DNA of 64,000 nucleotides, taken from Candidatus Uhrbacteria bacterium (GTDB lineage: Bacteria > Patescibacteriota > Patescibacteriia > UBA9934). Location of the stretch: contig JABJOE010000009.1 in assembly GCA_018664485.1 (NCBI GenBank), positions 76,635-140,634 of the forward strand, written 5' to 3'. The notes beneath the pieces are model-generated. The model saw nothing but the letters and a program-made list of their open reading frames with translations. It did no database searches and had not been told where the DNA came from. This document shows positions 1-64,000 of this stretch, piece by piece; within the stretch, counting starts at the first letter, position 1, and each line of letters opens with the position of its first letter. A program made the translations under genes and the position numbers.

Positions 1-105
1 TCCATACCCATGGTGGAGCGGTTCGATAGTCATGATCTGCTCATGAGCTATGTCGCCGTCCTGGAACGTCATTTTAGATGGTAGGAGGATGTTCTCCATA
101 AACAT
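1..105 (-). CDS. rpoA: DNA-directed RNA polymerase alpha subunit, N-terminal fragment (gene continues past window start)
   Basis: Minus-strand translation from ATG at about 105 gives MFMENILLPSKMTFQDGDIAHEQIMTIEPLHHGYG, matching the RpoA N-terminus (TIEPLERGFG motif region). It is in the expected position after rpsD. Confidence 0.7.
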   Translation of the reverse strand, partial: MFMENILLPSKMTFQDGDIAHEQIMTIEPLHHGYG

Positions 106-123
106 TGCTAAAAATAGTTGAAA

Positions 124-765
124 TTATCGAGAGTAAAATTCAACGATCAGCTTCGGGTCGTAAACCTCCTTGAGATCCTCCCCCTCAGGCAAACTGACAA
201 TCTTTCCGCTTCGGTTTGGCCCATCAGTATGTAGCCAACTTGGAACATTGTAACTTTGTAGGCGTTCATCCAAATCAACGAAAACCTTTTTCTCACGCTT
301 ATTATCACGAATCGCGATTACATCATCCACACGAACTTTGTAAGATGCGATGTTTACCTTCTGTCCGTTTACAGAAAATAGTGCGTGGCTAACCATCTGT
401 CGAGCCTGTGGTCGCGTTTTAGCGAAACCAAGTCTGAACACAACATTGTCCAGTCGAGTTTCTAGCAATCGAGCCAGATTCTCAGACGTATTACCCTGCA
501 TTCGTGTAGCCTTTGAGAAATAGTTTCGGAACTGCTTCTCCATAACGCCGTAAAGACGCTTAGCCTTCTGCTTTTCACGCAATTGCGTTCCATATACAGA
601 AACTCGTGCACGTCGTCGTCGTCCCCCACCTGTTCCGCTTGGGGAATTATGAACACCCGGTCCATATGCACGTCGTTGCATGACCTTCATGACTTTGCCA
701 CCTGTTGAGAGGGCAACACCCTCTCGGCGACTCATCTTTCCTAATTTTTTTAATGTCTTTCCCAT
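124..765 (-). CDS. rpsD: 30S ribosomal protein S4
   Basis: ORF 124..801 trimmed to the internal MGKTLKKLGKMSRREG start. S4 signature along the whole length (YGPGVHN..., KATRMQG). Conserved S13-S11-S4-rpoA order. Confidence 0.95.
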   Translation of the reverse strand: MGKTLKKLGKMSRREGVALSTGGKVMKVMQRRAYGPGVHNSPSGTGGGRRRRARVSVYGTQLREKQKAKRLYGVMEKQFRNYFSKATRMQGNTSENLARLLETRLDNVVFRLGFAKTRPQARQMVSHALFSVNGQKVNIASYKVRVDDVIAIRDNKREKKVFVDLDERLQSYNVPSWLHTDGPNRSGKIVSLPEGEDLKEVYDPKLIVEFYSR

Positions 766-770
766 ATGAA

Positions 771-1271
771 CTAGACACGACGTGGTCGACGAGCTCGGCA
801 TCCATTATGTGGAACCGGAGTCGTCTCACGCATTGATGTAATATTGAAACCTTGTGCATTTAGTGATCGGACAGCCGCATCTCGTCCATTTCCGATTCCC
901 TTTGTGAATACGCTCAACTCTTTGACACCATACTGCTGAGCCTTAGTAGCGAGCTTTTCAACCACTTTTCCAGCTGCATACGGTGTAGCCTTCTTAGGTC
1001 CACGGAATCCGCAGTTACCAGAGCTAGACCAACAAAGTACGTTTCCATTCACGTCGGTGATAGTAACGATCGTGTTATTCAGAGATGACTGAATATAAGC
1101 AAGACCTTTTGGTACCTGCTTAACGGCACGACGCTTACCTTTTGCAGTTCGAAAATACTTCGACTGCTTTTTCGTTGCAGATTCTTTTGAAGTAGAATCG
1201 TCTGAAGCCTTTACAGCCTCACCCTTCTTCTCTTCTGATTCTGCAGTAGATTGTTTTTTTTCTTCACTCAT
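771..1271 (-). CDS. rpsK: 30S ribosomal protein S11 with Lys/Glu-rich N-terminal extension
   Basis: The C-terminal 130 aa match S11 (ends HNGCRARRPRRV). There is an N-terminal low-complexity extension of about 35 aa. Confidence 0.95.
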   Translation of the reverse strand: MSEEKKQSTAESEEKKGEAVKASDDSTSKESATKKQSKYFRTAKGKRRAVKQVPKGLAYIQSSLNNTIVTITDVNGNVLCWSSSGNCGFRGPKKATPYAAGKVVEKLATKAQQYGVKELSVFTKGIGNGRDAAVRSLNAQGFNITSMRETTPVPHNGCRARRPRRV

Positions 1272-1274
1272 AGT

Positions 1275-1661
1275 CTAAGTCTTTGTAAGCGTTCGACGTC
1301 CAGAACCGGCCGTATTTCGCTTATTTCCTCTCACTGTTCGTGAGTTTGTCTTAGTTCTCTGACCATGCACAGGCAGATTGCGAGTGTGACGAACTCCACG
1401 GTAACAACCGATATCTTTCAATCGCTTGATGTTTTGAAGAACCTCACGACGTAACTCACCTTCAACTGTATATTCAGCATCGATAAGAGTTCGGATCTTG
1501 TTAATCTGATCGTCAGATAGATCCTTTACTCTGATACTGTGGTCAACCTGCGCAGCTGTCAAAATCTTCTTTGAAGCTGTTAGACCGATACCATAAATAT
1601 ACGTCAATGAGATCACGACGCGTTTATCAGATGGAATATTTACTCCGGAAATTCGTGCCAT
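1275..1661 (-). CDS. rpsM: 30S ribosomal protein S13
   Basis: [10 protein letters not shown]...GLRH-like motifs characteristic of S13. Confidence 0.95.
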
Positions 1662-1663
1662 AA

Positions 1664-1777
1664 TTATCCTTGACGTTGCTTATGCTTTGGAATTTTACAG
1701 ATTACCCAAACACGACCCTTTCGACGGATCACTCGACAGTCTCGACACATAGGTTTTACTGATGCTCGAACTTTCAT
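1664..1777 (-). CDS. rpmJ: 50S ribosomal protein L36
   Basis: Not in the ORF track (37 aa). Manual translation gives [37 protein letters not shown], the canonical zinc-ribbon L36, 2 nt upstream of the rpsM start. Confidence 0.9.
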
Positions 1778-1854
1778 AATTGGGTGTTGAAAATAGTTCT
1801 ATCACAAAGTCATCCTTAAAACTTGGATGACATTGTCAGGCAAGAGATACCGTA

Positions 1855-2070
1855 TCAGAAACGATACGTGATTCTTCCCTTTGTGAGATCATACGGACTG
1901 ATCTCGACTTTGACATCATCGCCTGGCATGACGCGAATACGGAACTTCCGTAGCCGGCCGGCCAATTTAGCGATAACTTCTTGTTCGTTCTCGAGTTTTA
2001 CGCGGAACGTAAGACCAGGCAGAGCCTCCTCTATTGTTCCTCGCATTTCGATGAATTGTTTTTCTGCCAT
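1855..2070 (-). CDS. infA: translation initiation factor IF-1
   Basis: Internal start [19 protein letters not shown]...; 72-aa S1-like OB fold typical of IF-1. Confidence 0.9.
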
Positions 2071-2162
2071 AACTACGAGCGGAATTCTATCAGAATTAGG
2101 CAAAAAGTACAAATGAACGTTGCGGCACGATTGTATTGCATGTTGATAGTTTAGTCAAGAAT

Positions 2163-4022
2163 CTACTGTGGATCACCCAAAATAGCCTTTATTCGGCGTA
2201 CTCCGGCTGACGAAGCCTGCTCCTTTTTTATCTTAAATTGGCCAAGTTCTGAAGTATTTTCAACATGAGGCCCTCCGCAGATCTCTTTTGAGTAATCTCC
2301 CACAAAATACACCTTAACCTTCCCTTCCATCTGTGCATACTTATCCTCAAATAATCCAATAGCTCCACGCTCTTTTGCTTCATCGACACCCAATAGCTCA
2401 AAATGGACCGGATAAGCAGCCTTAATTTGCTCATTTACAAGCCTTTCAACCTCGACCTTTTCCTCATCTGTCATCTTCTCATCATGTGAGAAATCAAAAC
2501 GAAGGCGTTCTTTGGTGATATTCGATCCACGCTGTGCAACATGATCACCTAAAACAGTACGCAGAGCCTGATGCAGCAAATGTGTAGCTGTATGCAAACG
2601 AGTAGATTCAGCAGAATCATCGGCTAAACCACCCTTAAACTTCTGTTGAGCACCTGCACGTGACAGGTCCTTATGCTTCTGAAACTCTTTCTTGAACATT
2701 TCACGATCTACATCTTGCCCCTCTTCCTGCGCAAGTTCTTCGGTTAGCTCAAGCGGAAATCCGTATGTCTGGTACAAATCGAATGCATCTTTTCCAGAAA
2801 TACTTCCACTCTTATCCCAAACCTTCTTAAACTCTCGGAGACCTTTCTCAAGAGTTTTAGCAAATTTTATTTCCTCTTTTTCTATTTCATCCAGGATTTT
2901 TTCGGATAACTCTGGATATGCTTCCTTATATGTTTCAATATAAGTCTTTGCAACGGCACTTAGAAGTGAATCTCTTACCCCAAGCTGACGAGCAAACCGA
3001 ACCGAACGCCTAAGCAATCGTCGAACAAAATAGCCCTGATCCTTATTAGCAGGGAAAACATTATCTCCTATAAGAAAAGTTGCAGCGCGGACATGGTCAA
3101 GAATTACTCGAAAAGCATAAGTATCCTTAATATCATCTCCATAGACCCTACCACTCACCTGCTCGATAACTTTCTTTGCACCATCGAATAGATCTGTCAT
3201 GAACACATCTGGCGCATCAAGCTTTGCTGCCAAAATACGCTCTAATCCACCTCCAAAATCTACATTTTTGTTTGGCAAGGATTCAAAACCGTCATCCGTC
3301 TTCTGATACTCCATGAAAACATTGTTCCCTATCTCAATGAAGCGGCCGCATTCACAAGTAACCTGACAGTGCTCACCCTTCCATTGCGAAGACTCGTGCA
3401 AACCGTGATGCTCACCAAAGTCCCAGAACATCTCTGAATCTGGACCACCCGGCTCACCACTAGGCATATTTTCTGGCATACCAGTGCGAGACCACCAATT
3501 TTCTTTTTCATCATAGTAAAAAATTCGACCTCCCTGCATACCGTTACTCTCCGCATCATCAACAATCTTTGCATCAACACCAACTTCAGTAAATTTATTT
3601 TGCCAATGCCCTGCCGAAACTTCGTCTCGATCAATCTTACTATTACCACTAAATACCGTAACGTATAAACGCGATGCATCAAGTCCAACCTCCTTTATGA
3701 GAAAATCAAACATCCACGGAATCTGTTCATCTTTAAAATAATCTCCCAAAGACCAGTTTCCCAACATTTCAAAAAACGTTGTGTGACGATTGTCCCCCAC
3801 TTCTTCAATATCTTGTGACCGAAAACACTTCTGAGAATCCGTAATTCGATTACCTGACGCATGTTCTTCACCTAGTAAATATGGAACCATGGGCTGCATA
3901 CCAGACCCAGTAAAGAGCGTCGTTGGATCATTCTCTGGAACCAAAGAAGCGGAAGGAATCTCCGAATGCCCCTTCTCTTTGAAGAAGTCTAAATACTTTC
4001 GCCGTAATTCATTTGCTTTCAT
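2163..4022 (-). CDS. alaS: alanine--tRNA ligase, short form (catalytic plus editing domains, no C-Ala domain)
   Basis: Class II AlaRS motifs at the N-terminus. Editing-domain HxxxH (HTATHLLH) and CGGPH motifs near the C-terminus. 619 aa against about 875 aa for full-length AlaRS. Confidence 0.9.
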   Translation of the reverse strand: MKANELRRKYLDFFKEKGHSEIPSASLVPENDPTTLFTGSGMQPMVPYLLGEEHASGNRITDSQKCFRSQDIEEVGDNRHTTFFEMLGNWSLGDYFKDEQIPWMFDFLIKEVGLDASRLYVTVFSGNSKIDRDEVSAGHWQNKFTEVGVDAKIVDDAESNGMQGGRIFYYDEKENWWSRTGMPENMPSGEPGGPDSEMFWDFGEHHGLHESSQWKGEHCQVTCECGRFIEIGNNVFMEYQKTDDGFESLPNKNVDFGGGLERILAAKLDAPDVFMTDLFDGAKKVIEQVSGRVYGDDIKDTYAFRVILDHVRAATFLIGDNVFPANKDQGYFVRRLLRRSVRFARQLGVRDSLLSAVAKTYIETYKEAYPELSEKILDEIEKEEIKFAKTLEKGLREFKKVWDKSGSISGKDAFDLYQTYGFPLELTEELAQEEGQDVDREMFKKEFQKHKDLSRAGAQQKFKGGLADDSAESTRLHTATHLLHQALRTVLGDHVAQRGSNITKERLRFDFSHDEKMTDEEKVEVERLVNEQIKAAYPVHFELLGVDEAKERGAIGLFEDKYAQMEGKVKVYFVGDYSKEICGGPHVENTSELGQFKIKKEQASSAGVRRIKAILGDPQ

Positions 4023-4147
4023 AATAGAGCCATCGTAGCCGATTTACCCTGTATGATCAAATAAAAATACAGCCGACAATTAATGATCGGCCGCCAATTT
4101 ATCTTAATTTTTGAGTTCTCAGAGATCGTCCATGACGAGCTCATTCA

Positions 4148-4174
4148 AACCCCCGAGATCGCTCGGTGGGTTTA
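4148..4174 (-). terminator. GC-rich hairpin (AAACCCCCGAG-ATCG-CTCGGTGGGTTT) after the last cassette of the array, before alaS
   Basis: Perfect inverted repeat seen in the sequence. The same CCCGAG...CTCGGG hairpin type follows every cassette ORF. Confidence 0.4.
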
Positions 4175-4237
4175 CAGACCTATATTAGAAAGCGGGCCTG
4201 CTAATAACGCTTTTTAGAAAGACTCCTAAAACTCAGA

Positions 4238-4669
4238 CTATGCCCAAAGCTTATTCAAGTCATTGCCGCTGATGAACTCAGGCATGTGAACACCTCTTTT
4301 TGTCTGACGAGAAGCCCTTGCCTGTCTACGAATCAACTGGCAAAGCTCCATTGCCCTGGGCACTTCGTTAGCGTCCACGTGTGCCCCTGAACTCATACGG
4401 CATGTAACACCGCCATCACCGTTCTCCATGTACTTCAACACACCTGGATGACGAACCATCTTAACGCCCAGATCCAGAACCTGCTGATAGGTGATGTCTC
4501 CAAAACCCAGCGCATGTGCCGAAACGACTGTCTGCCTACGACTCGTAGGAAGAGCGCCGTGCCCCAGAAGGGCTGTAGGACGAATTACTGTGACCGATGA
4601 ACCGTCTGCGAACCAAAAGGTCCTCATTCCGAGCTCATCCCTCTGATAAAGCGGCTGATTTTCAGCCAT
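4238..4669 (-). CDS. hypothetical protein, GC-rich cassette A (143 aa)
   Basis: ORF 4238..4762 trimmed to MAENQPLYQ..., which follows the conserved leader repeat directly. The N-terminal extension in the ORF track is just translation of the repeat. No recognisable family. Confidence 0.5.
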   Translation of the reverse strand: MAENQPLYQRDELGMRTFWFADGSSVTVIRPTALLGHGALPTSRRQTVVSAHALGFGDITYQQVLDLGVKMVRHPGVLKYMENGDGGVTCRMSSGAHVDANEVPRAMELCQLIRRQARASRQTKRGVHMPEFISGNDLNKLWA

Positions 4670-4729
4670 ATCGTCTCTTCTGAACCGTAGTTTTGTCCGG
4701 CTCGCAGCGCATCCCTGGGGAGATCCCAG
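4670..4729 (-). repeat. conserved cassette leader, copy A (about 48 nt plus covarying 5-bp hairpin)
   Basis: Gene-strand consensus CAGGGATGCGCTGCGAGCCGGACAAAACTACGGTTCAGAAGTAAAGAGGA then ATG. Four copies at 4670, 5162, 5601 and 6171. Confidence 0.85.
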
Positions 4730-4786
4730 AGTGTACGCATCTAAGCCCCCGAGTGATCGCACTCGGGAGACGCAGTATCTGTGGAC

Positions 4787-5161
4787 CTAAAGGCAAACCG
4801 GATAATGAATCACTCCTGATTGATCAGAAGCTACAGACTGCTCAGCGAGCATTCTCTCAACCTGCCTAACCTTGTCCATATCGCGAAGCACTTGTGTTAT
4901 TCCTTTGTCATCAACCCATTCAAACGCCACTCTGTAGCGACCCTTGAAGTGCTGCCGGAATATCTTCACCCCTCGGACTTCACGAGTTCCAGGAAGGAAC
5001 CAAGTCATAAGGAGTGACAAGAGCCACGGCCACTTCACGAAAAAGTTCGTGAGTCTCGTCTGCTCTCCAACAAGCCTTCTTCCACTGGAGAACCAGATTT
5101 CCAGCTCACCCTGTCCGTTCACTGCCGTGTGAACGGGAACCATTTCCTTGATAGATTTCAT
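4787..5161 (-). CDS. hypothetical protein, GC-rich cassette B (124 aa)
   Basis: The ATG sits immediately after the leader repeat, which ends in an AGAGGA Shine-Dalgarno sequence. No recognisable family. Confidence 0.5.
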   Translation of the reverse strand: MKSIKEMVPVHTAVNGQGELEIWFSSGRRLVGEQTRLTNFFVKWPWLLSLLMTWFLPGTREVRGVKIFRQHFKGRYRVAFEWVDDKGITQVLRDMDKVRQVERMLAEQSVASDQSGVIHYPVCL

Positions 5162-5225
5162 TCCTCTTTACTTCTGAACCGTAGTTTTGTCCGGCTCGCA
5201 GCGCCTCTTTGAAACCAATCAAAGA
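5162..5225 (-). repeat. conserved cassette leader, copy B
   Basis: Near-identical to copy A. The preceding hairpin TTTGA-ttggt-TCAAA covaries with CTGGG-atctc-CCCAG of copy A. Confidence 0.85.
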
Positions 5226-5276
5226 AGAGCGATAGAGCCCCAAAGCGTCACGCGCTTTGGGAAGGTCTGGACCTTT

Positions 5277-5600
5277 TTAGATCCGATCAATTCTTGCCAT
5301 GACACAAATACACCTAATAGTATCACCTAGTTCAAAGATGAAGCGCAGCGTTACCTGTCTAGCAGCTTGAATACAGGTGTAGACCAAAATGTTCATGGCA
5401 CCATCCTCACTGTAATGGCTTCCTGCACGGTACCAAAGTGGACTATCTCTAAGGATTTCGTCCAACTCTGCGAACCAGTCACTATTTCGAGACACCATCA
5501 CTCGATAATGAGACTCGTGAAGAAAGTCTCTCGGAATGAAATTCGGATTAGGCTCGAAGGTTCCATAAGGAACTGGAACTATGACTATAGAGCTACTCAT
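5277..5600 (-). CDS. hypothetical protein, GC-rich cassette C (107 aa)
   Basis: The ATG sits immediately after the leader repeat. No recognisable family. Confidence 0.45.
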   Translation of the reverse strand: MSSSIVIVPVPYGTFEPNPNFIPRDFLHESHYRVMVSRNSDWFAELDEILRDSPLWYRAGSHYSEDGAMNILVYTCIQAARQVTLRFIFELGDTIRCICVMARIDRI

Positions 5601-5661
5601 GTCTTTTTACAGAACCGTGGTTATTTCCGGCTCGCAGCGCATCCCTGAAACGAATTTTCAG
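5601..5661 (-). repeat. conserved cassette leader, copy C
   Basis: The GGGATGCGCTGCGAGCCGG core is conserved. The hairpin CTGAAA-attcg-TTTCAG covaries with the other copies. Confidence 0.8.
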
Positions 5662-5753
5662 AGCTGTGCAGTTGAGCCACCGAGAGAAAATCTCTCGAGT
5701 GACACGAACTTTTGTTTATGCGGTGTTCGTACGTAGAACCGCTAGATATGAAC

Positions 5754-6170
5754 TTATTTTACTGGCGGTCGAAGGAAGCGCTGATCAACCATTTTTTTGT
5801 ACTTTTCAGTTGACAGTTCTTCGTATGTGAGCTGAGTCGGGTAAACAATCCCCTCACAGATACTAGCAGCCTCCTGCTGTCCAGCAATCCGCAACAGGAG
5901 CTCTCTTCGATCGTCTGCGAGTGTGACGTGGTAGCCACCTCTCACGTCCAACCAATAGACAGTGTCACCTTCCTCATCATCAAAGTAAGCCAGAATTCCT
6001 GCAAAGAATCCGTACTCGACGTCATTGAGGACATTGTCAGGATCCTTCACCTTTCCGTACCTGTACTCCGTTCCTTTTGGGGCCCCGCAGCACCTTCCGT
6101 CCAGTGCGAAGATCCATTCTTTTCCGGTGATGATGACCTTGATCAGGTCACTAGATGTGCTATCGGGCAT
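5754..6170 (-). CDS. hypothetical protein, GC-rich cassette D (138 aa)
   Basis: ORF 5754..6293 trimmed to MPDSTSSDLIK..., which follows the leader repeat (…GTAAAGAG ATG). No recognisable family. Confidence 0.5.
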   Translation of the reverse strand: MPDSTSSDLIKVIITGKEWIFALDGRCCGAPKGTEYRYGKVKDPDNVLNDVEYGFFAGILAYFDDEEGDTVYWLDVRGGYHVTLADDRRELLLRIAGQQEAASICEGIVYPTQLTYEELSTEKYKKMVDQRFLRPPVK

Positions 6171-6233
6171 CTCTTTACTTCTGAACCGTGGTAGAACCGG
6201 CTCGCAACGCATCTCTAGAAAAGAACTTCCTAG
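6171..6233 (-). repeat. conserved cassette leader, copy D (first in transcription order)
   Basis: …GATGCGTTGCGAGCCGGTTCTACCACGGTTCAGAAGTAAAGAG ATG. Confidence 0.8.
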
Positions 6234-6366
6234 CTTATGCGTATTTAGGCCCCCGAGATAACTCGGATGTAAAAAAACTGGCAACCACAACAATTAAGTC
6301 GTAATCCCAGTAATCTGATCGCTGGTTCAGAGATATATTGTCTGACAATTCTTTACCTCTGAGACA

Positions 6367-6395
6367 AGGATAGCATAAAATCGCACTTTTGTCAA
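6367..6395 (-). promoter_or_regulatory. putative promoter of the cassette array (TTGACA, 17 nt, TGcTATCCT)
   Basis: Gene-strand ACTTGACAAAAGTGCGATTTTATGCTATCCT. About 24 nt are identical, spacer included, to the promoter at 18625 and highly similar to the one at 29905. Confidence 0.45.
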
Positions 6396-6427
6396 GTACG
6401 ACCGAACAAATAAATCGCTTATCTTAG

Positions 6428-8035
6428 CTAATTTTGTTCCAAAATTGCCTCTTCGGGGTGATTTTTACGCATAATCTTTCGGCGAAGTCCGCTAACTATA
6501 TTGAGTAGCTCCTCGCTTTTGAACAGATAAGCAATTGATACATAAACAAGAAGTCCAGCGCCACCTGCAACCAACAATTGAGCGAAAACGCCAACAAATG
6601 TATCGAGTGTAATCCACTCAACTACAACACCCTTAACAATCTGAGTAACGACCCCACAGCATGCCGCAGCAGCCACAAAGACCAATAGAGACTTTGCAAT
6701 GTGCAACTCGCCCAAGCTCCCCATCTTCACACGTAACCACCCCCATAGGAAGACGAACTGAATGACAACAGCAATCGAATATGCAGCGCCTAATCCGATT
6801 ACACCAAATTCTTGGGTTAATAACACCGCGGCAAATCCATGAAATACAGCCGCGAACGTTCCTATTATAAACGGAGCAACTGTCTGCCCACGTGAAAAGT
6901 ATACTCGCACCAATAAGTAAATTAGCGCCTGGATAGTCAGCGTCATAGCAAAGAGCCCCAATGTGTTCGCGGTAAGAATTGTAGCCTCCCAGTCGAATTG
7001 ACCAGCACCCACCACTAAACGGACAACCTGCGCACGAAGCATGATGAATAGAACTGTTGCAGGAACTAAAAAGAATAACATCTGCCTTGCCGTGGATGAG
7101 ATCGTTTGTACAAACGCTTTCTTCTTTTTATCATTCGCCAACTCGCACAATGTCGGATACGCAGCTATAGCGTACGACACCCCAATGATCCCAACTGCAA
7201 AAAAGTTCAAATTATATGCGAATTGCAAAACCGTTACTGACCCTACAGCTAACGTTGAAGCGATAGCAGTCATCAAAAAGATATTCACCTGCCCCACCGC
7301 AAGACCTAGGGTTCTCGGCATCATATGCTTAAGCGTATAGATAACGTCTTTGTCTTTGAGAACTAAACTAAATTTAAAACGATGACCAAGCGCCCTCGCC
7401 CCCATCCATTGCGTAAACATATGCAATGCGGCTCCGATAACAACACCCCAAGCCAGACCTATCGGCCACTCTTCCGTTGCAATCCATACAGCTCCAACGA
7501 TAATACCTACATTGTAAAAAATTGGAGCCAGCGAGTATATAAAGAACCGCTTAGCACCCTGTAGCACCGATCCGTAGATCATAGACACGGACAAAAGGAA
7601 CTGAGCTAAGAACATCACACGGGACATGTCAGCGACCATATCAAGCTTAGCCTGCGAGAATCCAGGGGCAACCATGGCGGCTAATGGATCGGCCGCAACC
7701 ATCATTATAAGCGTCACTACACCAAAACCGATAGCAACCAGTGTAAGCATGGTGTTTGTAAATTTCCACGCCTTCTTTATTCGTTTTTTGTGATAGTACT
7801 TTGTAAAAATCGGAATGAAACTAGCAGAAAGTGCTCCCACGACAATCATCTGAAACATCAAATCAGGAATCCGAAATGCTGCAAAATACACATCTAAGAC
7901 ATCAGAAGCTCCAAACAGTCCAGCCAAGATTCTATCGCGAACGAATCCTACAAGACGAGACAGAATCGAAAACAGTGCAACAATTGCTGCTGCACTTGTA
8001 ATCGTATTAGATTTTCCTGAGAGCCATGAAAACAT
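6428..8035 (-). CDS. murJ: lipid II flippase MurJ (MviN family)
   Basis: 535 aa polytopic membrane protein. The N-terminal VGFVRDRILAGLFGASDVLDVYFAAFRIPD is characteristic of MurJ. Confidence 0.85.
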   Translation of the reverse strand: MFSWLSGKSNTITSAAAIVALFSILSRLVGFVRDRILAGLFGASDVLDVYFAAFRIPDLMFQMIVVGALSASFIPIFTKYYHKKRIKKAWKFTNTMLTLVAIGFGVVTLIMMVAADPLAAMVAPGFSQAKLDMVADMSRVMFLAQFLLSVSMIYGSVLQGAKRFFIYSLAPIFYNVGIIVGAVWIATEEWPIGLAWGVVIGAALHMFTQWMGARALGHRFKFSLVLKDKDVIYTLKHMMPRTLGLAVGQVNIFLMTAIASTLAVGSVTVLQFAYNLNFFAVGIIGVSYAIAAYPTLCELANDKKKKAFVQTISSTARQMLFFLVPATVLFIMLRAQVVRLVVGAGQFDWEATILTANTLGLFAMTLTIQALIYLLVRVYFSRGQTVAPFIIGTFAAVFHGFAAVLLTQEFGVIGLGAAYSIAVVIQFVFLWGWLRVKMGSLGELHIAKSLLVFVAAAACCGVVTQIVKGVVVEWITLDTFVGVFAQLLVAGGAGLLVYVSIAYLFKSEELLNIVSGLRRKIMRKNHPEEAILEQN

Positions 8036-8036
8036 C

Positions 8037-9341
8037 CTATTTCTTCTTCGGCGTCTTCTTTGTGACTCGCTTTTTAACCGGCGTTTTTTTCTTCGTAACT
8101 ACTTTTTTCTTTACAGTTCGTTTTTTTACCACTCGCTTTTTAGGAGCAGATACCTCAGCTGGTTTAACTACATTGGTCTGCACACTCTCAGCGGCACGAT
8201 GAGCTTTACGCAATGCTACGCTCGACAGAATGAGCAGGATCAACAGAATTCCAATCAGCATCTGAATCATCGGGTTTGCAAGATGGAACAACGATATTGT
8301 AATCACCTGTGAATCAACTGTCGTCACTCCCTGTGCATCCGAAACGGTAAGCGACACAGTGTAGCGCCCTGCATTTAAAAACGTGTGTGAGATGGTTCTC
8401 TGAACAGAAGAAGTTCCGTCACCGAAATCCCATTTCAACGAATCGTATGATCCTTCAGGTGTAAGCGCTTCGAATTCATACGTCTTCCAATCACGGCGTA
8501 CATATACGAAAGAAGAATCTGGAGAAACATTCAAGACCGCACCCGAAGACCGCTCTAACAAAGTCGTATCAACTGATGTCGTCTCTTCAACTACTTCCAA
8601 CTCTTCAACAGCGTCCACAGATTCGTCGCTCACCTCAACCTCCTCCACTTCAACCACAACCTCCTCAGCAGCTTCTTCGACTGCTATTTCTTCAACTTCT
8701 TCAGCTACTTCTAACTCGCTTCGTGATGCATCCGTTGGATAAGCGTCACTTGCGTCAGGCACTCCATCACCATCTGAGTCTTTATCAAGTGGATCGGTAC
8801 CCAGCTCATCCTCGACATCATCATCAATACCATCGTTATCATCGTCATCGTCACAGACATCACCCTCACCGTCACCATCTGAATCAGTCTGATTTGCGTT
8901 TGAGACAGTTGGACAATTGTCGTCATCGTCATCCACACCATCGCCGTCCTGATCAAAGATCGGAGTATATAGTGGCGTAAGATATGAGTTGTTTGATGTA
9001 TCACTGTCTTCTGGAGTCGTGCTGTCAATCTGAATGAAAATATTGAAAGAATCAGATGGCACCGTGAAGTCAGCCCAGACCTCTTCATCATTTCCACCAG
9101 ACACAACCGTTACAACCTGGCTTCTGCCGAGTAAATCATCCGCGTGATAAAAAGCTACGTAGCCAGTCGTATCTTCATCTCCCGAATTTCTGATTGTTGC
9201 ATATACACGCACCTCATCGCCAACTGTAAACGTTTCTGTCGAAAAGCGAGTATGAGTTGATCGTAATTCAAGATCCGACGTGGCAAACGTGGCCATCGGG
9301 AACAAGAGTATTGCAAGACTTATAAAAAGTAATCGTTTCAT
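8037..9341 (-). CDS. cell-surface protein: signal peptide, acidic Asp-rich calcium-binding-like repeats, PKD-like domain, one TM helix, poly-Lys cytoplasmic tail
   Basis: Signal peptide at the N-terminus. DxDxDG-type runs (DSDGDGVPDASD) resemble thrombospondin type-3 repeats. WDFGDGTS...YTVSLTVSD resembles a PKD domain. TM helix, then a KKRVVKKRTVKKKVVTKKK tail. Confidence 0.6.
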   Translation of the reverse strand: MKRLLFISLAILLFPMATFATSDLELRSTHTRFSTETFTVGDEVRVYATIRNSGDEDTTGYVAFYHADDLLGRSQVVTVVSGGNDEEVWADFTVPSDSFNIFIQIDSTTPEDSDTSNNSYLTPLYTPIFDQDGDGVDDDDDNCPTVSNANQTDSDGDGEGDVCDDDDDNDGIDDDVEDELGTDPLDKDSDGDGVPDASDAYPTDASRSELEVAEEVEEIAVEEAAEEVVVEVEEVEVSDESVDAVEELEVVEETTSVDTTLLERSSGAVLNVSPDSSFVYVRRDWKTYEFEALTPEGSYDSLKWDFGDGTSSVQRTISHTFLNAGRYTVSLTVSDAQGVTTVDSQVITISLFHLANPMIQMLIGILLILLILSSVALRKAHRAAESVQTNVVKPAEVSAPKKRVVKKRTVKKKVVTKKKTPVKKRVTKKTPKKK

Positions 9342-9353
9342 AGCAAAATTATA

Positions 9354-9926
9354 TCATGATACGAGCCTGGCATGCGTTGGCCGTGTAATCCACAACTCTC
9401 TCGCGTGATCGGCATGTAAATCAACCTGAAGTTTAAAAGTAGGATGAACCCGTACCACAACGTTATCAATGCGTCGTGGACTATTCCCAATTATCTCAAT
9501 CGATACTTCGTCACCATTATTAATATGGAAAGATCTAGCATCTGACGGAGAGCATCGCAAATGCGGACGCATAACAATCACACCTTTTTTTAACTCAACC
9601 TCCCCTGCCGGGCCAACCAACCTACAAGAAGCAGCCTGAGACAAATCGCCAGACAATGCGTCTTTCGCATTAATACCTAAAAATGCAGACTCGGTAGATG
9701 TTATTTCAACAAAGCTGTGCTCCCACGACGGACCGAGCACTCGAAGTTTCATAGATCGCTTCAACTTTCCAAAAACTTCAACACTCTCCTCGTAGAAATG
9801 CTGTCCGCCTTGTGTAAGCGAACCCTCTATGGTCATTGCATAACCATGACCAAACAATGCCAGCTGGTCATCCTGGCTGAGGTATACATGTGACGGAATA
9901 ATATCTACTGGAATTGGGCGAGACAT
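9354..9926 (-). CDS. pduL: PduL-type phosphate acyltransferase (phosphotransacetylase/propanoyltransferase)
   Basis: Two-repeat architecture aligns block by block with Salmonella PduL (RPIPVDIIPSHVYLSQDDQLALFG; VIVMRPHLRCSPSDA; GDEVSIEI). Confidence 0.75.
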   Translation of the reverse strand: MSRPIPVDIIPSHVYLSQDDQLALFGHGYAMTIEGSLTQGGQHFYEESVEVFGKLKRSMKLRVLGPSWEHSFVEITSTESAFLGINAKDALSGDLSQAASCRLVGPAGEVELKKGVIVMRPHLRCSPSDARSFHINNGDEVSIEIIGNSPRRIDNVVVRVHPTFKLQVDLHADHARELWITRPTHARLVS

Positions 9927-9937
9927 ATGTAAGTAAG

Positions 9938-10846
9938 CTACCGCTTTTTATCGATCCAGAAAACAAATGCTACGAAAACCAATACTGAGATAGAGATAAT
10001 ACCCGTAACCGTTCCGACAGAATCAGAAAAAGGCAAACCATCTACATTCATTCCATAATAGCTCGCTATCAACGTCGGAGGCATGAAAATCACAGAAATA
10101 ACCGTGAGCCAACGAATAATCTGGTTAGTTCTATGCGAGAGAATTGCTTCATTCACATCGAATAAACTGTCGATGATATTCTTAAGATTTTCCGTTATCA
10201 CCCAAATACTATCCAGTGTATCTTTAACGTCATCGAAATAAACATCCAAATCTTTTGGAATGAACTTCTTTCGCGAGTTTAAAAACTGATGGATGATTAA
10301 ACGTTGCGGGTCAATCACATGCTGAAGATACAACAAGTTTCGCTTCATTAGACCAAGTTTTTCCGTTGTGCCACGGGACTGACTTCCGTACACTCCAGTT
10401 TCAATCTGACGAGTCTCACGAGTAAGCTCTCTTAGTATGATCTTTGAATCTCGGAAAACGTAATCAAGAAGTTTATACAAGAAATAACCTGTTGATTTTC
10501 CAAGAGCTTCACGTCTTAGTCCGGTACTCTTGCTGGCTCGTGCAAAAAATCGGTCCACTATATCAATCGGAGTACGTCCAACCGTAACCACGTAATCTGG
10601 TCCAATAAAAATTGCTAAATCTAGCTTATCTACCAGGTGATGTTCCGCACCATATTGTGGAATAGCTAGAACAGCAAACAAATAATATTTGTATACATCT
10701 AATTTTGGAAGCGCCGTATCGTCTCTCAAGTCGTCAAAATCCAAAGGATGGAATTTGAAATTCTTTTGTAGATAATCAAAATCGCTCTCAACGAGAGATG
10801 AAATATGATGCCAAGTAAACGATTTACCCTTTATTGTCTGTGCCAT
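9938..10846 (-). CDS. corA: magnesium/cobalt transporter CorA
   Basis: Two C-terminal TM helices with the YGMN signature. Typical CorA length of 302 aa. Confidence 0.85.
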   Translation of the reverse strand: MAQTIKGKSFTWHHISSLVESDFDYLQKNFKFHPLDFDDLRDDTALPKLDVYKYYLFAVLAIPQYGAEHHLVDKLDLAIFIGPDYVVTVGRTPIDIVDRFFARASKSTGLRREALGKSTGYFLYKLLDYVFRDSKIILRELTRETRQIETGVYGSQSRGTTEKLGLMKRNLLYLQHVIDPQRLIIHQFLNSRKKFIPKDLDVYFDDVKDTLDSIWVITENLKNIIDSLFDVNEAILSHRTNQIIRWLTVISVIFMPPTLIASYYGMNVDGLPFSDSVGTVTGIISISVLVFVAFVFWIDKKR

Positions 10847-10866
10847 ACCCCCTTGTATAGAATAAT

Positions 10867-11577
10867 CTATTTGTCTTTCAAAACTTTCTCTTCCCTTTTT
10901 ACAGCTGATTCAAGAGCTCCTCGATATTTTCTAAATCCCAACAGCATGAAAATAATAAATGTAGTCACGACGACTCCTGCAAGGTTTACTGCAAAAAGCA
11001 ATGCGGCGTCAGCCATAAGCTCCCAGTCCGTTCCACCAATTCCAATTCCGATAGTAACAAGCGGCGGCAACAAGGCGACAGAGATCGCAATACCCGTAAC
11101 AACCTCTTTGACGTTTTCGTAACAAATAGCGAATGCAGCAGCTACTCCTGCGGCAATAGCAATCGGTACCATGAATCCAAAGTTCGTCTGCTGAAGAATC
11201 TCGTGTGATGCCCCAAGTGGTACATAGAAGAAAGTAATGATCATGGCAGTACCAATAGCAATGATAATCGATGACACAATGCTAAATATAGAAAGTCTAA
11301 GCATTCGAGCGTCCAACAGTAAAACTCCCATACTCAGTCCTAATACAGGCCATAATAAAGGCGCTACCAACATAGCTCCGATCACAACCGCTGCACTATC
11401 GTTTAGAAGTCCCAACGCCGCGATAACACTTGAAATGAATATCAAAACAAGAAACGTCTTCCGTGGAGAGCTCTCAACTACCAACTTTTCAATAACATCC
11501 TTGTGATCAACTTGCTGAGCGTCGAATAATCTATTTTTCTTCCGTGGAATCAGAGCCATAATCAAATGTGTAGTCAA
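10867..11577 (-). CDS. DUF389-family integral membrane protein
   Basis: VIGAMLVAPLLWPVLGLSMGV resembles the conserved hydrophobic block of the DUF389/TIGR00341 family. Multi-TM protein. Confidence 0.5.
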   Translation of the reverse strand: MTTHLIMALIPRKKNRLFDAQQVDHKDVIEKLVVESSPRKTFLVLIFISSVIAALGLLNDSAAVVIGAMLVAPLLWPVLGLSMGVLLLDARMLRLSIFSIVSSIIIAIGTAMIITFFYVPLGASHEILQQTNFGFMVPIAIAAGVAAAFAICYENVKEVVTGIAISVALLPPLVTIGIGIGGTDWELMADAALLFAVNLAGVVVTTFIIFMLLGFRKYRGALESAVKREEKVLKDK

Positions 11578-12259
11578 AACTATTGTCTAAAATTGGTCCT
11601 CTGAAAATCAGATGCAATTCTGCTTTTATAAACTTCAATGCAATTGAGAACCGTCCGTCTTTATCGAACCTGCGAACCGATGTTGGAATCTTAACCGAAT
11701 TAAGAAAACCAAATTGTCCTTGTTTTGCTGCGCGACCGACATATTCATGGTCCTCACAAAATACAATTCGCTCATCAAAGCCACCGATCTTTGCGTGCAA
11801 TGCTCGACGGATTATAATGAAAAATCCTGGCGCATGTGCGCGGCGCGACCCCCAAGCACGAACGTATCTATTATACACCCAAAACGAAAACCGGTCATAC
11901 CGTCGTATACTCTTTGGGATAACATCTGCCGTCGCAACATCAAACGGCCTCGTTGCAAACTCATTCAATGCACGTGATAGAAAATTTTCGTCTGGCAAAA
12001 CAACGTCAGCATCTAAAAATAAAATGATATCTCCGGTCGCAACTTTAGCGCCTGCATTACGACCATATGACGGAAGTCCGCCGTCAACAACACGTGCTCC
12101 GAAAGACTCAGCTATCTTCTTTGTGTCATCAGTCGACTTGGCGTCGGCTACTATAACCTCAGCGTCTACAGTCTGCTTTTTGATGGAACTTAATAAATCC
12201 GAAAGGAGTTTCTCCTCATTTAATGCCGGGATAACGATGGATAAACTATGTGAGCGCAT
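11531..12259 (-). CDS. family 2 glycosyltransferase
   Basis: SIVIPALNEE...DDTKKIAESFGARV...LFLDADVVLPDENFL; GT-A fold DxD motif. Start trimmed to MRSHSLS. Confidence 0.7.
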   Translation of the reverse strand: MRSHSLSIVIPALNEEKLLSDLLSSIKKQTVDAEVIVADAKSTDDTKKIAESFGARVVDGGLPSYGRNAGAKVATGDIILFLDADVVLPDENFLSRALNEFATRPFDVATADVIPKSIRRYDRFSFWVYNRYVRAWGSRRAHAPGFFIIIRRALHAKIGGFDERIVFCEDHEYVGRAAKQGQFGFLNSVKIPTSVRRFDKDGRFSIALKFIKAELHLIFRGPILDNSFDYTFDYGSDSTEEK

Positions 12260-12677
12260 ACATCGCAACGCCTGAAGCAACTGACACATTTAACGACCGC
12301 TTCTTCCCCATTGGAATCTCTACAATTCCATCGAGCAACTCGAGAGTATCTTTATCAATTCCATCAACCTCACTCCCCAATACGAGCGCTATTTGTTTTT
12401 CTGTATCTACGTCTTTTATTGCGATTGCGTCAGCGCCAGTCTCGAGGCCATACACAATATAATCACGCCGGCGAACCCACTCTATTACTTGTGATATCTC
12501 ACCCTGCTCCCAATCAACTAAATCCTGGGCACCCAAGGCAACCTTGGCTATCTCTTTACGAGGAGGAGTTGCGGTAATTCCAGTCAAATAAAGTTTCTCA
12601 ACACCAAAAGCTGCCGCATTTCGGAAAATTGCACCTACATTGTGCAAGCTCCTTATATTGTGAGCGATTATAATCAT
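12246..12677 (-). CDS. SpoU/TrmH-family RNA 2'-O-methyltransferase (TrmL-like)
   Basis: 143 aa single-domain SPOUT methyltransferase; the NIRS..N.GAI.R and GLETG...LV.GSE motifs are present. Confidence 0.7.
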   Translation of the reverse strand: MIIIAHNIRSLHNVGAIFRNAAAFGVEKLYLTGITATPPRKEIAKVALGAQDLVDWEQGEISQVIEWVRRRDYIVYGLETGADAIAIKDVDTEKQIALVLGSEVDGIDKDTLELLDGIVEIPMGKKRSLNVSVASGVAMYALT

Positions 12678-12709
12678 TGCGAGCAGTATACAATAAATTT
12701 GATATTCCC

Positions 12710-12739
12710 TTGACTCTACGGACTTATAACGAGTTATAT
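12710..12739 (+). promoter_or_regulatory. putative promoter (TTGACT, 18 nt, TTATAT)
   Basis: Seen upstream of ORF 12797. Confidence 0.35.
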
Positions 12740-12796
12740 CTTGCTTTTTTGCTAATATTTGCTACGATCTTTGCGAACATCAGCCCGGATTATTGA

Positions 12797-13117
12797 ATGA
12801 GCCACGTGCTACCTGTTATTAGCAGTATTATTTTCACCGATCTTTTAGACTCGTTTCAGCCTGCTAGATTCACCGGCCAAGGCCCCGCCTACGACGTGAC
12901 ATCAGACACACCCCTTAAAAGTGGGCCAATCGGACTCTATCGTCCAAAGGAAAAGGGTGCTGCCCCCTACAGGGTCACGTTCCGACATGGACAAGGAGAC
13001 GATTTCATTGTCATCCAGGACCTATCCATGAACATCCGAGTCCCCAAAGGTCTCACAACCTTCGGCGCGCTTATCACCGCGTTGAACGAGACCATTAAAG
13101 CTGAAGAGACTAAATAG
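12797..13117 (+). CDS. hypothetical protein in a moderately GC-elevated patch
   Basis: ORF of 106 aa with no recognisable motifs. Local GC is visibly higher than the flanks. Confidence 0.4.
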   Translation: MSHVLPVISSIIFTDLLDSFQPARFTGQGPAYDVTSDTPLKSGPIGLYRPKEKGAAPYRVTFRHGQGDDFIVIQDLSMNIRVPKGLTTFGALITALNETIKAEETK

Positions 13118-13191
13118 TCAAGCGGCAGCAACAACTCTAGCCCTCTCCGCCGGCCCCTTGTGGTCGGCGCCCGTGCTTAAACAATATTTTT

Positions 13192-14370
13192 ATGGCTACA
13201 ACATCCAAATGTCCAAAACATGAAGTCTGCGGATCATGCAAATGGTCTCATATTCCATACAAAAAGCAGCTGAAGCAAAAGTTGTCAGATATCAACGGGT
13301 CTCTTGCTATCAAGAAGCTTGATTTAAAGTGTACGGAAATTCTTCCATCACCTGTCACAGACCATTACCGGAACCGAATGGATTTTGTGATCAACTTTGA
13401 AGGATTGGTTGGAATGCGAGAGAAAGGAAAATGGTGGCGCGTAATTGATAATCACACCTGCTTTTTATCAGACGAAAAAATCGAAAACTTATTTTCAAAA
13501 ATACACGCATGGTCCAAGTCTGCCGGCCTATCATATTTTGATCGTAAATCTCACGTTGGACTTCTACGCTACGCTGTAGTTCGCTCAACAAGTACCGGTG
13601 AGACTCTCATCAACATCATTACAAGCGATCCGTCGGTAAGTGAAGTTCCGGAAGATGATAAATCTACTCACAAGCCATGTGTCGAATCTGAGGAAGACAT
13701 TCGTGCGGTGCTTGAGAACCTGCAAGAATTAGCAGGGCCGACTACATTGATCTGGACTACAAACGCAACTATCTCTGACGTATCATTTGGAGAGAAAGAA
13801 ACTGTAATCACAGGGCCAGGTTATTTGACTGAGAACATTAACGGAGTTTCATACCGTATAAGTCCGCAGTCATTTTTCCAAACTAATCTATACGCGGCAC
13901 CCCTTCTGCAAGAAACCGTCGTTGGACTAATCGATGAGGATGCAAAAACTGTTTTGGACCTTTACTGTGGATCTGGATTCTTCAGCCTTCCGATTGCGCA
14001 GAAAGTAGATCATGTCACAGGTGTGGAGTTAAACGAGTTCGCCATTGCTGACGCCAAGATTAACGCTGAGCAAAATAAAATTACAAACGTTGAGTTCTTC
14101 TCTGCGAAAACTGAATCGCTAAAACTTACTGATTACAAGGCTGACACAATAGTTGTGGACCCTCCCCGCTCTGGAATGCACGACGATGCCCTTGCGTCCC
14201 TCATGGAGACCGGTGCCAAGCAAATCATATATATTTCATGTAGTTACAAAAATCTCGCGCGTGAACTCGTTACACTAACCGAGAAATACGAAGTGGCCGA
14301 CATGCTCGCAATCGACATGTTCCCCCACACGCCTCACGTAGAGGTAGTGTGTAATCTAAGGTTAAAGTAG
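13192..14370 (+). CDS. RNA (uracil-5-)-methyltransferase, RumA/RlmD/TrmA family
   Basis: N-terminal Cys cluster (CPKHEVCGSCKW). SAM-binding LDLYCGSGFF. Catalytic VDPPRSG near the C-terminus. Confidence 0.75.
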   Translation: MATTSKCPKHEVCGSCKWSHIPYKKQLKQKLSDINGSLAIKKLDLKCTEILPSPVTDHYRNRMDFVINFEGLVGMREKGKWWRVIDNHTCFLSDEKIENLFSKIHAWSKSAGLSYFDRKSHVGLLRYAVVRSTSTGETLINIITSDPSVSEVPEDDKSTHKPCVESEEDIRAVLENLQELAGPTTLIWTTNATISDVSFGEKETVITGPGYLTENINGVSYRISPQSFFQTNLYAAPLLQETVVGLIDEDAKTVLDLYCGSGFFSLPIAQKVDHVTGVELNEFAIADAKINAEQNKITNVEFFSAKTESLKLTDYKADTIVVDPPRSGMHDDALASLMETGAKQIIYISCSYKNLARELVTLTEKYEVADMLAIDMFPHTPHVEVVCNLRLK

Positions 14371-14381
14371 TGCAGCTCTTG

Positions 14382-14428
14382 AGGTTATAGGTTTCAAGTA
14401 TTAGGTTTTAGCGCCGATACCTAAAACT
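14382..14428. repeat. partial copy of the TAGGT-heptad palindromic (IVS-like) element
   Basis: GAGGTTATAGGTTTCAAGTATTAGGTTTTAG-cgccga-TACCTAAAAC. The left arm carries TAGGT heptads and the right arm is truncated. Confidence 0.3.
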
Positions 14429-14450
14429 CCGAGACTGATATAAACAGAAG

Positions 14451-14475
14451 AACCGTCCTTTCGGGCGGTTTTCTT
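14451..14475. terminator. bidirectional intrinsic terminator between convergent genes
   Basis: AACCGTCC-tttc-GGGCGGTT hairpin followed by TTTCTTATTCT. Confidence 0.6.
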
Positions 14476-14496
14476 ATTCTGAAAGTTCACCTTTTA

Positions 14497-14892
14497 CTAC
14501 CGCTCAAACAAAGACCATCGTGGTTTCATCAAGAAGTATAAAATCGCTGGCCCCACGAATCCAAGTAGTGAGCGAACGATATCGATTCCAATTACCAAAT
14601 TTATAACAAACGCTATAGCGGCTACAAAAACAATTGCATAAAACCCTGACACCTTGAAGCGTATCAACAATATTGCTGACACAATATTTACAACTCCCAA
14701 CAACCCAAGCATCACCAGCGCCCAAGACGGCGTAATCTCTGTAGCACCTTGAAGCGGACTTAACTGTGGTGAAATCACTGCTCCTAAATGCGCGATAGCT
14801 ACGATCACGTTTGAAATAAGCACAAGCCACAACCAAACCAATAACCACAATCCATGCTTCTTTACTCTTGCGCTCGGCTTTGAAGATTCCAT
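14497..14892 (-). CDS. hypothetical small integral membrane protein
   Basis: Four predicted hydrophobic helices; no family recognised. Confidence 0.5.
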   Translation of the reverse strand: MESSKPSARVKKHGLWLLVWLWLVLISNVIVAIAHLGAVISPQLSPLQGATEITPSWALVMLGLLGVVNIVSAILLIRFKVSGFYAIVFVAAIAFVINLVIGIDIVRSLLGFVGPAILYFLMKPRWSLFER

Positions 14893-14909
14893 AATAAAAA
14901 ACTGTAAAA

Positions 14910-15377
14910 TTAACTATTAGCTTTTAGTCGTTTAGCAACGTCCTCATCGAGCAGGCCTTTTTGTGAAGCACTATGCACCCACTGCGCGAATGTAGTTTTT
15001 GCAATCGGTAAAATATCCTGCAGGTCATCTAGTAAATCCTGATCTTTGCGAGATAAAATATCAGGGTGATCAATCAGTGACCGCCAATCAAGTCCCAGCA
15101 TTGCACGGGCCTCACGAACAAGTTCTGGCTTGCGTGTAAACTTCGCGAGAGCTCCCAGTACTTCTATTTCAAATCTGGCATCCGGGTAATGTTCAAACTC
15201 ATCTAATAACAACTGTCTCTCATGAGGATCCGACGGCAAGGAATTTAACACCGCGGCAATAGGCTCCCCGTCCAAAGACACAGCATCCTTGAAACGGATC
15301 TGGAAGTTCATGATCAAATTGTCGACTGGTGTAGTTCCCACAGTAACGTTTAAATATTTTATTGCGACGTTAATCAC
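14910..15377 (-). CDS. hypothetical protein
   Basis: ORF of 155 aa; the start may be the internal MNFQIRF. Confidence 0.45.
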   Translation of the reverse strand: MINVAIKYLNVTVGTTPVDNLIMNFQIRFKDAVSLDGEPIAAVLNSLPSDPHERQLLLDEFEHYPDARFEIEVLGALAKFTRKPELVREARAMLGLDWRSLIDHPDILSRKDQDLLDDLQDILPIAKTTFAQWVHSASQKGLLDEDVAKRLKANS

Positions 15378-15583
15378 ACTTACAACTTAAGTATAACTCA
15401 ATTCTCATAGTTACTGGGCTATACGTATGTGGATTAAATAAACCGTGTTGCGCTACATCTCACTATTACTGTCTATATAGTCATATCTTATATTCGGCTA
15501 ACACTCGGTAAATACCCTTGATTGAAACGCAAAAAGATGTTAGTCTTGGGCATAAGATAATATTTTCTTCCATCATTTTTATT

Positions 15584-16438
15584 ATGAAATCAGGATTTGC
15601 TGTCCTTATCGGGCGTTCAAACGTCGGTAAGTCGACTCTCATAAACAACCTAGTCGGTACAAAGGTAGCTATTACCACACCGAAACCGCAAACCACGCGA
15701 CGACCGTTGCAGGGTGTTTTGACACGTGATGATAGTCAGGTTGTTTTCGTTGACACGCCTGGGGTGATGCAGAAAAGCAAAGACCAGCTTACAAGCAAAC
15801 TTTTGCAGTTCATCAAAGATTCGCTCAAGGACATCGACATGATTCTGTATGTTGCCGACCCAACGCGCGAAATCGGTAATGAGGAAAAGCAAACGCTAAA
15901 GATGATCGAGCCGCTTACACAGCCTAAGCTCTTGATAATCAACAAGATCGATGATTCCCGATCTAAAATGTACATCGACGTTTACCGTGATTTGGGTGAA
16001 GAGCAGTTTGATAAAGTTATCGAAGTTTCAGCACTTAAAGGTTTGAACACAAATTATTTAAAAGATTGGATCTTTGAACAATTGCCTGAGGGTGAGTTCT
16101 ATTACCCTGAACACGCAGTTTCAAATATTACAAAAGAAGAACAGCTTGCAGAGATCGTTCGTGAAAAACTTTTCCTCCGATTACGTCAAGAAGTTCCCTA
16201 TTCAACACATGTTGAAGTGGATGAGATTAGCAATCGAAAAGATGGTACACTCTATATAAAGGCACGAGTGCTCACAACTGAGGAGCGCTATAAGGGAATG
16301 ATTATTGGCCTAGGTGGTCGTGGTATTAAAGAGATCGGTCAATCAACCCGAAAAGAACTCGAAGCCATGACTGATAAAAAAGTTTATATCGACCTGAGTG
16401 TTAAGGTAGATCCACGATGGATCGAACGACTGGTGTAA
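15584..16438 (+). CDS. era: GTPase Era
   Basis: Start trimmed to MKSGFAVLIGRSNVGKSTL (G1 box). G3 DTPG. C-terminal KH domain. Confidence 0.9.
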   Translation: MKSGFAVLIGRSNVGKSTLINNLVGTKVAITTPKPQTTRRPLQGVLTRDDSQVVFVDTPGVMQKSKDQLTSKLLQFIKDSLKDIDMILYVADPTREIGNEEKQTLKMIEPLTQPKLLIINKIDDSRSKMYIDVYRDLGEEQFDKVIEVSALKGLNTNYLKDWIFEQLPEGEFYYPEHAVSNITKEEQLAEIVREKLFLRLRQEVPYSTHVEVDEISNRKDGTLYIKARVLTTEERYKGMIIGLGGRGIKEIGQSTRKELEAMTDKKVYIDLSVKVDPRWIERLV

Positions 16439-16488
16439 GAACTCCTTCACCCTTCATTACCGATAAAAAGGTATTTTAATATCAATAT

Positions 16489-17709
16489 ATGAGACGAAGA
16501 GAATTTGGCAGTCCACCTCCAGAAGCCAAGGAACGAATTCGACCAGCTGTTTTAGCTGCACTAGTTTTTGGAGCGCTAAGCCTATCATCTGGAGAAGCAC
16601 GTGCCGACGCACCTTCTTTGGAAACTGGAAAAGATACCATCGAGGATATTGAAGGGGCTGCCGGAAATACTGACACACTTTTAAAAACTACAATCGACCA
16701 ATCAGCGCAAGAAGGTGAACGAATGGTTGAAGACGTTGAAAGCTCAGTACTTTCGACAGAAACTCTGATCGAAAAAACAATCGACCGCACAACCGCTGAG
16801 GGAGAAGCTGCTGCAGAAAAAGCTATTGATGAAGTTCTAGGTACTGCACTAGATTGTATTGGCGATGATTCTGCTGTTAGTGGAGTGAAAAAAATCCTCA
16901 TCACAGCCCAATCGCTCAACACACCTGATGGCCTTATGGGTGCTGCAAAAATCGCACAACAATGTGCCGACTTAAATGTAGAACTTGAACTCATAAAGAA
17001 GCACCCAAAGTGGAATCAAACCCTTCAGAATACAGCTAGCATTGGGTACCAGATTGTAATTGGTAACCCGATGGGGGCTGCCGATTCAGCAATTGGCAAC
17101 TTAAAAGAAAGAGGAACTAAACTCAGAGCCCTAAAGCTCTCTCCTGAAGCAGGTAATGCGTTAAACAGCATCGATGAGAAAGGTGAACAAATAAGTAGCG
17201 AAGTAGATAACGTTAACGAGACTGATTCAGAAACATTTGGCAAAGACCCTCAATGGGCAAAGTCTCTTTCCTTTGGGATCTCTAAAGATCTTGATACTTC
17301 AAGTATTGGAAGCGTTAAAGATGATCTTGCTAAAACTGGAATAAGTGCTAAAGACCTTCTCAACGCTCAAGCATATTCAGTCGGATTCTCACTAGAAAGA
17401 GATTTAGTAGACAACGGCCTGCAACTTGAGTTCAATGGCTCGCTAGTAGGTTCTCGGCAAGGGAAGGAATTTAATGGTCTTGCTGGATATCTCCAAGGAG
17501 GTATCGACCCAGGTGGAACAGTGCTGGGCCGCGACATAAGTACAGGTGGGCTTATTGGATACGGAACAGAAGGACTTGAAGCTGGAGGTTATTTACAATT
17601 CGACTCTGGAAGCTCTGCTGTGAAAGCCATCACAACGATCGACGATGATGGGAAGATTGGAGCGAGAGTAAGCTACCAAGTACAATTCGGACTAGAGAAA
17701 AAAACATAG
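16489..17709 (+). CDS. hypothetical secreted protein
   Basis: Signal peptide (…ALSLSSGEARA). Ser/Thr/Glu-rich repeats. No family recognised. The antisense ORF 16482..16994 is low-complexity and judged spurious. Confidence 0.55.
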   Translation: MRRREFGSPPPEAKERIRPAVLAALVFGALSLSSGEARADAPSLETGKDTIEDIEGAAGNTDTLLKTTIDQSAQEGERMVEDVESSVLSTETLIEKTIDRTTAEGEAAAEKAIDEVLGTALDCIGDDSAVSGVKKILITAQSLNTPDGLMGAAKIAQQCADLNVELELIKKHPKWNQTLQNTASIGYQIVIGNPMGAADSAIGNLKERGTKLRALKLSPEAGNALNSIDEKGEQISSEVDNVNETDSETFGKDPQWAKSLSFGISKDLDTSSIGSVKDDLAKTGISAKDLLNAQAYSVGFSLERDLVDNGLQLEFNGSLVGSRQGKEFNGLAGYLQGGIDPGGTVLGRDISTGGLIGYGTEGLEAGGYLQFDSGSSAVKAITTIDDDGKIGARVSYQVQFGLEKKT

Positions 17710-17761
17710 CCTTTGCGGGTTATGTTTTTACTTATACAGACGTACCTAAAAAGAAACAACC

Positions 17762-17793
17762 AAAAAACGCGGCTGTAATAGCCGCGCTTTTTG
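17762..17793. terminator. bidirectional intrinsic terminator
   Basis: AAAAAACGCGGC-tgtaata-GCCGCG-CTTTTTG. Confidence 0.7.
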
Positions 17794-17802
17794 AAATTTA
17801 TT

Positions 17803-18063
17803 TTACTTCCCTTCTGCCCAGGCTTTGAGTGAATCGTAATCTGTTGATCCGCAAATATGCTTACCTGAATCTGTATTGATGAAAAACGGGACTCCGCCAC
17901 ACAAACCCTTATCATACTCTTTTTGCTTTTGGGCGTTCTCGTCATTATTCCAAACTTCATTCTGCTCAACTTTCACTCCAAGCTCCTCTTCGAGCTTTGC
18001 AATAAGCGGCTTCATTTCAACACAATGTGGACAGGTTTCTCCGAAGAATTCTAGTAAGGCCAT
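17803..18063 (-). CDS. thioredoxin-fold protein (CPHC active site)
   Basis: FGETCPHCVEMKP; small size of about 86 aa. Confidence 0.6.
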   Translation of the reverse strand: MALLEFFGETCPHCVEMKPLIAKLEEELGVKVEQNEVWNNDENAQKQKEYDKGLCGGVPFFINTDSGKHICGSTDYDSLKAWAEGK

Positions 18064-18088
18064 AAATGTCACTTAGTTATTAAGTCAT

Positions 18089-18116
18089 TGAGTCATTAAG
18101 TCCTTGAGAGTATACT
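18089..18116 (+). promoter_or_regulatory. putative promoter (TTGAGT, 17 nt, TATACT) giving a near-leaderless mRNA
   Basis: The -10 element ends 8 nt before the ATG at 18125. Confidence 0.35.
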
Positions 18117-18124
18117 CAATATAC

Positions 18125-18592
18125 ATGAAGAATTTTAGCACATATATCATAGTTGGCATTGCCATTCTATCCACCGTTCTGCTGACCGGTCGTCTTTTTG
18201 ATACTACCTGGGCTGGAGGCGACGGATATAGCACTCAGGGCACTGCAGTCGCAGATGAAGCCGTCTATCAACGTGGAGAAACAATAGCTACTCTAGATGG
18301 CGAATGGCTGGAAGTGCAAATCGGCGACACGACAGTCTGGATGTACGAGAATACTGAATTGAAGCTCATCAACCTATCTGAGGATGGTCTCGAACTGACG
18401 GTAATTCAGGGACGAATCGTGCTATATGGTCACGCCGACATGCGAATACGCGATGAGGTCGAAACTTTGGATGGATTATATTCCTACGTTAACTATAGCT
18501 GGCTTTTAAAAACAGATGTCCAATACATAAATGACGATTTTAACTACTCCGAGTCTGAAGCTGCAGACTTCTACGATTGGGCTTTGTTTTAG
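18125..18592 (+). CDS. hypothetical membrane-anchored protein
   Basis: First ATG of ORF 18104..18592. N-terminal TM helix, then a beta-rich domain. Confidence 0.5.
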   Translation: MKNFSTYIIVGIAILSTVLLTGRLFDTTWAGGDGYSTQGTAVADEAVYQRGETIATLDGEWLEVQIGDTTVWMYENTELKLINLSEDGLELTVIQGRIVLYGHADMRIRDEVETLDGLYSYVNYSWLLKTDVQYINDDFNYSESEAADFYDWALF

Positions 18593-18624
18593 CTAAAATT
18601 AGCGACTTTTTTGCTCAAAGGTAC

Positions 18625-18653
18625 TTGACAAAAGTGCTTTTTTATGTCATTAT
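18625..18653 (+). promoter_or_regulatory. promoter module ACTTGACAAAAGTGCTTTTTTATGTCATTAT (shared with cassette arrays)
   Basis: Consensus -35 TTGACA, 17-nt spacer, CATTAT. Spacer sequence is identical to the array promoter at 6367..6395. Confidence 0.55.
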
Positions 18654-18753
18654 GGGCACGACGAAAGTCACTTCACCCAAAAACAACGGCTCAAAGCCAA
18701 AACGCGGCAACCCCGCAATCGAGAGACTATTGAAACTGAAGACACTGGTCGCA

Positions 18754-19122
18754 ATGGCCACCATCATGTTCGCAACCTTCGCCACCAAGACCGCCGAGGC
18801 ATGCGGAGGTGAAAACTTGCATATGTACTTCGGCTACGACTGGTTCGTCTACAGGTTGCCGAAGGATCACCCAAAGGGTGCTACGGTTGTAAGAGCGATC
18901 CCCAAATCGAAACTCACCGTTGTCATTGACGACGAGGGCGATAGCACGGTCGTCACTCTCCATGAGGGTGATAAAACCCTGATGACCGGAAAGATCTTCG
19001 CATGCTTCCGCTGTATGAGTTCCCCGACCTACATCAAATGGGAAGACCCTGAGACAAGAAAAGAACGAAAAGTGAACGACAAGGGTACCGCAGCGGCCCG
19101 ACTCGCATGCGTGAGCGAATAG
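18754..19122 (+). CDS. hypothetical protein in a GC-rich island (start uncertain)
   Basis: The upstream part of the ORF overlaps the promoter -10, so the start was moved to MATIMFATFATKTAEA (signal-peptide-like). The 5' UTR carries a GAC-GAAA-GTC tetraloop hairpin like the cassette leaders. Confidence 0.4.
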   Translation: MATIMFATFATKTAEACGGENLHMYFGYDWFVYRLPKDHPKGATVVRAIPKSKLTVVIDDEGDSTVVTLHEGDKTLMTGKIFACFRCMSSPTYIKWEDPETRKERKVNDKGTAAARLACVSE

Positions 19123-19200
19123 CGCTCTCACCCCGCATGACATCACCCCCTCCTGGTTCTCCGGGAGAGGGTGATTTGCTTTTGCGGTACCCTTCACCAA

Positions 19201-20574
19201 CTAAAACACAAACTCTTGCGAGAACATCGGAATGATTACCTCGCTATCAATTTCTTTTTCAATAAACTCTTTGAATTCTGGCTTTACCTTCTCATCACCG
19301 TGCACCAAAAATACCTGATCTATCTTCCCTTCTTTTGGTTTGAGCCAGGATCGTAGCTTGTTACGATCACCATGCGCCGAGAATGACCCGATAGCCTTGA
19401 TAGTCGCGTTTACATCTATATCCTTCTGGTGAATCTTAACTTTCTTTGCACCATCTTTAATCTGGCGCCCCAGAGTTCCCTCTGCCTGGTAACCGATGAT
19501 CAATACCCCGCTCTTTTTATCTGACAGATACCGAATAAGATGATGCAGGATTCTCCCACCTGTCATCATTCCGGATCCAGCAATAATAATCTTTGGGCCA
19601 CGATCGCTGTTGATCTTTTTCGACGCATCCATTCGCAACGTCTCCACCAAACGTGGGAACGTAAAGAAGTCATGGTCTGAACTTGAATGAATCGGCCGAT
19701 CAAAACGTAGATAATGTTTAAAATGTCTGTAAATTTCAGTAGCTTTAATTGCAAGCGGACTATCCAAATATACCGGAACCTTGGGTAGAACCCCCTCGTC
19801 TGCCAGCAGGTCCAACTCATAAAGTAACTCCTGTGTACGCTCGATCGAAAATGCAGGAATAAGCAATGTTCCTCCACGATTAATGATCGACGACACCATC
19901 TTTACCAACTCCTTATTACGTTGCGGAACAGGTTCATGATCGCGATTACCGTAAGTCGTCTCACATACAACTATATCCGCCTTCAAAATAGGCTCTGTGT
20001 CTGGTAGAATTGGTACCTCCTCATTTCCAATATCTCCACTAAATAGTAATCGTTTTGGTTTACCGTCTTCTGTTTCACTCCCTGGTACATCGATAGTTAC
20101 ATACGCAGAACCTAAGATATGACCTGCGTCGTGGAACATCACATTTACACCCGGAACAATCTCAAACTGAGTGTGGTATCCGATACCTTTCATCTGGGAT
20201 TCTGTTCTCTTTACATCATCAGGAGAAAATAAAATAATGTCACCATTACGCCGAGCATTTTCGGACATGACATGCTGAGCGTCTTCAAGCACGATAGATG
20301 CCAACGCTTTGGTTGGTGGAGTTGTATAAATCGTTCCCCGGAATCCCTGCTTCACGATGAGCGGATAGCGTCCGATGTGATCGTAATGAGCATGCGTGAT
20401 AATTCCAGCATCGATGTCCTTAGCATTAAATCCAACGTCTATCAGATTCTTATTAGACACCATTCGCTGACCCTGGAACATTCCACAGTCAACAAGTATT
20501 TTACTCTCTTTAAACTCCAACAAAAAACACGACCCGGTTACGCCGCGGACTCCTCCGTGAAAAGATAGCTTCAT
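19201..20574 (-). CDS. metallo-beta-lactamase / beta-CASP family ribonuclease
   Basis: HAHYDH metal-binding motif plus a beta-CASP region and C-terminal His, typical of the RNA-metabolising MBL family. Confidence 0.75.
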   Translation of the reverse strand: MKLSFHGGVRGVTGSCFLLEFKESKILVDCGMFQGQRMVSNKNLIDVGFNAKDIDAGIITHAHYDHIGRYPLIVKQGFRGTIYTTPPTKALASIVLEDAQHVMSENARRNGDIILFSPDDVKRTESQMKGIGYHTQFEIVPGVNVMFHDAGHILGSAYVTIDVPGSETEDGKPKRLLFSGDIGNEEVPILPDTEPILKADIVVCETTYGNRDHEPVPQRNKELVKMVSSIINRGGTLLIPAFSIERTQELLYELDLLADEGVLPKVPVYLDSPLAIKATEIYRHFKHYLRFDRPIHSSSDHDFFTFPRLVETLRMDASKKINSDRGPKIIIAGSGMMTGGRILHHLIRYLSDKKSGVLIIGYQAEGTLGRQIKDGAKKVKIHQKDIDVNATIKAIGSFSAHGDRNKLRSWLKPKEGKIDQVFLVHGDEKVKPEFKEFIEKEIDSEVIIPMFSQEFVF

Positions 20575-20580
20575 ATACTC

Positions 20581-21045
20581 CTATTTTTTCTGCAATTTAT
20601 ATAGCGAACCGGCAATGATCAGTATAGCGGCCTGTGATGCCAAACATAGTAAACACCATGTATGTAGAACGAAAGCCTCAATTCCCGTGAGATAGAGGCT
20701 AAAAACCAATCCACCCGCCCCTAAAATCAATAGTAGATCAAGAAGCTTTCGAGATTGATTCTGTGCATACATCATAATACCGACAAAAATCACAACGTAC
20801 GCTGCGATTCCCATAATTGATACTGGGATTCCAAAAATCTCAGAGTATGCACTTTGATTCACGAGATCACAATCAAACGTTTCGTTGATCTTGCAGAATC
20901 CTGTCGGTGCCGATCCGTAATGAGCTAATGCTGAATAGATTGAAACCAATACTCCAACTACCGCAGACACTGCGATGAGCGACGTTAGACGATCTACAGC
21001 GCTCGAACCGGCATCACAAATTGGTTGACTACACTTATCTTTCAT
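20581..21045 (-). CDS. vitamin K epoxide reductase (VKOR) family membrane protein
   Basis: Loop Cys pair (FCKINETFDCD) and TM CxxC (WCLLC). 4-5 TM helices. Confidence 0.65.
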   Translation of the reverse strand: MKDKCSQPICDAGSSAVDRLTSLIAVSAVVGVLVSIYSALAHYGSAPTGFCKINETFDCDLVNQSAYSEIFGIPVSIMGIAAYVVIFVGIMMYAQNQSRKLLDLLLILGAGGLVFSLYLTGIEAFVLHTWCLLCLASQAAILIIAGSLYKLQKK

Positions 21046-21124
21046 AATTTTCCGTATTATTTTACTGAAGTTTGTCGAGGAGCAGAGTTATAAGCCGACA
21101 ATAATCCGAAGATATTAATCCGGC

Positions 21125-21511
21125 TTATTCTGGCAGTTCACATCCAAACCACTCCCCTAGATCACTCATACTCTGAACACCACCATTACGCTCCCCCGTA
21201 TTTGTATTCTCCCAGGTTGGAGTCCCTGTAATGTCATCCTCGGCACAAAGGTCAAAGTTATTTGAACCACGTGAAGAACATTCCTTTTCATCAATGTATC
21301 TATACGCTGTTCCAAACATAGCCTCCTGAGTAGCACAATTACTACACCAATAAGCTGAGTAAACTTTTGCACCGTTATCATTAAGGCATTGCGCAAAATC
21401 ATCAAACTCTGATGGCGCAACGTTCTGCCATACGATTGAGCCCACCAAAAGTGCTAATACTGCTATTCCCCCAACAAAAACGCTCTTTGTAGATGACCAA
21501 GATGATGACAT
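21125..21511 (-). CDS. thioredoxin-like periplasmic partner of VKOR (WCSNC active site)
   Basis: Signal/anchor at the N-terminus. CxxC thioredoxin-fold motif. Sits directly upstream of VKOR. Confidence 0.55.
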   Translation of the reverse strand: MSSSWSSTKSVFVGGIAVLALLVGSIVWQNVAPSEFDDFAQCLNDNGAKVYSAYWCSNCATQEAMFGTAYRYIDEKECSSRGSNNFDLCAEDDITGTPTWENTNTGERNGGVQSMSDLGEWFGCELPE

Positions 21512-21598
21512 AACGCAAAAACTTACAGATTATGGATACATGATACGATGAACGTAAAGGATTGACAATCGCTCGATTTTTTAGCATACTACTGCCTT

Positions 21599-22597
21599 AT
21601 GAAACTCGACTGGAACAATATCGAGCGTCCAATATTGGCCCTATCACCAATGGCGGACATGACAGACTCTGCGTACTGCCAGATTGTACGTAATGTTGTT
21701 AATGGATCAATCCCACAATCCCGACTTATTGTTTTTCGTGAGATGGTATCGTCCGAAGCTGTTGTTCGTGGAAATGAAAAAACTCTCGGAATGACAGAAA
21801 TACATCCTGCAGAACGTCCGCTGGTTCAGCAAATTTTTGGATCAAATCCAGATGTAATGGCTCGCGCTGCAAGTTTTATACAAGAGAATTACAGTCCAGA
21901 AGGAATCGACATCAACATGGGATGCCCCGTTTACAAAATCACACACAACTTTAATGGATCAGCGCTCATGAAGGACCCTGATCTTGCGGTAAGCATCGTA
22001 AAAGCGATGAAGAAAACAATTACAGTACCTCTATCTGTAAAGATGCGTGCCGGTTGGTCAGATCACAACGAGTGCATCGAATTTGCAAAGATTATCGAAG
22101 ATGCTGGCGCTGACTTGATCACAGTACATGGCCGTACAAAAAAACAAGGCTACTCAGGGCTTTCAAATAGAGAGGTTGTAGCGAAGGTAAAACAGAGTGT
22201 ATCTATCCCCGTACTCTACAATGGAGATGTATTCACATGGCAAGATTATTTTGAAGCATTGGAGCAGACAAAATGTGACGGAGTGCTAATCGCACGAGGT
22301 GGACTCGGTAATCCCTGGATCTTCAAACAGATAGAGCAAAAACTGGCAGGACAAATACCAGACGAAGTTTCGCTTGAAGAACGTATCAAAGTAACAATCG
22401 AACATCTTGATCAACACCTCGCACAATATGGTCAAGACCGTCTACCAACTTTCCGAAAACACATATCGTGGTATCTCAAAGGTCTTTCAGGATTCAAGCC
22501 GTACAAACAAATTATTATGACGGCAAAAGATCGCGATACTGTTGTCAAAACGCTAGAGCAATTCCTACACGATCAACCATTGACATCAAAGGCTTAA
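21599..22597 (+). CDS. dus: tRNA-dihydrouridine synthase
   Basis: SPMADMTD...GIDINMGCPV...KMRAGW: the Dus family TIM-barrel FMN-binding signature. Confidence 0.85.
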   Translation: MKLDWNNIERPILALSPMADMTDSAYCQIVRNVVNGSIPQSRLIVFREMVSSEAVVRGNEKTLGMTEIHPAERPLVQQIFGSNPDVMARAASFIQENYSPEGIDINMGCPVYKITHNFNGSALMKDPDLAVSIVKAMKKTITVPLSVKMRAGWSDHNECIEFAKIIEDAGADLITVHGRTKKQGYSGLSNREVVAKVKQSVSIPVLYNGDVFTWQDYFEALEQTKCDGVLIARGGLGNPWIFKQIEQKLAGQIPDEVSLEERIKVTIEHLDQHLAQYGQDRLPTFRKHISWYLKGLSGFKPYKQIIMTAKDRDTVVKTLEQFLHDQPLTSKA

Positions 22598-22637
22598 AAG
22601 ACTAGAATAGCGGCGTTATCAACTCTCTCCCCTTTTT

Positions 22638-23579
22638 ATGAGAATTGGAATTCTTTCATTTGTTAGTAGCCCAAAAGGACTTGCCAAAGGAACAAAGAAG
22701 ATTATCAAAGAGGCAAAGTCCCGCGGCCACAAAGTTAACGTTTTATATACCCCTTATGTGGGGCTAGTTTTCGGGAACGGGAAACAACTGACATACAAAG
22801 GCAAGGTTTTAGCACCTGAGAAATACGATGTTATAGTGGTTCGTCCAGGATTTACAGCTGATCCAAGCGTAAATTCATCAATCATCAAACAATTCCAATT
22901 AGCAGGGTTCTACGTTCTAAACGGGTACATCGGAGTATTCCGCGCAAAGAACAAGATTCGAACGATGCAGATGCTTGATCATTTCGGTATCCCAGTTCCT
23001 AAAACAGTTGTACTGAAAGACTCTGGTTTACTTGCTGAGGCAGCGCAGGAATTCCGATACCCTATCATCATCAAAGCAGTCTACGGAACTCATGGGCGCG
23101 GAGTATTTCTCGCGGAATCAAAGCGATCACTAAAACCTATTGTTGAATACTTAACAGCGAAAGAGAAAGGGCCGGTCTTCATTCAGGAATATATAGCCGA
23201 AGCGAAAGGAAAAGATCTACGTGTATTCGTGCTTGGTAAGAAGATCGTTGCAGCCACAGAACGATTTGCCAAAGGTGGAGAGTTTCGCGCCAACTTCAGC
23301 ATTGGAGGAGGATTGCAAAATGTTGTACTTACAAAAGAAGAAAAAGATGTTTCAAAACGTGCCGCTCAAGTTTTGAACCTAGACATTGCCGGAGTAGACA
23401 TCCTTCGAACTAAAACGGGTCCAAAAGTTATCGAAGTGAATTCCAACCCAGGAATTACAAGTATTGAAAAAGGATCTGGAATAAACGTAACGGAGAAACT
23501 TGTAAACTTCATAGAGCATCGCGTTGAAAAATACGGCAAGAATAGAAAGCCTCTCAAAAAACGAGCAATGAAAGAATAG
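22638..23579 (+). CDS. RimK-family ATP-grasp ligase (alpha-L-glutamate ligase-like)
   Basis: ATP-grasp fold with the typical RimK layout and length. Confidence 0.75.
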   Translation: MRIGILSFVSSPKGLAKGTKKIIKEAKSRGHKVNVLYTPYVGLVFGNGKQLTYKGKVLAPEKYDVIVVRPGFTADPSVNSSIIKQFQLAGFYVLNGYIGVFRAKNKIRTMQMLDHFGIPVPKTVVLKDSGLLAEAAQEFRYPIIIKAVYGTHGRGVFLAESKRSLKPIVEYLTAKEKGPVFIQEYIAEAKGKDLRVFVLGKKIVAATERFAKGGEFRANFSIGGGLQNVVLTKEEKDVSKRAAQVLNLDIAGVDILRTKTGPKVIEVNSNPGITSIEKGSGINVTEKLVNFIEHRVEKYGKNRKPLKKRAMKE

Positions 23580-23580
23580 A

Positions 23581-23608
23581 AAAAATGACCTTTACAGGTC
23601 ATTTTTAC
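23581..23608. terminator. bidirectional intrinsic terminator
   Basis: AAAAAATGACCT-ttac-AGGTCATTTTTAC. Confidence 0.6.
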
Positions 23609-23969
23609 TTTCTAACAATTCACGACACAAGCCGATATCGTATATAATTTTTTGCCGCAGTCTTTCTGTCGAATATCCTCTCACGTACTCACTTATTTTC
23701 TCTACAATCTCGCATGAGAGTTCATGGCCAACGATATCTTTATCAAAATCTAGAATATGAATTTCCAACTTTCGCCCACCCTCATCTCCGTAGCATACTG
23801 AAGATCCATAACGAGTACCATCGTGCTCGACCCATGCAGCATAAATACCATGCTCCAGATCAGGCATAACAGCAGCCTCCATATTAGCTGTAGCAGCACC
23901 AAAGATTCGTTGCGCTACGCCATCACCCTTTACGACTTTTCCTTTAAAAGAAATATCCATAAAATTCAA
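23592..23969 (-). CDS. stand-alone riboflavin kinase domain protein
   Basis: KGKVVKGDG...GAATANM...GIYAAWV...EIHILDF...RLRQKI matches the RibF C-terminal riboflavin kinase domain. Confidence 0.65.
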   Translation of the reverse strand: MNFMDISFKGKVVKGDGVAQRIFGAATANMEAAVMPDLEHGIYAAWVEHDGTRYGSSVCYGDEGGRKLEIHILDFDKDIVGHELSCEIVEKISEYVRGYSTERLRQKIIYDIGLCRELLESKNDL

Positions 23970-24039
23970 CGGTAAGGAGTATAACAGGAAGTCTATCTGG
24001 GTTCAATCGTCTACTGTAAGGCTATAATTTACAAAAATG

Positions 24040-25341
24040 CTAGGTATTTAGCCATTTTCCATCTTGTCGAACCAATAGCTCATTTGCACGACCAGGCTCT
24101 GCCATAACGTCCTTTACAACTTTCTCCATCCTGGAGGACTGAGAACCCTTCACATAAACCACATCCCCCTGCTGAATGATGCCATCTAAGAAACGTCCAG
24201 CATCCTCACTATTGCCAAATATATGCACTGCATTTGCGTCCATTCCGGCCTCTTTTGCAGCATCAATTGCGATACCCATCCGATCACCAACTCCGATAAA
24301 TATATCAGCACACTCTGGCACCTTCATTCCAACGAAACGATGCTCTTGCTCGTCATACGCTCCCAACTCCGCCATCTGACCGAGTACGGCTATTCTACGG
24401 TCGACTTTTTCTCCAGGTTGAAATTGTTTTAGTACGTCCAATCCATGCTGCATCGCTGCAGGTGCTGCGTTGTACGAATCATCAATAATCAGTGAGCCCT
24501 TAATCCCCGCAAGTGGACGAAGCCGTCCTGGCAAAGCGTGAATATCTTTGTTAAGGGCATCGATTGAATCTGACATTGATACATTAAGATAATCCCCGAC
24601 AGTAAGTGCCGCTAAACACGTGAGTACCGGAGCGTACCCGATAGCATTCTCAAGCCTCAGCGATCCGACTGTATGACCTCCCACCTCTACAGACGCCGTT
24701 GTAATAGAAAATACTTCACCGATATCAAAGTCATCATCTAATCGGGTTGAAAGAGCAATGTTAGTCGCTCGCACATCCGACAACTCGCCGGCACCGTAAC
24801 GAAGAACATCAGCTTTCGTTTCGTCAGCCATTGCACTTACACGAGGATCGTCACCATTAAGTACCGCAAGACCAACACCTTTTCCTTTAAGTACTCGCAC
24901 GAGGTGAGCCTTCTCGGTAGTCAAAGCATCCAGATCCGCAAAATATTCGGCATGAACAGGCGACACTCCGGTTACAACTCCGATCTTTGGAGGAGCCAAC
25001 TCGCATAACGCTTTAATGTCACCTGGGTGATCTGCTCCGAATTCCAAAACCAATACCTCTGGCATTTCTTTTAGTCGACGAGCCCGCCATAACAACGACA
25101 GCCAACCGATAGACGACCGACCTGGACTCTTCATCCCGAGGATGGTGAGAGGAACGCCGATCTCGTTATTATAGTTCTTCTCAGCAGTACGTACTTTATA
25201 TTTAGTACGAAGAACCGTAGCTACAGCATCTTTGGTTGATGTCTTTCCAAACGATCCGGTTACAGCAACTATAATTGGCTTATGTTGCTCGATTGCTCGT
25301 TTAGCAGCCGACTGCAGTTTTGATACTAGAAATTTTTTCAT
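24040..25341 (-). CDS. murF: UDP-N-acetylmuramoyl-tripeptide--D-alanyl-D-alanine ligase
   Basis: P-loop VTGSFGKTSTKD; Mur ligase middle and C-terminal domains. Confidence 0.85.
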   Translation of the reverse strand: MKKFLVSKLQSAAKRAIEQHKPIIVAVTGSFGKTSTKDAVATVLRTKYKVRTAEKNYNNEIGVPLTILGMKSPGRSSIGWLSLLWRARRLKEMPEVLVLEFGADHPGDIKALCELAPPKIGVVTGVSPVHAEYFADLDALTTEKAHLVRVLKGKGVGLAVLNGDDPRVSAMADETKADVLRYGAGELSDVRATNIALSTRLDDDFDIGEVFSITTASVEVGGHTVGSLRLENAIGYAPVLTCLAALTVGDYLNVSMSDSIDALNKDIHALPGRLRPLAGIKGSLIIDDSYNAAPAAMQHGLDVLKQFQPGEKVDRRIAVLGQMAELGAYDEQEHRFVGMKVPECADIFIGVGDRMGIAIDAAKEAGMDANAVHIFGNSEDAGRFLDGIIQQGDVVYVKGSQSSRMEKVVKDVMAEPGRANELLVRQDGKWLNT

Positions 25342-25427
25342 ATTTGGAGCTTATTACTCTTTGATTTTAGCCCATAGACTGACCTAAATCAATGAACAGA
25401 CTTTCAACTGTGTACAAAGTTTGATCG

Positions 25428-27302
25428 CTATCTACTCGGAGCGATCTCCAGGTAATCAAGCATAAAATCTGCTATCTCACCGAAAATTGGTGCCGCAGTG
25501 TCGGCGGCCCACGGAGTTGCTCGAGGATGCTCTATCTTCACCACCATAACGAACTGTGGATTTTCAATCGGACCAAAACCTACAAAAGTAGCATTTGTGA
25601 GATCTTCTGAATAACCACCGCTATCGGCAACCTGAGCTGTACCAGTTTTTCCAGCAATGTAATACCCATCAACTCCAGCCAATCCGGCATGCCCATTCTC
25701 AATCACTGACACTAGCATTGCCCCTATCGTCGTTGCCGTTGTCTTGTCGAGTACCTGTCGCACACTGCGTGGGGACATATGCTCAACGGTCCCGTCAGTA
25801 TAACGTTTTTCATCAACCACATAGGGCTGCATCAGCCAACCGCCATTTGCAATCGCACCATAAGCAGCAGCGATCTGCATTGGCGTCGACGTTATACCCT
25901 GACCATAACTACCAGTAGCATAATAAATCTCGTGATCTTTATACAAAGATTCAATAGTTCCACTTACCTCGGTATCCAAATCGATCCCCGACAATGTTCC
26001 AAATCCAAAATCTTCGTAATATCGAGTCATTACAAGACCTGTCATCTGGCGCATCACGAAAATCATTCCCGTGTTTAATGATTCTTCCAGAACCTGCGTC
26101 ATGGTCTGCAGCCCATGTGACTTCAAGTCCGAGTTTCGAATAGTGTACTCTTCAATTTCCTCCTCCCCGGTATCAACATAGGTAGTACTTGGAGTAACCG
26201 CTCCCACATCAATCGCCCCAGCCATTACCAACGCCTTCATCACAGACCCCGGCTCATACGCTGTGAAAATGGCATCGTTGTTGTACACAGCGACATCTTC
26301 TACTTCATTATACGCATTAGGATCGAAGTCTGGTGCGCCACACATGGCGATTACACGTCCCGTTGCAGGCTCTAGGATGACCACAGACCCGCCATCGGCA
26401 TCATATCGCTCAACTCCCTCTTGAAGCTTCCTGCACGCAGCGTGCTGGATTGTGCGATCGATTGTAAGCAGTAAGTCTCCCCCATCTTTTGCAGCTTCAA
26501 ACTCACGGCGTCCAACACCAATCCATCGCCCTACAGAATCAGTCTGAGCGTCTAGGAATCCGTTATCTCCATCGAGAAAATCGTTATAATAACCTTCAAG
26601 GCCATACTGTCCATATATCCCTTCGTTGGTATTTGAAACAAAGCCAAAGAGATGACCTCCCATGTTTACCTCTGGGTAAGATCTGACATCTTCGAGAATA
26701 TAGTAAATACCATCCAGCTCCAGTTCTAGAATTTTGTCTAAAGTTGATTCTGGTACATGACGTTCTATCGGTTCATATGGATCGTTCTCTTTTGAAAGTC
26801 GTTCAAGTAAAATTTCGTATTCTGAAAATTCAGGAGCCACTTCAGCTTCCTCGACAGGTACAGTCTCCTCGCCGTCAATTTCATCTAGCAATAAATCCAG
26901 TACATCATCGGGTTCTGTAATTTCAATTTCGTATCCTAAAATTTTCGCTATTGCGAGCGCTGTATATTCGGGGTCTTCAATCTTTCGAGGTTCTGCGTAG
27001 ATGAATGCTCGAGCTTCATTTGTAGCTGCAGCGTACTCACTGTCGTCTTTCCAATCTTTTACATATATAGTCCCCCGTTCTGCAATGAGCTCTTTATATA
27101 CATCATGCTGTCCGGAAGCAAGTGACGCATAAAACCCAGCATTTACAACCTGCAATGTAAAAAGTCTAAAAACAAGTAATCCAGCAAAAACAAAAAAGAA
27201 CGCTCGAAGGGCATTGAAGCGCCAATCTTTGCGTGTCTTTGTTGATTTTCTCTTACGAGGAGGCATGAGCGCATTATAGCAGGAGGCGCCTATCACCTCC
27301 AC
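25428..27302 (-). CDS. ftsI: penicillin-binding protein 2 / FtsI-type transpeptidase
   Basis: N-terminal TM anchor. SxxK (SVMK), SxN and KTGT (AGKTGTAQV) motifs. Confidence 0.85.
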   Translation of the reverse strand: MEVIGASCYNALMPPRKRKSTKTRKDWRFNALRAFFFVFAGLLVFRLFTLQVVNAGFYASLASGQHDVYKELIAERGTIYVKDWKDDSEYAAATNEARAFIYAEPRKIEDPEYTALAIAKILGYEIEITEPDDVLDLLLDEIDGEETVPVEEAEVAPEFSEYEILLERLSKENDPYEPIERHVPESTLDKILELELDGIYYILEDVRSYPEVNMGGHLFGFVSNTNEGIYGQYGLEGYYNDFLDGDNGFLDAQTDSVGRWIGVGRREFEAAKDGGDLLLTIDRTIQHAACRKLQEGVERYDADGGSVVILEPATGRVIAMCGAPDFDPNAYNEVEDVAVYNNDAIFTAYEPGSVMKALVMAGAIDVGAVTPSTTYVDTGEEEIEEYTIRNSDLKSHGLQTMTQVLEESLNTGMIFVMRQMTGLVMTRYYEDFGFGTLSGIDLDTEVSGTIESLYKDHEIYYATGSYGQGITSTPMQIAAAYGAIANGGWLMQPYVVDEKRYTDGTVEHMSPRSVRQVLDKTTATTIGAMLVSVIENGHAGLAGVDGYYIAGKTGTAQVADSGGYSEDLTNATFVGFGPIENPQFVMVVKIEHPRATPWAADTAAPIFGEIADFMLDYLEIAPSR

Positions 27303-27733
27303 TACGTAGCACTCACATCATCCTCTGCAACGATCTGACCGATTGAAACCACTCGGTCTCCTGTAACGTCAGATATAACAACTCGGAGGAGCTCTCCCTC
27401 ACTTTCAAAGTCTTTAAACGTAACAGGCTCAATAACTACACCATCCTCGTCGATCACGTTACCCTTCCCTTCGTAAGAAAACTCAAAGTCTTTGTTGCGG
27501 AATACGACGATAGCCTCACTTGGGTCTACATCTTCATCAGCTTCTTCAAAAAGCATAATCTCATCAGATCCGATGTCGATAGATAGCCAACGTCCGCTCT
27601 CATTGCGAATCCAATAAACACTCTCACCTGTATCTAAAACGGCCTGATCGATTGTGTCTGGGTCGAAAGACAAGCTCTTAACAAGAACCGGCTGCTCCTC
27701 CTGTAGACGGCTTAATAGGTCTTGGATATTCAT
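27302..27733 (-). CDS. hypothetical acidic protein upstream of ftsI
   Basis: ORF 27302..28192 trimmed to MNIQDLLSRLQ. The upstream part overlaps the GC-rich plus-strand gene and was discarded. Confidence 0.45.
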   Translation of the reverse strand: MNIQDLLSRLQEEQPVLVKSLSFDPDTIDQAVLDTGESVYWIRNESGRWLSIDIGSDEIMLFEEADEDVDPSEAIVVFRNKDFEFSYEGKGNVIDEDGVVIEPVTFKDFESEGELLRVVISDVTGDRVVSIGQIVAEDDVSAT

Positions 27734-27929
27734 ACGAAAAGAGTATAACGCTCTGTGGGTTTTTTTGTAAATACCTAGCGCGGAATTGTCCACATTATTG
27801 ACTATTTGGCTCAAAATTGCTAACTTAATTCCTTCTTCGCTTTTCTGGCGTGGAGAGGGCTTACGGACCCTGGCAATGCCAAAGACGTAAAAACAACCTG
27901 AAACCTTGCGCCAGTGGCGCGGAGGTAAT

Positions 27930-28733
27930 ATGAGACGACCAGACGATACACCCCTTCCCAACCAGTCAACATTCGAAAAGGCCGTAATGGGACACGGTGA
28001 TTGCACGTACTTCGGTACCATGTTCACAAAGTCGCAGGCACAAGCCGGCAAGTCGGTAGATCGGGCGTACGAAGCAGCCGCTACGGCAGCGGGCATGCTG
28101 ACGACTGATGGAAGGGACGAAGTAGATATTCCCGGCGACTTTTTCGTAGGTCGCTGCTCTGCGGCAAATGAGAATGGACACTCGTGGTTCACGGCTCACT
28201 GGTTCGAATATAGGCTTCCTTTGTACGGAATGATGCTGACCAATCCCGAGTATCAAGCGACAGCGCTCCTGCTTGCAGGATATCTCCAGCTTGGCGAAGG
28301 GATAACCGGAAAGAAATTCGCTCACTACAGGGTACTCGAAGGACTGAAGTTTCTTCCAATCGTCCTGTCCCCCTCGGGCATTCGGTTCTACATGTATCGT
28401 CCGACCACAGAGAGTATGCGCAAAGCGGCGATACAGTTCGCAGAAGTCCTCACGCGCATGCGCGCTCACGGATTTCTGAGCAAAGAAGGTTTGATGAATG
28501 CATTCCTGAGCGTGCACACAATTCTGGGAATCAAGCGGGTACAGGACCTTGCTCGTAATGAAGTTACTGCAGAGTCAATTGCTGCCGCCATTGCAGCCCT
28601 CCATACAGAGTTCGTGGAATCCCTAGGCGGAATGACTGGCGGTTCCCTGGGCATGGTTCTCAGGGATGTCGGACACGGCCCGCACGATACAAAGCTCTTC
28701 GACGCTGGTAAAGGCAAAATTCGTCGGAGCTAG
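27930..28733 (+). CDS. hypothetical protein in a GC-rich island (267 aa)
   Basis: Start at the ATG 5 nt after a GGAGG SD. GC is clearly elevated over the flanks. A strong terminator follows. No recognisable family. Confidence 0.5.
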   Translation: MRRPDDTPLPNQSTFEKAVMGHGDCTYFGTMFTKSQAQAGKSVDRAYEAAATAAGMLTTDGRDEVDIPGDFFVGRCSAANENGHSWFTAHWFEYRLPLYGMMLTNPEYQATALLLAGYLQLGEGITGKKFAHYRVLEGLKFLPIVLSPSGIRFYMYRPTTESMRKAAIQFAEVLTRMRAHGFLSKEGLMNAFLSVHTILGIKRVQDLARNEVTAESIAAAIAALHTEFVESLGGMTGGSLGMVLRDVGHGPHDTKLFDAGKGKIRRS

Positions 28734-28744
28734 CTGCCACTCGT

Positions 28745-28784
28745 CCGCCATCGACCCTCGTGTCGGTGGCGGGCTGTTGCTTTT
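28745..28784 (+). terminator. intrinsic terminator of the GC-rich gene
   Basis: CCGCCATCGAC-cctcgt-GTCGGTGGCGG followed by GCTGTTGCTTTT. Confidence 0.65.
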
Positions 28785-28815
28785 AACCAACTATTCACCA
28801 CACGCTTTAAAATAT

Positions 28816-29403
28816 TTAAAAATCCAATCCCTCGCGAGCTTTTACTCCTGAATAGAAATAGTGACGTTCAAGTTTTGATTCTGTAATTAAATGGGCGGCT
28901 TCTAAAAATTCAGGACATGGATCACGGCCGGTCAAAATAACTTCTACATCTTCGTTCTTTTGCGCAAGAGCATCTAAAACCAGCTTTGAATCGAGCATCC
29001 CAAGATCAGTTGTAGAGTTTATTTCATCGAGGATAACAAGACTGTATTCACCGCTCGTTAAAAACCCTCGTGTTAACTCAAGTCCGCGACTCGCTTCTTT
29101 CTTATCGATGTCTGTAATTGAAAAATCAAAGCGTCCATTCACAGGATCTATTCGATCACGACCTGTTACGAAATAATCAATGTTTTCTATTTTATCTAGC
29201 GCAAGGCGCTCGAAGTAATGATCATTCCCACCTTTATCAAAATAAACAATAGTCACTTTGCGACCTGATCCAGCACAACGAATTGCCTGCCCAAGCGCCG
29301 CCGTTGTCTTTCCTTTACCATGCCCGTGAATGAGCTGAATAAGTCCATACCCTTGCCTTCCAAGGATTCGTTTATCCGCTATTGGTTGTTGTTTTTCCGT
29401 CAT
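28816..29403 (-). CDS. cobO: cob(I)yrinic acid a,c-diamide (corrinoid) adenosyltransferase, CobO/BtuR type
   Basis: P-loop GHGKGKTTAA. Conserved ILDEI and the C-terminal HYFYSGVKAREGLDF block. Confidence 0.8.
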   Translation of the reverse strand: MTEKQQPIADKRILGRQGYGLIQLIHGHGKGKTTAALGQAIRCAGSGRKVTIVYFDKGGNDHYFERLALDKIENIDYFVTGRDRIDPVNGRFDFSITDIDKKEASRGLELTRGFLTSGEYSLVILDEINSTTDLGMLDSKLVLDALAQKNEDVEVILTGRDPCPEFLEAAHLITESKLERHYFYSGVKAREGLDF

Positions 29404-29537
29404 AAAATTGACAAAGCCTTGTTTTGTATTAAAATTTGATCAAATTCCTGCGTCACATACCAGGTCGGTTTACGAAAGTGAACTAAGTAGGAAAATTTCA
29501 CCTCACCAAATGAAATCTATTGAAGCTGGAGGATACC

Positions 29538-29753
29538 ATGGCTCTGGATGACGTTTTGGCAAGAGAGATGGGTCGTGAACCTGCAGCCGGCCACCAAGGA
29601 CAGACACGCGCACCCACTGACCAATCAATCGGTAATGCGATGAGATTCGCTGCCGCATGTAGACGACTCTCAGCGAGAGCGAGGCACGGCCACCACAAGC
29701 GACTCCCACGACGCCAAACAGAACAAGAAACGCCCCATTGGCACATCGACTAG
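29538..29753 (+). CDS. hypothetical small basic protein, GC-rich tandem cassette 1 (71 aa, ends PHWHID)
   Basis: ATG 5 nt after a GGAGGA SD. The last 6 codons lie inside the 123-bp direct repeat. Confidence 0.45.
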   Translation: MALDDVLAREMGREPAAGHQGQTRAPTDQSIGNAMRFAAACRRLSARARHGHHKRLPRRQTEQETPHWHID

Positions 29754-29860
29754 CCCGCGTCACCATCTTGGCGTGAGGAGCACCCGTACGATCTGATCGT
29801 GCGGGTGCCTTGCTTTTTACATGTAAAAAAACCGCTCTACCCTCACAACAAAACTTTCTA
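29738..29860 (+). repeat. 123-bp direct repeat copy 1 (ORF 3' end + terminator + T/A palindrome)
   Basis: Near-identical to 30421..30543. Contains the hairpin GCACCCGTACGATC-tga-TCGTGCGGGTGC, then CTTGCTTTTTACATGTAAAAAAA. Confidence 0.9.
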
Positions 29861-29904
29861 CGCATACACAACCAAATTACGTATTTTTTTGCTACTCATA
29901 TACT

Positions 29905-29933
29905 TGACAAAAGACCTATTTTATGACAATATT
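29905..29933 (+). promoter_or_regulatory. promoter module ACTTGACAAAAGACCTATTTTATGACAATAT for cassette 2
   Basis: TTGACA, 17 nt, CAATAT. Homologous to the modules at 18625 and 6395. Confidence 0.5.
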
Positions 29934-30040
29934 TTATCCTAATTCCTGTGCTATATGCCAGGTCGGTTCACGAAAGTGAGCTCAGGAGGACCAGGTTTCC
30001 ATCCTTATCCAATGGGGACATCAGAGACAAGGAGGGCTAC

Positions 30041-30436
30041 ATGCCCGCAACCGGAGACAAGGACTACGTCCGCTATCTCGTCAGAACCAGTGGAGGAGTC
30101 AAACGATTCCGTGACTCACAGGATTCGCCTGATGGCGGCCGCGTTGAAGTCCCGTTCGAACTCAGCATCATGTCCTGGAATGGCAAGAGATGGGTCCACC
30201 CGCAGCCTACCAATAACTGGATCGTGATCATCGACGGCACGCATCGTGGCAATATCGCTGGAAGTGTTCTTCTTCGAGGTAAAATGCGTCGACGGCACCA
30301 TGACGCAGGTATCCGTAAAGAATACGACTTCAAGGGCATCCGGTTCTTCGGCCATAGCCCTCTTGTAGGAAGTGCTCTCGGATTCCTCAACGTCTGGGAT
30401 CACGGCACAAGCCCGCCCGCTTGGCACATCGACTAG
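30041..30436 (+). CDS. hypothetical protein, GC-rich tandem cassette 2 (131 aa, ends PPAWHID)
   Basis: ORF 29948..30436 trimmed to MPATGDKDY, 6 nt after an AAGGAGG SD. The C-terminal 6 codons are shared with cassette 1 through the direct repeat. Confidence 0.45.
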   Translation: MPATGDKDYVRYLVRTSGGVKRFRDSQDSPDGGRVEVPFELSIMSWNGKRWVHPQPTNNWIVIIDGTHRGNIAGSVLLRGKMRRRHHDAGIRKEYDFKGIRFFGHSPLVGSALGFLNVWDHGTSPPAWHID

Positions 30437-30543
30437 CCCGCGTCACCATCTTGGCGTGAGGAGCACCCGTACGATCTGATCGTGCGGGTGCCTTGCTTTT
30501 TACATGTAAAAAAACCGCTCTACCCACGCAACAAAACTTTCTA
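30421..30543 (+). repeat. 123-bp direct repeat copy 2
   Basis: See copy 1. Confidence 0.9.
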
Positions 30544-30668
30544 TATATACGCAACCGGGTTGCGTATTTTTTACTACCAACAACCCCAGGTCTTCTCGAC
30601 CCGGGGCTTTCGTATTCCTTCTCTTAAAACCTTCAGAATTGCGTTAGATCTGGCTGTGAAGCTTCGGT

Positions 30669-30792
30669 GTAAAAATGGCTAAGTCGCCATGTCGCTAGGC
30701 GTAAGCCGAGCACTAGTTGAGCCGTACTCAAATGTACGGTGAGACTAGCGCAGGGTTACAACAACGCGAGATGGCGACTTGGGCCGTTTTTA
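30669..30792. terminator. bidirectional structured terminator: about 100-nt long-range stem flanked by T-runs on both strands
   Basis: AAGTCGCCATGTCGC pairs with GCGAGATGGCGACTT (14 of 15). GGGCCGTTTTTA on the plus strand and AGCCATTTTTAC on the minus strand. Lies directly after the nrdJ stop. Confidence 0.45.
30713..30747. repeat. REP-like palindrome copy 1 (outer stem - TGAG-CCGTAC-loop-GTACGG-TGAG - outer stem)
   Basis: CTAGT-TGAGCCGTACtcaaatGTACGGTGAG-ACTAG. The second copy at 54124 has the same core with a different outer stem. Confidence 0.5.
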
Positions 30793-33700
30793 GCTACAAC
30801 CGGAGGTTGATCCGCAGTTCAGGCATTTATAGCACGCCCCATTCCTCACCATCATAGACCCGCAAGTATCACACGCTGGTGCATCTGCAGAGTTATCAAA
30901 TGTCATAGTATGAGCACCTGCAGCGCCTACATCCGGCGTAACCTGCTCAACTACTTCTGCAACAGCGGTCTGCACTGTCTTTTCAAACAAATTTGTCTGG
31001 TCAACAGCATTCACTTCTACCTTCGCTACCTCTTCTTTTTCTAGATTATTCAATCCAACCTGCTCTTGCGCATCTGACGGCAAGAACTTCAATGCCATCC
31101 ATCGGAAGATATAGTCAATCAAAGACTTCGCCATTCGAATGTTCGGGTTGTTCGTAAATCCAGATGGCTCAAAGCGCATATGAACAAACTTATTCACCAG
31201 AACTTGCAATGGCACACCATACTGCAACGCCATTGAAATACTTGTAGCAAATGCATCCATTAAACCGGAAATCACCGAACCTTCTTTTGCCATTGTAATG
31301 AACAGCTCACCTGGAGTTCCGTCATCGTATTTACCAACTGTAATATACCCCTTATGGCTCGCAACATTAAAACGATGCGTGATTGAATTTCGTTCATCTG
31401 GCAAACGTCGTCGTCGAGGTGCCACAACCTGTGAAACTGGTACTGAAACTTCCTGCTCTGTAACCGCCGGAGCCGCTACAGCCGCCGGAGCAACCTCTTC
31501 TTTCGCTTCATGACCCTTCTTTGAGTCACTCTCCTTTGACGTTGTAAGAGCCTGCTGACGCTTAGAACCATCTCGGTACACGGCGATAGCTTTCAGACCC
31601 ATGCGCCATCCCTCCATGTAAACCTCTTGAATATCTTCGATCGTTGCCTCATGTGGCATGTTTACAGTCTTTGAAATTGCACCTGAGATAAACGGTTGAA
31701 CTGCTGACATCATTCGAAGATGTCCCATATAATCAATCGTTCGCTTTCCATTCTTCGCTTTAAACGCGCAATCAAATACAGCAGTATGCTCGTCGGTAAT
31801 ATGCGGAGCACCCTCGATGGTATCCATCTTGTCGATGTAGTCCATTATTTCCTTTACCTGCACTTCGCTGTAACCCATTCGTGCCAAAGCTTCCGGTACC
31901 GTCTTGTTTACAATTTTCATCATTCCGCCACCGACAAGCCACTTGTACTTCACAAGAGCAATATCAGGCTCAACTCCAGTTGTATCGCAGTCCATCAAGA
32001 AAGAGATGGTTCCGGTTGGCGCAAGTACAGAGATCTGCGCGTTTCGCATACCGTGTTCTCGTCCATGCGTTACGACATTATCCCAAGACTTTCGAGCTTC
32101 GAACAACAAGTCAGCAGGTACGCCTTCTGGAGAAATTTGATATGACGCATTGCGGTGCATCTGCATCACCTCAAGCATTGGTTCCTCATTTTGAGCATAA
32201 CCGGCAAACGCTCCAATCTTTTCTGCGATCTTTGAAGACTGATAGAATGTCTGACCTGAAAGTAATGACATGATCGCTCCTGCCAAGTTACGACCTTCGT
32301 CTGAGTCGTATGCCAAACCACGGCTCATAAGTAGAGCTCCTAGGTTTGCAAAACCTATTCCAAGTGGTCGGTAGTCATGGCTGTTCTGCTCGATTGCTGG
32401 TGTTGGATAGCTAGAGTTTCCAACTGCGATTTCCATTGCAGTAATCATCACTGATGCTGTGTGCTTAAAAGACTCAACATCAAATTCCATTACGCCATTG
32501 ATTTCCTTTCGGAACTTCAATAGGTTCAGTGAAGATAGGTTACACGCAGAATCATCCAAGAACATGTACTCAGAACATGGGTTTGATGCGTAAATTCGAT
32601 CCGTGTTCTTACACGTGTGCCAGTCATTGATAGCTGTATCGTACTGGATTCCAGGGTCCCCACATTCCCACGTAGCCTTTGCCATTTTATGCATCAAATC
32701 TCGTGCACGGTATGTAGTAGCTGGATTTCCAGTAGTAACTTCGCGTGTTGACCATTCTCCATCTGTGTCCACGGCACGCATGAATTCATCTGTAACACGT
32801 ACTGAGTTGTTTGCGTTCTGGAAGAAGATTGATCCGTACGCCTCTCCGTCCATTGAAGAATCATATCCAGCATCAATAAGTGCCCATGCCTTCTTTTCTT
32901 CTTTAGCTTTGCAATCAATAAATTCCTCTACGTCAGGGTGCGCAATGTCCAAGATAACCATTTTAGCTGCCCGCCGCGTCTTTCCACCGGACTTTACGAT
33001 TCCGGCAAACGCATCAAATCCCTTCATGAAAGACACAGGACCAGATGACTTTCCGTTTGATCGACTCAAAAATTCAAAACTAGATCGTAATTTTGAAAGG
33101 TTAGAACCAGTCCCAGACCCTCCCTTGAACAACATACTTTCAGTTGTACAAAGGTGCAGGATTGAACGCATGTCATCTTGAACTGAGTTGATGAAACATG
33201 CAGAACACTGTGGGTGTGGGTTCACTCCAACGTTAAACCATACAGGACTGTTGAAAGCCGCCATCTGGTTTATAAGAATATGCGTAAGCTCTTCTTGGAA
33301 AACCTGCGCGTCTTGAGCACTCTGGAAATATCCGTCATTTCGGCCCCATCCAGACATAGTGTCTGCCACACGAGAGATCAATTGCTTCATTGAAGCCTCA
33401 CGATCAGGCTCCCCAATCTTTCCTCGGAAGTACTTCTGCGCCACAACATTTGTTGCAGTCTGTGACCACTCTGTTGGCGTTTCGATATTATTCTGTTCAA
33501 AAACGACATTTCCCTTAGCATCCGAAATCTTTGCAGTACGCATCTCCCAATTGATCGCATCGTATGGGTGCACACCTTCTTTTGTATAGTAACGATCAAA
33601 TCGAACTCCGTTTCCGTAAACCGGCATGTTGCCCTTTGCTGGAGACATCTTCTGCTTGAACACCATGTACTTGCGCGCAATATGTACCAGGTTGTTATCA

Positions 33701-34005
33701 ATAAAAGTCATTGACACCACTTCTCGGATGTCGCCGGTAGACGGAGTAGTGTGTCCGTTGTAGATCTTCTGCAATCGAGACAAGACCTGTCCGGTAACAC
33801 GATCGATCACCTGCTCGTTTTTCATCCCGCCGGCCTCAAGGGCACCGCGTATCGATCCATTCAATTTCTGAGAATTAAAATCAACCTCCTGTCCGCCGCG
33901 CTTTTGCACAGCTTTAAGTGAGGTCATATATTGCCAAACGGAATCACTGACGGTTCCCGCTTTGACATTGGGATCAACAGCTTTTGTAGCCTGAGACTGA
34001 TTCAT
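30790..34005 (-). CDS. nrdJ: adenosylcobalamin-dependent ribonucleotide reductase (class II), ATP-cone plus C-terminal zinc ribbon
   Basis: N-terminal ATP-cone. Class II active-site region (NPCSEYMFLDDSACNLSSLNL). C-terminal CDTC...CYKCLNCG. 1071 aa with no intein-like insertion. Confidence 0.9.
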   Translation of the reverse strand: MNQSQATKAVDPNVKAGTVSDSVWQYMTSLKAVQKRGGQEVDFNSQKLNGSIRGALEAGGMKNEQVIDRVTGQVLSRLQKIYNGHTTPSTGDIREVVSMTFIDNNLVHIARKYMVFKQKMSPAKGNMPVYGNGVRFDRYYTKEGVHPYDAINWEMRTAKISDAKGNVVFEQNNIETPTEWSQTATNVVAQKYFRGKIGEPDREASMKQLISRVADTMSGWGRNDGYFQSAQDAQVFQEELTHILINQMAAFNSPVWFNVGVNPHPQCSACFINSVQDDMRSILHLCTTESMLFKGGSGTGSNLSKLRSSFEFLSRSNGKSSGPVSFMKGFDAFAGIVKSGGKTRRAAKMVILDIAHPDVEEFIDCKAKEEKKAWALIDAGYDSSMDGEAYGSIFFQNANNSVRVTDEFMRAVDTDGEWSTREVTTGNPATTYRARDLMHKMAKATWECGDPGIQYDTAINDWHTCKNTDRIYASNPCSEYMFLDDSACNLSSLNLLKFRKEINGVMEFDVESFKHTASVMITAMEIAVGNSSYPTPAIEQNSHDYRPLGIGFANLGALLMSRGLAYDSDEGRNLAGAIMSLLSGQTFYQSSKIAEKIGAFAGYAQNEEPMLEVMQMHRNASYQISPEGVPADLLFEARKSWDNVVTHGREHGMRNAQISVLAPTGTISFLMDCDTTGVEPDIALVKYKWLVGGGMMKIVNKTVPEALARMGYSEVQVKEIMDYIDKMDTIEGAPHITDEHTAVFDCAFKAKNGKRTIDYMGHLRMMSAVQPFISGAISKTVNMPHEATIEDIQEVYMEGWRMGLKAIAVYRDGSKRQQALTTSKESDSKKGHEAKEEVAPAAVAAPAVTEQEVSVPVSQVVAPRRRRLPDERNSITHRFNVASHKGYITVGKYDDGTPGELFITMAKEGSVISGLMDAFATSISMALQYGVPLQVLVNKFVHMRFEPSGFTNNPNIRMAKSLIDYIFRWMALKFLPSDAQEQVGLNNLEKEEVAKVEVNAVDQTNLFEKTVQTAVAEVVEQVTPDVGAAGAHTMTFDNSADAPACDTCGSMMVRNGACYKCLNCGSTSGCS

Positions 34006-34158
34006 AGGGAAAACATTAGGTAGAACGCAAAACGAATCTACTCGGAGTTAAAATCGACGAAAACGGCAACAATCAGAAGGAAATTTTGGATTATAAAAAT
34101 CCCTTTCGGGACCACTAATTTCCCCCATTTAGATTTGCATACATGCAGTTTCTTGTAC

Positions 34159-34204
34159 CACTACATGTTGTGCCACTGGAGAGATTATACCACTATATGT
34201 TGTG
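34159..34204 (-). promoter_or_regulatory. tandem NrdR boxes overlapping an extended -10 promoter of nrdJ
   Basis: Gene-strand CACAACATATAGTGgTATAAT...(32-nt pitch)...CACAACATGTAGTG. Matches the NrdR box consensus (acaCwAtATaTwGtgt) and the typical 31-32 bp spacing. Confidence 0.6.
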
Positions 34205-34359
34205 TCGGAGAATTTTCTGGGTGTGGATAAAATTTACCGGCAAAAGTACTTGGCTAGCATTGGCGGAGCTACATTGACACGACTCGTAATCTTGTATAAT
34301 ATCCCGTACGACCACTGCAGTAAATTTCTTCTCTGTATTTACAACCTATTGGAGACCGC

Positions 34360-34851
34360 ATGTGCCCCCTTTTGGTCACAGCTACTTCGCAACCCGACTT
34401 TTCAAACCCCTTCTCCATTGTTGGATTTCTGGTACAAAATGCAGCCGACCGTGAAGATGTACAACAAAATGAAATCGACCGGTGGGTAGCTGCAATCGCA
34501 AATATCGACTCTATTACCCGGCACGAAGATCCCGATTTGCGATACAGGCTCGCACAGTGTATTGCCAGATGCGGCTTCGGCCACAGTACCGGGCGCGACG
34601 TCTCGGGCAGTATGCTGCTCAACGAACTGAGCAGCACGGAATGCTACATGGATGGAAGCGAACCGAAAACCGCCCAAGAGATACGTGTAATGCTCTATTG
34701 CGGAAACCTGAATTCTCTTGCAGAAGCACAAGAAGGCGACATTCGTGCTGCGATCTTCGCAGCCTGCGCACTGAAGTATGCGGTTAGAGAATTCGCCTCA
34801 GAGCACCCCGTGCTCGCAATCCAAGTCTACTTGTTTGGTCACGGTAACTGA
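34360..34851 (+). CDS. hypothetical protein in a GC-rich island (163 aa), divergent from nrdJ
   Basis: ATG after a GGAGA SD. Extended -10 TGTATAAT upstream. GC clearly elevated. A strong terminator follows. Confidence 0.45.
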   Translation: MCPLLVTATSQPDFSNPFSIVGFLVQNAADREDVQQNEIDRWVAAIANIDSITRHEDPDLRYRLAQCIARCGFGHSTGRDVSGSMLLNELSSTECYMDGSEPKTAQEIRVMLYCGNLNSLAEAQEGDIRAAIFAACALKYAVREFASEHPVLAIQVYLFGHGN

Positions 34852-34865
34852 TCAACGCCCCTCAC

Positions 34866-34902
34866 CCCCGTTTCCTCCTTGGAGACGGGGGATGTCTGTT
34901 TA
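34866..34902 (+). terminator. intrinsic terminator
   Basis: CCCCCGTTTCC-tcctt-GGAGACGGGGG followed by ATGTCTGTTT. Confidence 0.6.
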
Positions 34903-35484
34903 AAATCCCATTGTGAGATTGATTCCTGATGACTCTTTTTTCGGAACGGAGAAATCAATATCTACCTTCTTACGCTCGCCACCTCTATCATCAAAAAGAA
35001 TGAAACCATTCTCTACTCCAAACTCAAAAACCTCTTTTGTAACTTTAACGTCCTGCATACAATAATCAATGATCTCCTGTACCTTCCCTTCTTTCCACCA
35101 TGCAACAGCCTGCAAACCATGTGCACTTTTCTTTGCACCTATCGTAGCGGACGCAACATCATCAAGCTTGATTCGAAAGCCTAGACTCAATCGAATTTTC
35201 TCAAGCATGTCGATCTGCGGAATCTTCAAAAAGTCACCTGCGTAATATTTGTTCAAAATCGGAACATCAAAACCGATTGAGTTGTATCCGATAATAGAGT
35301 CAGCCTGTTCTAGTCGTATAAATAAATCCTGCAATGTCTCTTGAGTGTACGACTCCCAAGAATCATCTTCATAAAAATATGCACACACAACAGATAGATC
35401 CAGCTTGGTAGGAAAATACCCACCAACATCCTGAAATGTATTTCTCGTTTCAATATCTAGGACAACAGCTTTTGACATACGCAA
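34900..35484 (-). CDS. DEDD-family 3'-5' exonuclease (DnaQ/RNase T-like fold)
   Basis: Exo I LDIETRNT; Exo II YNSIGFDVPIL; Exo III YCMQDV (DEDDy). Confidence 0.6.
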   Translation of the reverse strand: MRMSKAVVLDIETRNTFQDVGGYFPTKLDLSVVCAYFYEDDSWESYTQETLQDLFIRLEQADSIIGYNSIGFDVPILNKYYAGDFLKIPQIDMLEKIRLSLGFRIKLDDVASATIGAKKSAHGLQAVAWWKEGKVQEIIDYCMQDVKVTKEVFEFGVENGFILFDDRGGERKKVDIDFSVPKKESSGINLTMGF

Positions 35485-35539
35485 GGCATTGTAGCATATC
35501 TACTTAAACCAACAGAATATAGCAGGCTATCAGGAAAAA

Positions 35540-36076
35540 CTATGCTAAATCTTTAACGTGATAGATATAAAAAGTACTTCCATCTACTTTAAAGCTACGC
35601 ATCGGAATAACTCCAGTAAACGGAAAACCTCGCGAAATTACTCGAGTAGTCTGAGGGAGCTTACTTAATGGTGCGCGCAATCTATCAACCGCTTTTGGAA
35701 ATAGATACATGAAGATGACATCTGTTTTCTCCAGCGATGAATTGAACATATTCTCACGTGAAATTGTTACATTTCCGCCACGAAGACGAAAACGCGCGAT
35801 GTATGCAAGGATCGGGTTAATCTCATACCCAACAAGCTTGCCGGCACCAGACTTGCGAGCAGCGAGCAATACAGAACCATCACCGCACCCTATATCTGTC
35901 ACAGACTGACCTTCTTTCAAACCAGCTTTCACAAAAGCTTTCTCCATCATCTTCTGCTTCGTCGCAACAAATGGAGCGCCAAACAAAATACTTACCCCGA
36001 ATGACCCAATCACAAGCGAAAGGAGCATCAAGATAATGACTAGCAAAAACATTAACAGTAGAAATATATTATTCAT
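35540..36076 (-). CDS. membrane-anchored class I SAM-dependent methyltransferase
   Basis: N-terminal TM helix; DIGCGDG SAM-binding motif. Confidence 0.65.
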   Translation of the reverse strand: MNNIFLLLMFLLVIILMLLSLVIGSFGVSILFGAPFVATKQKMMEKAFVKAGLKEGQSVTDIGCGDGSVLLAARKSGAGKLVGYEINPILAYIARFRLRGGNVTISRENMFNSSLEKTDVIFMYLFPKAVDRLRAPLSKLPQTTRVISRGFPFTGVIPMRSFKVDGSTFYIYHVKDLA

Positions 36077-37454
36077 AGCGTCCTAGTGCCGCAGCAATAC
36101 TTTCAGAATATGTCGGGAATGCGTGGATCATGGTACTAAGATCCTTTGCGGTTGCGCCCAAATGCATCCCTAGAGCAATTTCGTGGATTACCTCTCCGGC
36201 ACACGCACCGATCATATGACCACCTAAAATTAAACCTGTTTTCTTTTCAACAACAATCTTTATGATTCCAACTCTATTATTATCAGTCACCGAACGACCT
36301 AGGCCGCCAACTGGAAACTTAGCAACTTCAACCTTAATCTTTCTATCAGCAGCCTCTTTCGCCGTAATACCCACAGATGCAACTTCTGGATGAATAAAGG
36401 TAGCACGAGGCACAACACGCATATCGCGCTTTTTCATAGAACGAGTTGTCTTTGAAAGTGCATTGTGAGCCGCGATAGTACCTTCCAGATGTGCTGTATG
36501 GGTAAACTGCATTCCACCATCAACATCACCTGCTGCGAATATGTGTTTTATATTTGTACGCTGATATTCATCTGTATGCAAGCGTCCAACTTCATCTAAC
36601 TTAACTCCCGCTTTATCTAACGACAACTCGGTTACAGCAGCTCTTTTACCGGCAGCCAGCAAAACATGGTCAACTAGAATGCTCTGTCTTTTTTGCGCCC
36701 CAACCTGATACTCAACTCTAACCCTCTTCCCCTCCTTCTTTACAGACAATGTTTTTGTACTTAGTTTAATGTCTACCCCAATCTCCTGGAGTTGAGCGCC
36801 AGCAATAGCACCGATCTCAGAGTCCTCTCGTTGCAGAACCTGCTCCGACAACTGAAGGACCTTTACCTGGGTTCCAAGCATCGCAAAAAACGTTGCAAAC
36901 TCACAACCAACCGGGCCACCGCCAATAATAGCTATGGACTTAGGCTGCACTGTGAGTGAAACTGCGTCATGGAAAGTGAGATACCCAGATTTTTTCAAAC
37001 CATCAATAGGCGGAACGAATGTAGTGGTTCCAGTAGCTAAAATTATACTCTTACCTTTGTACTTATTCTTTCCGACTCTGACAGTGTGGTCATCAACAAA
37101 CACAGCAGAACCGCGAACAACATCTATGCCAAGCTCTTTTGCAATCCGATCCATCTTTTTACCCTTCCCGGTTATAGCGCTTACCACAGCGTCCTTACGC
37201 GCCATAATTTCCTTAAAGCTAAATGACACAGATGAAGCATGGATTCCAAAATCTTTCAGATCATTTTTGGCTTCGTGATACAGCTTTGCGCTACGAAGAA
37301 GTGCCTTTGTTGGTACACATGCCCAATTTGGACACTCGCCACCCATGCGGCCTTTCTCAATTATGCAAACACTAGCTCCGGTGTTTGCCGCAACCTCAGC
37401 CGCACTAAATCCGGCTGACCCTCCTCCAATCACAATAACGTCGTACATCGCCAT
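36069..37454 (-). CDS. FAD-dependent pyridine nucleotide-disulfide oxidoreductase (dihydrolipoyl dehydrogenase / mercuric reductase-like)
   Basis: N-terminal GxGxxG FAD site. Redox-active GGECPNWACVPTK. C-terminal dimerisation domain with HAFPT. Confidence 0.75.
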   Translation of the reverse strand: MAMYDVIVIGGGSAGFSAAEVAANTGASVCIIEKGRMGGECPNWACVPTKALLRSAKLYHEAKNDLKDFGIHASSVSFSFKEIMARKDAVVSAITGKGKKMDRIAKELGIDVVRGSAVFVDDHTVRVGKNKYKGKSIILATGTTTFVPPIDGLKKSGYLTFHDAVSLTVQPKSIAIIGGGPVGCEFATFFAMLGTQVKVLQLSEQVLQREDSEIGAIAGAQLQEIGVDIKLSTKTLSVKKEGKRVRVEYQVGAQKRQSILVDHVLLAAGKRAAVTELSLDKAGVKLDEVGRLHTDEYQRTNIKHIFAAGDVDGGMQFTHTAHLEGTIAAHNALSKTTRSMKKRDMRVVPRATFIHPEVASVGITAKEAADRKIKVEVAKFPVGGLGRSVTDNNRVGIIKIVVEKKTGLILGGHMIGACAGEVIHEIALGMHLGATAKDLSTMIHAFPTYSESIAAALGRYE

Positions 37455-37456
37455 AG

Positions 37457-38458
37457 CTATTCATTTATTATTTCTCGAGCACCATCCCATAATCTTGGTT
37501 CGCCCTGCTGTGCTAAACGGGCCCACCATTCTACTCCCCAAAAATATACCTCACTCACCCCAACTTGCTGCGCGAAAGCAACGTTAGCTTCAAGATCTTC
37601 TACTGGAAAAGCAGCATACAAATCTTCTGTAGTTCCACTCTGTTCATACAGACCTCCATCAAACCACGGTTCAGCCTGCAATTCTGACACTATCACCTCA
37701 TCTATAAATGGTTCTACAATCGCTCTTTGTATGGAATAAAAGACTGGTGAGTGCGGAAATACAAAAGGTCCTATGACCGGGGTGTGAACCTCTCTATACA
37801 AACTAATACCTAATATATCAACGCGTTCTGCAGAAAAAATCCAAAGCGACTGTTCTCCACTCGTCGTTGACTGAATCGGATGACCAGGATCTAGCCGCCT
37901 GACAATCTCGAACTCATCTGCAATGCGTTCTGGACTTGGTGACGGACATTCACCAAACGGAAAGAAAGGTTCGTTCTCAATCTGCCAACGATGCAAAGCT
38001 TCATGATCCTTATATTGATCGACTGTATTTTTTAACAGTGCATAGGTATGAACATCAAGCTCTGATACCTCATAATCCTTCGCCCAATCAGGCAAAAAAC
38101 ATTCCGGCCATCTTGGAACCTTCAATCCAACAGCAAGTGTTACATCTACTCCACGAGTAGCCGCCTCATCCATCATCCAGTCCAAATCTTCGAAGTCATA
38201 TACATTGGGCTCAACTTCGATCTCTGACCAGTACACAGGAATCCTCCACGCCTCGATTCCCAGATCATCCATTCCTGCAATATAAACTTCACGCCAATCA
38301 AGCTCAAGATACTCAGCGTAAACATTCGAAAATGTAGCTCCGTACGTTATATCTTCTTTTGGTGCCAACCATTTAAAATACCAAATACCAGTCGCGGCTA
38401 TAACGACTAGCGCGAGGATAATGACTAGAATAATTTTCCTCAACCCCCTCTTTTTCAT
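37457..38458 (-). CDS. membrane-anchored TIM-barrel glycoside hydrolase (GH5/GH113-like)
   Basis: N-terminal anchor. The NEP catalytic acid motif (IENEPFFPFGE) is typical of clan GH-A. Confidence 0.5.
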   Translation of the reverse strand: MKKRGLRKIILVIILALVVIAATGIWYFKWLAPKEDITYGATFSNVYAEYLELDWREVYIAGMDDLGIEAWRIPVYWSEIEVEPNVYDFEDLDWMMDEAATRGVDVTLAVGLKVPRWPECFLPDWAKDYEVSELDVHTYALLKNTVDQYKDHEALHRWQIENEPFFPFGECPSPSPERIADEFEIVRRLDPGHPIQSTTSGEQSLWIFSAERVDILGISLYREVHTPVIGPFVFPHSPVFYSIQRAIVEPFIDEVIVSELQAEPWFDGGLYEQSGTTEDLYAAFPVEDLEANVAFAQQVGVSEVYFWGVEWWARLAQQGEPRLWDGAREIINE

Positions 38459-38537
38459 AGTCCAATTAATACATCACGCTTCTTTTCCTGCATCTCTCGC
38501 CGATAATTATAAATAGGCTAAATATTTTGGGAACTCT

Positions 38538-38636
38538 GAGGTACGTTTGCTTGGTCCACCACATTTCTACTAAGGCGGAAACGTACCGAGGTGTTAGATG
38601 AGCTGCCGCAGGAGCAGCGAGTCGTCCCATAAATAA
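38538..38636. other. GC-rich intergenic structured element (9-bp perfect stem GGTACGTTT/AAACGTACC plus second hairpin)
   Basis: Inverted repeats seen in the sequence; function unknown. Confidence 0.3.
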
Positions 38637-38649
38637 TTAGTCGTATTTA

Positions 38650-40230
38650 TCATGATAGCTCCTCCTTCTTCTCTTTTACAAATTCAAACCATTCTTCCGT
38701 GAAGCGTACAGCAACTTTGTATGGAGCCTCAATAATGAAGTCGAAGAAATAGATAAAGACATTCACCTTTGCAACCTTCACAGATAACCATCGTCCTGCA
38801 CGCACTATTGGAAGCATTAGAAGGTCAAACATTGAACCGATGATACCGCGGCGGGACTTTGAAAGTATAATATCCCTTGTAAGCCCACGAATGCGAATTC
38901 CAAAGAATGTTACAAGCGACAGGAAGAACAAGAACAATGCAATAGAAAAAGCATTGAAACCAAGCTTATGCAAGAAAAATGCGATAGCACCGTATATAAC
39001 AAAGAACAATAGAGAATATACTACCGCAAAAATCTGCTTCCACGCACCGAATCTATTGACTTGCACCTTAACATTCAACATATCGTGGCTCGCACCTACT
39101 ACAAGAGCGCGTGCTGCTGACTTATAGTCCTCAGCATTACGACGTTCCGGCAAAGTTACAGTAAGTCCTATGATGGCCAAGAAGATCGGGTGGAATAAAA
39201 TATTTACAATAAGTGGAACTATAAATAGCTCACCATGTACAAGTAAGTCGTATGGAATCTCGAGTATCAGAGCTAAGAACATCTTTGTTATGAACAAAAA
39301 TGCTACTGCCCGCACAACCGTTCTCCGTAAACGTTTTCGGAATGTACTAGTCTGTACTTTTAACCTCTTCCACATTGCACGACCTAACAAATCCGGTTCC
39401 TGTGTAACATACCCCTCAAACTCATGTGGAAAATTTTCAATGACATCCAGCAACACGCGGAACAATCCAGCCTTACGACGAACGCGATGAGTAAGCTTCT
39501 CAGTCAACCAATGCTCAATCTGCAAATCAACGGTCGCTATTACAGTTTCTAGATTTTGTGCAATCTCCAAAATTCGAGCCCGCGATGATGCGCCAACCCA
39601 ATCCGGATAATACAGTGTCATCAACCTGTAACGAAGTGTTGCATGGTTAGATTTGAGTAATGTCTTGTGGCATGCAACGAAAAGTCTAATGTCCCTATCC
39701 TCTTCACTTACATCAAGTTTAGTATCCCACGCGGTTCTCTTCTTTAACTCCTCATACATGTAACTTGCCATGTACTCCTCTCTATCATGCGAAATCAATG
39801 TATATTCAACTTCTGTCGACAATACATCTAACACCCATGTCATTGCATATTCTGGGTTTGATGTCTTCTGAGCTGCGTCAAAGATTGGTCCGTACTTTAA
39901 AAAGACTGGTTTTAAATCGTTAATAAATGATGTTGGGACCTGCTTATTTGGAAGATATTTTGCCCAAACAAGTTCCTGCAATAAAAGTGATGCCATGTCT
40001 TCCAGAACCGTATCGGAACCCAAATACCTACGCAATATTCGCGTAATGGCATTCCGTCTAAGAAGATGCTCTTCCTGATATTCAAGCGTTGTACGAACAC
40101 GTTCATACAGTGCTGCGGCAGTAGATGCCGGAACACTAACCTCAATAGTCTCCTCCCCATCACCTTCAGGTGGAACCATTGGTTTTGAGCCGATAATAGC
40201 TTGGCCGATTTGTGAGAGTCGATTGGACAT
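38650..40230 (-). CDS. hypothetical membrane protein (about 270-aa cytosolic N-domain plus about 6 TM helices)
   Basis: Hydrophobic C-terminal half; no recognisable catalytic motif. Confidence 0.5.
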   Translation of the reverse strand: MSNRLSQIGQAIIGSKPMVPPEGDGEETIEVSVPASTAAALYERVRTTLEYQEEHLLRRNAITRILRRYLGSDTVLEDMASLLLQELVWAKYLPNKQVPTSFINDLKPVFLKYGPIFDAAQKTSNPEYAMTWVLDVLSTEVEYTLISHDREEYMASYMYEELKKRTAWDTKLDVSEEDRDIRLFVACHKTLLKSNHATLRYRLMTLYYPDWVGASSRARILEIAQNLETVIATVDLQIEHWLTEKLTHRVRRKAGLFRVLLDVIENFPHEFEGYVTQEPDLLGRAMWKRLKVQTSTFRKRLRRTVVRAVAFLFITKMFLALILEIPYDLLVHGELFIVPLIVNILFHPIFLAIIGLTVTLPERRNAEDYKSAARALVVGASHDMLNVKVQVNRFGAWKQIFAVVYSLLFFVIYGAIAFFLHKLGFNAFSIALFLFFLSLVTFFGIRIRGLTRDIILSKSRRGIIGSMFDLLMLPIVRAGRWLSVKVAKVNVFIYFFDFIIEAPYKVAVRFTEEWFEFVKEKKEELS

Positions 40231-40238
40231 GTGTTGTT

Positions 40239-40690
40239 TTAGGGATTAGGGATTAGGTGTTAGGTATCAAAACTCATCAGAGACCAGCTTTCAATGAACG
40301 GATTGAGCTATTTAACATCTTCATAACCTCAGTAAGTGACCCCAATAACGGGTTGACACCGTCATCGTCAACAAACTTTAAACGTTTTGCGATCTCTATC
40401 TGTGTTTCCAATTCTGACCCTGAAGCATACGCAATATAAACAAAACGCAGAAATTCTTTTCTGGAGCCCCTGCCACGTCCCTCTGCAATATTAGAGGGAA
40501 TAGAAACGGCGCATCTCCTCATCTGTGATATAAGTCCATATTGTTCTTCTTTGGGGAAACTCGCAGTCATACGATAGACCGATACCACTAAGTCCATTGC
40601 CTTTTGCCACATGACTAAATCTTTATAACTCTTCACCTCCATACCTATAAGATAGTGTCTATCACCTAATACCTGATACCTATAACCTGA
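40239..40690. mobile_element. IVS-like element: long imperfect inverted repeat of TAGGT heptads enclosing a four-helix-bundle protein gene
   Basis: Left arm TTAGGGATTAGGGATTAGGTGTTAGGTATCA (40239-40270). Right arm TGATACCTATAACCTGA region (40661-40690). The arms are reverse-complementary with wobble pairs and abut the ORF stop and start. Confidence 0.45.
40277..40642 (-). CDS. four-helix-bundle protein (23S rRNA intervening-sequence protein family; Avd-like)
   Basis: 121 aa; …VYRMTASFPKEEQYGLISQMRRCAVSIPSNIAEG… is the hallmark block of the PF05635/TIGR02436 family. Confidence 0.8.
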   Translation of the reverse strand: MEVKSYKDLVMWQKAMDLVVSVYRMTASFPKEEQYGLISQMRRCAVSIPSNIAEGRGRGSRKEFLRFVYIAYASGSELETQIEIAKRLKFVDDDGVNPLLGSLTEVMKMLNSSIRSLKAGL

Positions 40691-40693
40691 CCA

Positions 40694-41416
40694 CTAAAAG
40701 AAGGTTCTGTCTTTTGAGCCCTTGATAAGGTTAAAAGCCTCCTCTCCTGAATCAACAATTTTTACAAGATCCAAGTCCTCCGGGGAGATCGTTTCAAACT
40801 CCTCCGCCATTGTCTCTTTGACCCACGAGAATAAGCCGTTCCAATAGTCTTTACCGATTAAAATAACTGGGATCGTTTCAGATTTCCCTGTCTGAATGAG
40901 TGTAAGGATTTCAAACAACTCATCCATTGTTCCAAATCCACCAGGCATATATACATACGCCTGAGCAGAAGCTGCAAGCATCACTTTTCTGGTGAAGAAA
41001 TAATGAAATCCCAATCCCTTGTTTACAAAAGGATTTAAACTCTGCTCCATTGGTAATTGAATGTTCATTCCAACAGAAATACCACCACCTTCGTGTGCAC
41101 CTTTATTTGCCGCTTCCATCATTCCGCCGCCACCTCCTGTAACGACAGTAAAGTCATTCTCTGCCAGTAAGCGTCCAAGAGTAACTGCTTCTCCGTACCA
41201 CTTACTAGTCGGAGCGGTACGTGCAGATCCAAAGATGGTCACCTCGCGTTTGAGCGTAGAGAGGAACTGAAAACCTTCCACGAACTCAGCCATTATTCGA
41301 AAAATCCTCCAAGTGATGTCTGACATCTTTGGTGGTTCTCCCGCCTGTTTTTTTGACTCAATTTCATCCGCGGCTAAAGGAATGCGGCAAATATCTTCTT
41401 GATGTTTTTTTCCCAT
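40694..41416 (-). CDS. LOG-family protein (cytokinin riboside 5'-monophosphate phosphoribohydrolase-like)
   Basis: GGGxGxMEAANKGA and PGGFGTMDE motifs. Confidence 0.8.
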   Translation of the reverse strand: MGKKHQEDICRIPLAADEIESKKQAGEPPKMSDITWRIFRIMAEFVEGFQFLSTLKREVTIFGSARTAPTSKWYGEAVTLGRLLAENDFTVVTGGGGGMMEAANKGAHEGGGISVGMNIQLPMEQSLNPFVNKGLGFHYFFTRKVMLAASAQAYVYMPGGFGTMDELFEILTLIQTGKSETIPVILIGKDYWNGLFSWVKETMAEEFETISPEDLDLVKIVDSGEEAFNLIKGSKDRTFF

Positions 41417-41481
41417 ATAACAGAATTATAACACGTCTAAAAACCAAAAACGAGACCTTGCGACAGTCTCGTTTCTAAGCT

Positions 41482-41859
41482 CTAGTCAGTGTACTCTCTA
41501 ATCTTTTTAATTACGGTTTCAAGTGTCGTATCCGATTTTACAATATAATCAACTACGCCAAGTGTTTTCGCCCTATCAACATCAGTAACCTGACCTAAGT
41601 TAGTAAGCATTATTACAGGTATATCCTTAAGCTCATCATCTTCTCTCATAGCATCGAGCACGCCAAACCCATCTAACTTTGGCATGATAATATCCAACAA
41701 AACCAGAACGGGTTTTCGTGAACGCATCAACTCTAAACCAATTTCACCATTCTCAGCTACTTCAGCAACAAAGCCTTCTTTATCGAGCTTTGTATTGTAT
41801 ATATTCGCTAAAAACTTGTCGTCTTCAACAATAAGAACATATTTTTTTGAATCCTCCAT
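41482..41859 (-). CDS. single-domain response regulator (receiver only)
   Basis: LIVEDD; phospho-Asp LLDIIMP; T and K positions present. No output domain. Confidence 0.8.
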   Translation of the reverse strand: MEDSKKYVLIVEDDKFLANIYNTKLDKEGFVAEVAENGEIGLELMRSRKPVLVLLDIIMPKLDGFGVLDAMREDDELKDIPVIMLTNLGQVTDVDRAKTLGVVDYIVKSDTTLETVIKKIREYTD

Positions 41860-41862
41860 ACA

Positions 41863-42285
41863 TTAGGCGATCGCCCCCTGCAGATCAGTTGCGGGCAACT
41901 CAATTATTAACTTCACTCTAGAAATAATATCAGTCAATCTATGTTCAGCTTTCACAAAGAATACAGTAGCTTCAAGTTCAAAAGCCTGAGCCACTACCTC
42001 CTCTGATCCTACATTTGAAACAATCACAACTGCAATATGCTTCCATTTTGAGTTTGCACGAACTCGTTTCAAAAAATCTATTCCACTCATTCCGGGTAAC
42101 ATAACATCAAGCCAAATTAGATCAAAAGATCCACCACCCTCTAACTTCTCGAGCGCCTTTTCAGCTGTAACAACAGTCACCACTTCAAAACCCTCTTGCT
42201 TCAGCTTCCTTGAAACCGCTGATTGCAACGGGACCTCATCCTCTACAACTAGAATCCTTTTTGTCTCGTTTTTTGAAATGGCCAT
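41863..42285 (-). CDS. single-domain response regulator (receiver only)
   Basis: LVVEDE; IWLDVMLPGMSG. Confidence 0.8.
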   Translation of the reverse strand: MAISKNETKRILVVEDEVPLQSAVSRKLKQEGFEVVTVVTAEKALEKLEGGGSFDLIWLDVMLPGMSGIDFLKRVRANSKWKHIAVVIVSNVGSEEVVAQAFELEATVFFVKAEHRLTDIISRVKLIIELPATDLQGAIA

Positions 42286-42287
42286 AA

Positions 42288-42614
42288 TTATTTATCAAGT
42301 ATTTTTTTTATCTTTTCTATCGTATTATCCAAAGACACTTCTGCTTTTACAAAAAAGTATGTCTTACCATCCTCAAGATAATCCTCATAAGCTTTCTCAT
42401 CTGAAGTATTTGTAACTACAAATACCGGAATATTTTTCCAATTATCACTATTCCTTATGTTTTTTAAAACCTCCAAACCATTCATGTTTGGCAAATAGTG
42501 ATCCAGCCAAATTACAGAAGGTGAAGGGTCTAGGTGATCCAAATAATCTAATGCTTGAGCACCATCCCGAGCAGTCACAACATCAAACCCAGAAATACCG
42601 AACTTCCGCACCAT
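42288..42614 (-). CDS. N-terminally truncated or atypical receiver domain protein
   Basis: Phospho-Asp (VIWLDHYLP), T and K are present. The beta1 acidic pair is missing and there is a stop 8 codons upstream in frame. Confidence 0.45.
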   Translation of the reverse strand: MVRKFGISGFDVVTARDGAQALDYLDHLDPSPSVIWLDHYLPNMNGLEVLKNIRNSDNWKNIPVFVVTNTSDEKAYEDYLEDGKTYFFVKAEVSLDNTIEKIKKILDK

Positions 42615-43962
42615 GCGGCGTAACTTTTGGCATTAACAATCCAAGTACCAACATTAATGCTCCACAAATCACACATGCAATACCTACAAAAAGTCCAATA
42701 AATGCAAACGCCATCGGTGAAAAGAAAAGGAACGGGAAACTAATCAATATTCCAACTACCTGGCGAATAAATGATCCTCTTACAAAATACCCATCATCAA
42801 CTAACTTGCGCGTTATCGCTCGTTTAATCTTGGTAACATCTGAAGGCAAAATTCTATTCTTTACCTTGTTTAGCTTAACCTCCGTCTTCTTCTTAAATAG
42901 AAGATCAAACAAGAGCTTATGAGCTTCATCTAAGTCGTCGCCCTCTTTCTTTTTGATGATCGTGATATTACCTGGATGCTTTTTCTTTGTATTCCCCTTT
43001 ACATCCATGTCCAAATACCCCTTAGAAGCAAGCTGGATCACCATTGATGACAATAACCTCTGGCTTGGCTGATGAGATAAAAACGAACCTACATACACAG
43101 CCCAAAGTCCATCAGGTGGATCATACTGGGCTATTATTGTGTCATTACGCTTTGGATCTCGACCGGCCCTAGTCCACCAAAAGAACATTGCGCACAAAGC
43201 CATTAACGGAATAACTCCAGCCCAATTATCCATCAAAAACCACAACACTCTATCAAGCGACGTTGGCCGCCAGATTACGCCCGCTGGAACATCCACGGAA
43301 ACGGTCATAAATCCGTCTGTCGCAAAAGCAATTATATTGTCATCTTGTGCTGAACCACAATCCTGTGACGTAGAACCATATGCGCCCGTATAACAGGACC
43401 ACTGAGTGGGCATAAGTCCATCAGGGAAAATAATTGCAGTCGAACTTTCGTTGATTGGCACCTCCCAATCCGTTCCAGTCACATTCCAATATAATGTCGT
43501 TGCAGTATCGCTATACAACAGTGCACGCTCAACCTCATACACAATCGTATACTCATGCTCACCCGTAATGGTAAGGCTAGGATTACCGATCTTAATAGTT
43601 CTGTCCCCTCCTGATTTATATATATCAACCTGAACTTCCTCTCCATCCAATAAAACACCTTGAACGTTCAAATCTATAGTTTGTCGATTTCCAAGATGGT
43701 CCCGATATACAACTGGAATATCCCGATATATTCCATGCTTCTCAGCATTAAACGTGACATCAATCGTTTCTGTAACTAAAAACGATGCATCTTCACGCAC
43801 CTCAATCTCAGAATCAAAATGATCTATTGACCAGCCGTAAAGATCAACATACATGTCATCTTCAAAATAATCGTATCGATCGTACTCAAGTGCTTGGGCC
43901 GGCAATACAAAAACAACCAACAAAAAAATACTTGCAATAACGCCTGAAAAGAATCTAAACAT
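42583..43962 (-). CDS. DUF2207-family membrane protein
   Basis: The HGIYRDIP block after the signal/anchor is the signature of the DUF2207 N-domain. C-terminal TM helices. Confidence 0.6.
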   Translation of the reverse strand: MFRFFSGVIASIFLLVVFVLPAQALEYDRYDYFEDDMYVDLYGWSIDHFDSEIEVREDASFLVTETIDVTFNAEKHGIYRDIPVVYRDHLGNRQTIDLNVQGVLLDGEEVQVDIYKSGGDRTIKIGNPSLTITGEHEYTIVYEVERALLYSDTATTLYWNVTGTDWEVPINESSTAIIFPDGLMPTQWSCYTGAYGSTSQDCGSAQDDNIIAFATDGFMTVSVDVPAGVIWRPTSLDRVLWFLMDNWAGVIPLMALCAMFFWWTRAGRDPKRNDTIIAQYDPPDGLWAVYVGSFLSHQPSQRLLSSMVIQLASKGYLDMDVKGNTKKKHPGNITIIKKKEGDDLDEAHKLLFDLLFKKKTEVKLNKVKNRILPSDVTKIKRAITRKLVDDGYFVRGSFIRQVVGILISFPFLFFSPMAFAFIGLFVGIACVICGALMLVLGLLMPKVTPHGAEVRYFWV

Positions 43963-44347
43963 TTTCTTTGGTCTCGTTAGCACAGACATGTATTATATCA
44001 ATAATATCCTGAATTTTAACCTCTGTTTTTACTAAATATTTTGTTACCCCAAAGCGGCCCGCCTCTAATTTATCAGACTCCTGTCCAAGGTTGGTGAGCA
44101 TCACTACCTCAACATCTTTCCCACCATCTATTCCACGAAGTTTTTCTAAAAACTCAAAACCATTCATCTTTGGCATCATAACGTCCAACAGAATAATCGA
44201 CGGCATCTGATTCTCAACATATTCCATTGCTTCCAAACCGTTTGCCGCTGACACAACGTCTACTCCCCCCTTGGAAAGCTGTTCAGTGTAAACACTTCTC
44301 AGGAACTCATCGTCGTCTACAATTAAAACTGTGCAATTTTTATTCAT
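43955..44347 (-). CDS. single-domain response regulator (receiver only)
   Basis: LIVDDDEFLR...ILLDVMMPKMNG. Confidence 0.8.
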   Translation of the reverse strand: MNKNCTVLIVDDDEFLRSVYTEQLSKGGVDVVSAANGLEAMEYVENQMPSIILLDVMMPKMNGFEFLEKLRGIDGGKDVEVVMLTNLGQESDKLEAGRFGVTKYLVKTEVKIQDIIDIIHVCANETKENV

Positions 44348-44350
44348 ACA

Positions 44351-46228
44351 CTAATCAAAATGAATCCAAAATCGTGAACCCTCACCTTCAGTTGAGTTAA
44401 ATCCAACATTTAAATCCATTACATCGGCTAGCTGTTTAAAGGCGTACAGACCGAGCCCTATACCGTCATTACGACCTCTATCTACGTTGGAGCCACGATG
44501 GAATTTAGAAAATATCTTATCCTGCTCCCCTGCCGGAATACCTACACCTGTATCTGTTACTGAAAATAGTTTTCCAGTGCTATCAGATTTAACATCAATA
44601 ATAATCGAACCTTTCTGTTGAGTATATTTCATTGCGTTTGAAATTAGAATCGTACAGAGCTCACGAACAAGCAGAGGGTCAGCAAAAACGTAAATCTTTT
44701 CTTCGCGTAAAGTCTCTACATCAAATTCTTTATTTTCAATTACATCCTCGTATTTGTGCAGTATCTTCTGCACCAATGTCACGAGTTCAACACGTTCTGG
44801 ATTACTTTTCACAAGACGGCTATCAATGCGGGATATGTTTAAGAACCCATCAACCAATTCAACCATCTCTACTGTCGACTCGTTCATACGAGCGATGTAC
44901 TTATGCTGTTCATCTGACAATTTACCAACCTTTTCATCTGACAGTAATTCTCCTGACCATTTAAGTACAGCTAAAGGCTTTCGGAGCTGATGCGAAGCGA
45001 GAGAAATGAACTCTGTTTTCATGGTGTCAATAACATTAAGCCTTTCAGCCATGTTATTAAACAACCCTCCTAGAACACCGATCTCATCTGAACCACTCGG
45101 ATGCGCACGCGCTGTAAAATCGTGACCATCCATTTTCTTTACAGCGGAACTCAAATCTCTCAATGGCACCAAAATACCACGCGCAGGAAGTATCGTGAGT
45201 AACAATGCAATAATCAAAACTACAAAACTAGATATTGCAACATTACGTTTCAACCTAGCCAACCCTTCAAGCGCTGCATCCTCTTCCACCTCCACTACCA
45301 GAACCCAGCCTCTTGGCAAACAAGATGAAGCACCTATGACGGGAATACCGAACACATTACTGTACCTAAACTCTGCACTATAATTTTCGTCACAAGCAGT
45401 TGCAGCCGGTGTATCAACTTCCTGACTTAATATCACCTGAGCTACATACCTCGACTCACTAATCATCAGCCCCTCACTGTTAACTAAATACATCTCTGAT
45501 GAATATTCAGAACTATCGTCGTCCCAAGTTCCTCCCAAGTCGGTTTGACGTCCTCCGTTTAAAACAGCATTCAGCTCATCTAGTTCAACGTATAAAGCCA
45601 ATACACCCAAGAGCTCCCCCGTGTCACGATGTGTAAGAGGTGCCGATACAACGATCAATTCCTGACCTATATCAAAGTGAGTCTGCACAATCACATCACT
45701 CACAGACGCTTCCCCATATTCATTATTCAACGTATCTAATACGTATAAATGGTCAGATATATCGTACCCCTTAGTTAACTCTACTAAATCTGAAGAAGCG
45801 ACGATATTTATATCTCTATCGAAAATATTGATTCCCGAGATTGTTCTATCTAATGACATCTTATTATCAACGAGATGTCGTTGAAGTTCTTGAGACATGT
45901 CTTCTCCTAAAATAATCTGATTCGTTGCATCTCGAATGAAGCCATCTGACGCAAAATCTACAGCACGCCCTTTTTCTGACTCCAAAAACTCAAGAACATA
46001 TCCTTGCATTACAGAATTAATATCCATTACATTCCGAGACGCTGCATCCGTTAGACTCTCTTGAGCGATATCAAATGCAAAATATGCCGTTGCTCCAACT
46101 GAAAATAAAGAAATGAAAACAAAACCAATAGCGAGCTTAACTGTAATACTAAGATCTCTCCACCAACCGAACTTCTTACCGGAGGTAGATGTTTTTGTTT
46201 TGGACGTGCTGGTCGTGAGTCGTTGCAT
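44351..46228 (-). CDS. sensor histidine kinase with N-terminal TM, Cache-like periplasmic domain, HAMP, HisKA and HATPase
   Basis: H-box ISLASHQLRKPL; C-terminal N/G1/G2 ATPase boxes. Extracytoplasmic domain between two TM helices. Confidence 0.8.
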   Translation of the reverse strand: MQRLTTSTSKTKTSTSGKKFGWWRDLSITVKLAIGFVFISLFSVGATAYFAFDIAQESLTDAASRNVMDINSVMQGYVLEFLESEKGRAVDFASDGFIRDATNQIILGEDMSQELQRHLVDNKMSLDRTISGINIFDRDINIVASSDLVELTKGYDISDHLYVLDTLNNEYGEASVSDVIVQTHFDIGQELIVVSAPLTHRDTGELLGVLALYVELDELNAVLNGGRQTDLGGTWDDDSSEYSSEMYLVNSEGLMISESRYVAQVILSQEVDTPAATACDENYSAEFRYSNVFGIPVIGASSCLPRGWVLVVEVEEDAALEGLARLKRNVAISSFVVLIIALLLTILPARGILVPLRDLSSAVKKMDGHDFTARAHPSGSDEIGVLGGLFNNMAERLNVIDTMKTEFISLASHQLRKPLAVLKWSGELLSDEKVGKLSDEQHKYIARMNESTVEMVELVDGFLNISRIDSRLVKSNPERVELVTLVQKILHKYEDVIENKEFDVETLREEKIYVFADPLLVRELCTILISNAMKYTQQKGSIIIDVKSDSTGKLFSVTDTGVGIPAGEQDKIFSKFHRGSNVDRGRNDGIGLGLYAFKQLADVMDLNVGFNSTEGEGSRFWIHFD

Positions 46229-47219
46229 ATATCACTTCACCCTCGTCTGTAGTGAGGAAATAATAATATTGATTTGATGTCGGATTCAATACTGCCATTA
46301 TAGCATCCATCCCCGGACTACTAATAGGCCCCGGTGGCAATCCAGCATACTGGTAGGTATTATACAACGAATCAATGTCCCGATCTGTAAGTGAAATCGC
46401 TGGTGTGTCCGCGCCTGTAATATAATTGACAGTTGAGTCCGCCTGAAGTGGCATTCCAATCTCTAAACGCTTTAAGAAAATATCAGCAACCATCGCCATC
46501 TCTGACGGAACCATAACTTCTCGCTGAATAATCGATGCGAGAGTTAGTACGTCGTGATTTGTTTCAAGTTGAGACGGGATATTGTTAGCCGAGACCTCTT
46601 CGAGTAACCGGTCTTCCATTGTACCCAATAGCTTCTCTACAACATCTTCACCGCTTGCGTCTGTATAAAATCGATACGTGTCTGGAAATAAATAACCTTC
46701 GAGGTCAACATTGTCAGGTTTTTGTGACTGTACGATGAGATCATTTGACTCATATACAGAATTCATTCCGACAAGTTGATCCCACTCACTTTCTGAAACT
46801 GGAAAAATTGCCATTAAACGTTCACCTATTTGTGCCAAGGTGAACCCCTCTGGAATAGTAAACAGCAAGTCGTCATGAGTTGCATCATGAAGGCTTATCA
46901 CCACAGATGCATAGCTGCTCCCCGGAGTAAGCTCAAACAATCCTGCCTGGATAGATTTTGAGTCTCCGCCAATCACTGTATAAACCTTGAACCAAAAAGC
47001 GCTTGCGATAATGCCATCGTCTTCCAGTGCGCTCGCTATATCGCCTAAAGATGTACCGCTTTCTACTTCAAAAACTATAGTCTCTACATCTTCGCTAGGG
47101 CTCTGCAACCAAAATCTGTAGAGCTGAGAAAATGCGGTAATAGCAAAAATTGCTGACACCAACACAATGAACGCCATGAATCCTAAAAATCCTGCAGCAA
47201 CCTGTTTCGTTGAGATCAT
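46176..47219 (-). CDS. mltG: endolytic murein transglycosylase MltG (YceG-like)
   Basis: N-terminal TM plus YceG fold. The conserved GLPPGPI block near the C-terminus. Confidence 0.8.
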   Translation of the reverse strand: MISTKQVAAGFLGFMAFIVLVSAIFAITAFSQLYRFWLQSPSEDVETIVFEVESGTSLGDIASALEDDGIIASAFWFKVYTVIGGDSKSIQAGLFELTPGSSYASVVISLHDATHDDLLFTIPEGFTLAQIGERLMAIFPVSESEWDQLVGMNSVYESNDLIVQSQKPDNVDLEGYLFPDTYRFYTDASGEDVVEKLLGTMEDRLLEEVSANNIPSQLETNHDVLTLASIIQREVMVPSEMAMVADIFLKRLEIGMPLQADSTVNYITGADTPAISLTDRDIDSLYNTYQYAGLPPGPISSPGMDAIMAVLNPTSNQYYYFLTTDEGEVIYATTHDQHVQNKNIYLR

Positions 47220-48271
47220 AGGTAATCGTTATGGTTTTGATCTTTTAGAATTTGACGAACTTCTTTTAGGCGTTGTGAATCTTCCAACTTGCAAACCAAT
47301 AATGCATCAGATGTATCAACAACGACAACACCTTCCAACCCCACAATAGTAACCAACTTTTCTGGCGGACCGTACACTAGCGATCGTTTTGTATCTACAC
47401 AAACAACCTTTCCTTTTGTAACGTTTCCACCCTCTTCATCACATAGCCTGTCGTGAAGAGAATCCCACGCACCAATATCACTCCAACCGAAGTCACCACG
47501 GATGATTAGCACGTCTTGTGTATCCATCTTTTCTGTCACTGCGTAATCAAAAGAAATTCTTTCAATCTCAGAGTATAAAGCGTTGTCGCCTGTCTTTTGG
47601 ATCTTCCTAAGAAGCGCCCCTGTTTCTGGCGCGTAACGATCAAACGCATCGAGGAAAGCGCGCGGCGTCCACATGTAATAGTTTGCATGCCAAAAGTACG
47701 ATCCGTCTTGCAAATACTGTTTTGCAACTTCGTAATTCGGCTTCTCTGTATGTCCTGCAAATTCAAACACCTCTATGTCTTCAATCGTTTCAAATTGTGA
47801 AGCAACTTTCGTATACCCCATCGCTGTACTTGGAAATACTGGAGGGATTGCAATGTCGAGCAACTTACCTGTTTTTATAATTAAATCCGCACCAACCTTC
47901 AAACACCGCAGGAATAACTCTTCGTCGTTTATATAGTGATCGGACGGAACGAAAACTATCGGTTCGTCCGGGCAAATGTTCATCAGGTGCGCTGCAACGT
48001 ATCCCATCGCAGGACCTGTATCACGCTTTTCAGGTTCGATGATTATGTGATCGTCTTCTACTTCAGGAAAATGCTCGGAAAGTAGCGACGCAAATTCAGG
48101 AGAGGTTGATATATAAATGTCTTCGGGAGCGAAAGATTTCGCCAACCGTTCATACGCATCACGAACTAAAATTTGGTCTCCAACAATGTTGAAAAACTGT
48201 TTCGGCCGATTAGATCGACTCATTGGCCACATGCGTGTACCCGCTCCTCCAGCTAGTAGAATTGCTTTCAT
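47216..48271 (-). CDS. mannose-1-phosphate guanylyltransferase (nucleotidyltransferase domain only)
   Basis: MKAILLAGGAGTRMWPMSR...; NDP-sugar pyrophosphorylase G-rich loop. No cupin isomerase domain. Confidence 0.75.
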   Translation of the reverse strand: MKAILLAGGAGTRMWPMSRSNRPKQFFNIVGDQILVRDAYERLAKSFAPEDIYISTSPEFASLLSEHFPEVEDDHIIIEPEKRDTGPAMGYVAAHLMNICPDEPIVFVPSDHYINDEELFLRCLKVGADLIIKTGKLLDIAIPPVFPSTAMGYTKVASQFETIEDIEVFEFAGHTEKPNYEVAKQYLQDGSYFWHANYYMWTPRAFLDAFDRYAPETGALLRKIQKTGDNALYSEIERISFDYAVTEKMDTQDVLIIRGDFGWSDIGAWDSLHDRLCDEEGGNVTKGKVVCVDTKRSLVYGPPEKLVTIVGLEGVVVVDTSDALLVCKLEDSQRLKEVRQILKDQNHNDYL

Positions 48272-48441
48272 ATCAACAGTATTAAGTGCAGACATATTAG
48301 CACGCTACAGCCTACCGGGCTAATACCGCCGAATGCACAAAACTCCGGCCCTTGAGAGAGCGCGGAGTTGAGAGTGGTAGAGGTGATGTAACTCTAGAAA
48401 AAGCTCCACGTAGAAGCACGTTCTAGAGTTGCACCGGTCAA

Positions 48442-49161
48442 TCACTGGTCGGGGTCTGCTTCGTCAGTCAGGTCAACGAATGGCATGTCGTCGCGGTGCG
48501 CGACCATGATGACGCGACCGTCCTCGTACTCACAGGCCACAGAGTAGTTCATTCCCAAGTACCAACGGTATGCAGGAGAGGCTCTCTTTGTACGAGCTAC
48601 AAATACCTTGAGACCGGCCATTGCCAACTTCCGGTAGCGAGCACGGAACAGGCGTTTGCCAATGCCGTTGGACCAGAGACGTTCAAGAACGAAGATCTCG
48701 TCCTGGTAAGCCACGTGCCCTTCTTCAGGATACCTTCGGTTTAGAAATTCTGCGATCTTTTCATGCCCGGTGGTTCGCTGTACACGACTGGGACGCAGAG
48801 CATATCCCCACGTACCCCCCACTACACCAGGCTTTCCGTCCTGTGTAGCGACAACACAAACCGCGTGCGGATTTTGCATTTGCTTGTGGAGATCAGCGAG
48901 AACATCACTAGCAGGCCAATACGGCACAACGAGTCCGCTACACTTCGGGCAACTCCCATGTGCCGGTGGGCTATCAAGTGGCCAAACGTACGAGCTGCCG
49001 TTGCTCTTGCAGTTTGTACACTTCCACCCCTCATTCCAAGGAGATCCTCCAAATACCCAGGTGTAGCATGTGATGACGTCAGACGCCAAGTCACACACAA
49101 CTGCTTTTTTCTCACCAGCAAGAGGTAAGTACCTGATGCGAATATCCTCAATCAATGCCAT
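48442..49161 (-). CDS. hypothetical protein in a GC-rich island (Cys-rich zinc-ribbon-like segment plus possible GNAT-like C-terminus)
   Basis: Start trimmed to MALIEDIRIR after a GGAGAGG SD. CTNCK...CPKCSG. IGKRLF...AGLKVFV resembles acetyltransferase motif A. GC clearly elevated. Confidence 0.45.
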   Translation of the reverse strand: MALIEDIRIRYLPLAGEKKAVVCDLASDVITCYTWVFGGSPWNEGWKCTNCKSNGSSYVWPLDSPPAHGSCPKCSGLVVPYWPASDVLADLHKQMQNPHAVCVVATQDGKPGVVGGTWGYALRPSRVQRTTGHEKIAEFLNRRYPEEGHVAYQDEIFVLERLWSNGIGKRLFRARYRKLAMAGLKVFVARTKRASPAYRWYLGMNYSVACEYEDGRVIMVAHRDDMPFVDLTDEADPDQ

Positions 49162-49284
49162 GGCCTCTCCTGCGTTACAGGGTTTGCGGTTGATGTGAGT
49201 TTCTCGAATTGAGAAACGGTAAAAGAACACATTTCATATAAACACAAAAATCCCCATATGTCCAGGAGGACTTTACATGGAAAC

Positions 49285-49367
49285 TTAGGTGGTAGGTATT
49301 AGGTACTAGGTTTTAGGCAGGTAACTCATCGCTGATACTTATAACCTAATACCTAGAACCTATAACC
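49285..49367. repeat. empty-site copy of the TAGGT-heptad IVS-like palindrome (no ORF)
   Basis: TTAGGTGGTAGGTATTAGGTACTAGGTTTTAGG - caggtaactcatcgctgatac - TTATAACCTAATACCTAGAACCTATAACC. The loop retains AACTCATC, as found next to the ORF stop in the full copy. Confidence 0.5.
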
Positions 49368-49649
49368 TTTCGAGCGTGCAGAGTGGGTAATGCGGTCGCT
49401 CGCAAAGCCCCGACCTCTGCGAACAGCCATGTTCCAGATTCAATCAAAAGAATGTTTGTACTAAACCATGTCTGTTCACTAAGCCCAGGTTCTTGTAATT
49501 AGTTATGTTCTTGATTTATTTGGATGAATATTTAGACGAAATGGATGACAGGCAAGGAAGCATAGCAGAGCTACGCTGACGAGCCTGGAGTGCATTGCAG
49601 TCAAATATACGACAAATAGATCAGAACGATAACTGATTTCAATAACCCC

Positions 49650-50810
49650 CTACTCCCACTTGTCGACTATTAATCGATACGCTTTTTCAAATCGTTCAAT
49701 TGCAGGGATTTCCACGTATTCATCGCTTCCATGCATGTTCTTTCCCTTAGGCCCCCAAACAACTGTTGGGACATCCCATACCTCGGCAAGCATCTGTGCA
49801 TCTGAGTATCCAAACTGATCTACAGGATAATAACTTACAGCTCCCATAACCTCTTCCTGTACTTCCTCGAGCATCTTCAAATCTTCTGTCGATGTCACAA
49901 ATGAACCAAGATTCATAGAAGTCTGAATTGACTCAACAACCGTACGATGCTTTTTCAAACCACTATTGAATGCATCAAGGATACCCTGGTGAGTAACTGC
50001 CGGAATAGTGCGAACTTCCAATGTTGCTTCACAATAATCCGGGATAACATTTCCCATCGATCCTAACATCGGACCATCATCAGGGTTCTTGGAAGGTCCC
50101 TGCAGTGCTCCACATCGAATCATTCCAATATTCAAAGTTGCAGGCCCAAGTAATTCGTCTACTTCTTGTGACAGATACTCACGCAGAGAATCTACTCCCA
50201 TCATGAATCCGGCGAATGCATCAATACCCGTATGCGGACGTGCAGCATGACCAGTCTTTCCTCGCAGTATCACGCGGAATTCAATAATCCCACGAGCTCC
50301 ACGCAACAACATGTCCTGCGTAATCTCGGGACACACAACCAAACGTGGCTTCAGCCGATCAGCATATCCCTTCACAAACTGCTTCATTCCTAAAAAGTCG
50401 TACTCCTCATCACAATAAAACAACGCAGCGATTCCCTTTTTACCAGTATCTCGAGCCTGATCAAGTGCAGCTAAAATTGCAACGAGCCCTGCTTTCATGT
50501 CGGCGGCACCACGACCATACAGTCGTCCACCTTTTCGCTCACCGCGAACGCTGTGTTTCCAACCCGCCCCCTCTTCAACCGTATCCATATGACCAACCAT
50601 CAAAAGGCCAACAGAAGTACCATCATGTACATACAAGTTAACTCGGCCTGGATCGATCTCCTGTTCCTCAATGATAAGATCTGGGAAATTCTTTTCCAAA
50701 TAGGCTTTTAAAAACATCGCTACACCGTATTCCACTCTTCCACCTTCCGGATTAGCGTGTCTGTCACTACGAATAGCGATCAAGTCTTCAAGTACTTTTA
50801 ATGAATCCAT
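49650..50810 (-). CDS. M20-family metallopeptidase (ArgE/DapE-like)
   Basis: GHMDTV and GRGAADMKAG motifs. Confidence 0.75.
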   Translation of the reverse strand: MDSLKVLEDLIAIRSDRHANPEGGRVEYGVAMFLKAYLEKNFPDLIIEEQEIDPGRVNLYVHDGTSVGLLMVGHMDTVEEGAGWKHSVRGERKGGRLYGRGAADMKAGLVAILAALDQARDTGKKGIAALFYCDEEYDFLGMKQFVKGYADRLKPRLVVCPEITQDMLLRGARGIIEFRVILRGKTGHAARPHTGIDAFAGFMMGVDSLREYLSQEVDELLGPATLNIGMIRCGALQGPSKNPDDGPMLGSMGNVIPDYCEATLEVRTIPAVTHQGILDAFNSGLKKHRTVVESIQTSMNLGSFVTSTEDLKMLEEVQEEVMGAVSYYPVDQFGYSDAQMLAEVWDVPTVVWGPKGKNMHGSDEYVEIPAIERFEKAYRLIVDKWE

Positions 50811-50902
50811 ATCTAAACTATTTTCTAATTTCTATCTTTAAGATAACTCGTCAATTGATGCTTTTGTTTAACATATTTGACCGTAGTGGTCAATCAAGAC
50901 AT

Positions 50903-51436
50903 CTAGCTCAACCCGAACATTAGAAGAGTCACAAACGTTCCAAGAAATGCACCGGCTAGTACATCTCCGGCATAATGTACCCCGACAACAATACGGGACA
51001 ACGATATAACCACAGCCAATAGGAAAAATCCGATGACAAAAATCCACGCAAGTTCAAACGACGATTCTAAAAATGCATATGACAATGATGTAGCCACTGC
51101 AAAGCTAGATCCAGCGTGATTAGATGGAAAGGAATATGTAGGAACGATTGGTTTGTAAGGAGTTTTTGTTTCCTGCGGTCGAGGTCGTTTAACTATAGCT
51201 TGCAGTATAACCGTTGTAATCGCAGTGACTAAAACTGGAATCAGCCAGATAAATACTCGATGGTCTTGCAAGAAGAGCAGGAGTGCGAGCATTATAACAG
51301 CGTACACAAAAGCACCCTTCGAGGAGCTTATCTCCCAAAACATCTTATGCCACTTATCACCGTATTTTGGTCCACGGCGACCTGAAAAAACTTCCTGTAT
51401 TTTTTTTGAAACTTTTACATCGTATGCGTGGAACAT
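50903..51436 (-). CDS. PAP2-family phosphatase
   Basis: KxxxxxxRP, PSxH (SFPSNHA) and SRxxxxxHxxxD (SRIVVGVHYAGD) motifs. Confidence 0.7.
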   Translation of the reverse strand: MFHAYDVKVSKKIQEVFSGRRGPKYGDKWHKMFWEISSSKGAFVYAVIMLALLLFLQDHRVFIWLIPVLVTAITTVILQAIVKRPRPQETKTPYKPIVPTYSFPSNHAGSSFAVATSLSYAFLESSFELAWIFVIGFFLLAVVISLSRIVVGVHYAGDVLAGAFLGTFVTLLMFGLS

Positions 51437-51438
51437 AT

Positions 51439-52155
51439 CTATATAATAGCTTGTTCACGTAATAATTGTAATTCCGCTTCCCGTCTATCTATGTCAGCAA
51501 TGATTTTCTCTGAGTCTTTTGGAGATTCGAGTTGCTTATTTTTAAATGCACACATATCTGCAACCGGACATGCCCAACACCGCGGGTTCTTGATGCAAAT
51601 GTAACGACCGTGTTTTACAAACACACGATTGACTGTGGGCGACAGATCCGAGGGTATTAAAGCGAGCAATGCCTGCTCTGTTTTCTCTGGAGTTTTTGTA
51701 TCAACCCATCCGAGACGATTCGTAACGCGGTGGACATGCGTGTCGACTGCAATTGCCGGTTTGTTGAATTGGTACGGAAGAATAACGCTCGCCGTTTTAC
51801 GACCTACGCCCGCAAGCGTGATGAGCTCGTCGAGAGTTCCCGGAATCTCACCGCCATACTCACCCACAACACGTTTTGCTAAAGCTGAAAGATTCTTCGC
51901 TTTTTGTCGGAACATTCCAATAGTGTTGATCTTCTTTTGGATTTGCTCGGGAGTTGCGCCTGCGAGTTTTTCAACCGTAGGATATGCTTTAAAAAATCCT
52001 GGCAACAATTTTAGCACTTGTTCGTCGCGCGTGCGTGCCGTCAACATCACAGCAACCAAAGACTGATACGCATCACCAAACTCCATCGCACCCGGCGTTG
52101 GGAAACGTTTTTTCAATCTCGCGAGTGTATCGACGATTGTTTTCTTACTCGTCAT
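51439..52155 (-). CDS. nth: endonuclease III
   Basis: HhH-GPD (LAGVGRKTAS), catalytic Lys/Asp, and a C-terminal 4Fe-4S Cys cluster (CIKNPRCWACPVADMC). Start trimmed to MTSKKT. Confidence 0.8.
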   Translation of the reverse strand: MTSKKTIVDTLARLKKRFPTPGAMEFGDAYQSLVAVMLTARTRDEQVLKLLPGFFKAYPTVEKLAGATPEQIQKKINTIGMFRQKAKNLSALAKRVVGEYGGEIPGTLDELITLAGVGRKTASVILPYQFNKPAIAVDTHVHRVTNRLGWVDTKTPEKTEQALLALIPSDLSPTVNRVFVKHGRYICIKNPRCWACPVADMCAFKNKQLESPKDSEKIIADIDRREAELQLLREQAII

Positions 52156-53017
52156 CCGGGATATATTCGCGACCACAAATAATTTCACGTCCTTCAATTG
52201 AATTTCCTTCATCGTCTGATGCAGGACCCGCAGTGCAGCCCTCAAGGAAATCGCTTGTATACACAGAAGAGTCTAATGAATAGTATTCCCAGAACGACCA
52301 ACCAGCATCACCATACCCAAGACTGACTACGGGATATCCATTTCCGGTCAAATCTCCATACATAGAAAAATATGTATCTGTAATTCCACCAATTGGTTGA
52401 TGAACTACGAAACGCGAGTTTGTTATCAGTTCTTCTGGATTCCAGACCAACATCCGAAGAGAGCTTGAATCGTCTAAAAATGCCGAATATAACCGATTAT
52501 CAAAGTTACATTGAGCTATAAGACGTGACTCATAACGGTCTAACAAATCACTCATCTTCTCATAATATACTTGGGTCCACCCAGCTCCAACTACAAGTTC
52601 TGGTGCAATCGCTGTATAAACACCTTCATCGAGAAGAGCTGCGGGCGTAAGCCCTCCGAAAGAATAATAACCCTCATCTAATGTATCTGTATCAATCTGT
52701 TCATATACATCTGTACAGAGGTCATGCCCAGCGTCTATAACCATCTGATGAAGATAGGTTACCTCAGACGAATCACGCTCTTCCGCCTCCTCAGATTCTT
52801 CTTTCACGATCGCTTCGTACTCATTTATATTATCCTGAAGTACGCCAACAGTTTCCTCTAAATCATCAACCCGATCTTGCCCGGCGTTACTTTGAGACCA
52901 GAAGAATATTGCGAGCACCAAGAAAACTAGAGCCGGCAGAGAAAGTATAGCTAAGACAATGATGCCTTTTCTACTACGTTTAGGTGTGGTTGGTAATTCA
53001 TCTGACATATATTCCAT
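52145..53017 (-). CDS. hypothetical single-pass membrane protein (paralog 1)
   Basis: TM, then a conserved FWSQSNAGQDRVDDLEETV coiled segment. Paralogous to the next gene. Confidence 0.5.
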   Translation of the reverse strand: MEYMSDELPTTPKRSRKGIIVLAILSLPALVFLVLAIFFWSQSNAGQDRVDDLEETVGVLQDNINEYEAIVKEESEEAEERDSSEVTYLHQMVIDAGHDLCTDVYEQIDTDTLDEGYYSFGGLTPAALLDEGVYTAIAPELVVGAGWTQVYYEKMSDLLDRYESRLIAQCNFDNRLYSAFLDDSSSLRMLVWNPEELITNSRFVVHQPIGGITDTYFSMYGDLTGNGYPVVSLGYGDAGWSFWEYYSLDSSVYTSDFLEGCTAGPASDDEGNSIEGREIICGREYIPDDE

Positions 53018-53911
53018 TTAACCGCCAATAAACCCTTTTGATAAGTCCGATGTACCGATAAACTCCGTATCCTTCATACATCCAACGAGCTCACCTTCAA
53101 ATCGAGAACCTAATCTAAATATAGCTTTAACCGAATCACCCTCGCTGCTGTCATTAATATCTCTTGTATTAAACCATGCTGATTCAATCGCAGCACCTGA
53201 CTCACCGAGAATAATCAAAGGATCTCCACCGTAATGGCTACTACGTACATCGAGGAATGCCATAGCCTCCCATGGTCCATCTGTTACATAAAATGCCTTA
53301 CAGGAAGCCGGCTCTCCGCTACCATCCAGAGTTGTGACCATATCTACATCCACGACATATCCTTCAAGCTCCGCAACTCCAGCATAACCAGCGCCTGGGC
53401 CATCGAAAGTATGTACAAGGATCTCGCTCAATTCATCAATTAAAACGCCTTCTTCCTCCTCAGATTCAAGTGCTTCGAGCGCTTCTTGCTGATAATCAGC
53501 TACTCTAGTTTGAAGAGTTGAAACCGTTTCCTGCAAATCATCAACTTGATCCTGTCCGGCGTTACTTCTACTCCAAAAAACAATCATTAAAACGAACAAA
53601 GTAAGTGCGACAAGCGACACAAGTATCATGAGAACCCTTCCCATCTTATTTGGAGCAGCGTCAACAATACGTACAGTCCCGGCTGCAGACACAGGAGGTG
53701 CTGGTGGAACATGAGGCGCTGCGGGCGCAGGAGCAGGCTTGGGTGCCGGCTGCGGAGTAGGTGCAGTTATCGGCGGAGCCTCTGGAACTACTTTCTTTTT
53801 CGGAGCGGGCGCTACCAGCGGCGCTGGTGCAGGCGCCGGCTTTGCAGCTGGCACAGGCTTAGGTGCAGGTGCTGGCGTAGGATTCTTTTTAGCCGGTTGA
53901 TTCTCTGGCAT
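53018..53911 (-). CDS. hypothetical single-pass membrane protein with Pro/Ala-rich N-terminus (paralog 2)
   Basis: PAPAPKP repeats, TM, then FWSRSNAGQDQVDDLQETV. Confidence 0.5.
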   Translation of the reverse strand: MPENQPAKKNPTPAPAPKPVPAAKPAPAPAPLVAPAPKKKVVPEAPPITAPTPQPAPKPAPAPAAPHVPPAPPVSAAGTVRIVDAAPNKMGRVLMILVSLVALTLFVLMIVFWSRSNAGQDQVDDLQETVSTLQTRVADYQQEALEALESEEEEGVLIDELSEILVHTFDGPGAGYAGVAELEGYVVDVDMVTTLDGSGEPASCKAFYVTDGPWEAMAFLDVRSSHYGGDPLIILGESGAAIESAWFNTRDINDSSEGDSVKAIFRLGSRFEGELVGCMKDTEFIGTSDLSKGFIGG

Positions 53912-54123
53912 ATGTGAACTTACTAATATATAAAATTGTACTCACTCTTAATTGTAATTTATTATTTCATCCAATTTCCAGTAAACGCACGTATTTTAGA
54001 CTAGCCTAGGTGCCTGCCTACCGGCAAGGTAGGTGTGGGTGGCAGACTACGAAGCCAGCGGCTATCCCAGATACCCTTATTTCTTAATCGCATATATTTG
54101 AGGACAGTTTCGACGCATGGAGA

Positions 54124-54164
54124 TGTTTGATTGAGCCGTACTAATCGTACGGTGAGGTCAAACA
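54124..54164. repeat. REP-like palindrome copy 2
   Basis: TGTTTGA-TTGAGCCGTACtaatcGTACGGTGAGG-TCAAACA. The outer stem covaries with copy 1. Confidence 0.5.
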
Positions 54165-54207
54165 GAGGCTCTATAAGTCAAAAATGTGCCAAATAGATGT
54201 GATTAAG

Positions 54208-55818
54208 CTACATAAGGGAAGCTCCTGTCATTTCTGGTGGCTGCTCCAGCCCTAGTTGCGCCAATATAGTCGGAGCAACATCGGCAAGCATCCCAATCGG
54301 TGGCACCAATGACAAATCACCATTAGGTATATCACCAGATGGACCGGGCTGCCCCTCAAGCTCATTGCTTACAACCCAAAATGGAACCGGATTTGTACTG
54401 TGTTCTTTATCCATATCTCCGGTCTGTAAATTCTGAACCTCCTCGGCGTTACCGTGATCTGCAGTAATGAAAACTATTCCATCCTTTTTCAAAACAGCGT
54501 CGACAATTCTTCCGACAGATTCGTCTACAACCTCGACGGCCTTAATCGTGGCATCCAAATTTCCGGTATGCGCAACCATATCCGGATTAGCAAAGTTCAT
54601 AATGATCATGTCGTAGTTATCTGTCTTCAACTCCTTTAAAACACGATCCGTAATCTCTCTCGCTGACATTTCCGGCTGCTTATCATAAGACGCAACCTGA
54701 GGTGACGGAATAATTGCACGATCCTCATGCTCGAAAGGCTCCTCGCGTGTTCCGTTGAAGAAAAAAGTTACGTGAGCATACTTTTCCGTTTCAGCAATAT
54801 GCAGTTGCACTAAACCATTTTTTGAAACAACCTCGGATAATCCATTTTGGATAACCGACGGTGGATACGCTACATCAACCGGCAACCCCTTTTCATATTG
54901 AGCCATCGTAACGAATGTAACGTTCTCAATATAGGTTCGTTCAAACTTATCAAACGATGGAAGTACAAAAGCTTTTGTAATTTGTCGCGCACGGTCAGGT
55001 CGATAATTAAAGAAAATAACAGCATCTCCAGACTTCACCGTAGCCACAGGCTCACCCTTTTTGGTAACGACTGTCGGCGGAAATTCTTCATCGTACACCT
55101 CATTACCATACGAAGCCTTGATAGCCTCAAATACATCCTCAGTCATTGCTTGAGACTCCCCTTTTACAATTGCGTTATATGCTTTACCTGTTCGATCCCA
55201 ACGATTGTCACGATCCATCGCAAAATACCGACCAGAAAGTGTGGCAATTCTCCCAACTCCAATATCTTTAATCTTTTGATCCAACGCAGTTATAAAATCG
55301 ATCCCCGAATTATACAAAGTATCGCGACCATCCATGAACGCATGAATAGCCACATCTTTTATTCCATGTTTTTTGGCAAGATCAAGAAGAGCATGACAAT
55401 GAGCGTCGTATCCGTGAACTTTTCCAGCACTCACAATCCCCATTAAATGCAATGTCCCCCCTGTCTGTTTCACCTGACTCACAGCCTTCAGTAAAGCTTC
55501 ATTTTCAAAAAAACCACCGCCTTGAATATCCTGCTCAATACGCGGCATCGTTTGGTAGTACACGCGACCAGCACCGATCGTAAGGTGGCCAACTTCTGAA
55601 TTCCCCATCTCCCCCCAAAGCAAACCAACCGTCTCGCCCGAAGCACGAACTGTCATCGTTGGGTAACGCTGAATTAGCTTATCGAATGTAGGGGTTTTAG
55701 CGCGAGAAATAGCATTCCCCTCACCATCTGGTGCGGCGCCAAGACCATCTATCACCATCAACACCGCTGGTCGTGGTCGTTTATTTGTATTTGGTATAGG
55801 GGTAGGCAAATCAGACAT
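54208..55818 (-). CDS. gpmI: 2,3-bisphosphoglycerate-independent phosphoglycerate mutase
   Basis: VIDGLG...SEVGHL...; alkaline-phosphatase-superfamily metal ligands; about 535 aa. Confidence 0.85.
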   Translation of the reverse strand: MSDLPTPIPNTNKRPRPAVLMVIDGLGAAPDGEGNAISRAKTPTFDKLIQRYPTMTVRASGETVGLLWGEMGNSEVGHLTIGAGRVYYQTMPRIEQDIQGGGFFENEALLKAVSQVKQTGGTLHLMGIVSAGKVHGYDAHCHALLDLAKKHGIKDVAIHAFMDGRDTLYNSGIDFITALDQKIKDIGVGRIATLSGRYFAMDRDNRWDRTGKAYNAIVKGESQAMTEDVFEAIKASYGNEVYDEEFPPTVVTKKGEPVATVKSGDAVIFFNYRPDRARQITKAFVLPSFDKFERTYIENVTFVTMAQYEKGLPVDVAYPPSVIQNGLSEVVSKNGLVQLHIAETEKYAHVTFFFNGTREEPFEHEDRAIIPSPQVASYDKQPEMSAREITDRVLKELKTDNYDMIIMNFANPDMVAHTGNLDATIKAVEVVDESVGRIVDAVLKKDGIVFITADHGNAEEVQNLQTGDMDKEHSTNPVPFWVVSNELEGQPGPSGDIPNGDLSLVPPIGMLADVAPTILAQLGLEQPPEMTGASLM

Positions 55819-55986
55819 ATATAACATCAGTATACCACTTATTTGAAACTTACTTTCCCTGGCTATGACTACTCAAGTTTTTTATGTGTATACCTTGACG
55901 AAAGCATTAGACTATAATACTTTTCAAAAAGAATCTGAGCAGCATATTCACGCTGTCTGGAACCCTCACTCCAACAAAGAGTCACT

Positions 55987-56124
55987 ATGAGCCCTTTGGA
56001 AATCGGCTGCCTCCTTGCGATCATCGCCATCATGCAAATGTTTGGCAATGACAATGACTTCTCACACCAAGTAGGAACGAAAAAGAAGATGAACGCATTT
56101 CTCACCAACTCGCCCTCAATCTGA
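55987..56124 (+). CDS. possible small hydrophobic protein (45 aa), not in ORF track
   Basis: Manual translation gives MSPLEIGCLLAIIAIMQMFGNDNDFSHQVGTKKKMNAFLTNSPSI, with an AAAGAG SD-like sequence upstream. It ends inside the first trailer repeat. Confidence 0.25.
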   Translation: MSPLEIGCLLAIIAIMQMFGNDNDFSHQVGTKKKMNAFLTNSPSI

Positions 56125-56196
56125 GGGCATTTCCAGAGCAGATCAAAAGATGGTCAATTCTGGAAAATACAAAATCGCCTTAACAGCGTTTTTTGC
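56111..56196 (+). repeat. trailer repeat copy 1 (covarying hairpin plus TGGTCAATTCTG...AAAATCGCCTTAAC(A/G)GCG T-run)
   Basis: GCCCTCA-atc-TGAGGGC here against GCCCTT-tctc-AAGGGC in copy 2. About 45 nt of the downstream part are conserved. Confidence 0.6.
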
Positions 56197-56235
56197 TTTT
56201 ATATCGAAAGTAACCCAAAAACCGTTCACTGCAAC

Positions 56236-56264
56236 TTGACAAAAAGGCTAAAATCTGCTATTAT
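56236..56264 (+). promoter_or_regulatory. strong consensus promoter (TTGACA, 17 nt, TATTAT) for the candidate small RNA
   Basis: ACTTGACAAAAAGGCTAAAATCTGCTATTAT. Confidence 0.55.
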
Positions 56265-56270
56265 ACGCAT

Positions 56271-56410
56271 GTGTTAGAGAAGTAATCTAGTTACGATTAC
56301 TTCAAAGTATCTTCAAAACTCATGGGCCACTCGCCTCGCCCAAAAGTAGGCAAAAACATGAAATCATGTTCCCTTACGTTGACCCGTAAGATTTTGGACA
56401 TGAGTTTTTT
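56271..56410 (+). ncRNA. candidate small RNA of about 140 nt with three internal hairpins, a closing helix and a U7 tail
   Basis: GAAGTAATC/GATTACTTC 9-bp stem. CATG-aaat-CATG. CTTACG-ttgacc-CGTAAG. Closing CTCATG...CATGAG then TTTTTTT. No ORF of meaningful size. Confidence 0.4.
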
Positions 56411-56491
56411 TATAATCAGACTTTGGTACCTCGCGATGATACATAAACGTATTTCGCGCAGCAGGAGCTACACAACATAACAGTCTCGCTA

Positions 56492-56549
56492 CTTGCGGGC
56501 GGTCACATCAAGCACAGAAATCCTTCTGTTCTTGCCATGACCTTTGGAG
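56492..56549 (+). repeat. leader repeat copy 1 (…GGTCACATCAAGCACAGAAATCCTTCTG…GCCATGACCTTTGGAG)
   Basis: About 55 nt are shared with 57276..57335. It contains the CAGAA-atcc-TTCTG hairpin and ends in a GGAG SD. Confidence 0.7.
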
Positions 56550-56554
56550 ACCAA

Positions 56555-57229
56555 ATGTTCCTTATAGCCATTCTTCTGAACCTTCTTGGAAGCATCGCTG
56601 TCGCTTCTGATGACTGCAAACAAGTTGTCAGCGTTTACCACTACACGCTAGCTGAAGGAGTTGTCTTTCTGGCAGGAGAATCGAACAAAAAGATGGAGAT
56701 ATTCGACAACGAATTCTTCTGTGTTACAGGCGACACCTTCACGGCCAGCTACATGAAAAATGGTGAAACTCTAAAAAAATTCACCACCCCAATTGAAGCG
56801 GGAAATCACTACGTATACGAAGGTAGTATGCCCGACCATCCAGATGATGAGTATCTTGTGAAGATTCAACAGCCAACTCAAGAGAACCTCATCTTCCGTT
56901 TTGGAGACGACTGGAAAGCACAGACACTTACTCCGACTGAAAGTAAATGTGTAAAGCTGACCGCCAGAATAACATGCAGCGCAAATACAAACTCCTCACT
57001 TATCGTTGGTGACGAAGTTGTTGAGCAAGGCGACAACGTTGAGCTATGCATCAAACCTTTAAAGAGCATCATCCCCGTAGAAGTAGCAACACAAAATAAC
57101 GCTTGGTATGCAGACGAAGGTGATGAGTGGATCAGAAACTACGGAACCTACTTGTCAAAAGGAAACAACTGGGAATGGAACGCTAGCAGGAATTACTGCA
57201 CAGTAGACATATCCCAAACCAATCAGTAA
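56555..57229 (+). CDS. hypothetical secreted protein
   Basis: ORF 56537..57229 trimmed to MFLIAILLNLLGSIAVASDDC, after a GGAGA SD. Signal peptide; no family recognised. Confidence 0.5.
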   Translation: MFLIAILLNLLGSIAVASDDCKQVVSVYHYTLAEGVVFLAGESNKKMEIFDNEFFCVTGDTFTASYMKNGETLKKFTTPIEAGNHYVYEGSMPDHPDDEYLVKIQQPTQENLIFRFGDDWKAQTLTPTESKCVKLTARITCSANTNSSLIVGDEVVEQGDNVELCIKPLKSIIPVEVATQNNAWYADEGDEWIRNYGTYLSKGNNWEWNASRNYCTVDISQTNQ

Positions 57230-57275
57230 AAGTAAGGCACTTCAACCGCCATACATTCGACCCGCGGCACCTCGT

Positions 57276-57335
57276 TGCCTGCGGGGGTCACATCGAGTGC
57301 AGAAATCCTTCTGCTTTCGCCATGACCTTTGGAGG
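57276..57335 (+). repeat. leader repeat copy 2
   Basis: See copy 1. Confidence 0.7.
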
Positions 57336-57339
57336 ATTC

Positions 57340-57582
57340 ATGACCAAACAGCTAACCAAGACGCCACGAAATCTCACAATATTACTGATTTTATCCCTCA
57401 TTTCCAGCAGCGCATTTCTAGGGGTAGTTCTCAATAACTGGAAATCTGTATTCTTTGGACAGGAGTGGATACCGAGAACAACTTACCTATACGTAAGTAT
57501 AGGTTTATATAGCCTCAGTCTCATTCTCATTACCTTATCAATTATATCCATGTACTCGTGGATCAAAAAAAGTTACTCGTAA
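57340..57582 (+). CDS. hypothetical small two-TM membrane protein
   Basis: ORF 57322..57582 trimmed to MTKQLTK, after a GGAGGA SD. Confidence 0.45.
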   Translation: MTKQLTKTPRNLTILLILSLISSSAFLGVVLNNWKSVFFGQEWIPRTTYLYVSIGLYSLSLILITLSIISMYSWIKKSYS

Positions 57583-57605
57583 AGTAACAATATACTGAAC
57601 TCTTA

Positions 57606-57688
57606 CCCTTTCTCAAGGGCCTCACCAGAGAAGATCACTCAGTGGTCAATTCTGAGAAATAAAAAATCGCCTTAACGGCGCTTTTTTG
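57606..57688 (+). repeat. trailer repeat copy 2 with small terminator
   Basis: See copy 1. CGCC-ttaa-CGGCG then TTTTTT. Confidence 0.6.
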
Positions 57689-57733
57689 TTATTGCAAACT
57701 AGCTATTACTGGCCTGGTCGCGCTCGAATATAC

Positions 57734-58054
57734 CTATCGATTAACTGCAACGGCTGAATCTCCTCCCACCACATATTTAACTTCTTCCATCTCTACCAAT
57801 CCTAGCATCTGCATTCGTGTCGTTACGCTATCCACACTTTGCAATCGAGAAACTGTAAGCTTGAGCCGTTCGTTATCATGCTCCAGCGCAGAAATTCCAC
57901 GATCCAAATCGCGCATAGCGTATCCGGACGTTGCAGCTACATTAACTTGCCAAATATAGGAGAATCCAAGTACGACCGTCGTAATCAACAACGCGCGCAT
58001 CATCCAATTCCCTTGGCTAGTTAGATTCTTCAGTTTTGTGATGGGATTCATCAT
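57734..58054 (-). CDS. ftsL: FtsL-like cell division protein (start uncertain)
   Basis: Small bitopic protein with a TM helix, then a coiled-coil, directly downstream of rsmH in dcw order. Confidence 0.45.
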   Translation of the reverse strand: MMNPITKLKNLTSQGNWMMRALLITTVVLGFSYIWQVNVAATSGYAMRDLDRGISALEHDNERLKLTVSRLQSVDSVTTRMQMLGLVEMEEVKYVVGGDSAVAVNR

Positions 58055-58919
58055 ATTCCTCCAAATTTCTTTCTGCAATACGTAATTTAGCGCTGCGTGC
58101 ACGTGGGTTCTGTAAAACTTCGTCGTGTGAAGCGCGAATCACGTGTTTGTTTATAGGGTCAAGATACGCAGACCCTTTAATGAATCGCTTAACTATACGA
58201 TCTTCCAACGAATGGAATGTAAGTACTGCTAGTCGGCCACCGGGAACAAGTGCCTCTTCAATCGCATCTAGTCCTCGTACCAATTCACCGAACTCATCGT
58301 TAACTACAATGCGTAAGGCTTGGAAAACGCGCGTTGCCGGATGCATCCTGCCACGACGACGAACAGTTTGAGCAATAAAGTCAGCCAACTGTGTCGTACG
58401 TTCAAATCTCTCACGCTTTCTCTGCTTTGTGATGGCGTCGGCAATTTGTGCCGCCATTGGCTCTTCTCCCAATTGACGAAACAATGCTGCTAACTCATCT
58501 TTTGTCCAACTGTTTATCACTCCGTCTGCCGTCATCTCCTGTCGAGTGTCGTAACGCATGTCGAGTGGTCCATCTTTTTGGAATGAGAAACCACGAGTCG
58601 CATCATCGACATGTACGGACGAATACCCAAGGTCATACACTGCTGCATCAATGGAATCCAATTCATATTCTCCTAAGTTTGCATATGAGTCGTGAATAAA
58701 CTTGATACGCTTTGCGTCACTCTTCAAATTCCTTTGTGCCAGATCCAAGTTACGAACATCACGATCAAACGCGATAAGTTCACCATCTGGAGCATTGGCA
58801 GCAAGAAGCAAGCGGGCATGACCACCTAATCCGACAGTTGCGTCTAAAACGCGCATGCCGGGTTTGATATTCAACCCTTCAATTACTTCACCTGCAAGAA
58901 CTGGTATATGTTCCGCCAT
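58017..58919 (-). CDS. rsmH: 16S rRNA (cytosine1402-N4)-methyltransferase
   Basis: MAEHIPVL...DATVGLGGH… is the MraW signature. Confidence 0.9.
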   Translation of the reverse strand: MAEHIPVLAGEVIEGLNIKPGMRVLDATVGLGGHARLLLAANAPDGELIAFDRDVRNLDLAQRNLKSDAKRIKFIHDSYANLGEYELDSIDAAVYDLGYSSVHVDDATRGFSFQKDGPLDMRYDTRQEMTADGVINSWTKDELAALFRQLGEEPMAAQIADAITKQRKRERFERTTQLADFIAQTVRRRGRMHPATRVFQALRIVVNDEFGELVRGLDAIEEALVPGGRLAVLTFHSLEDRIVKRFIKGSAYLDPINKHVIRASHDEVLQNPRARSAKLRIAERNLEEYDESHHKTEESN

Positions 58920-58939
58920 AACTCTGAGAGATATTTAGA

Positions 58940-59380
58940 CTATAATCCCATCTCTCCTAACTCCTCAGCAATGTCGACCGCATCTTTTTCTGTCTGCGTT
59001 CGATATGCCTCCCATTTATCTTTGTCCCACACTTCAAGTCGTGAATGGACACCGACAATAACTACGCCCTTTTTCAAGGATGCGTAATCGCGTAAATACT
59101 CAGGGATTACGAATCGTCCCTGCTTGTCCAATCGCACATCCATAGCGCCCGCAAGCATGAGTCGGGCGAAGGCGCGTGATCGAGCTTGCCCCAAGGGTAA
59201 ACTAGCAATCTTGTCAGATAGTTTCCCCCACTCCTCCAAGGGCAGCAGGAACAACGAAGAATCCAGACCTCGCGTGACAACCGCCCCCTTCGCAAGATCT
59301 GAACGAAATTTCGTCGGAACGGCGAGCCGTCCTTTTTCGTCGATTGAGTGATTATATTCCCCTATGAAATGCATAGGCAT
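58940..59380 (-). CDS. mraZ: transcriptional regulator MraZ
   Basis: Two MraZ/SpoVT-like repeats (…DEKGRLAVP… and …DKQGRFVIP…). Confidence 0.85.
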   Translation of the reverse strand: MPMHFIGEYNHSIDEKGRLAVPTKFRSDLAKGAVVTRGLDSSLFLLPLEEWGKLSDKIASLPLGQARSRAFARLMLAGAMDVRLDKQGRFVIPEYLRDYASLKKGVVIVGVHSRLEVWDKDKWEAYRTQTEKDAVDIAEELGEMGL

Positions 59381-59810
59381 AGAAAGAGCACGGCGGTTTG
59401 TCCCCGATCACAATCCATTTAGAACTCTGATAGATGATTCTAAGCGGTTTATGATAAGGGGAAGATTCCTGAAACGGCTTTCACATTTGGATCACTTTAC
59501 TGATCTCAAATCTGTAAGCCGCTACCGCGCGCTCTTTTTTTATTTAAGAAAAAAAGCCGAAGATAGCTGAATGAGCTTTGAAATATCTCAACGAGACAAA
59601 TCTTTTCTCATTCCCCACTTCGTGCCAGTACTACTCCACTCTAACCCACTACTCACCTAGAGTCAACCAAAGTTATCCACCGAGCTGAGCTCGGTTTAAA
59701 CCTGGTTTTATATTTTTCATGTAAGAAAATTCGGATAAAATAAAAAAACCTGTATGATTTATACAGATACGCTACTCTTGTGTGTCATAAACCCCCGACC
59801 TGGAGTCGGC

Positions 59811-59951
59811 ATGGGAGAGAGAAGAAAACCACAACCACCAAACATGCTCTTTGGTCTCGTCTGCCTGTTCATAGCCCTCACATTGTGGGTCGTGATCAAC
59901 AGCGATTCACTTGAACCACTAGACAGCATCGTCGCACTCGCCGCCAGATAG
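59811..59951 (+). CDS. possible small single-TM peptide (46 aa)
   Basis: MGERRKPQPPNMLFGLVCLFIALTLWVVINSDSLEPLDSIVALAAR, after a GGAG SD. Followed by the terminator CCGCGCC-ctcactcgaga-GGCGCGG + T-run. Confidence 0.3.
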   Translation: MGERRKPQPPNMLFGLVCLFIALTLWVVINSDSLEPLDSIVALAAR

Positions 59952-60072
59952 CTACCGAAGACTCCGCAGAGTCACCCGTTCGCCGCCGCGCCCTCACTCG
60001 AGAGGCGCGGTACATTGCTTTAAAAAAATTACATTACTATTTTTATACAAGATCCGGGGGCACGGCAAACCC

Positions 60073-60101
60073 TTGACAAATGCGTAGAATTCGTGTACTT
60101 T
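60073..60101 (+). promoter_or_regulatory. putative promoter (TTGACA, 17 nt, TACTTT)
   Basis: Seen upstream of the second small peptide gene. Confidence 0.35.
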
Positions 60102-60123
60102 GGCACGTCACCCCAGGAGACAG

Positions 60124-60264
60124 ATGGTCAAACAAAACCTTAACCTGATCGGCCTCATGATAGCTGGAGCCGTTCTTGCCCTTGCACTGTTTGCAGACGA
60201 TGGACAAATCACTCTTCTCAACGCTGACGTCCGTAAAGCTCGCAGTCGATTCAATCAACGGTAA
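60124..60264 (+). CDS. possible small single-TM peptide (46 aa), paralog of 59811..59951
   Basis: MVKQNLNLIGLMIAGAVLALALFADDGQITLLNADVRKARSRFNQR, after an AGGAGA SD. Followed by a near-identical terminator (CCGCGCC-ctcgtaactcgagt-GGCGCGG + T-run). Confidence 0.3.
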   Translation: MVKQNLNLIGLMIAGAVLALALFADDGQITLLNADVRKARSRFNQR

Positions 60265-60343
60265 ACGCTCCGTTGTCTGCCGCGCCCTCGTAACTCGAGT
60301 GGCGCGGTAACTGTTTTATATAATCAGAAAAAACAAAACCACC

Positions 60344-61663
60344 CTATTTTTTTCGGCGTTTTATTCCAGATGCTTTTGTTCGCAACGTACGATGATACTT
60401 AACTGCAAAACGATGGGCTTCATCTCGTGCTTTTTGAAAAATCTCCTTCCCTGCAGCAGCGACACGAGCCAACTCTAAATCACTCCTGTCAAAAACTAAA
60501 CGATCCTGTTTACGATCAAAACCTTTTGCAATACCGATCACCGGAACATGTACATCAAACTCCTCCATCACCTCACGTACTCGATTCACTTGCCCCAATC
60601 CCCCGTCAATAACCATAACCTCAGGCAATGCCCATGCATGTTCGTATTGCTTGGCGCGCTTCAACCGTCTTCGCATCACCTCCTCCATGCACCCTACATC
60701 ATCTGACCCTTCAACAGTTTTTATCTTAAATTTTCGGTACTGATCTTTTGCAGGCTGTCCTTCCATAAATACAACCATCGAACCTACTGCTGACGTTCCA
60801 GAAATATTACTAATGTCGTACGCCTCAATACGACCATTCAAATCAAACACAAAATCGTATACCTTCTTGTACGGCAATGTAACATCCTCTTTTGTGATAA
60901 GCGCTACGTCTTGGATATGTTCAAGTGAGAAAATTTGCCGTCGCAGCACAGCGGCCTCTTCAAACTCTTCGTCCTTAGCACGAGCCTTCATTTCTTTTTT
61001 TAATCGACGAATCAAAACCTCTTTCTTACCATCAAAAAATAACATCAATCTTCGAATCGTCTTTTTATATTCTGTCTTGCTGATCGCCTCAGTACATACT
61101 CCCGGACACTTCTTGATATGTGCATCAAAACAAGGACGCTTTCGCCCAGGCTGACAAATACTCCAGGGAATACTTCCACGAATCAACTCCAACGACTTCT
61201 TCAAAGAACGTGAGCTTGTAAAAGGTCCGTATACAGCTAAAAATTTCTTCTTCGTTTTTGCAGACAAAGTTTTATCAAATGGATTAATCCCCAATCGCTC
61301 AATCTCCTGCCCTCGCATTAAAAGCGGACGCGGATAATCTTCATTCGTGATAACGAGGTACATGAACGTCTTATCGTCCTTCAACAAAACATTGTAATAC
61401 GGGTTGTAAGCTTTTATCTGGTTAGCCTCGAGTACCAAAGCTTCAATGACCGTCGGTGTAATAATAAAATCAATTCGCGCAATCCTTGAAACAAGTTGCG
61501 CTATTCGATTATCATGAGCCTTTGTAAAATATGACCCCACCCGCTTCTTTAGCGATGTCGCCTTACCTATATACAGAAGCTCATCGTCCGCACCATAATA
61601 AAAGTACACCCCTGGTAAATCCGGGAGCTGCCCTTCTTTAATTTTTATATTCTCTGGTATCAT
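60344..61663 (-). CDS. uvrC: excinuclease ABC subunit C, short form
   Basis: N-terminal GIY-YIG (GVYFYYGADDELLYIGKA), UvrBC region and RNase H-like endonuclease domain. 439 aa, without the C-terminal HhH pair. Confidence 0.8.
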   Translation of the reverse strand: MIPENIKIKEGQLPDLPGVYFYYGADDELLYIGKATSLKKRVGSYFTKAHDNRIAQLVSRIARIDFIITPTVIEALVLEANQIKAYNPYYNVLLKDDKTFMYLVITNEDYPRPLLMRGQEIERLGINPFDKTLSAKTKKKFLAVYGPFTSSRSLKKSLELIRGSIPWSICQPGRKRPCFDAHIKKCPGVCTEAISKTEYKKTIRRLMLFFDGKKEVLIRRLKKEMKARAKDEEFEEAAVLRRQIFSLEHIQDVALITKEDVTLPYKKVYDFVFDLNGRIEAYDISNISGTSAVGSMVVFMEGQPAKDQYRKFKIKTVEGSDDVGCMEEVMRRRLKRAKQYEHAWALPEVMVIDGGLGQVNRVREVMEEFDVHVPVIGIAKGFDRKQDRLVFDRSDLELARVAAAGKEIFQKARDEAHRFAVKYHRTLRTKASGIKRRKK

Positions 61664-61665
61664 CC

Positions 61666-64000
61666 CTACTTCAAATATGGAGCCAGGTATTTTCCGGTGT
61701 AACTGAGTGTGCTACGTCGCGCCACGTCTTCAGGTGTTCCCTCGGCAATAATTGTTCCACCCTCATCTCCACCTTCCGGTCCAAGGTCGATAATCCAGTC
61801 GGCTGTTTTTATTACATCCAAGTTATGTTCAATTACCAATACTGAATTACCTTTATCAACTAACTTGTGAAGAATCTCCATCAACTTTCCAATATCTTCA
61901 AAGTGCAGTCCGGTTGTCGGCTCATCAAGAATATAAAGTGTACGACCAGTTTGTCGTTTCGCAAGCTCGGACGCCAGCTTCACGCGCTGCGCCTCTCCAC
62001 CAGACAATGTAGTTGCTGACTGACCAAGTTTTAGATAACCCAGTCCAACTTCGTTTAAAGTTTTAAGCTTCACAAAAACCTGAGGAACATCTTTAAAGAA
62101 GTCTTTCGCCTCTTCAATCGTTAAAGCTAGAACATCCCAAATAGTTTTTTCGTTCCACTTCACTTCCAGCGTCTCTCGGTTGAACCGCTTACCCTGGCAG
62201 ACATCGCATTCCACATATACAGTTGGTAAAAAGTGCATCTCAATCGCTATCTCCCCATGCCCCTCACAGTTCTCACAACGGCCACCAGGAACGTTAAAGC
62301 TAAATCGCCCTGGTTTATATCCACGGAATCTAGCCTCTTCAGTTGCGGTGAACAGCTCTCGAATAGGACCCCAAGCACCTGTGTATGTAGCCGGGTTTGA
62401 TCGAGATGTACGACCAATTGCAGACTGATCCATCAAGATCATCTTGTCGATGTACTCAATGCCCATGATCGCTTTATGCTTCCCTGGTTTAGTTTTTCGT
62501 TTATTCAACCGTTTTGCAATCGTCTTGAAGAGAATGTCATGGATCAATGTTGACTTACCAGACCCCGAGACACCAGTAACACATACAAATCGCCGAAGAG
62601 GAATCTCAACGTCAATATTTTTTAAGTTATGTTCTTTTGCACCAACGATCTTTAACCGATCCCGTCCGATCTTACGACGCTCCTTCGGAACCTCAATCTT
62701 CATATCACCTCGCAAGTACGCGGCAGTCTTTGATTTCTTATTCTGAAAAATCTCAGGCACAGCTCCCGCACAAACAATTTCTCCACCATACGCACCTGCG
62801 TCAGGGCCAATCTCAACCATCATGTCGCTCGCACGAATAGTATCTTCATCATGCTCAACAACGATAATCGTATTTCCCAAATCACGTAGCTCATGGAGTG
62901 TATTGATCAACTTTTCATTGTCTCGTTGATGCAGTCCAATAGTCGGCTCGTCCAACACATACAAAGCTCCAACTAATCGTGACCCAATCTGTGACGCCAA
63001 ACGAATTCGCTGCGCCTCTCCACCAGACAATGTCCCAGCACGACGATCCAATGTCAGATAATGCAAACCAACATCCAGCATGAATGTTAGACGATTTTCA
63101 ACCTCTTTTAATGCCATGCTAGCAATCTCCAACTGCCGCTCGGACAAAGTAACACTCTGGATAAACTCCGTAGCCTTTTTTACAGAGCCGCCAACGAACT
63201 CCGCAATATTCATCCCGCCAATCTTTACGCTTAACGACTCTTTTCGAAGTCGATCTCCATCACAAACCTTACAAACCTCATCTGAAAACAACTCAACAGT
63301 TCCGATTCCGTCACAACCCTGACAAGCACCATAAGGTGAGTTAAATGAGAATAGTCGCGGCTCGATTTCTGGGAAAGCAAAACCACAATCAACACAACTA
63401 AACTTTGTAGAAAAAATCTGCTCTGTCTTATCTGGGAACACAACGAGAGCTGAGTCCTTTCCATAATCCACTGCCGACTCCAACGCCTCACTCAAACGCT
63501 GACGATCATCTTTCTTCACTCGACCTTCAAACATCGCGTATGAAAGTTGGTCAATTACGACCTCAATCGTATGTTTTTTATATCGTGACAATTCGATCTT
63601 CTTTGAAAGGTCATGCATCTTCCCGTCAATCCGGACTCGAGCAAAACCACTATTATAAAGATCGTACAAAAGCTGATAGTACTCACCTTTGCGCCCACGA
63701 ATAACAGGAGCCATAATAGCAACAACCCCCTTCTTAGGCTTATCGGCTCGCACTCGAGATATCACACCATCGACCATTTCATCAATGGTTAACTTGGCAA
63801 TTGATTTTCCGCATGTCGGACAGAACGCCTCTCCTATACGCGCGTATAACACACGCAGATAGTCATAAATCTCCGTCACCGTTGCAACCGTTGATCGCGG
63901 ATTCCGTGAATGAGCCTTCTGATCAATCGAAATAGCCGGCGACAGTCCCTCAATTTCATCAACATCCGGCTTTTGCATCTGACCCAAGAACTGACGTGCA
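61666..64000 (-). CDS. uvrA: excinuclease ABC subunit A (N-terminal about 90 aa lie beyond window end)
   Basis: The two ABC ATPase modules and zinc-finger Cys pairs of UvrA are present. The sequence begins in-frame at …LGQMQKPDVDEIEGLSPAISIDQK, downstream of the true N-terminus. Confidence 0.85.
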   Translation of the reverse strand, partial: ARQFLGQMQKPDVDEIEGLSPAISIDQKAHSRNPRSTVATVTEIYDYLRVLYARIGEAFCPTCGKSIAKLTIDEMVDGVISRVRADKPKKGVVAIMAPVIRGRKGEYYQLLYDLYNSGFARVRIDGKMHDLSKKIELSRYKKHTIEVVIDQLSYAMFEGRVKKDDRQRLSEALESAVDYGKDSALVVFPDKTEQIFSTKFSCVDCGFAFPEIEPRLFSFNSPYGACQGCDGIGTVELFSDEVCKVCDGDRLRKESLSVKIGGMNIAEFVGGSVKKATEFIQSVTLSERQLEIASMALKEVENRLTFMLDVGLHYLTLDRRAGTLSGGEAQRIRLASQIGSRLVGALYVLDEPTIGLHQRDNEKLINTLHELRDLGNTIIVVEHDEDTIRASDMMVEIGPDAGAYGGEIVCAGAVPEIFQNKKSKTAAYLRGDMKIEVPKERRKIGRDRLKIVGAKEHNLKNIDVEIPLRRFVCVTGVSGSGKSTLIHDILFKTIAKRLNKRKTKPGKHKAIMGIEYIDKMILMDQSAIGRTSRSNPATYTGAWGPIRELFTATEEARFRGYKPGRFSFNVPGGRCENCEGHGEIAIEMHFLPTVYVECDVCQGKRFNRETLEVKWNEKTIWDVLALTIEEAKDFFKDVPQVFVKLKTLNEVGLGYLKLGQSATTLSGGEAQRVKLASELAKRQTGRTLYILDEPTTGLHFEDIGKLMEILHKLVDKGNSVLVIEHNLDVIKTADWIIDLGPEGGDEGGTIIAEGTPEDVARRSTLSYTGKYLAPYLK

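Follow-up and report, generated by a model that had tools for sequence, protein, structure and literature searches.

A structured three-hairpin leader recurs before each of four orphan genes between murJ and alaS in a Candidatus Uhrbacteria species

In a 64-kb window of the genome of one Candidatus Uhrbacteria (Patescibacteria) species (the window is the whole stretch of DNA that was analyzed, 64,000 nucleotides), four orphan genes lie in a 2.4-kb insert between murJ and alaS (positions 4023–6427, as read from the sequence), and each of them is preceded by a copy of the same ~100-nt leader, which contains three hairpins (P1, P2 and P3) and a Shine-Dalgarno (SD) sequence. The order on the minus strand, on which all features of the array are located, is a promoter-like site, four units of P1, P2, P3, SD and an ATG-initiated ORF, a decayed fifth leader and a terminator. 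The segment looks like an accessory operon that was inserted into a variable site. We tentatively read the leader as a portable intercistronic expression module for mRNA stabilization or processing and translation start, a function that we infer and to which we give a little less than an even chance. A promoter scan, the ORF map and family searches agree with the first-pass annotation in describing a promoter-headed array of co-oriented orphan genes. The GC content, previously called clearly higher than that of the surroundings, is indeed raised (0.47–0.56 versus about 0.43–0.44 in the flanks), but the rise is modest and ORF2 does not take part in it.

The promoter-like site (6367–6398) consists of TTGACA (6395–6390), a 17-nt spacer with a TG and TATCCT (6372–6367). 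It has 10 of 12 consensus matches (TTGACA-17-TATCCT, 6395–6367) and is located ~100 nt 5′ of the first hairpin and ~200 nt 5′ of the first ATG; a single promoter about 170 nt upstream of the first cassette had been proposed. Inside the four leaders, a consensus scan covering the sigma-70 type detected no sigma-70-like promoters. Two further elements were read from the sequence downstream of the promoter-like site: a promoter-proximal copy of the 3′ SD part of the leader, CAGAGGTAAAGA, at 6361–6350 (within a feature spanning 6235–6361), and a candidate mini-ORF of 37 codons with a TTG start (6348–6235) that runs across P1 of leader 1. The sole canonical intrinsic terminator of the unit (4094–4069) has a 9-bp stem followed by ATTTTTATTT. 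P1, a GC hairpin found 15–54 nt past each stop codon, has no U-tract, whereas the real terminators of this genome do. The insert is bracketed by direct repeats of the 8-mer TAAGATAA (4099–4106 and 6419–6426, the latter just past the murJ stop codon); the window contains 7 copies with 2.4 expected, and the bracketing may be due to chance (about p=0.1).

Leader 1 (6168–6275; P3 core 6205–6183; SD AAAGAG; ATG at 6170) is followed by ORF1 (6170–5754), which encodes a protein of 138 aa with a pI of 4.7 (NCBI MBT4857383, hypothetical); leader 2 (5597–5703; P3 core 5635–5612; ATG at 5600) by ORF2 (5600–5277; 107 aa, pI 5.5); leader 3 (5161–5264; P3 core 5199–5176; SD AAAGAGGA; ATG at 5161) by ORF3 (5161–4787; 124 aa, pI 9.7, one hydrophobic segment); and leader 4 (4667–4771; P3 core 4705–4682; ATG at 4669) by ORF4 (4669–4238; 143 aa, pI 9.4). 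The start-to-start spacing of the units is 570, 439 and 492 nt. In all four ORFs the annotated frame outperforms the other five, with GC1 higher than GC2, and this frame-specific coding signal excludes the possibility, raised earlier, that the ORFs are non-coding. Their GC3 values (0.51–0.55 versus 0.39 in host genes) are foreign-like, and among the four it is ORF2 whose codon usage is nearest to that of the host. Searches of family libraries with the four ORFs gave zero matches, and phage collections gave no matches either. Of the two ORFs searched against the large protein databases, ORF1 retrieved only itself from 5.8 billion clusters. An exhaustive HMMER search with ORF4 over 1.84 billion representatives also retrieved only the query, the remaining matches being repeat artefacts, and structure prediction for ORF3 gave no usable fold. 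The ORFs had been described as mutually unrelated, and this holds for five of the six protein pairs, which show no similarity above shuffles; the ORF1/ORF3 pair is borderline, matching at the C-terminal end with 13/43 identities (E=0.006, uncorrected for the six comparisons). Four-way alignment, profile and six-frame comparisons revealed no similarity among the ORFs above shuffles.

The core of the leader, GCGAGCCGG-N8/9-ACGGTTC, occurs exactly four times in the 64 kb, in each case 11–14 nt 5′ of the ATG of one of these ORFs (chance expectation, zero). A covariance model was made from the four copies, and the window, i.e. 64 kb of the 986-kb genome, was searched with filters off. The four leaders scored 78–107 bits (77.9, 103.5, 99.7 and 107.3 bits for leaders 1–4), and no other match in the window was better than E=0.07. 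Since the model matches only these four leaders in 64 kb, a generic ribosome-binding-site (RBS) context is excluded. The leader was not found in three related loci. No Rfam 15 family reached its gathering score in the window, and at E≤10 positions 3800–6700 gave only eukaryotic lncRNA or snoRNA noise. All four leaders have the same orientation and end 0–3 nt before the start codon, to which they supply the SD, in line with the single conserved junction element carrying the RBS that had been annotated. That element, given as 48 nt, is conserved, but the true repeat unit is ~100 nt long (P1-P2-P3-SD) and takes in the hairpin that had been regarded as terminator-like. Leaders 3 and 4 are 100% identical over a sharply bounded block of 34 nt. 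A degenerate fifth leader (4098–4171; 6.6 bits, E=3.5), overlooked in the first-pass annotation, is located 3′ of ORF4 and has no ORF after it. Its P1 is intact (CCGAG-CGAT-CTCGG, 4166–4150) and a P2-like hairpin is kept, the P3 stem and SD are lost, and identity with the core is 17/30. Counting this copy, there are n+1 junctions for n ORFs.

In leader 1, P1 is CCGAG-TTAT-CTCGG, P2 is ACGCAT..CTAGGAA-GTTCT-TTTCTAG..ATGCGT and P3 is GAGCCG-9 nt-CGGTTC. The corresponding P1 and P2 hairpins are GTCAC-T-CGAGAGA-TTT-TCTCTCG-GTGGC and CTCTGAAA-ATTCG-TTTCAGGG (on a GC/GC base) in leader 2, CCCAAAGCG-CGTGA-CGCTTTGGG and CTTCTTTGA-TTGGTT-TCAAAGAGG in leader 3, and CCCGAGTG-CGAT-CACTCGGG and GCGTA..CTCTGGG-ATCTC-CCCAGGG..TGCGC in leader 4. 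The variable hairpins with preserved pairing that had been noted are present, but they are longer than the 5 bp assigned to them (7–9 bp on a semi-conserved base of 2–6 bp). Similarly, the CCGAG-N4-CTCGG-type hairpin reported after each ORF is found at five places, at two of which the sequence differs but the pairing is retained (CCCAAAGCG/CGCTTTGGG and CGAGAGA/TCTCTCG). In the apical stems of P1 and P2 nearly all of the sequence differs between copies, with zero mismatches. Folding z-scores of the leaders range from −2.2 to −3.9. In the leader alignment, 88% of cells are paired (38–48% in slid controls), six pairs have changes on both sides, and 0/500 shuffles reach these values for pairing and covariation; the preserved pairing is thus borne out statistically, with covariation that rests on four copies from one near-clonal population and is weak by R-scape standards. 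P3 is located 11–14 nt 5′ of each start codon and has an invariant GCGYUGC flank. Its stem columns are variable in 0 of 12 cases and its loop columns in 6 of 10 (Fisher p=0.003). Because the stems are invariant while the loop varies, recent duplication alone is insufficient to explain the identity, and P3 appears to be under sequence selection. The minimum free energy (MFE) of the sense strand is 4–9 kcal/mol better than that of the antisense strand in all four leaders, with 2–4 G-U pairs in each, which points to mRNA. The unpaired probability of the SD is 0.39–0.75 in the leaders and 0.51 ± 0.18 in 46 control genes, and in these predicted folds the leader seems to present the RBS and not to hide it. 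Pairing of the 5′ flank with the SD in a helix is predicted in three of the four MFE folds and is not robust.

The locus is chromosomal and lies among murJ, alaS and ribosomal protein genes. In one relative, murJ and alaS are adjacent, with a 52-nt gap that represents the empty site; other relatives have different orphan genes at this spot, and the murJ-alaS-infA neighborhood differs in every relative examined. The leader is absent altogether from relatives at 70–79% AlaRS identity. The P1 motif CCGAG-N4-CTCGG is also located 3′ of orphan genes in a related species, and in one relative, L117, a tandem pair of orphan genes with repeated 3′ elements is clearly paralogous. The locus was recovered on twelve contigs from different metagenome samples in three archives; these contigs are 99.8–100% identical (two SNPs in total), and no cassette gain or loss was observed among them. 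Recombinational shuffling is consequently without direct support at this locus, and a function based on four copies in one near-clonal population is not generalizable.

The same design (common flanks, unrelated ORF bodies and a common promoter family) recurs elsewhere in the window, which the first-pass annotation had overlooked. The loci at 29.4–30.6 kb and 56.5–57.7 kb have common leaders and 3′ modules (82–98% identity) and ORF bodies without similarity; at 29.4–30.6 kb, flanks that are 98% identical surround unrelated ORF bodies. The promoter 16-mer TACTTGACAAAAGTGC defines a family that heads four orphan-gene islets (this array and three others), with 5 matches versus 0.68 expected and an exact copy at 18622–18637.

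If the leader is a portable expression module, one sigma-70-type promoter would produce a transcript that reads through the four cistrons to the single intrinsic terminator, and the ~100-nt structured RNA module repeated between cistrons would act in cis on this mRNA. P1 would close the upstream cistron and protect its 3′ end, the short A/U-rich single-stranded linker after P1 would be a likely endonuclease entry point, and P2 and P3 would form the 5′ protective stem-loop pair of the downstream cistron, with P3 handing over to the exposed SD. Every foreign ORF would thereby be given equal stability and an equal translation-start context. The invariant P3 stem and GCGYUGC flank are probably contacted sequence-specifically by a trans factor, either protein or RNA. 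As for its origin, the module may be a reusable expression adaptor with unrelated ORF bodies between its copies, as at the two other loci of the window, and the leader copies could offer about 35–100 nt of homology through which recombination would bring gains and losses. The fifth leader supports the module, as it has lost P3 and SD exactly where no ORF comes after. Against it, hairpins alone would need no strict conservation of P3 and its flank, and the main role of the leader may be that of an operator, riboswitch or recombination site. The window also encodes an RNase J-like beta-CASP nuclease (19201–20574), a candidate for the cleavage that the module would involve.

The conservation of P3 would also be consistent with a responsive regulatory RNA, in which a riboswitch-like aptamer or an operator for an RNA-binding protein switches the four cistrons jointly and the P3 helix with its flank is the putative binding site. 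We consider this unlikely. The fixed distance of P3 to each start codon, the invariant stems and flank beside a variable loop, and the multi-helix junction with conserved single-stranded linkers argue for such an RNA, and so, more speculatively, does the invariant G-U at the third pair of P3, which has an unpaired A after it in three of the four copies and may resemble the tRNA-Ala acceptor-stem identity element in an array that adjoins alaS. However, there are zero Rfam family matches even at E≤10, the predicted folds give no clear sign of an alternative, SD-sequestering structure, SD accessibility equals that of the controls, and the helix by which the 5′ flank would close on the SD is confined to three of four MFE folds. 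The array is also absent in relatives in which alaS is otherwise syntenic, so its position next to alaS is probably due to an insertion hot spot. A relic of tandem duplication of a leader with its gene, in which the proteins diverged past recognition and the leaders were kept alike by gene conversion, is improbable, although the units are of similar size, ORF1 and ORF3 match weakly at their C-termini, the 34-nt identical block of leaders 3 and 4 looks like a conversion tract, and L117 has paralogous orphan genes in tandem. The five other protein pairs and the multiple, profile and six-frame comparisons are no better than shuffles, and P1 and P2, although saturated with differences, have diverged through compensatory changes only. 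Invariant P3 stems next to a variable loop bear the mark of selection, unlike neutral relics or the products of simple conversion, and the 98% identical flanks around unrelated ORF bodies at 29.4–30.6 kb point to exchange and not to divergence.

The first-pass annotation had likened the array to an integron or CALIN, whose junctions would be structure-recognized, attC-like recombination sites used by a recombinase whose gene lies elsewhere in the genome. The resemblance lies in a promoter-headed, co-oriented array of small orphan genes mostly without functional annotation, in junctions whose pairing is more conserved than their sequence, as in attC, in the n+1 junctions, in the variability of the locus between species and in the possible 8-bp direct repeat at both ends. 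We nevertheless regard this reading as very improbable. No integrase, recombinase or transposase domain was found in about 60 ORFs of the 64-kb window that were covered by Pfam annotations or scans, in agreement with the absence of an integrase noted before, although an adjacent IntI is required of a complete integron and not of a CALIN. In attC sites an RYYYAAC inverse core (R″) and a GTTRRRY core (R′), 57–141 bp apart, delimit a single imperfect palindrome that forms a hairpin from the bottom strand. Neither strand of 4023–6427 contains such a core-site pair, and no single core-site motif match in this segment falls inside the conserved leaders. The junction consists of three separate hairpins instead of one palindrome of 57–141 nt, its sense strand is the better folder, and it gives an RBS to the next gene; the decayed junction lost precisely the part adjoining the missing ORF. 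A comparison of the same locus with different cassettes, as proposed earlier, gave identical content in 12/12 contigs and relatives without the leader, and no multi-copy locus was detected in genome, metagenome or viral scans. Independent insertion of a small non-autonomous mobile repeat (MITE-, REP- or BOX-like) into four neighboring intergenic spaces is extremely improbable. REP/BIME, ERIC and BOX elements are compact hairpin-rich intergenic repeats within transcription units, as is the leader, and the P1 motif 3′ of orphan genes in a related species would fit a mobile element. However, the 64 kb contain zero copies outside the operon, the four copies are co-oriented and each ends 0–3 nt before a start codon, to which it gives an SD, single units have neither terminal inverted repeats nor target-site duplications, and the copies are spaced from their ORFs more regularly than independent insertions would allow.

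CPR bacteria have genomes of ~1 Mb, yet they contain many lineage-specific orphan genes. In 64 kb, the array and two smaller loci have unrelated, foreign-looking ORFs slotted among reused regulatory modules, and the leader is an undescribed ~100-nt RNA structure that has clearly evolved by compensatory changes. Should this prove general, reduced genomes would have a simple way of gaining genes without an integrase, and the leader would provide a new cis-acting RNA motif; otherwise it would be a private curiosity of one uncultured species. In a bolder reading, which we think quite unlikely, this ultra-small CPR genome would capture new genes and express them by means of integrase-free portable adaptors, namely a family of promoters, 5′ leaders with RNA structure and hairpin trailers at the 3′ side. 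The three-hairpin leader would in that case be dual, serving as an RNA element for a dedicated trans factor via the invariant P3 and as homology for cassette swapping, and would be a chromosomal, RNA-structured counterpart of the phage PeSLs described below. More speculatively still, P3 might mimic the tRNA-Ala acceptor stem and tie the operon to the neighboring AlaRS.

By analogy, the nearest relatives of the leader would be the PeSL and SAS/ESAS elements of phages. In the early region of phage T7, RNase III sites lie between unrelated cistrons, as do REP/BIME-type hairpins; such conserved hairpins define processed and stabilized mRNA segments, with an RBS after each, between a single promoter region and a single terminator. 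Compared with typical RNase III substrates the P2 helices are short, sequence similarity is absent, and cleavage here is putative. REP elements are dispersed genome-wide, whereas the leader is confined to one operon. Putative mobile promoters are near-identical promoters reused before unrelated genes of one genome (PMC3488235), and TACTTGACAAAAGTGC, which heads four orphan-gene islets, is similar to them. That concept is limited to promoters, whereas in the present case reuse extends to 5′ leaders and 3′ trailers and takes place inside a single operon.

The start-associated sequences (SAS) of Cluster K mycobacteriophages have the 13-bp consensus GGGATAGGAGCCC and are located 3–8 bp before start codons; they are asymmetric, contain an SD, and occur in one orientation before unrelated, mostly non-structural genes, dispersed over half a phage genome (PMC3203893). 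A role in translation start was proposed for them, and an inverted repeat with a variable spacer, the extended SAS (ESAS), is often located 5′ of the SAS; these repeats are reported not to support RNA pairing, and DNA-binding proteins were favored (PMC3203893). The leader is like the SAS in principle only, as a conserved SD-containing element at gene starts. Its sequence is unlike GGGATAGGAGCCC and, in contrast to the ESAS, its pairing is kept via compensatory changes with the sense strand favored.

PeSL (promoter-early stem-loop) cassettes of T4-like phages are conserved intergenic stretches of ~100 bp that extend from the upstream stop to the downstream start codon and contain a GC stem-loop with G-T pairs, ending in SD and ATG (PMC2839356, PMC4122927). 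They flank orphan genes in a hyperplastic region, where the flanks are conserved and the ORF bodies unrelated, and their authors themselves drew the comparison with integrons; each cassette has a strong sigma-70-like early promoter, and recombination gives indels or mini-circles (PMC2839356, PMC4122927). Here, the host is a CPR bacterial chromosome without matches in phage collections, there are no recombination products or indels among the contigs, and only the head of the array has a sigma-70-like promoter, the internal leaders being without one. Like a PeSL, the leader is an intergenic stop-to-start cassette with a stem-loop that ends in SD and ATG, and the orphan genes of the array are located in a variable murJ-alaS-infA neighborhood; it differs in being built of three hairpins with compensatory covariation, the third of which is a sequence-invariant helix.

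The segment between murJ and alaS is encoded on the minus strand for every gene of the array region. From the murJ stop codon at 6428, its upstream border, it runs through ORF1 (138 aa, 6170–5754), ORF2 (107 aa, 5600–5277), ORF3 (124 aa, 5161–4787) and ORF4 (143 aa, 4669–4238) to the alaS start at 4022, its downstream border. A sigma-70-like site with a TG extension (TTGACA-17-TATCCT, 6395–6367, 10/12 matches in a consensus scan) agrees with the promoter that the first-pass annotation had placed ahead of the first cassette, and the sole canonical intrinsic terminator of the array lies 3′ of ORF4 at 4094–4069. The 8-mer TAAGATAA forms a direct repeat on both sides of the insert (6419–6426 and 4099–4106, minus strand); it occurs seven times in the window, against 2.4 expected, and the pair could be a target-site remnant, an att remnant or a chance occurrence.

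Alignment of the junctions showed that each ORF is preceded by a repeat unit of ∼100 nt with a common order of elements. The unit opens with P1, a CCGAG-N4-CTCGG-type GC hairpin 15–54 nt 3′ of the previous stop codon, which is followed by a linker of the form GGCYUAAAU, a composite hairpin (P2) whose apical 7–9 bp are wholly different from copy to copy, a UGC spacer, the P3 hairpin (GAGCCG-loop-CGGUUC), and a purine-rich tail that bears the Shine-Dalgarno sequence (SD) and leads into the ATG. The repeated leader with a built-in SD that had been described from sequence inspection is conserved at all four starts, with its size corrected from ∼48 to ∼100 nt. Its core, GCGAGCCGG-N8/9-ACGGTTC, is found four times in the 64-kb window (zero expected by chance), each time 11–14 nt 5′ of an array-ORF ATG. 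A covariance model trained on the four copies scored them at 78–107 bits, and a search of the window with filters off returned no further copy better than E = 0.07. As only the four leaders are picked out, a generic RBS context can be dismissed for the element. Downstream of ORF4 is a fifth leader in a decayed state (6.6 bits), in which P1 is intact and a P2-like hairpin persists, and the P3 stem and the SD have been lost.

Junction 2 is ∼40 nt longer than the other junctions; within a small hairpin, its extra part (5712–5745, minus strand) holds CGGTTCTAC, a match to leader 1 in its P3 region (CCGGTTCTAC) that could be the trace of a lost unit or due to chance. Immediately 3′ of the promoter, within 6235–6361 (minus strand), the part of the leader that contains the SD, CAGARGTAAAGA, is present in a third copy. 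A TTG-started ORF of 37 codons comes next, crossing P1 of leader 1 and stopping within P2, and this arrangement may represent an upstream ORF or the remnant of a cassette.

The same three-hairpin fold is predicted for all units, with z-scores from −2.2 to −3.9. In the model-fitted alignment 88% of cells form pairs, compared with 38–48% when the partners are slid, and changes on both sides occur at six pairs; none of 500 shuffles reached the observed values. P1 of leaders 3 and 4 differs by four double changes. As claimed in the first-pass annotation for the hairpins upstream of the ORFs, pairing is kept while sequence differs: the apical P2 stems of leaders 1–4 (CUAGGAA/UUUCUAG, CUCUGAAA/UUUCAGGG, CUUCUUUGA/UCAAAGAGG and CUCUGGG/CCCAGGG) are free of mismatches in all four copies. 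The structure of the leader is thus under selection. In P3, by contrast, the stem is invariant (0/12 columns variable) and the loop is not (6/10; Fisher p = 0.003), so the sequence of P3 and not its shape alone is constrained, and recent duplication is by itself insufficient to explain the identity of the stems. Folding in mRNA is favored by the sense strand being more stable than the antisense strand by 4–9 kcal/mol in 4/4 leaders and by the 2–4 G-U pairs of each sense-strand fold. The accessibility of the SD equals that of 46 control genes, which suggests that the RBS is exposed by the module rather than masked; a closing helix masking the SD is unsupported for the same reason. Other identities were considered for the leader. 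A coding sequence was rejected, as the frame relative to the ORF differs among copies; ARAGORN was negative for a tRNA-like element; and a ribozyme of the hammerhead, twister or similar type, prompted by the CUGCGAG...GAAG motif, had no Rfam match and an unfitting core.

For all four ORFs the annotated frame is far ahead among the six frames in codon score and GC1 exceeds GC2, which confirms that they are coding. GC3 is 0.51–0.55 in ORF1, ORF3 and ORF4 (0.39 in host genes), and codon scores of 0.0–0.16 are below the host value of 0.31 ± 0.07; this is a foreign-like signature. In line with the first-pass annotation, which recognized no family, Pfam, PHROGs, PADLOC and NCBIfam gave no matches. 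An NCBI MAG of Candidatus Uhrbacteria (locus tags HON52_04320–04335) lists all four proteins as ‘hypothetical’, and no species but this one is present in their clusters at 90%. An exhaustive HMMER search with ORF4 over 1.84 billion representatives found only ORF4 itself (weak matches to long proteins were repeat artefacts), and only ORF1 itself was found for ORF1 among 5.8 billion clusters; for ORF2 and ORF3 the comparisons covered viral contigs, the family libraries and the cluster of each protein. The claim that the four ORFs are mutually unrelated holds in statistical terms, as Smith-Waterman comparisons against shuffles, six-frame tblastn and pair-profile tests were negative and the four-way alignment score had z = 0.95, with one exception, a borderline C-terminal match between ORF1 and ORF3. 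Single-sequence AlphaFold2 models were too poor for use (pLDDT 33 for ORF1 and 48 for ORF3), and Foldseek with the poor ORF3 model returned nothing below E = 0.2.

AlaRS places the organism in Candidatus Uhrbacteria, and the source contig (JGI 3300072015) measures 986 kb. Twelve contigs of the locus, drawn from three archives and assembled from different metagenome samples, share 99.8–100% identity, so the array is not an assembly artefact. Only two SNPs were available when dN/dS was attempted, and no cassette turnover was seen among these contigs. One relative (AlaRS identity 70%) has an empty site, with a murJ–alaS gap of 52 nt, and relatives with 79% and 73% AlaRS identity carry different orphan genes at the site or just after alaS. 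Among the compared loci, the murJ–alaS–infA neighborhood is empty in L118 (7948–8001) and contains differing GC-rich orphan genes that lack Pfam domains and are in some cases encoded on the opposite strand, in L116 (6876–8001), L117 (1025–1635 and 3494–4908) and L122 (1936–3468). In related Uhrbacteria, this neighborhood is a hot spot for insertions. The leader is absent from all examined relatives. In L117 (3900–4700, minus-strand genes), two orphan genes that are paralogs lie in tandem. Both have a CCGAG-N4-CTCGG hairpin at their 3′ side, the two hairpins differing by one compensatory change, and beyond it a near-identical bidirectional terminator, AAAAAACACCTNCAAGAGGTGNTTTTTT. The P1 motif is thus present in more than one species, and P2 and P3 are not. 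Exact-pattern scans for the leader core gave 89 single matches in genome contigs of unrelated high-GC taxa, all ≤18 bits by the covariance model and therefore due to chance, 17 matches in viral contigs, all chance, and one metagenome contig, from the same strain. As the scans required exact matches and the collection evidently lacked some samples containing the species, these negatives are weak.

An integron- or CALIN-like cassette array, as suggested initially, would share the layout of a promoter followed by repeated junctions and unrelated ORFs. The absence of an integrase from the window stood up to analysis: no integrase, recombinase or transposase domain was found in ∼60 ORFs. Furthermore, no RYYYAAC...GTTRRRY pair is present on either strand of the array, the junctions consist of three hairpins with the better fold on the sense strand, and where no ORF follows, it is precisely the RBS-proximal part of the junction that is missing. 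Taken together, these features leave the integron/CALIN reading unsupported.

A whole-window repeat scan revealed two further loci with common flanks around unrelated ORF bodies, at 29.4–30.6 and 56.5–57.7 kb. At the first (29400–30600, plus strand), two units lie in tandem and each has a promoter. Leaders of ∼50 nt with an AGGAGGA-type SD at their 3′ end (29443–29492 and 29941–29990, 82% identity) precede ORFs of 71 aa (29538–29753) and 131 aa (30041–30436), whose bodies show no similarity, and 159-nt 3′ modules (29731–29889 and 30414–30572; 92% identity, core 98%) start within the last codons (..WHID*). At the second (55987–57690, plus strand), a leader and a 3′ module are reused. The 52-nt leaders (56498–56549 and 57283–57334, 87% identity), composed of a CAGAA-ATCC-TTCTG hairpin and an SD, precede an unrelated 224-aa ORF and 80-aa membrane ORF, and the 71-nt 3′ modules (56124–56194 and 57616–57686, 80% identity) stand after a 45-aa ORF and the 80-aa ORF. 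The array promoter belongs to a family, TACTTGACAAAAGTGC...TTTTATG, common to four islets (6383–6398 on the minus strand; 18622–18637, 29901–29916 and 56233–56248 on the plus strand), each copy being ahead of orphan genes with atypical codon usage. The 16-mer TACTTGACAAAAGTGC has an exact copy at 18622, preceding a 156-aa GC3-rich orphan gene (18652–19122), and copies with 2–3 mismatches at 29901 and 56233; at up to three mismatches it has five matches in the window (0.68 expected). A 106-aa ORF at 12797–13117 (plus strand), with no Pfam match, a GC3 of 0.54 and a codon score atypical for the host, probably represents another acquired orphan gene. In the 960-nt uvrC–mraZ gap (59400–60340), a GC hairpin (CCGCGCC..CTCGAG..GGCGCGG type) stands 3′ of each of two hydrophobic ORFs of ∼50 aa (plus strand), and a CCGAG-N5-CTCGG hairpin is located at 59680–59694.

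Elsewhere in the window, a 121-aa protein (40277–40642, minus strand) matches PF05635, the 23S rRNA intervening-sequence protein family (E = 1.7e-40), and more weakly bAvd-like proteins; it adjoins a 526-aa ORF without a Pfam domain (38650–40230), and the window showed no reverse transcriptase. Grouped about a DUF2207 membrane protein at 41482–44347 (minus strand) are four stand-alone response-regulator receiver proteins, and this cluster adjoins a Cache-HAMP histidine kinase (44351–46228).

The best-supported reading of the array is that of a portable RNA-level intercistronic expression module in an operon of acquired orphan genes. P1 would cap the upstream cistron, cleavage could plausibly occur in the A/U-rich linker, and P2 and P3 would protect the next cistron and present its RBS, with a trans factor probably binding P3. 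From the sequence we infer transcription, processing, factor binding and recombination at the array. An RNase J-like protein with beta-CASP, metallo-beta-lactamase and RMMBL domains is encoded at 19201–20574 (minus strand) and is a candidate for the nuclease that 5′ stem-loops would guard against. So far, the array is confined to a single uncultured species. Its use of recurring modules to flank unrelated ORFs resembles the promoter-early stem-loop (PeSL) cassettes of T4-like phages (PMC2839356, PMC4122927), the start-associated and extended start-associated sequences (SAS/ESAS) of Cluster K mycobacteriophages (PMC3203893) and promoter propagation (PMC3488235). However, the internal copies in the array are promoterless and unrelated in sequence, and they reside on a CPR chromosome; the leader belongs to none of these systems.

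Follow-up and report, generated by a model that had tools for sequence, protein, structure and literature searches.

We propose that one strong promoter of the housekeeping-sigma (sigma-70/sigma-A) type, copied as three paralogues, heads lineage-specific, GC-rich transcription units of orphan genes at intergenic hot spots in a Candidatus Uhrbacteria chromosome, a reading to which we assign a probability of roughly 0.55. Bacteria of the candidate phyla radiation (CPR) have minimal genomes, and the source genome, of about 1 Mb, is one of these; the window analyzed here is a 64,000-nucleotide stretch of it. The promoter would be defined by a TTGACA -35 element, a 17-bp spacer of AT/GC/AT layout, an extended -10 of the TRTG type and a -10 hexamer with 4/6 consensus positions. 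Each copy would head one unit, and the units would have been inserted between housekeeping genes, namely MurJ and AlaS, a beta-CASP nuclease and a gene for a 162-aa protein, and RNR and CobA. In this they may function like the "morons" of phages, i.e. as autonomous promoter-gene-terminator elements of foreign composition, here residing in a chromosome. The core promoter is in itself ordinary, and general promoter architecture suffices to explain it. What is of interest lies around it, in the GC-rich orphan units at recurrent hot spots, a conserved leader RNA with predicted termination, and an array of genes separated by repeats.

The core sequence ACTTGACAAAAGnnCnnTTTTATG is present in exactly three exact copies in the 64-kb window, which we term A (6374-6397, minus strand), B (18623-18646, plus strand) and C2 (29902-29925, plus strand). 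The 24-nt pattern ACTTGACAAAAGNNCNNTTTTATG likewise shows three exact matches; even when as many as three mismatches are tolerated, chance accounts for 0.01 matches, and a count of three was attained in none of the 100 shuffles. The three promoter sequences quoted in the first-pass annotation are therefore present as written; as to their positions, the copies start at 6397 (minus strand), 18623 and 29902, and the values of 18625 and 29905 that it gave are those of the -35 elements. All three copies have a -35 TTGACA with 6/6 consensus positions, a 17-nt spacer and a TATG at the TRTG position, which ends one base before the -10 hexamer. The TG and the 17-bp spacer were called by the promoter tool in A and B, whereas in C2 the tool chose an 18-bp alternative and the TG was read from the sequence. 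The -10 hexamers TATCCT (A), CATTAT (B) and CAATAT (C2) each match TATAAT at 4/6 positions, which is acceptable for extended -10 promoters, though not consensus. We infer that the three promoters fire.

Promoter module A (6362..6431, minus strand) begins at the stop codon of MurJ and is made up of an upstream tandem TTAGCTAA-G-ATAAGCGA (6415-6431), the -35 element (6390-6395), the spacer AAAGTGCGATTTTATGC of 17 nt with its TRTG at 6374-6377, and the -10 hexamer (6367-6372). Module B (18589..18653, plus strand) begins at the stop codon of the ORF 18104-18592, with the corresponding tandem TTAGCTAA-A-ATTAGCGA at 18589-18605, the -35 element at 18625-18630, the spacer AAAGTGCTTTTTTATGT and the -10 hexamer at 18648-18653. 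Copy C2 (29902..29933, plus strand) has its -35 element at 29904-29909, the spacer AAAGACCTATTTTATGA and its -10 hexamer at 29927-29932. A weaker fourth copy (ACTTGACAAAAAGGCTAAAATCTGCTATTAT; 56234..56264, plus strand) heads two small genes of normal GC content with a leader and a terminator common to both, and a related promoter with a 16-nt spacer is found at 29408 (plus strand) ahead of the element C1 described below. Only about 17 promoter-like sites were available for comparison inside the window. We also considered a palindromic operator within the spacer; as judged by eye, it is not conserved among the copies.

The first-pass annotation had treated the shared spacer, taken to be normally unconstrained, as the mark of a family of portable modules. 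Across bacteria, however, the spacer shows a four-region organization, in which two AT-tracts enclose a weak GC region and a TG/TRTG extended -10 comes last, and this organization is under selection for promoter strength (PMC12641261); TRTG also corresponds to the consensus of the Firmicute "-16 region" (PMC6570832). The AAA beside the -35 element and the TRTG before the -10 hexamer are generic in related loci and fit the published layout (PMC12641261). In a profile of 49 independent TTGACA-N17-TAnnnT sites from those loci, which were not selected by the 24-mer pattern, an A stands at spacer positions 1, 2 and 3 in 73%, 55% and 57% of the promoters, respectively, and TRTG occupies spacer positions 13-16 in 45%. 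Because the spacer layout is a general and selected feature of promoter architecture, the premise of an unconstrained spacer fails, the core is to be seen as a generic strong promoter, and identity in the spacer constitutes no evidence of a portable module.

The same conclusion emerges from the census that the earlier annotation had asked for, which was run on public genome, metagenome and viral collections. The 24-mer occurs in 13 GTDB species genomes with one copy each, about 10 of which are Patescibacteria, Magasanikbacteria or Uhrbacteria-type assemblies, at 83 metagenome loci of 27-67% GC (in a scan that allowed G as well as A in TRTG), and on 5 viral (phage) contigs. As a TATAAT-like hexamer follows at the correct distance in 78 of the 78 distinct metagenome, genome and phage instances, these are promoters rather than chance matches. 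The genes behind them are unrelated, and include an IS1595 transposase, FeoA, a LuxR-type response regulator, a T4-type phage gp32, XRE and HTH_17 regulators, a STAS-like protein and a GIY-YIG endonuclease. That an identical 24-mer heads unrelated genes in genomes, metagenomes and phages points to a generic strong promoter, and the core alone is no marker of a portable module. The similarity to the classical sigma-70/sigma-A extended -10 promoter thus includes the TTGACA, the 17-bp spacer, the TRTG and the AT/GC/AT layout (PMC12641261, PMC6570832), as well as the promoter-like occurrence of the same 24-mer in many unrelated genomes and phages; the -10 element, with only 4/6 consensus positions here, differs. 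What this general model does not predict is that three copies should share non-generic spacer positions and that two of them should share 36 upstream bases.

These additional similarities bear on whether the copies are related by descent. It is conceivable that independent promoters were driven to the same optimum by selection for maximal strength, as the spacer composition is under selection (PMC12641261) and the identical 24-mer recurs, always with a -10 hexamer behind it, in unrelated genomes and phages over a wide range of GC content. Against such pure convergence, neither the AC prefix nor five of the fixed spacer positions (G4, C7 and T10-12) is generic when measured by the 49-promoter profile. 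With this empirical profile the probability of one promoter matching the pattern is about 1.4e-5, and that of three copies about 3e-8, even granting 400 perfect promoters. Moreover, in no other GTDB genome does the exact 24-mer occur more than once. Over the 36 nt upstream of the -35 element A and B are 69% identical without gaps, which places them in the top 0.8% of instance pairs, the other pairs averaging 29%; the alignment of A and B covers 58 nt with 81% identity. The upstream region of C2 is 42-44% identical to those of A and B in ungapped comparison and resembles them only if one indel is allowed. Convergence by itself is hence rather improbable. As three exact copies are too many for independent draws and A and B also share the 36 upstream nucleotides, the three copies are probably paralogous; by the same figures they resemble one another more than generic promoters would, in support of this part of the earlier interpretation. 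We infer that they arose by duplication or recombination and not by convergence.

A different explanation for the shared upstream region would be a regulon without shared ancestry, wherein a DNA-binding protein recognizes tandem TTAGCTAA / TTAGCGA half-sites about 17-33 bp upstream of the -35 element, and perhaps the spacer too, so that binding would preserve the likeness of the sequences and place the orphan genes under common control. The tandem, spaced by 10 bp, i.e. one helical turn, is present upstream of the -35 element in A and B, in the orthologue of A in a sister species (locus L035) and in two unrelated promoters (L054 and L077). That it retains the same register at A, at B, at the L035 orthologue and at unrelated metagenome or Patescibacteria promoters (L054, L077/L015) favors binding, and the position of the half-sites would suit a class I activator or a UP-like element. 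Conversely, the motif is absent from C2, only 5 instances of it are known and no candidate regulator was identified; in both A and B the start of the tandem coincides with the stop codon of the gene upstream, and this overlap may mean that it simply marks the end of the insert. We consider a regulon of this kind unlikely. The three copies are best read as products of common descent, perhaps strengthened by a binding site that they share upstream.

Beyond the core, the sequences downstream of the three promoters differ from the picture drawn in the first-pass annotation, in which promoter A drives the adjacent gene array. The predicted transcript from promoter A (6268..6361, minus strand) is only about 90 nt long and comprises a 5' hairpin, the segment GAACCAGCGAUCAGAUUACUGG, and a long G.U-rich hairpin followed by 7 U, which places a predicted terminator about 90 nt downstream of the promoter and before the array. 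The simple terminator scan missed this element, which has few G-C pairs and a bulge. The leader folds with -25.8 kcal/mol (z -3.1), and its counterpart in L035 with -31.3 kcal/mol (z -4.2). The orthologue of module A in L035 lies at 11705-11768 and is about 80% identical to it over the module. Between the two leaders the first hairpin has diverged, the 22-nt GAACCAGCGAWCAGATTACTGG is conserved, and the terminator, though its stem differs in sequence, retains both the pairing and the T7 run. This 22-mer was found in these two species only, and in none of the viral contigs. Copy A is therefore most likely the source of a predicted small RNA, or of a leader that terminates (an attenuator). In having a strong promoter followed after about 90 nt by a predicted hairpin and U7, and a single-stranded core conserved between two species, it resembles small-RNA genes and attenuators; it differs from them in having no Rfam family and no known ligand or target, the comparison covering two species.

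Behind this leader lies an array of four cassettes (4120..6267, minus strand) with the co-oriented ORFs A1 (5754-6170), A2 (5277-5600), A3 (4787-5161) and A4 (4238-4669), separated by spacers at 6171-6267, 5601-5753, 5162-5276 and 4670-4786. As no internal promoter with at least 10/12 consensus matches was found inside the array, it would be expressed only by read-through past the predicted terminator of copy A. Each spacer folds (z -1.7 to -3.7) into a hairpin H1, a hairpin H2 and a hairpin of the form GAGCCG-N8-10-CGGUUC (H3), followed by AGAAG and the start codon. The stem of H1 is CCGAG...CUCGG in some spacers and has other sequences elsewhere, and that of H2 is different in every spacer, yet always pairs; the GAGCCG-N8-10-CGGUUC hairpin, just before the AGAAG ribosome-binding site (RBS), is invariant in the array. 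The tail after A4 has an H1-like hairpin only (about 4143-4172). The ORFs show coding-like codon periodicity; their proteins have no significant match in four family libraries (best E about 0.05-0.09), and A4 found no homologue among 5.8e9 proteins. Other contigs that carry the array are 99.96-100% identical to it. In the L035 array the ORFs are different ones and the repeat has diverged, while the hairpin-before-start layout is the same. A search of viral contigs with the array leader motif TGCGAGCCGG-N7-8-ACGGTTC gave 6 matches, all in unrelated GC-rich coding DNA and, by our estimate, at about chance level.

Unit B (18660..19185, plus strand; GC 0.54) consists of a leader of about 95 nt (18660-18753) with no evident RBS, an ORF coding for 122 aa with a hydrophobic N-terminus (18754-19122), and a terminator hairpin with TTTGCTTTTG (19143-19185). 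Unit C2 (29940..30501, plus strand; GC 0.55) has a leader of about 100 nt, an ORF for 131 aa (30041-30436) and a terminator (30463-30501). The neighboring C1 (29408..29818, plus strand), with a promoter composed of TTGACA, 16 nt and TAAAAT, is a decayed tandem duplicate of C2: the promoter, leader and 159-nt tail of the two are 82-92% identical, the terminator hairpin of C1 (29780-29808) is identical to that of C2 and lies inside the 92%-identical tail, and the C1 ORF, of which a frame-shifted remnant of 71 codons survives (29538-29753), shows large deletions and a frame shift relative to C2. C1 hence offers no independent variable ORF, contrary to the earlier description of C1 and C2 as variable cassettes. 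We also considered whether the C1 promoter is orthologous to the promoter in the corresponding gap of the relative L128; only the core aligns. Finally, the GC-rich unit D (27798..28784, plus strand) uses a different promoter (TTGACT, 17 nt, TAACTT; 27798-27826) and has a conserved 5' UTR (27845-27929), an ORF for 267 aa (27930-28733) and a terminator (28743-28784). Its product belongs to a family of 29 members and has a predicted fold of pLDDT 92; the fold found no match in the PDB, the profile no significant match to PDB sequences, and the family was not found on viral contigs. The units are predicted to be self-contained: a promoter and a leader of about 100 nt precede the ORF, which a terminator or closing hairpin follows, and the RBS is clear in C1, C2, D and the array.

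It had also been claimed that the leaders of all loci share a GNRA-tetraloop hairpin with compensatory stem changes. Such a hairpin, GGUUCAC-GAAA-GUGAGCU with 7 bp, is indeed predicted in C2 (29965-29982) and in its C1 copy (29466-29483), the two leaders being those of tandem paralogues with 82% identity over 50 nt. The claim does not extend to B, where GAC-GAAA-GUC at 18660 has a 3-bp stem and lies outside the minimum-energy fold, or to the array leaders, which have no GNRA tetraloop and carry the distinct GAGCCG-N8-10-CGGUUC hairpin. The stem differences between C1 and C2 are two one-sided, pair-preserving transitions (C-G to U.G, and U.G to U-A) rather than double compensatory changes. Likewise, CGGTTCA, put forward as part of a common leader signature, is not enriched in the window (9 found versus 7.3 expected), and forms the 3' arm of the hairpin in the array and the 5' arm in C2. 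Stability does not set the leaders of B, C1 and C2 apart from shuffled sequence (z -1.5, 0.0 and -0.2, respectively). On comparison, there is no leader common to the three loci.

The association of all three promoter copies with GC-rich loci stands, with a GC content of 0.485-0.553 behind them versus 0.443 in the window; the GC3 of the cassette ORFs is 0.41-0.66 versus 0.39 in 24 housekeeping genes. The cassette proteins matched nothing significantly in Pfam, NCBIfam, PADLOC or PHROGs, the exception in the family searches being a GNAT match for a unit at 48442-49161. With regard to paralogy among the cassette proteins, a weak local match between B and D (E 1e-4) was the only one seen, and it was not upheld in the family alignment. 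Strong promoters are typical of stable-RNA genes, and one might ask whether the GC-rich segments give rise to structured non-coding RNAs and not to proteins: each segment has ORFs in several frames, A4 is without any homologue, and copy A itself appears to drive a short non-coding RNA. Against this, every proposed ORF is G1-rich and GC2-poor with coding-like periodicity, an RBS precedes most of them (C1, C2, D and the array), the D protein has its 29-member family and predicted fold, and the leaders are not unusually stable. Rfam gave no match in the window at gathering thresholds and, at E <= 1, only an unrelated weak CRISPR-DR35 match at 41005; the window has no tRNA genes. We consider it extremely unlikely that these segments are non-coding.

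Comparison with related genomes identifies the sites flanked by MurJ/AlaS (A), the beta-CASP nuclease/162-aa gene pair (B) and RNR/CobA (C1 and C2) as variable. The gap between MurJ and alaS is an empty 35 nt in L043, retains only a remnant over 290 nt in L037, and is filled with different content in L035, L039, L041 and L042. In the sister species represented by L035, with a MurJ that is 81% identical, the copy-A promoter and leader are kept and the genes behind them are different. Unit B is absent from L128 and L129, in which the orthologous convergent flanking genes overlap at their stop codons, and unit D is absent from the interval between CobA and the 143-aa gene in the same two relatives. 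The gap between RNR and CobA contains a different GC-rich orphan gene behind TTGACAAAACGCCCATTTTGTGCTATAGT in L128, and a membrane protein in L129. At both hot spots, GC-rich orphan genes of the sister species, different from those here, stand behind the same promoter type; across two sister species it was seen only ahead of such islets and never before the conserved genes examined. The cassette proteins gave no tblastn match to the relatives' islands. On the evidence of these comparisons, A, B and D each represent an insertion specific to the lineage, placed between genes that adjoin one another in other genomes. Base composition and patchy distribution suggest that the cargo was acquired by horizontal transfer; no donor of the GC-rich genes was found, and no phage, integrase or transposase genes were found near the units. 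Of the proposal of portable expression modules (promoter, leader, variable ORF and terminator), the self-contained units and the absence of A, B and D at the same sites in relatives are retained, but not the joint movement of promoter and ORF, as the sister species keeps the copy-A promoter with different genes behind it.

The closest parallel among known systems is offered by phage morons, a concept reportedly due to Hendrix and colleagues. These are recognized by insertion between otherwise adjacent genes, possession of their own promoter and terminator, deviant composition and residence in a phage (PMC2920897). Three of these four features are seen in the units studied here, namely the insertion site, the predicted promoter and terminator, and the base composition, and, as with morons, one and the same hot spot is taken by different units from genome to genome. 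However, the flanking genes (MurJ, AlaRS, ribosomal proteins, RNR, CobA and PBP) place the units in housekeeping regions of a CPR chromosome rather than in a phage or prophage, with no phage genes nearby and no significant PHROG match, and morons lack anything like the four-gene array with its repeated structured spacers.

The array instead recalls integrons and CALINs, the latter being attC clusters without an integrase, in its fixed upstream promoter, its co-oriented and mostly orphan ORFs with repeated hairpin elements between them, and cargo that differs between close relatives at the same site. This raises the possibility of an integron-like gene-capture platform, in which promoterless cassettes are exchanged by site-specific recombination behind a fixed promoter and leader. 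The four orphan ORFs on one strand behind a common promoter, with no internal promoter of at least 10/12 consensus matches, would fit such a platform, as would the N cassettes bounded by N+1 H1 hairpins, the same promoter and leader with different ORFs and a diverged repeat of the same layout in the sister species, and the empty hot spot in another relative. Nevertheless, regular-expression searches for the attC boxes R'' (RYYYAAC) and R' (GTTRRRY) gave 0 matches on both strands of the window and L035 arrays, and no integrase (intI) or recombinase was found in the Pfam lists of genes within 10 kb or among 10 further window ORFs. In addition, B, C and D occur singly, each behind a promoter of its own, and the repeats lie in the 5' leader beside the RBS and use G.U pairs, which fit RNA better than DNA in conserved hairpins. 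An integron-like system is accordingly very unlikely.

A somewhat broader version of this idea, to which we still give little credence, is that reduced CPR (Uhrbacteria) genomes keep, at a few intergenic hot spots, fixed "expression platforms", comprising a resident strong promoter and a regulatory leader, behind which swappable GC-rich orphan cassettes are moved without attC sites or an integron integrase. Cassettes bounded by the H1/H2/H3 hairpins would then be captured, arrayed and swapped, and the CTAAAA repeat that flanks unit B on either side would represent the scar of its insertion. By analogy, we would describe the system favored here, of paralogous strong promoters heading lineage-specific units, as one that works like morons or an expression platform, and place it in neither family.

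To our knowledge, little is known about promoters or gene gain in CPR bacteria, and our literature search returned no paper naming both Uhrbacteria and promoters. The loci described above present a picture in which recurrent hot spots between essential genes carry lineage-specific orphan genes of foreign composition in units ready for expression, in islets headed by what are predicted to be the strongest promoters of the region. Episymbionts are expected to have strain-specific functions at the surface or in interaction with a host, for which the units, if indeed transcribed, would make good candidates, and the promoter could then be usable as a part for CPR genetics.

In the array, the four-cassette region with ORFs A1-A4, we observed an ATG within the conserved leader (GATGCGCTGCGAGCC), in stretches at 4662-4715, 5610-5645 and 6170-6212 on the minus strand. 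This ATG starts a short upstream ORF, MRCEPDKTTVQKRRYG, overlapping the start of A4, and another, MRCEPEITTVL, ahead of A2, while ahead of A1 it lies in frame and extends the ORF, and was taken as the start by the gene callers. As the third array spacer contains no leader ATG, conservation of the leader looks to be of the nucleotides rather than of an encoded peptide.

The weaker fourth copy of the promoter (56234) precedes, within the region 56124-57686 (plus strand), two small ORFs of 230 and 86 amino acids, which are unrelated to each other and of normal GC content. Both share a 52-nt leader that is 87% identical and takes in the first four codons (ATGACCTTTGGAG), as well as a 71-nt terminator region (80%). 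This region is a second instance of different ORFs placed between a common leader and terminator. A promoter of the same type as the strong copies ahead of the GC-rich orphan genes, TTGACAAAACAGACAATTTGTGCTACTCT, is also seen in L037 (273-301, plus strand), a relative lacking the array, where it faces the era gene in convergent orientation and reads into some 150 non-coding nt; this promoter may drive a small RNA.

Unit B, one of the GC-rich genes behind such a promoter, lies on an insert with CTAAAA on either side (18593-18598 and 19201-19206), and the empty site of the sister species (L128, ~19145-19155) has a single CTAAAA, at overlapping stop codons. The paired copies could have arisen by duplication of a 6-bp target or could mark a microhomology junction, as judged from one case in a comparison at about 20% divergence.

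The only GC-rich unit with a Pfam match is a GNAT acetyltransferase (E 9e-5) at 48442-49260 on the minus strand (GC 0.52; gene 48442-49161), whose protein has Cys-rich CxxC pairs close to the N-terminus and whose promoter is TGGACA-N17-TTATAT with the extended -10 element ATTTTTGTG. Three intergenic regions (14375-14411, 40659-40688 and 49286-49375) contain runs rich in TAGGT/ACCTA (e.g. CTAATACCTAGAACCTATAACCT) that are inverted repeats of one another; one of these runs lies directly upstream of this gene. Separately, a weak Rfam match to CRISPR-DR35 at 41005-41040 on the minus strand (31.2 bits against a gathering score of 35; E 0.03) falls within the ORF 40694-41416, and is most likely due to chance because no repeat array surrounds it.

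The GC-rich gene D, which has a different promoter, encodes a protein (27930-28733, plus strand) of a rare family of ~250 amino acids with 29 representatives among 1.8e9. Its predicted structure is of high confidence (pLDDT 92, pTM 0.89), and neither its sequence nor its predicted fold significantly matches anything in PDB; searches against Pfam, NCBIfam, PADLOC and PHROGs gave no match, nor was it found in the viral contigs searched. In both other genomes examined the homologue has a higher GC content than the neighboring genes, as in the window. The 5' UTR of gene D (27845-27929, plus strand) is kept in two homologues (L127, 2915-3003; L130, 3912-4003) with just 28-32% amino-acid identity, the common elements following the order GACCCTGGCAnnGCCAAAGA, TTGCGyCArnGGCGC and ribosome-binding site. 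The UTR, with a mean column identity of 79% in the three-way alignment, is more strongly conserved than the protein across the three sequences compared. This UTR has no match in Rfam, and its three sequences have so far yielded no covariation; it is a candidate for a new cis-regulatory RNA.

Follow-up and report, generated by a model that had tools for sequence, protein, structure and literature searches.

Five short stretches of GC-rich DNA, each holding a single gene, stand out in a 64,000-nt window (the whole stretch of DNA analysed here) that forms one part of a ~1 Mb, 44% GC genome of Candidatus Uhrbacteria (Patescibacteria), and they raise the question of what such units are and where they came from. 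An earlier note on this DNA had read them as genes recently acquired from a high-GC donor, each with a good Shine-Dalgarno sequence and a long GC-rich terminator. We call them islets (ISL1 to ISL5) and consider their composition, their layout and the history of each before weighing possible origins.

Composition and layout of the islets

Mean GC over the window is 0.443, above the background of about 40% given in the earlier note, which was right about the islands themselves: in 300-nt windows, GC exceeds the mean by more than 1.8 SD at 12801-13200, 18651-19250, 27801-28875, 34351-34900 and 48201-49200, with islet peaks of 0.55-0.56. The note had also proposed that GC, GC3 and codon usage be quantified, and the result is clearly non-uniform, with synonymous GC3 (GC3s) of 0.52-0.64 in the five islet ORFs against 0.360 ± 0.039 in core genes (n = 49). 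This places the islets at z = 4.2-7.2 above the core genes, and at z = 3.8-6.5 once the amino-acid content of each ORF is corrected for. The excess consists almost wholly of C-ending codons (C3 of 0.29-0.42, compared with 0.14 in core genes on the minus strand and 0.21 on the plus strand), G-ending codons being mostly unraised, and eight of ten units lie on the C-rich strand. Because the genes for ribosomal proteins S4 and S11 and an adjoining gene have ordinary values (GC3 0.34-0.42, C3 below 0.20), the islet C3 bias is not the native preferred-codon set, and we rejected translational selection as its source. The islets also show the GC1 > GC2 pattern typical of coding sequence, and their codon usage is foreign to this genome. 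The idea that all Uhrbacteria accessory genes are GC-rich was rejected as well, the median difference being about zero over 52 accessory ORFs in relatives; lineage-specific genes without high GC exist both in the window (14497-15377) and among accessory ORFs of related genomes (L012-L019). Junctions are identical in independent metagenome contigs, with 100% identity across islet borders, so the islets are not assembly artefacts or chimeras; the same-species contigs are all 100% identical save at one contig end.

To compare terminators, we took the best 44-nt hairpin energy at each 3' end. The median at the 53 other 3' ends in the window is -11.9 kcal/mol, and the strongest hairpins of the window belong to islets. 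The GC-rich terminator that had been ascribed to every island holds for ISL2, ISL3 and ISL4, whose hairpins are each followed by a T-tract, but not for ISL1, which has no T-tract, or for ISL5, whose hairpin is AT-rich. Shine-Dalgarno sequences are likewise good for ISL3 and ISL5 and usable for ISL4, but poor for ISL1. Consensus promoters are predicted for ISL2, ISL3 and ISL4, and none was identified for ISL5. Judged from these predicted signals, each unit probably yields a transcript of its own, with its hairpin serving to insulate it from the convergent neighbour. That each island holds one ORF of no recognised family was borne out for ISL1 to ISL4, which have no match in Pfam, NCBIfam, PHROGs or PADLOC; across all islet and array proteins these libraries returned nothing save an acetyltransferase domain of the GNAT type in ISL5.

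Two GC-rich small units that the earlier note had missed lie at 59811-59951 and 60124-60264. One (59811..60024, plus strand) comprises an ORF for a membrane peptide of ~46 aa and a GC terminator (-21.2 kcal/mol), and the other (60067..60319, plus strand) a promoter-like site, CTTGACAAATG, a further ~46-aa membrane-peptide ORF and a terminator (-24.5 kcal/mol); the two terminators are homologous. Two tandem arrays are also present in the window.

Differing histories of ISL1, ISL5, ISL2 and ISL4

ISL1 (12797..13117, plus strand) encodes 106 aa with a GC3s of 0.54 (core 0.36). It is a near-ORFan: among 5.8 billion protein clusters it has no homologue save a near-identical copy of itself. In nine Uhrbacteria relatives spoU (or a GT2 gene) abuts trmA, which means that ISL1 is absent there, and the 55-nt spoU-trmA spacer of one relative (L013) does not contain the block found upstream of ISL1. 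A sister lineage, by contrast with those nine, has the ISL1 unit in the same place, and the proteins encoded on either side of it are 68-84% identical to those here. There, in L020, the site holds two tandem ISL1 homologues (about 38-39% and 25% identical) whose alignment with ISL1 reveals conservation at the amino-acid level. The upstream block, or promoter region (12741..12777, plus strand), is identical at ~34 of 38 nt to the sequence upstream of the L020 homologue. Downstream lies a GC hairpin (13148..13182, plus strand; -16.5 kcal/mol) of the form CGCCGGCC-CCTTGT-GGTCGGCG with a conserved tail; in L020 the stem is kept though its sequence has changed, with conservation of the 3' arm and the tail. 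Four-fold sites of the flanking genes are near saturation between the two lineages, and ISL1 is GC3-rich in both. ISL1 therefore predates the split from the sister lineage and has evolved very fast between conserved regulatory ends. 'Recently acquired' fails for this islet, given the same unit, promoter block and hairpin across near-saturated four-fold sites, and a GC3 excess kept in two lineages at such divergence is not predicted by simple acquisition followed by amelioration. A single-sequence AlphaFold model was uninformative (pLDDT 50). One candidate match in IMG/VR (L044), with an E-value that is relative to the candidate stretches only, was dismissed as chance since its seed is an identical stretch of eight residues (TALNETIK) and the ORF that contains it is AT-rich.

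ISL5 (48442..49161, minus strand) has a different past. Its ORF, 239 aa from ATG, has a GC3s of 0.52, a good Shine-Dalgarno sequence (GGAGAGG) and a predicted product that is a GNAT acetyltransferase into which a CxxC...CxxC zinc ribbon is inserted. The match to Pfam PF00583 (Acetyltransf_1) scores 22.9 bits (E = 1.1e-4), above the cut-off of 20.7, and spans residues 111-224 of the 262-aa ORF, so the earlier suggestion of a GNAT-like C-terminus was right about the family and wrong in confining it to the C-terminus. Homologues that are 31-34% identical are annotated as GNAT and have invariant cysteines, and a G-x-G-K-R motif is conserved in the family alignment. By sequence, then, ISL5 is an acetyltransferase. 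In other genomes its GNAT homologues adjoin an M20 peptidase gene; in L029, a distant one, the homologue comes directly after the M20 orthologue (48% identical). Recent acquisition is contradicted here too: gene order shows ISL5 to be a long-standing companion of the M20 peptidase gene beside it, and the islet may simply be native. Two hairpins lie downstream (48335..48430, minus strand), the first AT-rich (41% GC, -19.3 kcal/mol) and the second modest, then TTTTGTG.

The remaining two islets of this group are closed by strong predicted terminators that also face convergent genes. The promoter predicted for ISL2 (18589..18653, plus strand) reads TTGACA-17-CATTAT, preceded by TG, and its region includes an upstream block common to the promoter of array 1. 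The ORF (18730..19122, plus strand), with its likely start at TTG 18730, encodes a small cysteine-containing protein whose N-terminus, as read from the sequence, resembles a Sec signal peptide (MKLKTLVAMATIMFATFATKTAEA followed by C), and the product is probably exported. GC3s, counted from ATG 18754, is 0.64, the highest of the five. The terminator (19143..19184, plus strand; -25.1 kcal/mol, then the tail TTTGCTTTTG) also faces a convergent beta-CASP gene. In L013, where the flanking genes are in order, there is a 360-nt gap at this position and the ISL2 unit is absent. A WFxYRLP motif seemingly common to ISL2 and ISL3 (E = 0.003 over 21 residues, with a database of 20 proteins) was discarded, having no support in the ISL3 family alignment. 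For ISL4 (34360..34851, plus strand), an ORFan of 163 aa with a GC3s of 0.53, the consensus promoter prediction is TTGACA ... TGTATAATAT (34274..34302, plus strand). Its terminator (34865..34901, plus strand; 11 pairs, 8 of them G-C, then ATGTCTGTTT; -23.0 kcal/mol) faces a convergent exonuclease gene. Among 5.8 billion clusters the sole match is a 99% identical copy listed at NCBI as 'hypothetical protein of Candidatus Uhrbacteria', and in L024 a different gene lies upstream of nrdJ.

ISL3 and its structured leader RNA

ISL3 (27930..28733, plus strand) encodes 267 aa, has a good Shine-Dalgarno sequence (GGAGG) and belongs to a sparse, uncharacterised family: among 1.84 billion representatives we found 28 relatives, all distant and mostly 26-42% identical over the matched stretch. 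Its AlphaFold model is confident (pLDDT 91, pTM 0.89), and a Foldseek search of PDB and BFVD with that model gave no match; tblastn against plasmid and phage records gave none either. The intrinsic terminator (28743..28784, plus strand) has a 13-pair stem with 9 G-C pairs, then TGTTGCTTTT (-25.2 kcal/mol). A promoter-like site, TTGACT-17-TAACTT (27798..27826, plus strand), lies 5 nt away from the GTG with which the divergent neighbour gene starts, and in L033-L035 promoter-like hexamers are found equally far upstream of the leader described below. In three relatives (L024, L025 and L026) cobO abuts the orthologue of the downstream gene and ISL3 is absent, with a 14-nt spacer at its position in L024; in a fourth (L027) neither that downstream gene nor an ISL3 homologue lies beside cobO. 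These four are all the relatives with contigs that cover the cobO side, and they include the closest (cobO ~79% identical), so either ISL3 arrived after that split or these relatives have lost it. We read the surroundings of homologues in seven other genomes, where they form similar islets in uncultured, low-to-mid-GC genomes. The five neighbourhoods in view are all different, and three of the five contain cobalamin genes. The homologues are GC3-rich in five of the seven genomes and have the leader in six.

The presence of homologues and a structure model settles the status of the antisense ORF at 27966-28517 (minus strand), which is an artefact, as the earlier note had supposed; in the antisense ORF at 27302-28192 the stretch past ~27793 is one too, since the minus-strand gene has an orthologue that begins at residue 134. 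For antisense ORFs in the other islets the same explanation is plausible.

The 5' leader (27846..27929, plus strand) comprises hairpins P1 and P2, a possible pseudoknot and a hairpin P3 that abuts the Shine-Dalgarno sequence; conserved copies of this leader precede family members in six other genomes. Compensatory changes occur in five of the five pairs of helix 1, and 94.7% of its alignment cells are paired, compared with 28-56% in slid controls. A covariance model of the leader recovers a copy left out of training at E = 6.6e-12, and, except for one weak match in L040 (E = 0.19), all its matches precede genes of the ISL3 family. Rfam, scanned over the whole window, gave no family at gathering score, and on 27780-27960 at E <= 10 it gave two noise matches. 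The leader is thus a previously undescribed conserved structured RNA that is absent from Rfam. Its structure follows from the covariation; as to function, the reach of the last hairpin into the ribosome-binding site suggests that it probably exerts translational control. Like riboswitch-type 5' leaders, it is short (~85 nt), better conserved than its protein, and built of covarying helices with a final hairpin overlapping the ribosome-binding site. Unlike the known ones, it fits no Rfam family, and by the Rfam models it is not a cobalamin riboswitch.

Origin of the islets

Three islets (ISL1, ISL2 and ISL3) break gene order that is conserved in relatives. Absence from related genomes, which had been put forward as evidence of acquisition, was accordingly seen for ISL3 (four relatives), ISL2 (L013) and ISL1 (nine relatives), but ISL1 is present in L020 and ISL5 is syntenic with M20 in L029. 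The alaS and murJ genes are adjacent in seven relatives; the alaS/murJ and nrdJ/cobO spacers are filled in the sister lineage too (L020, L024), with other, unrelated GC-rich genes. One of these, with a GC3 of 0.84, encodes an M50 peptidase; its promoter has the same core, CTTGACAAAAG, and a GC terminator of its own closes the unit. GC3 of the sister-lineage islets is 0.84-0.89, like that of genes from a ~65% GC genome, and in L011, where the background is 37-40% GC, an islet of 2.8 kb has 54-58% GC. Integrase and transposase Pfam domains are absent from the ~55 window genes scanned, PHROGs and PADLOC gave no phage or defence signatures, IMG/VR scans with ISL1 to ISL4 gave no credible match, the tRNA scan found no tRNA genes in the window, and no direct repeats flanking islets were reported there.

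At about even odds (a probability near 0.5), we favour the reading that the islets are separate one-gene accessory transcription units from a GC3-rich flexible gene pool, moron-like and chromosomal. Each would consist of its own predicted sigma-70-type promoter, one ORF of foreign codon usage and a terminal hairpin, and would occupy a very short spacer in a gene order otherwise conserved across Candidatus Uhrbacteria. The pool would be common to ultra-small bacteria of this kind. As no mobility gene, tRNA gene or flanking repeat marks the islets, and the window has no integrase or transposase, we infer the route of insertion: gain, loss, duplication and replacement at a few hot-spot spacers may proceed by recombination after DNA uptake. 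The islets are not the product of one event and are of mixed age, as the differing histories of ISL3, ISL1 and ISL5 demonstrate.

That these are native, vertically inherited genes that evolve fast, with GC3 and C3 kept up by mRNA or codon selection or by GC-biased gene conversion at hot spots, seems to us rather unlikely. It would account for the GC3 excess that orthologous ISL1 units have kept although divergence is saturated, for ISL1 regulatory ends conserved around a 38% identical protein, for the old synteny of ISL5, for the high GC3 of the ISL3 family in five of the seven other genomes and for the eight of ten units on the C-rich strand, but it fits poorly with the absence of ISL3 and ISL2 from relatives and of ISL1 from nine, with the unrelated genes in hot-spot spacers of the sister lineage and with native highly expressed genes that lack the bias. 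In bacteria, moreover, biased gene conversion reportedly (Lassalle and colleagues, 2015) has effects far below the +0.15-0.3 in GC3 that would be called for. The earlier proposal, that a high-GC donor, perhaps the host of a presumed epibiont, recently supplied all five islands and that their composition has not yet drifted, is in our judgement unlikely. Foreign codon usage and the conserved order broken by three islets are the parts of it that stand, and the absence of ISL3 from the sister lineage, the GC3 of 0.84-0.89 in islets of that lineage and the 2.8-kb islet of L011 agree with it. Against it, the ISL1 unit is older than a split with saturated synonymous sites and ISL5 keeps its place beside M20 in a distant genome. 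A search for the best-match origin of the island proteins found no high-GC donor, and no host is identified by any data: ISL1 and ISL4 have no relatives among the 5.8 billion protein clusters, the ISL3 relatives are just 28 and distant, with those examined being islets in low-to-mid-GC genomes, and as regards a donor lineage the relatives of ISL3 and ISL5 are sparse, at most 42% identical over the matched stretch and located in uncultured genomes.

It is very improbable that none of the islands codes for protein and that they represent structured non-coding RNAs, chance ORFs in GC-rich DNA or assembly chimeras. GC-rich DNA does yield long ORFs on both strands, and no homologue proves coding for ISL4 (5.8 billion clusters) or ISL2 (profile libraries); yet ISL1, ISL3 and ISL5 are conserved at the protein level, the ISL3 model reaches pLDDT 91, GC1 exceeds GC2 as in coding sequence, Rfam and tRNA searches gave no match, and junctions are identical in independent assemblies. 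A more far-reaching idea, which we consider quite doubtful, is that these promoter-to-terminator units make up a distinct class of recombinase-free mobile gene modules among Patescibacteria whose GC3 and C3 are actively kept. Some modules would then carry their own regulatory RNA, as ISL3 does, and composition might be maintained either by a local process biased towards GC or by repeated arrival of genes from a GC-rich pool, extrachromosomal or viral, that has so far escaped recognition.

Known systems and wider meaning

Taken as accessory transcription units from a flexible pool, the islets can be set beside several known systems. Phage 'morons' (Juhala/Hendrix 2000; defined in the review PMC3594210) are likewise single genes with their own promoter and intrinsic terminator (predicted for ISL2, ISL3 and ISL4) placed between genes that are adjacent in relatives, and they share a composition unlike that of their neighbours and spread by horizontal transfer. 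The islets differ in residing in a cellular chromosome among core housekeeping neighbours without PHROG matches, in being GC-richer than their surroundings and in including at least two old residents. Integron cassettes and CALINs are also short single-ORF units ending in an imperfect inverted repeat, and the window holds two tandem arrays, but it has no integrase, the islets are solitary units with their own predicted promoters, and islet hairpins have T-tracts and are terminator-like. We rejected an integron reading: there is no integrase, and inspection of the hairpins revealed no R''/R' (RYYYAAC/GTTRRRY) cores, just plain GC stems and T-tracts. Horizontally acquired islands are known in Patescibacteria, with most transfers occurring within the phylum (PMC12455944).

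The replacement islands of streamlined marine bacteria are a further parallel. Rodriguez-Valera and colleagues are said to have described such flexible genomic islands at conserved hot spots. As in those islands, one intergenic slot holds unrelated genes across lineages (alaS/murJ and nrdJ/cobO compared with L020 and L024), mobility genes are absent, and exchange would take place by homologous recombination in the flanks. The islets are unlike them in being one gene long (0.4-1 kb) and not many kb, and in being GC-richer than the core. Flexible islands and ORFans are reportedly AT-richer than the core as a rule, a view attributed to Daubin and Ochman in 2004 and Rocha and Danchin in 2002. The module class outlined above, if true, would reverse this usual rule for accessory genes and ORFans.

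Genomes of the candidate phyla radiation are tiny and rich in uncharacterised genes, and how they gain genes, and from what source, bears on their life with hosts. ISL1 is anomalous under standard models of amelioration in that it retains GC-rich codon usage at saturated divergence, and as a fast-evolving gene between conserved control elements it makes a concrete experimental target. So does ISL3, which pairs a candidate regulatory RNA with a protein family without known fold that is often near cobalamin genes. Flexible genes that come, as here, as GC-rich one-gene units in fixed slots of the backbone provide a compositional handle on the accessory 'dark matter' of these genomes.

Composition and transcription signals of the GC-rich islands

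All five regions that the earlier note had listed as GC-elevated islands exceed the window mean (GC 0.443) by more than 1.8 SD in 300-nt windows. Their ORFs (ISL1, 12797-13117; ISL2, 18730-19122; ISL3, 27930-28733; ISL4, 34360-34851, all on the plus strand; and ISL5, 48442-49161, on the minus strand) have synonymous third-position GC contents (GC3s) of 0.52-0.64, compared with 0.360 ± 0.039 for 49 core genes of the window (z = 4.2-7.2, or 3.8-6.5 once each ORF's own amino-acid content is corrected for). The excess resides in C-ending codons (CCC rises from 0.06 in the core to 0.39, ACC from 0.12 to 0.41 and TTC from 0.37 to 0.75), most G-ending codons not being raised, and C at third positions (C3) reaches 0.29-0.42 in the islands versus 0.14-0.21 in core genes. 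This C3 bias is absent from the ribosomal-protein genes at 124-1661 and is therefore not the organism's own preferred-codon set. The C-rich plus strand, the lagging strand by GC skew, encodes 8 of 10 GC3-rich units versus 8 of 55 other genes (Fisher p about 1e-4). The top GC peak of the window (0.59, at 53526-53975) is the N-terminal part of ORF 53018-53911; it was rejected as an islet since the high values there are those of GC1 (0.64) and GC2 (0.48), with GC3 at an ordinary 0.35, and amino-acid composition thus explains the peak.

A strong GC-rich terminator had been proposed to close each island, and this holds for ISL2, ISL3 and ISL4, which end in the window's most stable hairpins with a T-tract (-23 to -25 kcal/mol; the median of 53 other 3' ends is -11.9 kcal/mol), and fails for ISL1, whose GC hairpin lacks a T-tract, and for ISL5, whose hairpin is AT-rich. 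Two small GC-rich units missing from the original list, 59811-59951 and 60124-60264, lie between mraZ and uvrC (59754-60319, plus strand), each encoding a single-pass membrane peptide of ~46 aa and ending in homologous CCGCGCC...GGCGCGG terminators. An extended promoter core, TACTTGACAAAAG...TATG..ATTAT, is common to 6374-6431 (minus strand), 18589-18646 (plus strand), 29901-29932 and 56233-56264. Promoter and terminator functions of the island units are predictions.

Array 1 (4238-6431, minus strand) comprises four small ORFs behind a single promoter (6365-6396); a ~60-nt leader, made of a variable hairpin and a conserved GATGCGCTGCGAGCCGG-ACAAAACTA-CGGTTCAGAAG, precedes every ORF. Its promoter and that of ISL2 have in common a 58-nt upstream block, 81% identical and containing the palindrome TTAGCTAA, which suggests that one regulator may act on both. 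Array 2 (29408-30572, plus strand) consists of two tandem units, each with a promoter, a conserved 50-nt leader carrying a GAAA-tetraloop hairpin, and an ORF; the 159 nt common to their 3' ends are 92% identical and take in the final codons (..WHID*) as well as a -26.6 kcal/mol terminator. Elsewhere in the window, copies of a AGGTTATAGGT-type repeat (~30 nt) are found between genes in both orientations (14375-14411, 40234-40263, 40659-40688 and 49286-49375), and one inverted pair flanks a gene for a 23S-rRNA-intervening-sequence/Avd-like four-helix-bundle protein (40277-40642). Two NrdR-box-like repeats (ACCACTAcATGTTGTG) at 34158-34215, upstream of the class II ribonucleotide reductase gene, are kept in L024, a relative sharing the cobO region.

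Insertion slots and age of the islands

The window contains ordinary housekeeping genes; integrases, transposases, phage genes and tRNA genes are all absent. Fourteen shorter contigs, assembled from independent metagenomes, and one JGI contig of 986 kb encode an identical ISL1 protein. Ten same-species contigs (nine from the ISL1-protein look-up and one from a cobO scan) match the window at 100% identity over the island junctions, except for four mismatches at one contig end, which rules out the islands as assembly chimeras. A search with the neighbouring tRNA methyltransferase gave genomes of Candidatus Uhrbacteria (Patescibacteria) as the closest public ones, at 53-58% identity, together with a sister lineage (L020) whose flanking proteins are 68-84% identical to those of the window.

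ISL1, ISL2 and ISL3 interrupt a gene order that relatives keep. The gene order alaS-murJ-PKD-PTAC-corA-GT2-spoU-trmA-era is kept in Uhrbacteria relatives, with a spoU-trmA gap of 35-58 nt in seven and GT2 abutting trmA in two more, and ISL1 is absent from this slot in all nine. Array 1 is likewise absent between alaS and murJ in seven relatives where both genes adjoin, and ISL2 is missing between its two neighbour genes in the relative L013. ISL3 is absent beside cobO in four relatives: in L024, L025 and L026 the orthologue of the 27302-27793 gene comes next, 14-43 nt after cobO, and L027 shows neither this orthologue nor an ISL3 homologue there. ISL3 is therefore a 1-kb insert in the spacer between cobO and its downstream gene, and it splits an operon of the relatives. 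The ORF called for that gene (27302-28192, minus strand, 296 aa) is over-extended into the antisense strand of GC-rich ISL3; its L024 orthologue aligns from residue 134 onward, and the true start is GTG 27793, 5 nt from the ISL3 -35 hexamer.

Two slots, alaS|murJ and nrdJ|cobO, are hot spots. At the former, the sister lineage carries a different GC-rich array with its own leader repeat behind a promoter orthologous to that of array 1 (L020:560-2200). At the latter, seen in L024, it has an M50-peptidase islet (GC3 0.84) that ends in its own GC terminator and is preceded by a CTTGACAAAAG promoter core matching the extended core of the window promoters. L020 also has, at 8239-9216 (minus strand), a SpoU methyltransferase gene with an in-frame insertion of ~160 aa encoding a DUF559/restriction-endonuclease-like domain. 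GC-rich islets are not universal in Uhrbacteria: the accessory ORFs checked in L012-L019 are not GC3-rich, and another relative, of 37-40% GC, has one 2.8-kb islet of 54-58% GC (L011:14600-17400). Between trmA and era, which adjoin in most relatives, the window has two lineage-specific genes (14497-15377, minus strand) of ordinary GC3, so inserts are not always GC-rich.

The earlier note had taken the islands for recent acquisitions, but not all of them are, the description failing for ISL1 and ISL5. At exactly the site of ISL1, L020 carries two tandem homologues (39% and 25% identical), a ~34/38-nt match to the block upstream of the ISL1 start, and the 3' arm and tail of its hairpin, none of which is present in a relative without the gene. 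Between the two genomes, identity at four-fold sites of the flanking core genes amounts to 24-37%, versus 23-26% by chance, so these sites are near saturation. ISL1 is nevertheless GC3-rich in both (0.55 versus 0.37 in the window; about 0.87 versus about 0.55 in L020); a foreign signature predating the split should have decayed, so this GC excess is being maintained or renewed. ISL5 encodes a GNAT protein with a CxxC...CxxC insert, whose few homologues (31-34% identical) likewise adjoin an M20 peptidase gene; a distant genome (L029) has the homologue and the orthologous M20 peptidase (48% identity) in the same order. ISL5 thus seems to be a long-standing resident that evolves fast.

The ISL3 family and its leader RNA

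We read the surroundings of ISL3 homologues in seven other genomes, two on contigs too short to show neighbour genes; the five with context lie in five different neighbourhoods. Every one of the seven has a GC terminator after it, and five are GC3-rich relative to surrounding DNA, one of the remaining two being on a contig too short for a fair background (GC3 0.64; 0.55 versus 0.53 overall GC). One homologue lies within a 12-kb cluster of unannotated GC3-rich ORFs (L042:2000-14200); this patch and that of L011 are larger than the window islets and consist of hypothetical genes in a lower-GC background.

A conserved leader of ~85 nt precedes ISL3 (27846-27929, plus strand) and six of the seven homologues (L033:5915-6003, L034:4979-5066, L035:2913-3003, L036:2922-3003, L041:285-371 and L042:6918-7003). 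Aligned between the window, L033 and L034, it is ~75% identical, whereas the L033 and L034 proteins share 27-29% identity with ISL3 along the full alignment. Three helices emerge from RNAalifold and direct counting, with compensatory changes at 5/5 pairs of helix 1, 94.7% paired cells versus 28-56% with the partner slid, and a covariation score reached by none of 500 shuffles. A covariance model built from six leaders recovers the seventh, untrained one at E = 6.6e-12; elsewhere in the 341 kb searched, made up of the window and relatives, nothing scores below E = 0.19. A pseudoknot between an upstream AGGG and CCCU in a loop is suggested by one pair altered on both sides in two genomes (AGGC/GCCU in L041 and AGGA/UCCU in L042), an unscored reading of the alignment. 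The last hairpin extends into the Shine-Dalgarno sequence (ribosome-binding site). An Rfam search gave no family match, and the element is a previously undescribed structured 5' leader RNA. A cobalamin gene is next door in three of the five neighbourhoods in view, window included (cobO in the window, cobW in L033 and a PduO-type adenosyltransferase in L036), and this association is no more than a lead.

Origin of the islands

A high-GC host had been suggested as donor, and our searches point to no host and no high-GC phylum. Searching 5.8 billion protein clusters with ISL1 and ISL4 brought up no relatives beyond near-identical self copies. For ISL3, 1.84 billion representatives yielded 28 relatives, most of them with 26-42% identity across the matched stretch; we read eight of their clusters, which contain one to three members each. 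The islet proteins searched had no matches among phage families, defence systems, plasmid records or phage records; a single IMG/VR match was rejected as a seeded chance match.

The best-supported picture is that the islands are moron-like, self-contained gene modules in hot-spot spacers of a streamlined chromosome. Its main weakness is the persistence of GC-rich codon usage, which it leaves unexplained; this leaves room for either a special evolutionary regime acting on native genes or repeated re-seeding from a GC-rich element. As modules, resembling phage morons in being self-contained, the islands would be of mixed ages and would have entered by recombination after DNA uptake, which we infer because no recombinase is present and slots are re-used. 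They may be drawn from a GC3-rich flexible pool common to similar ultra-small bacteria.
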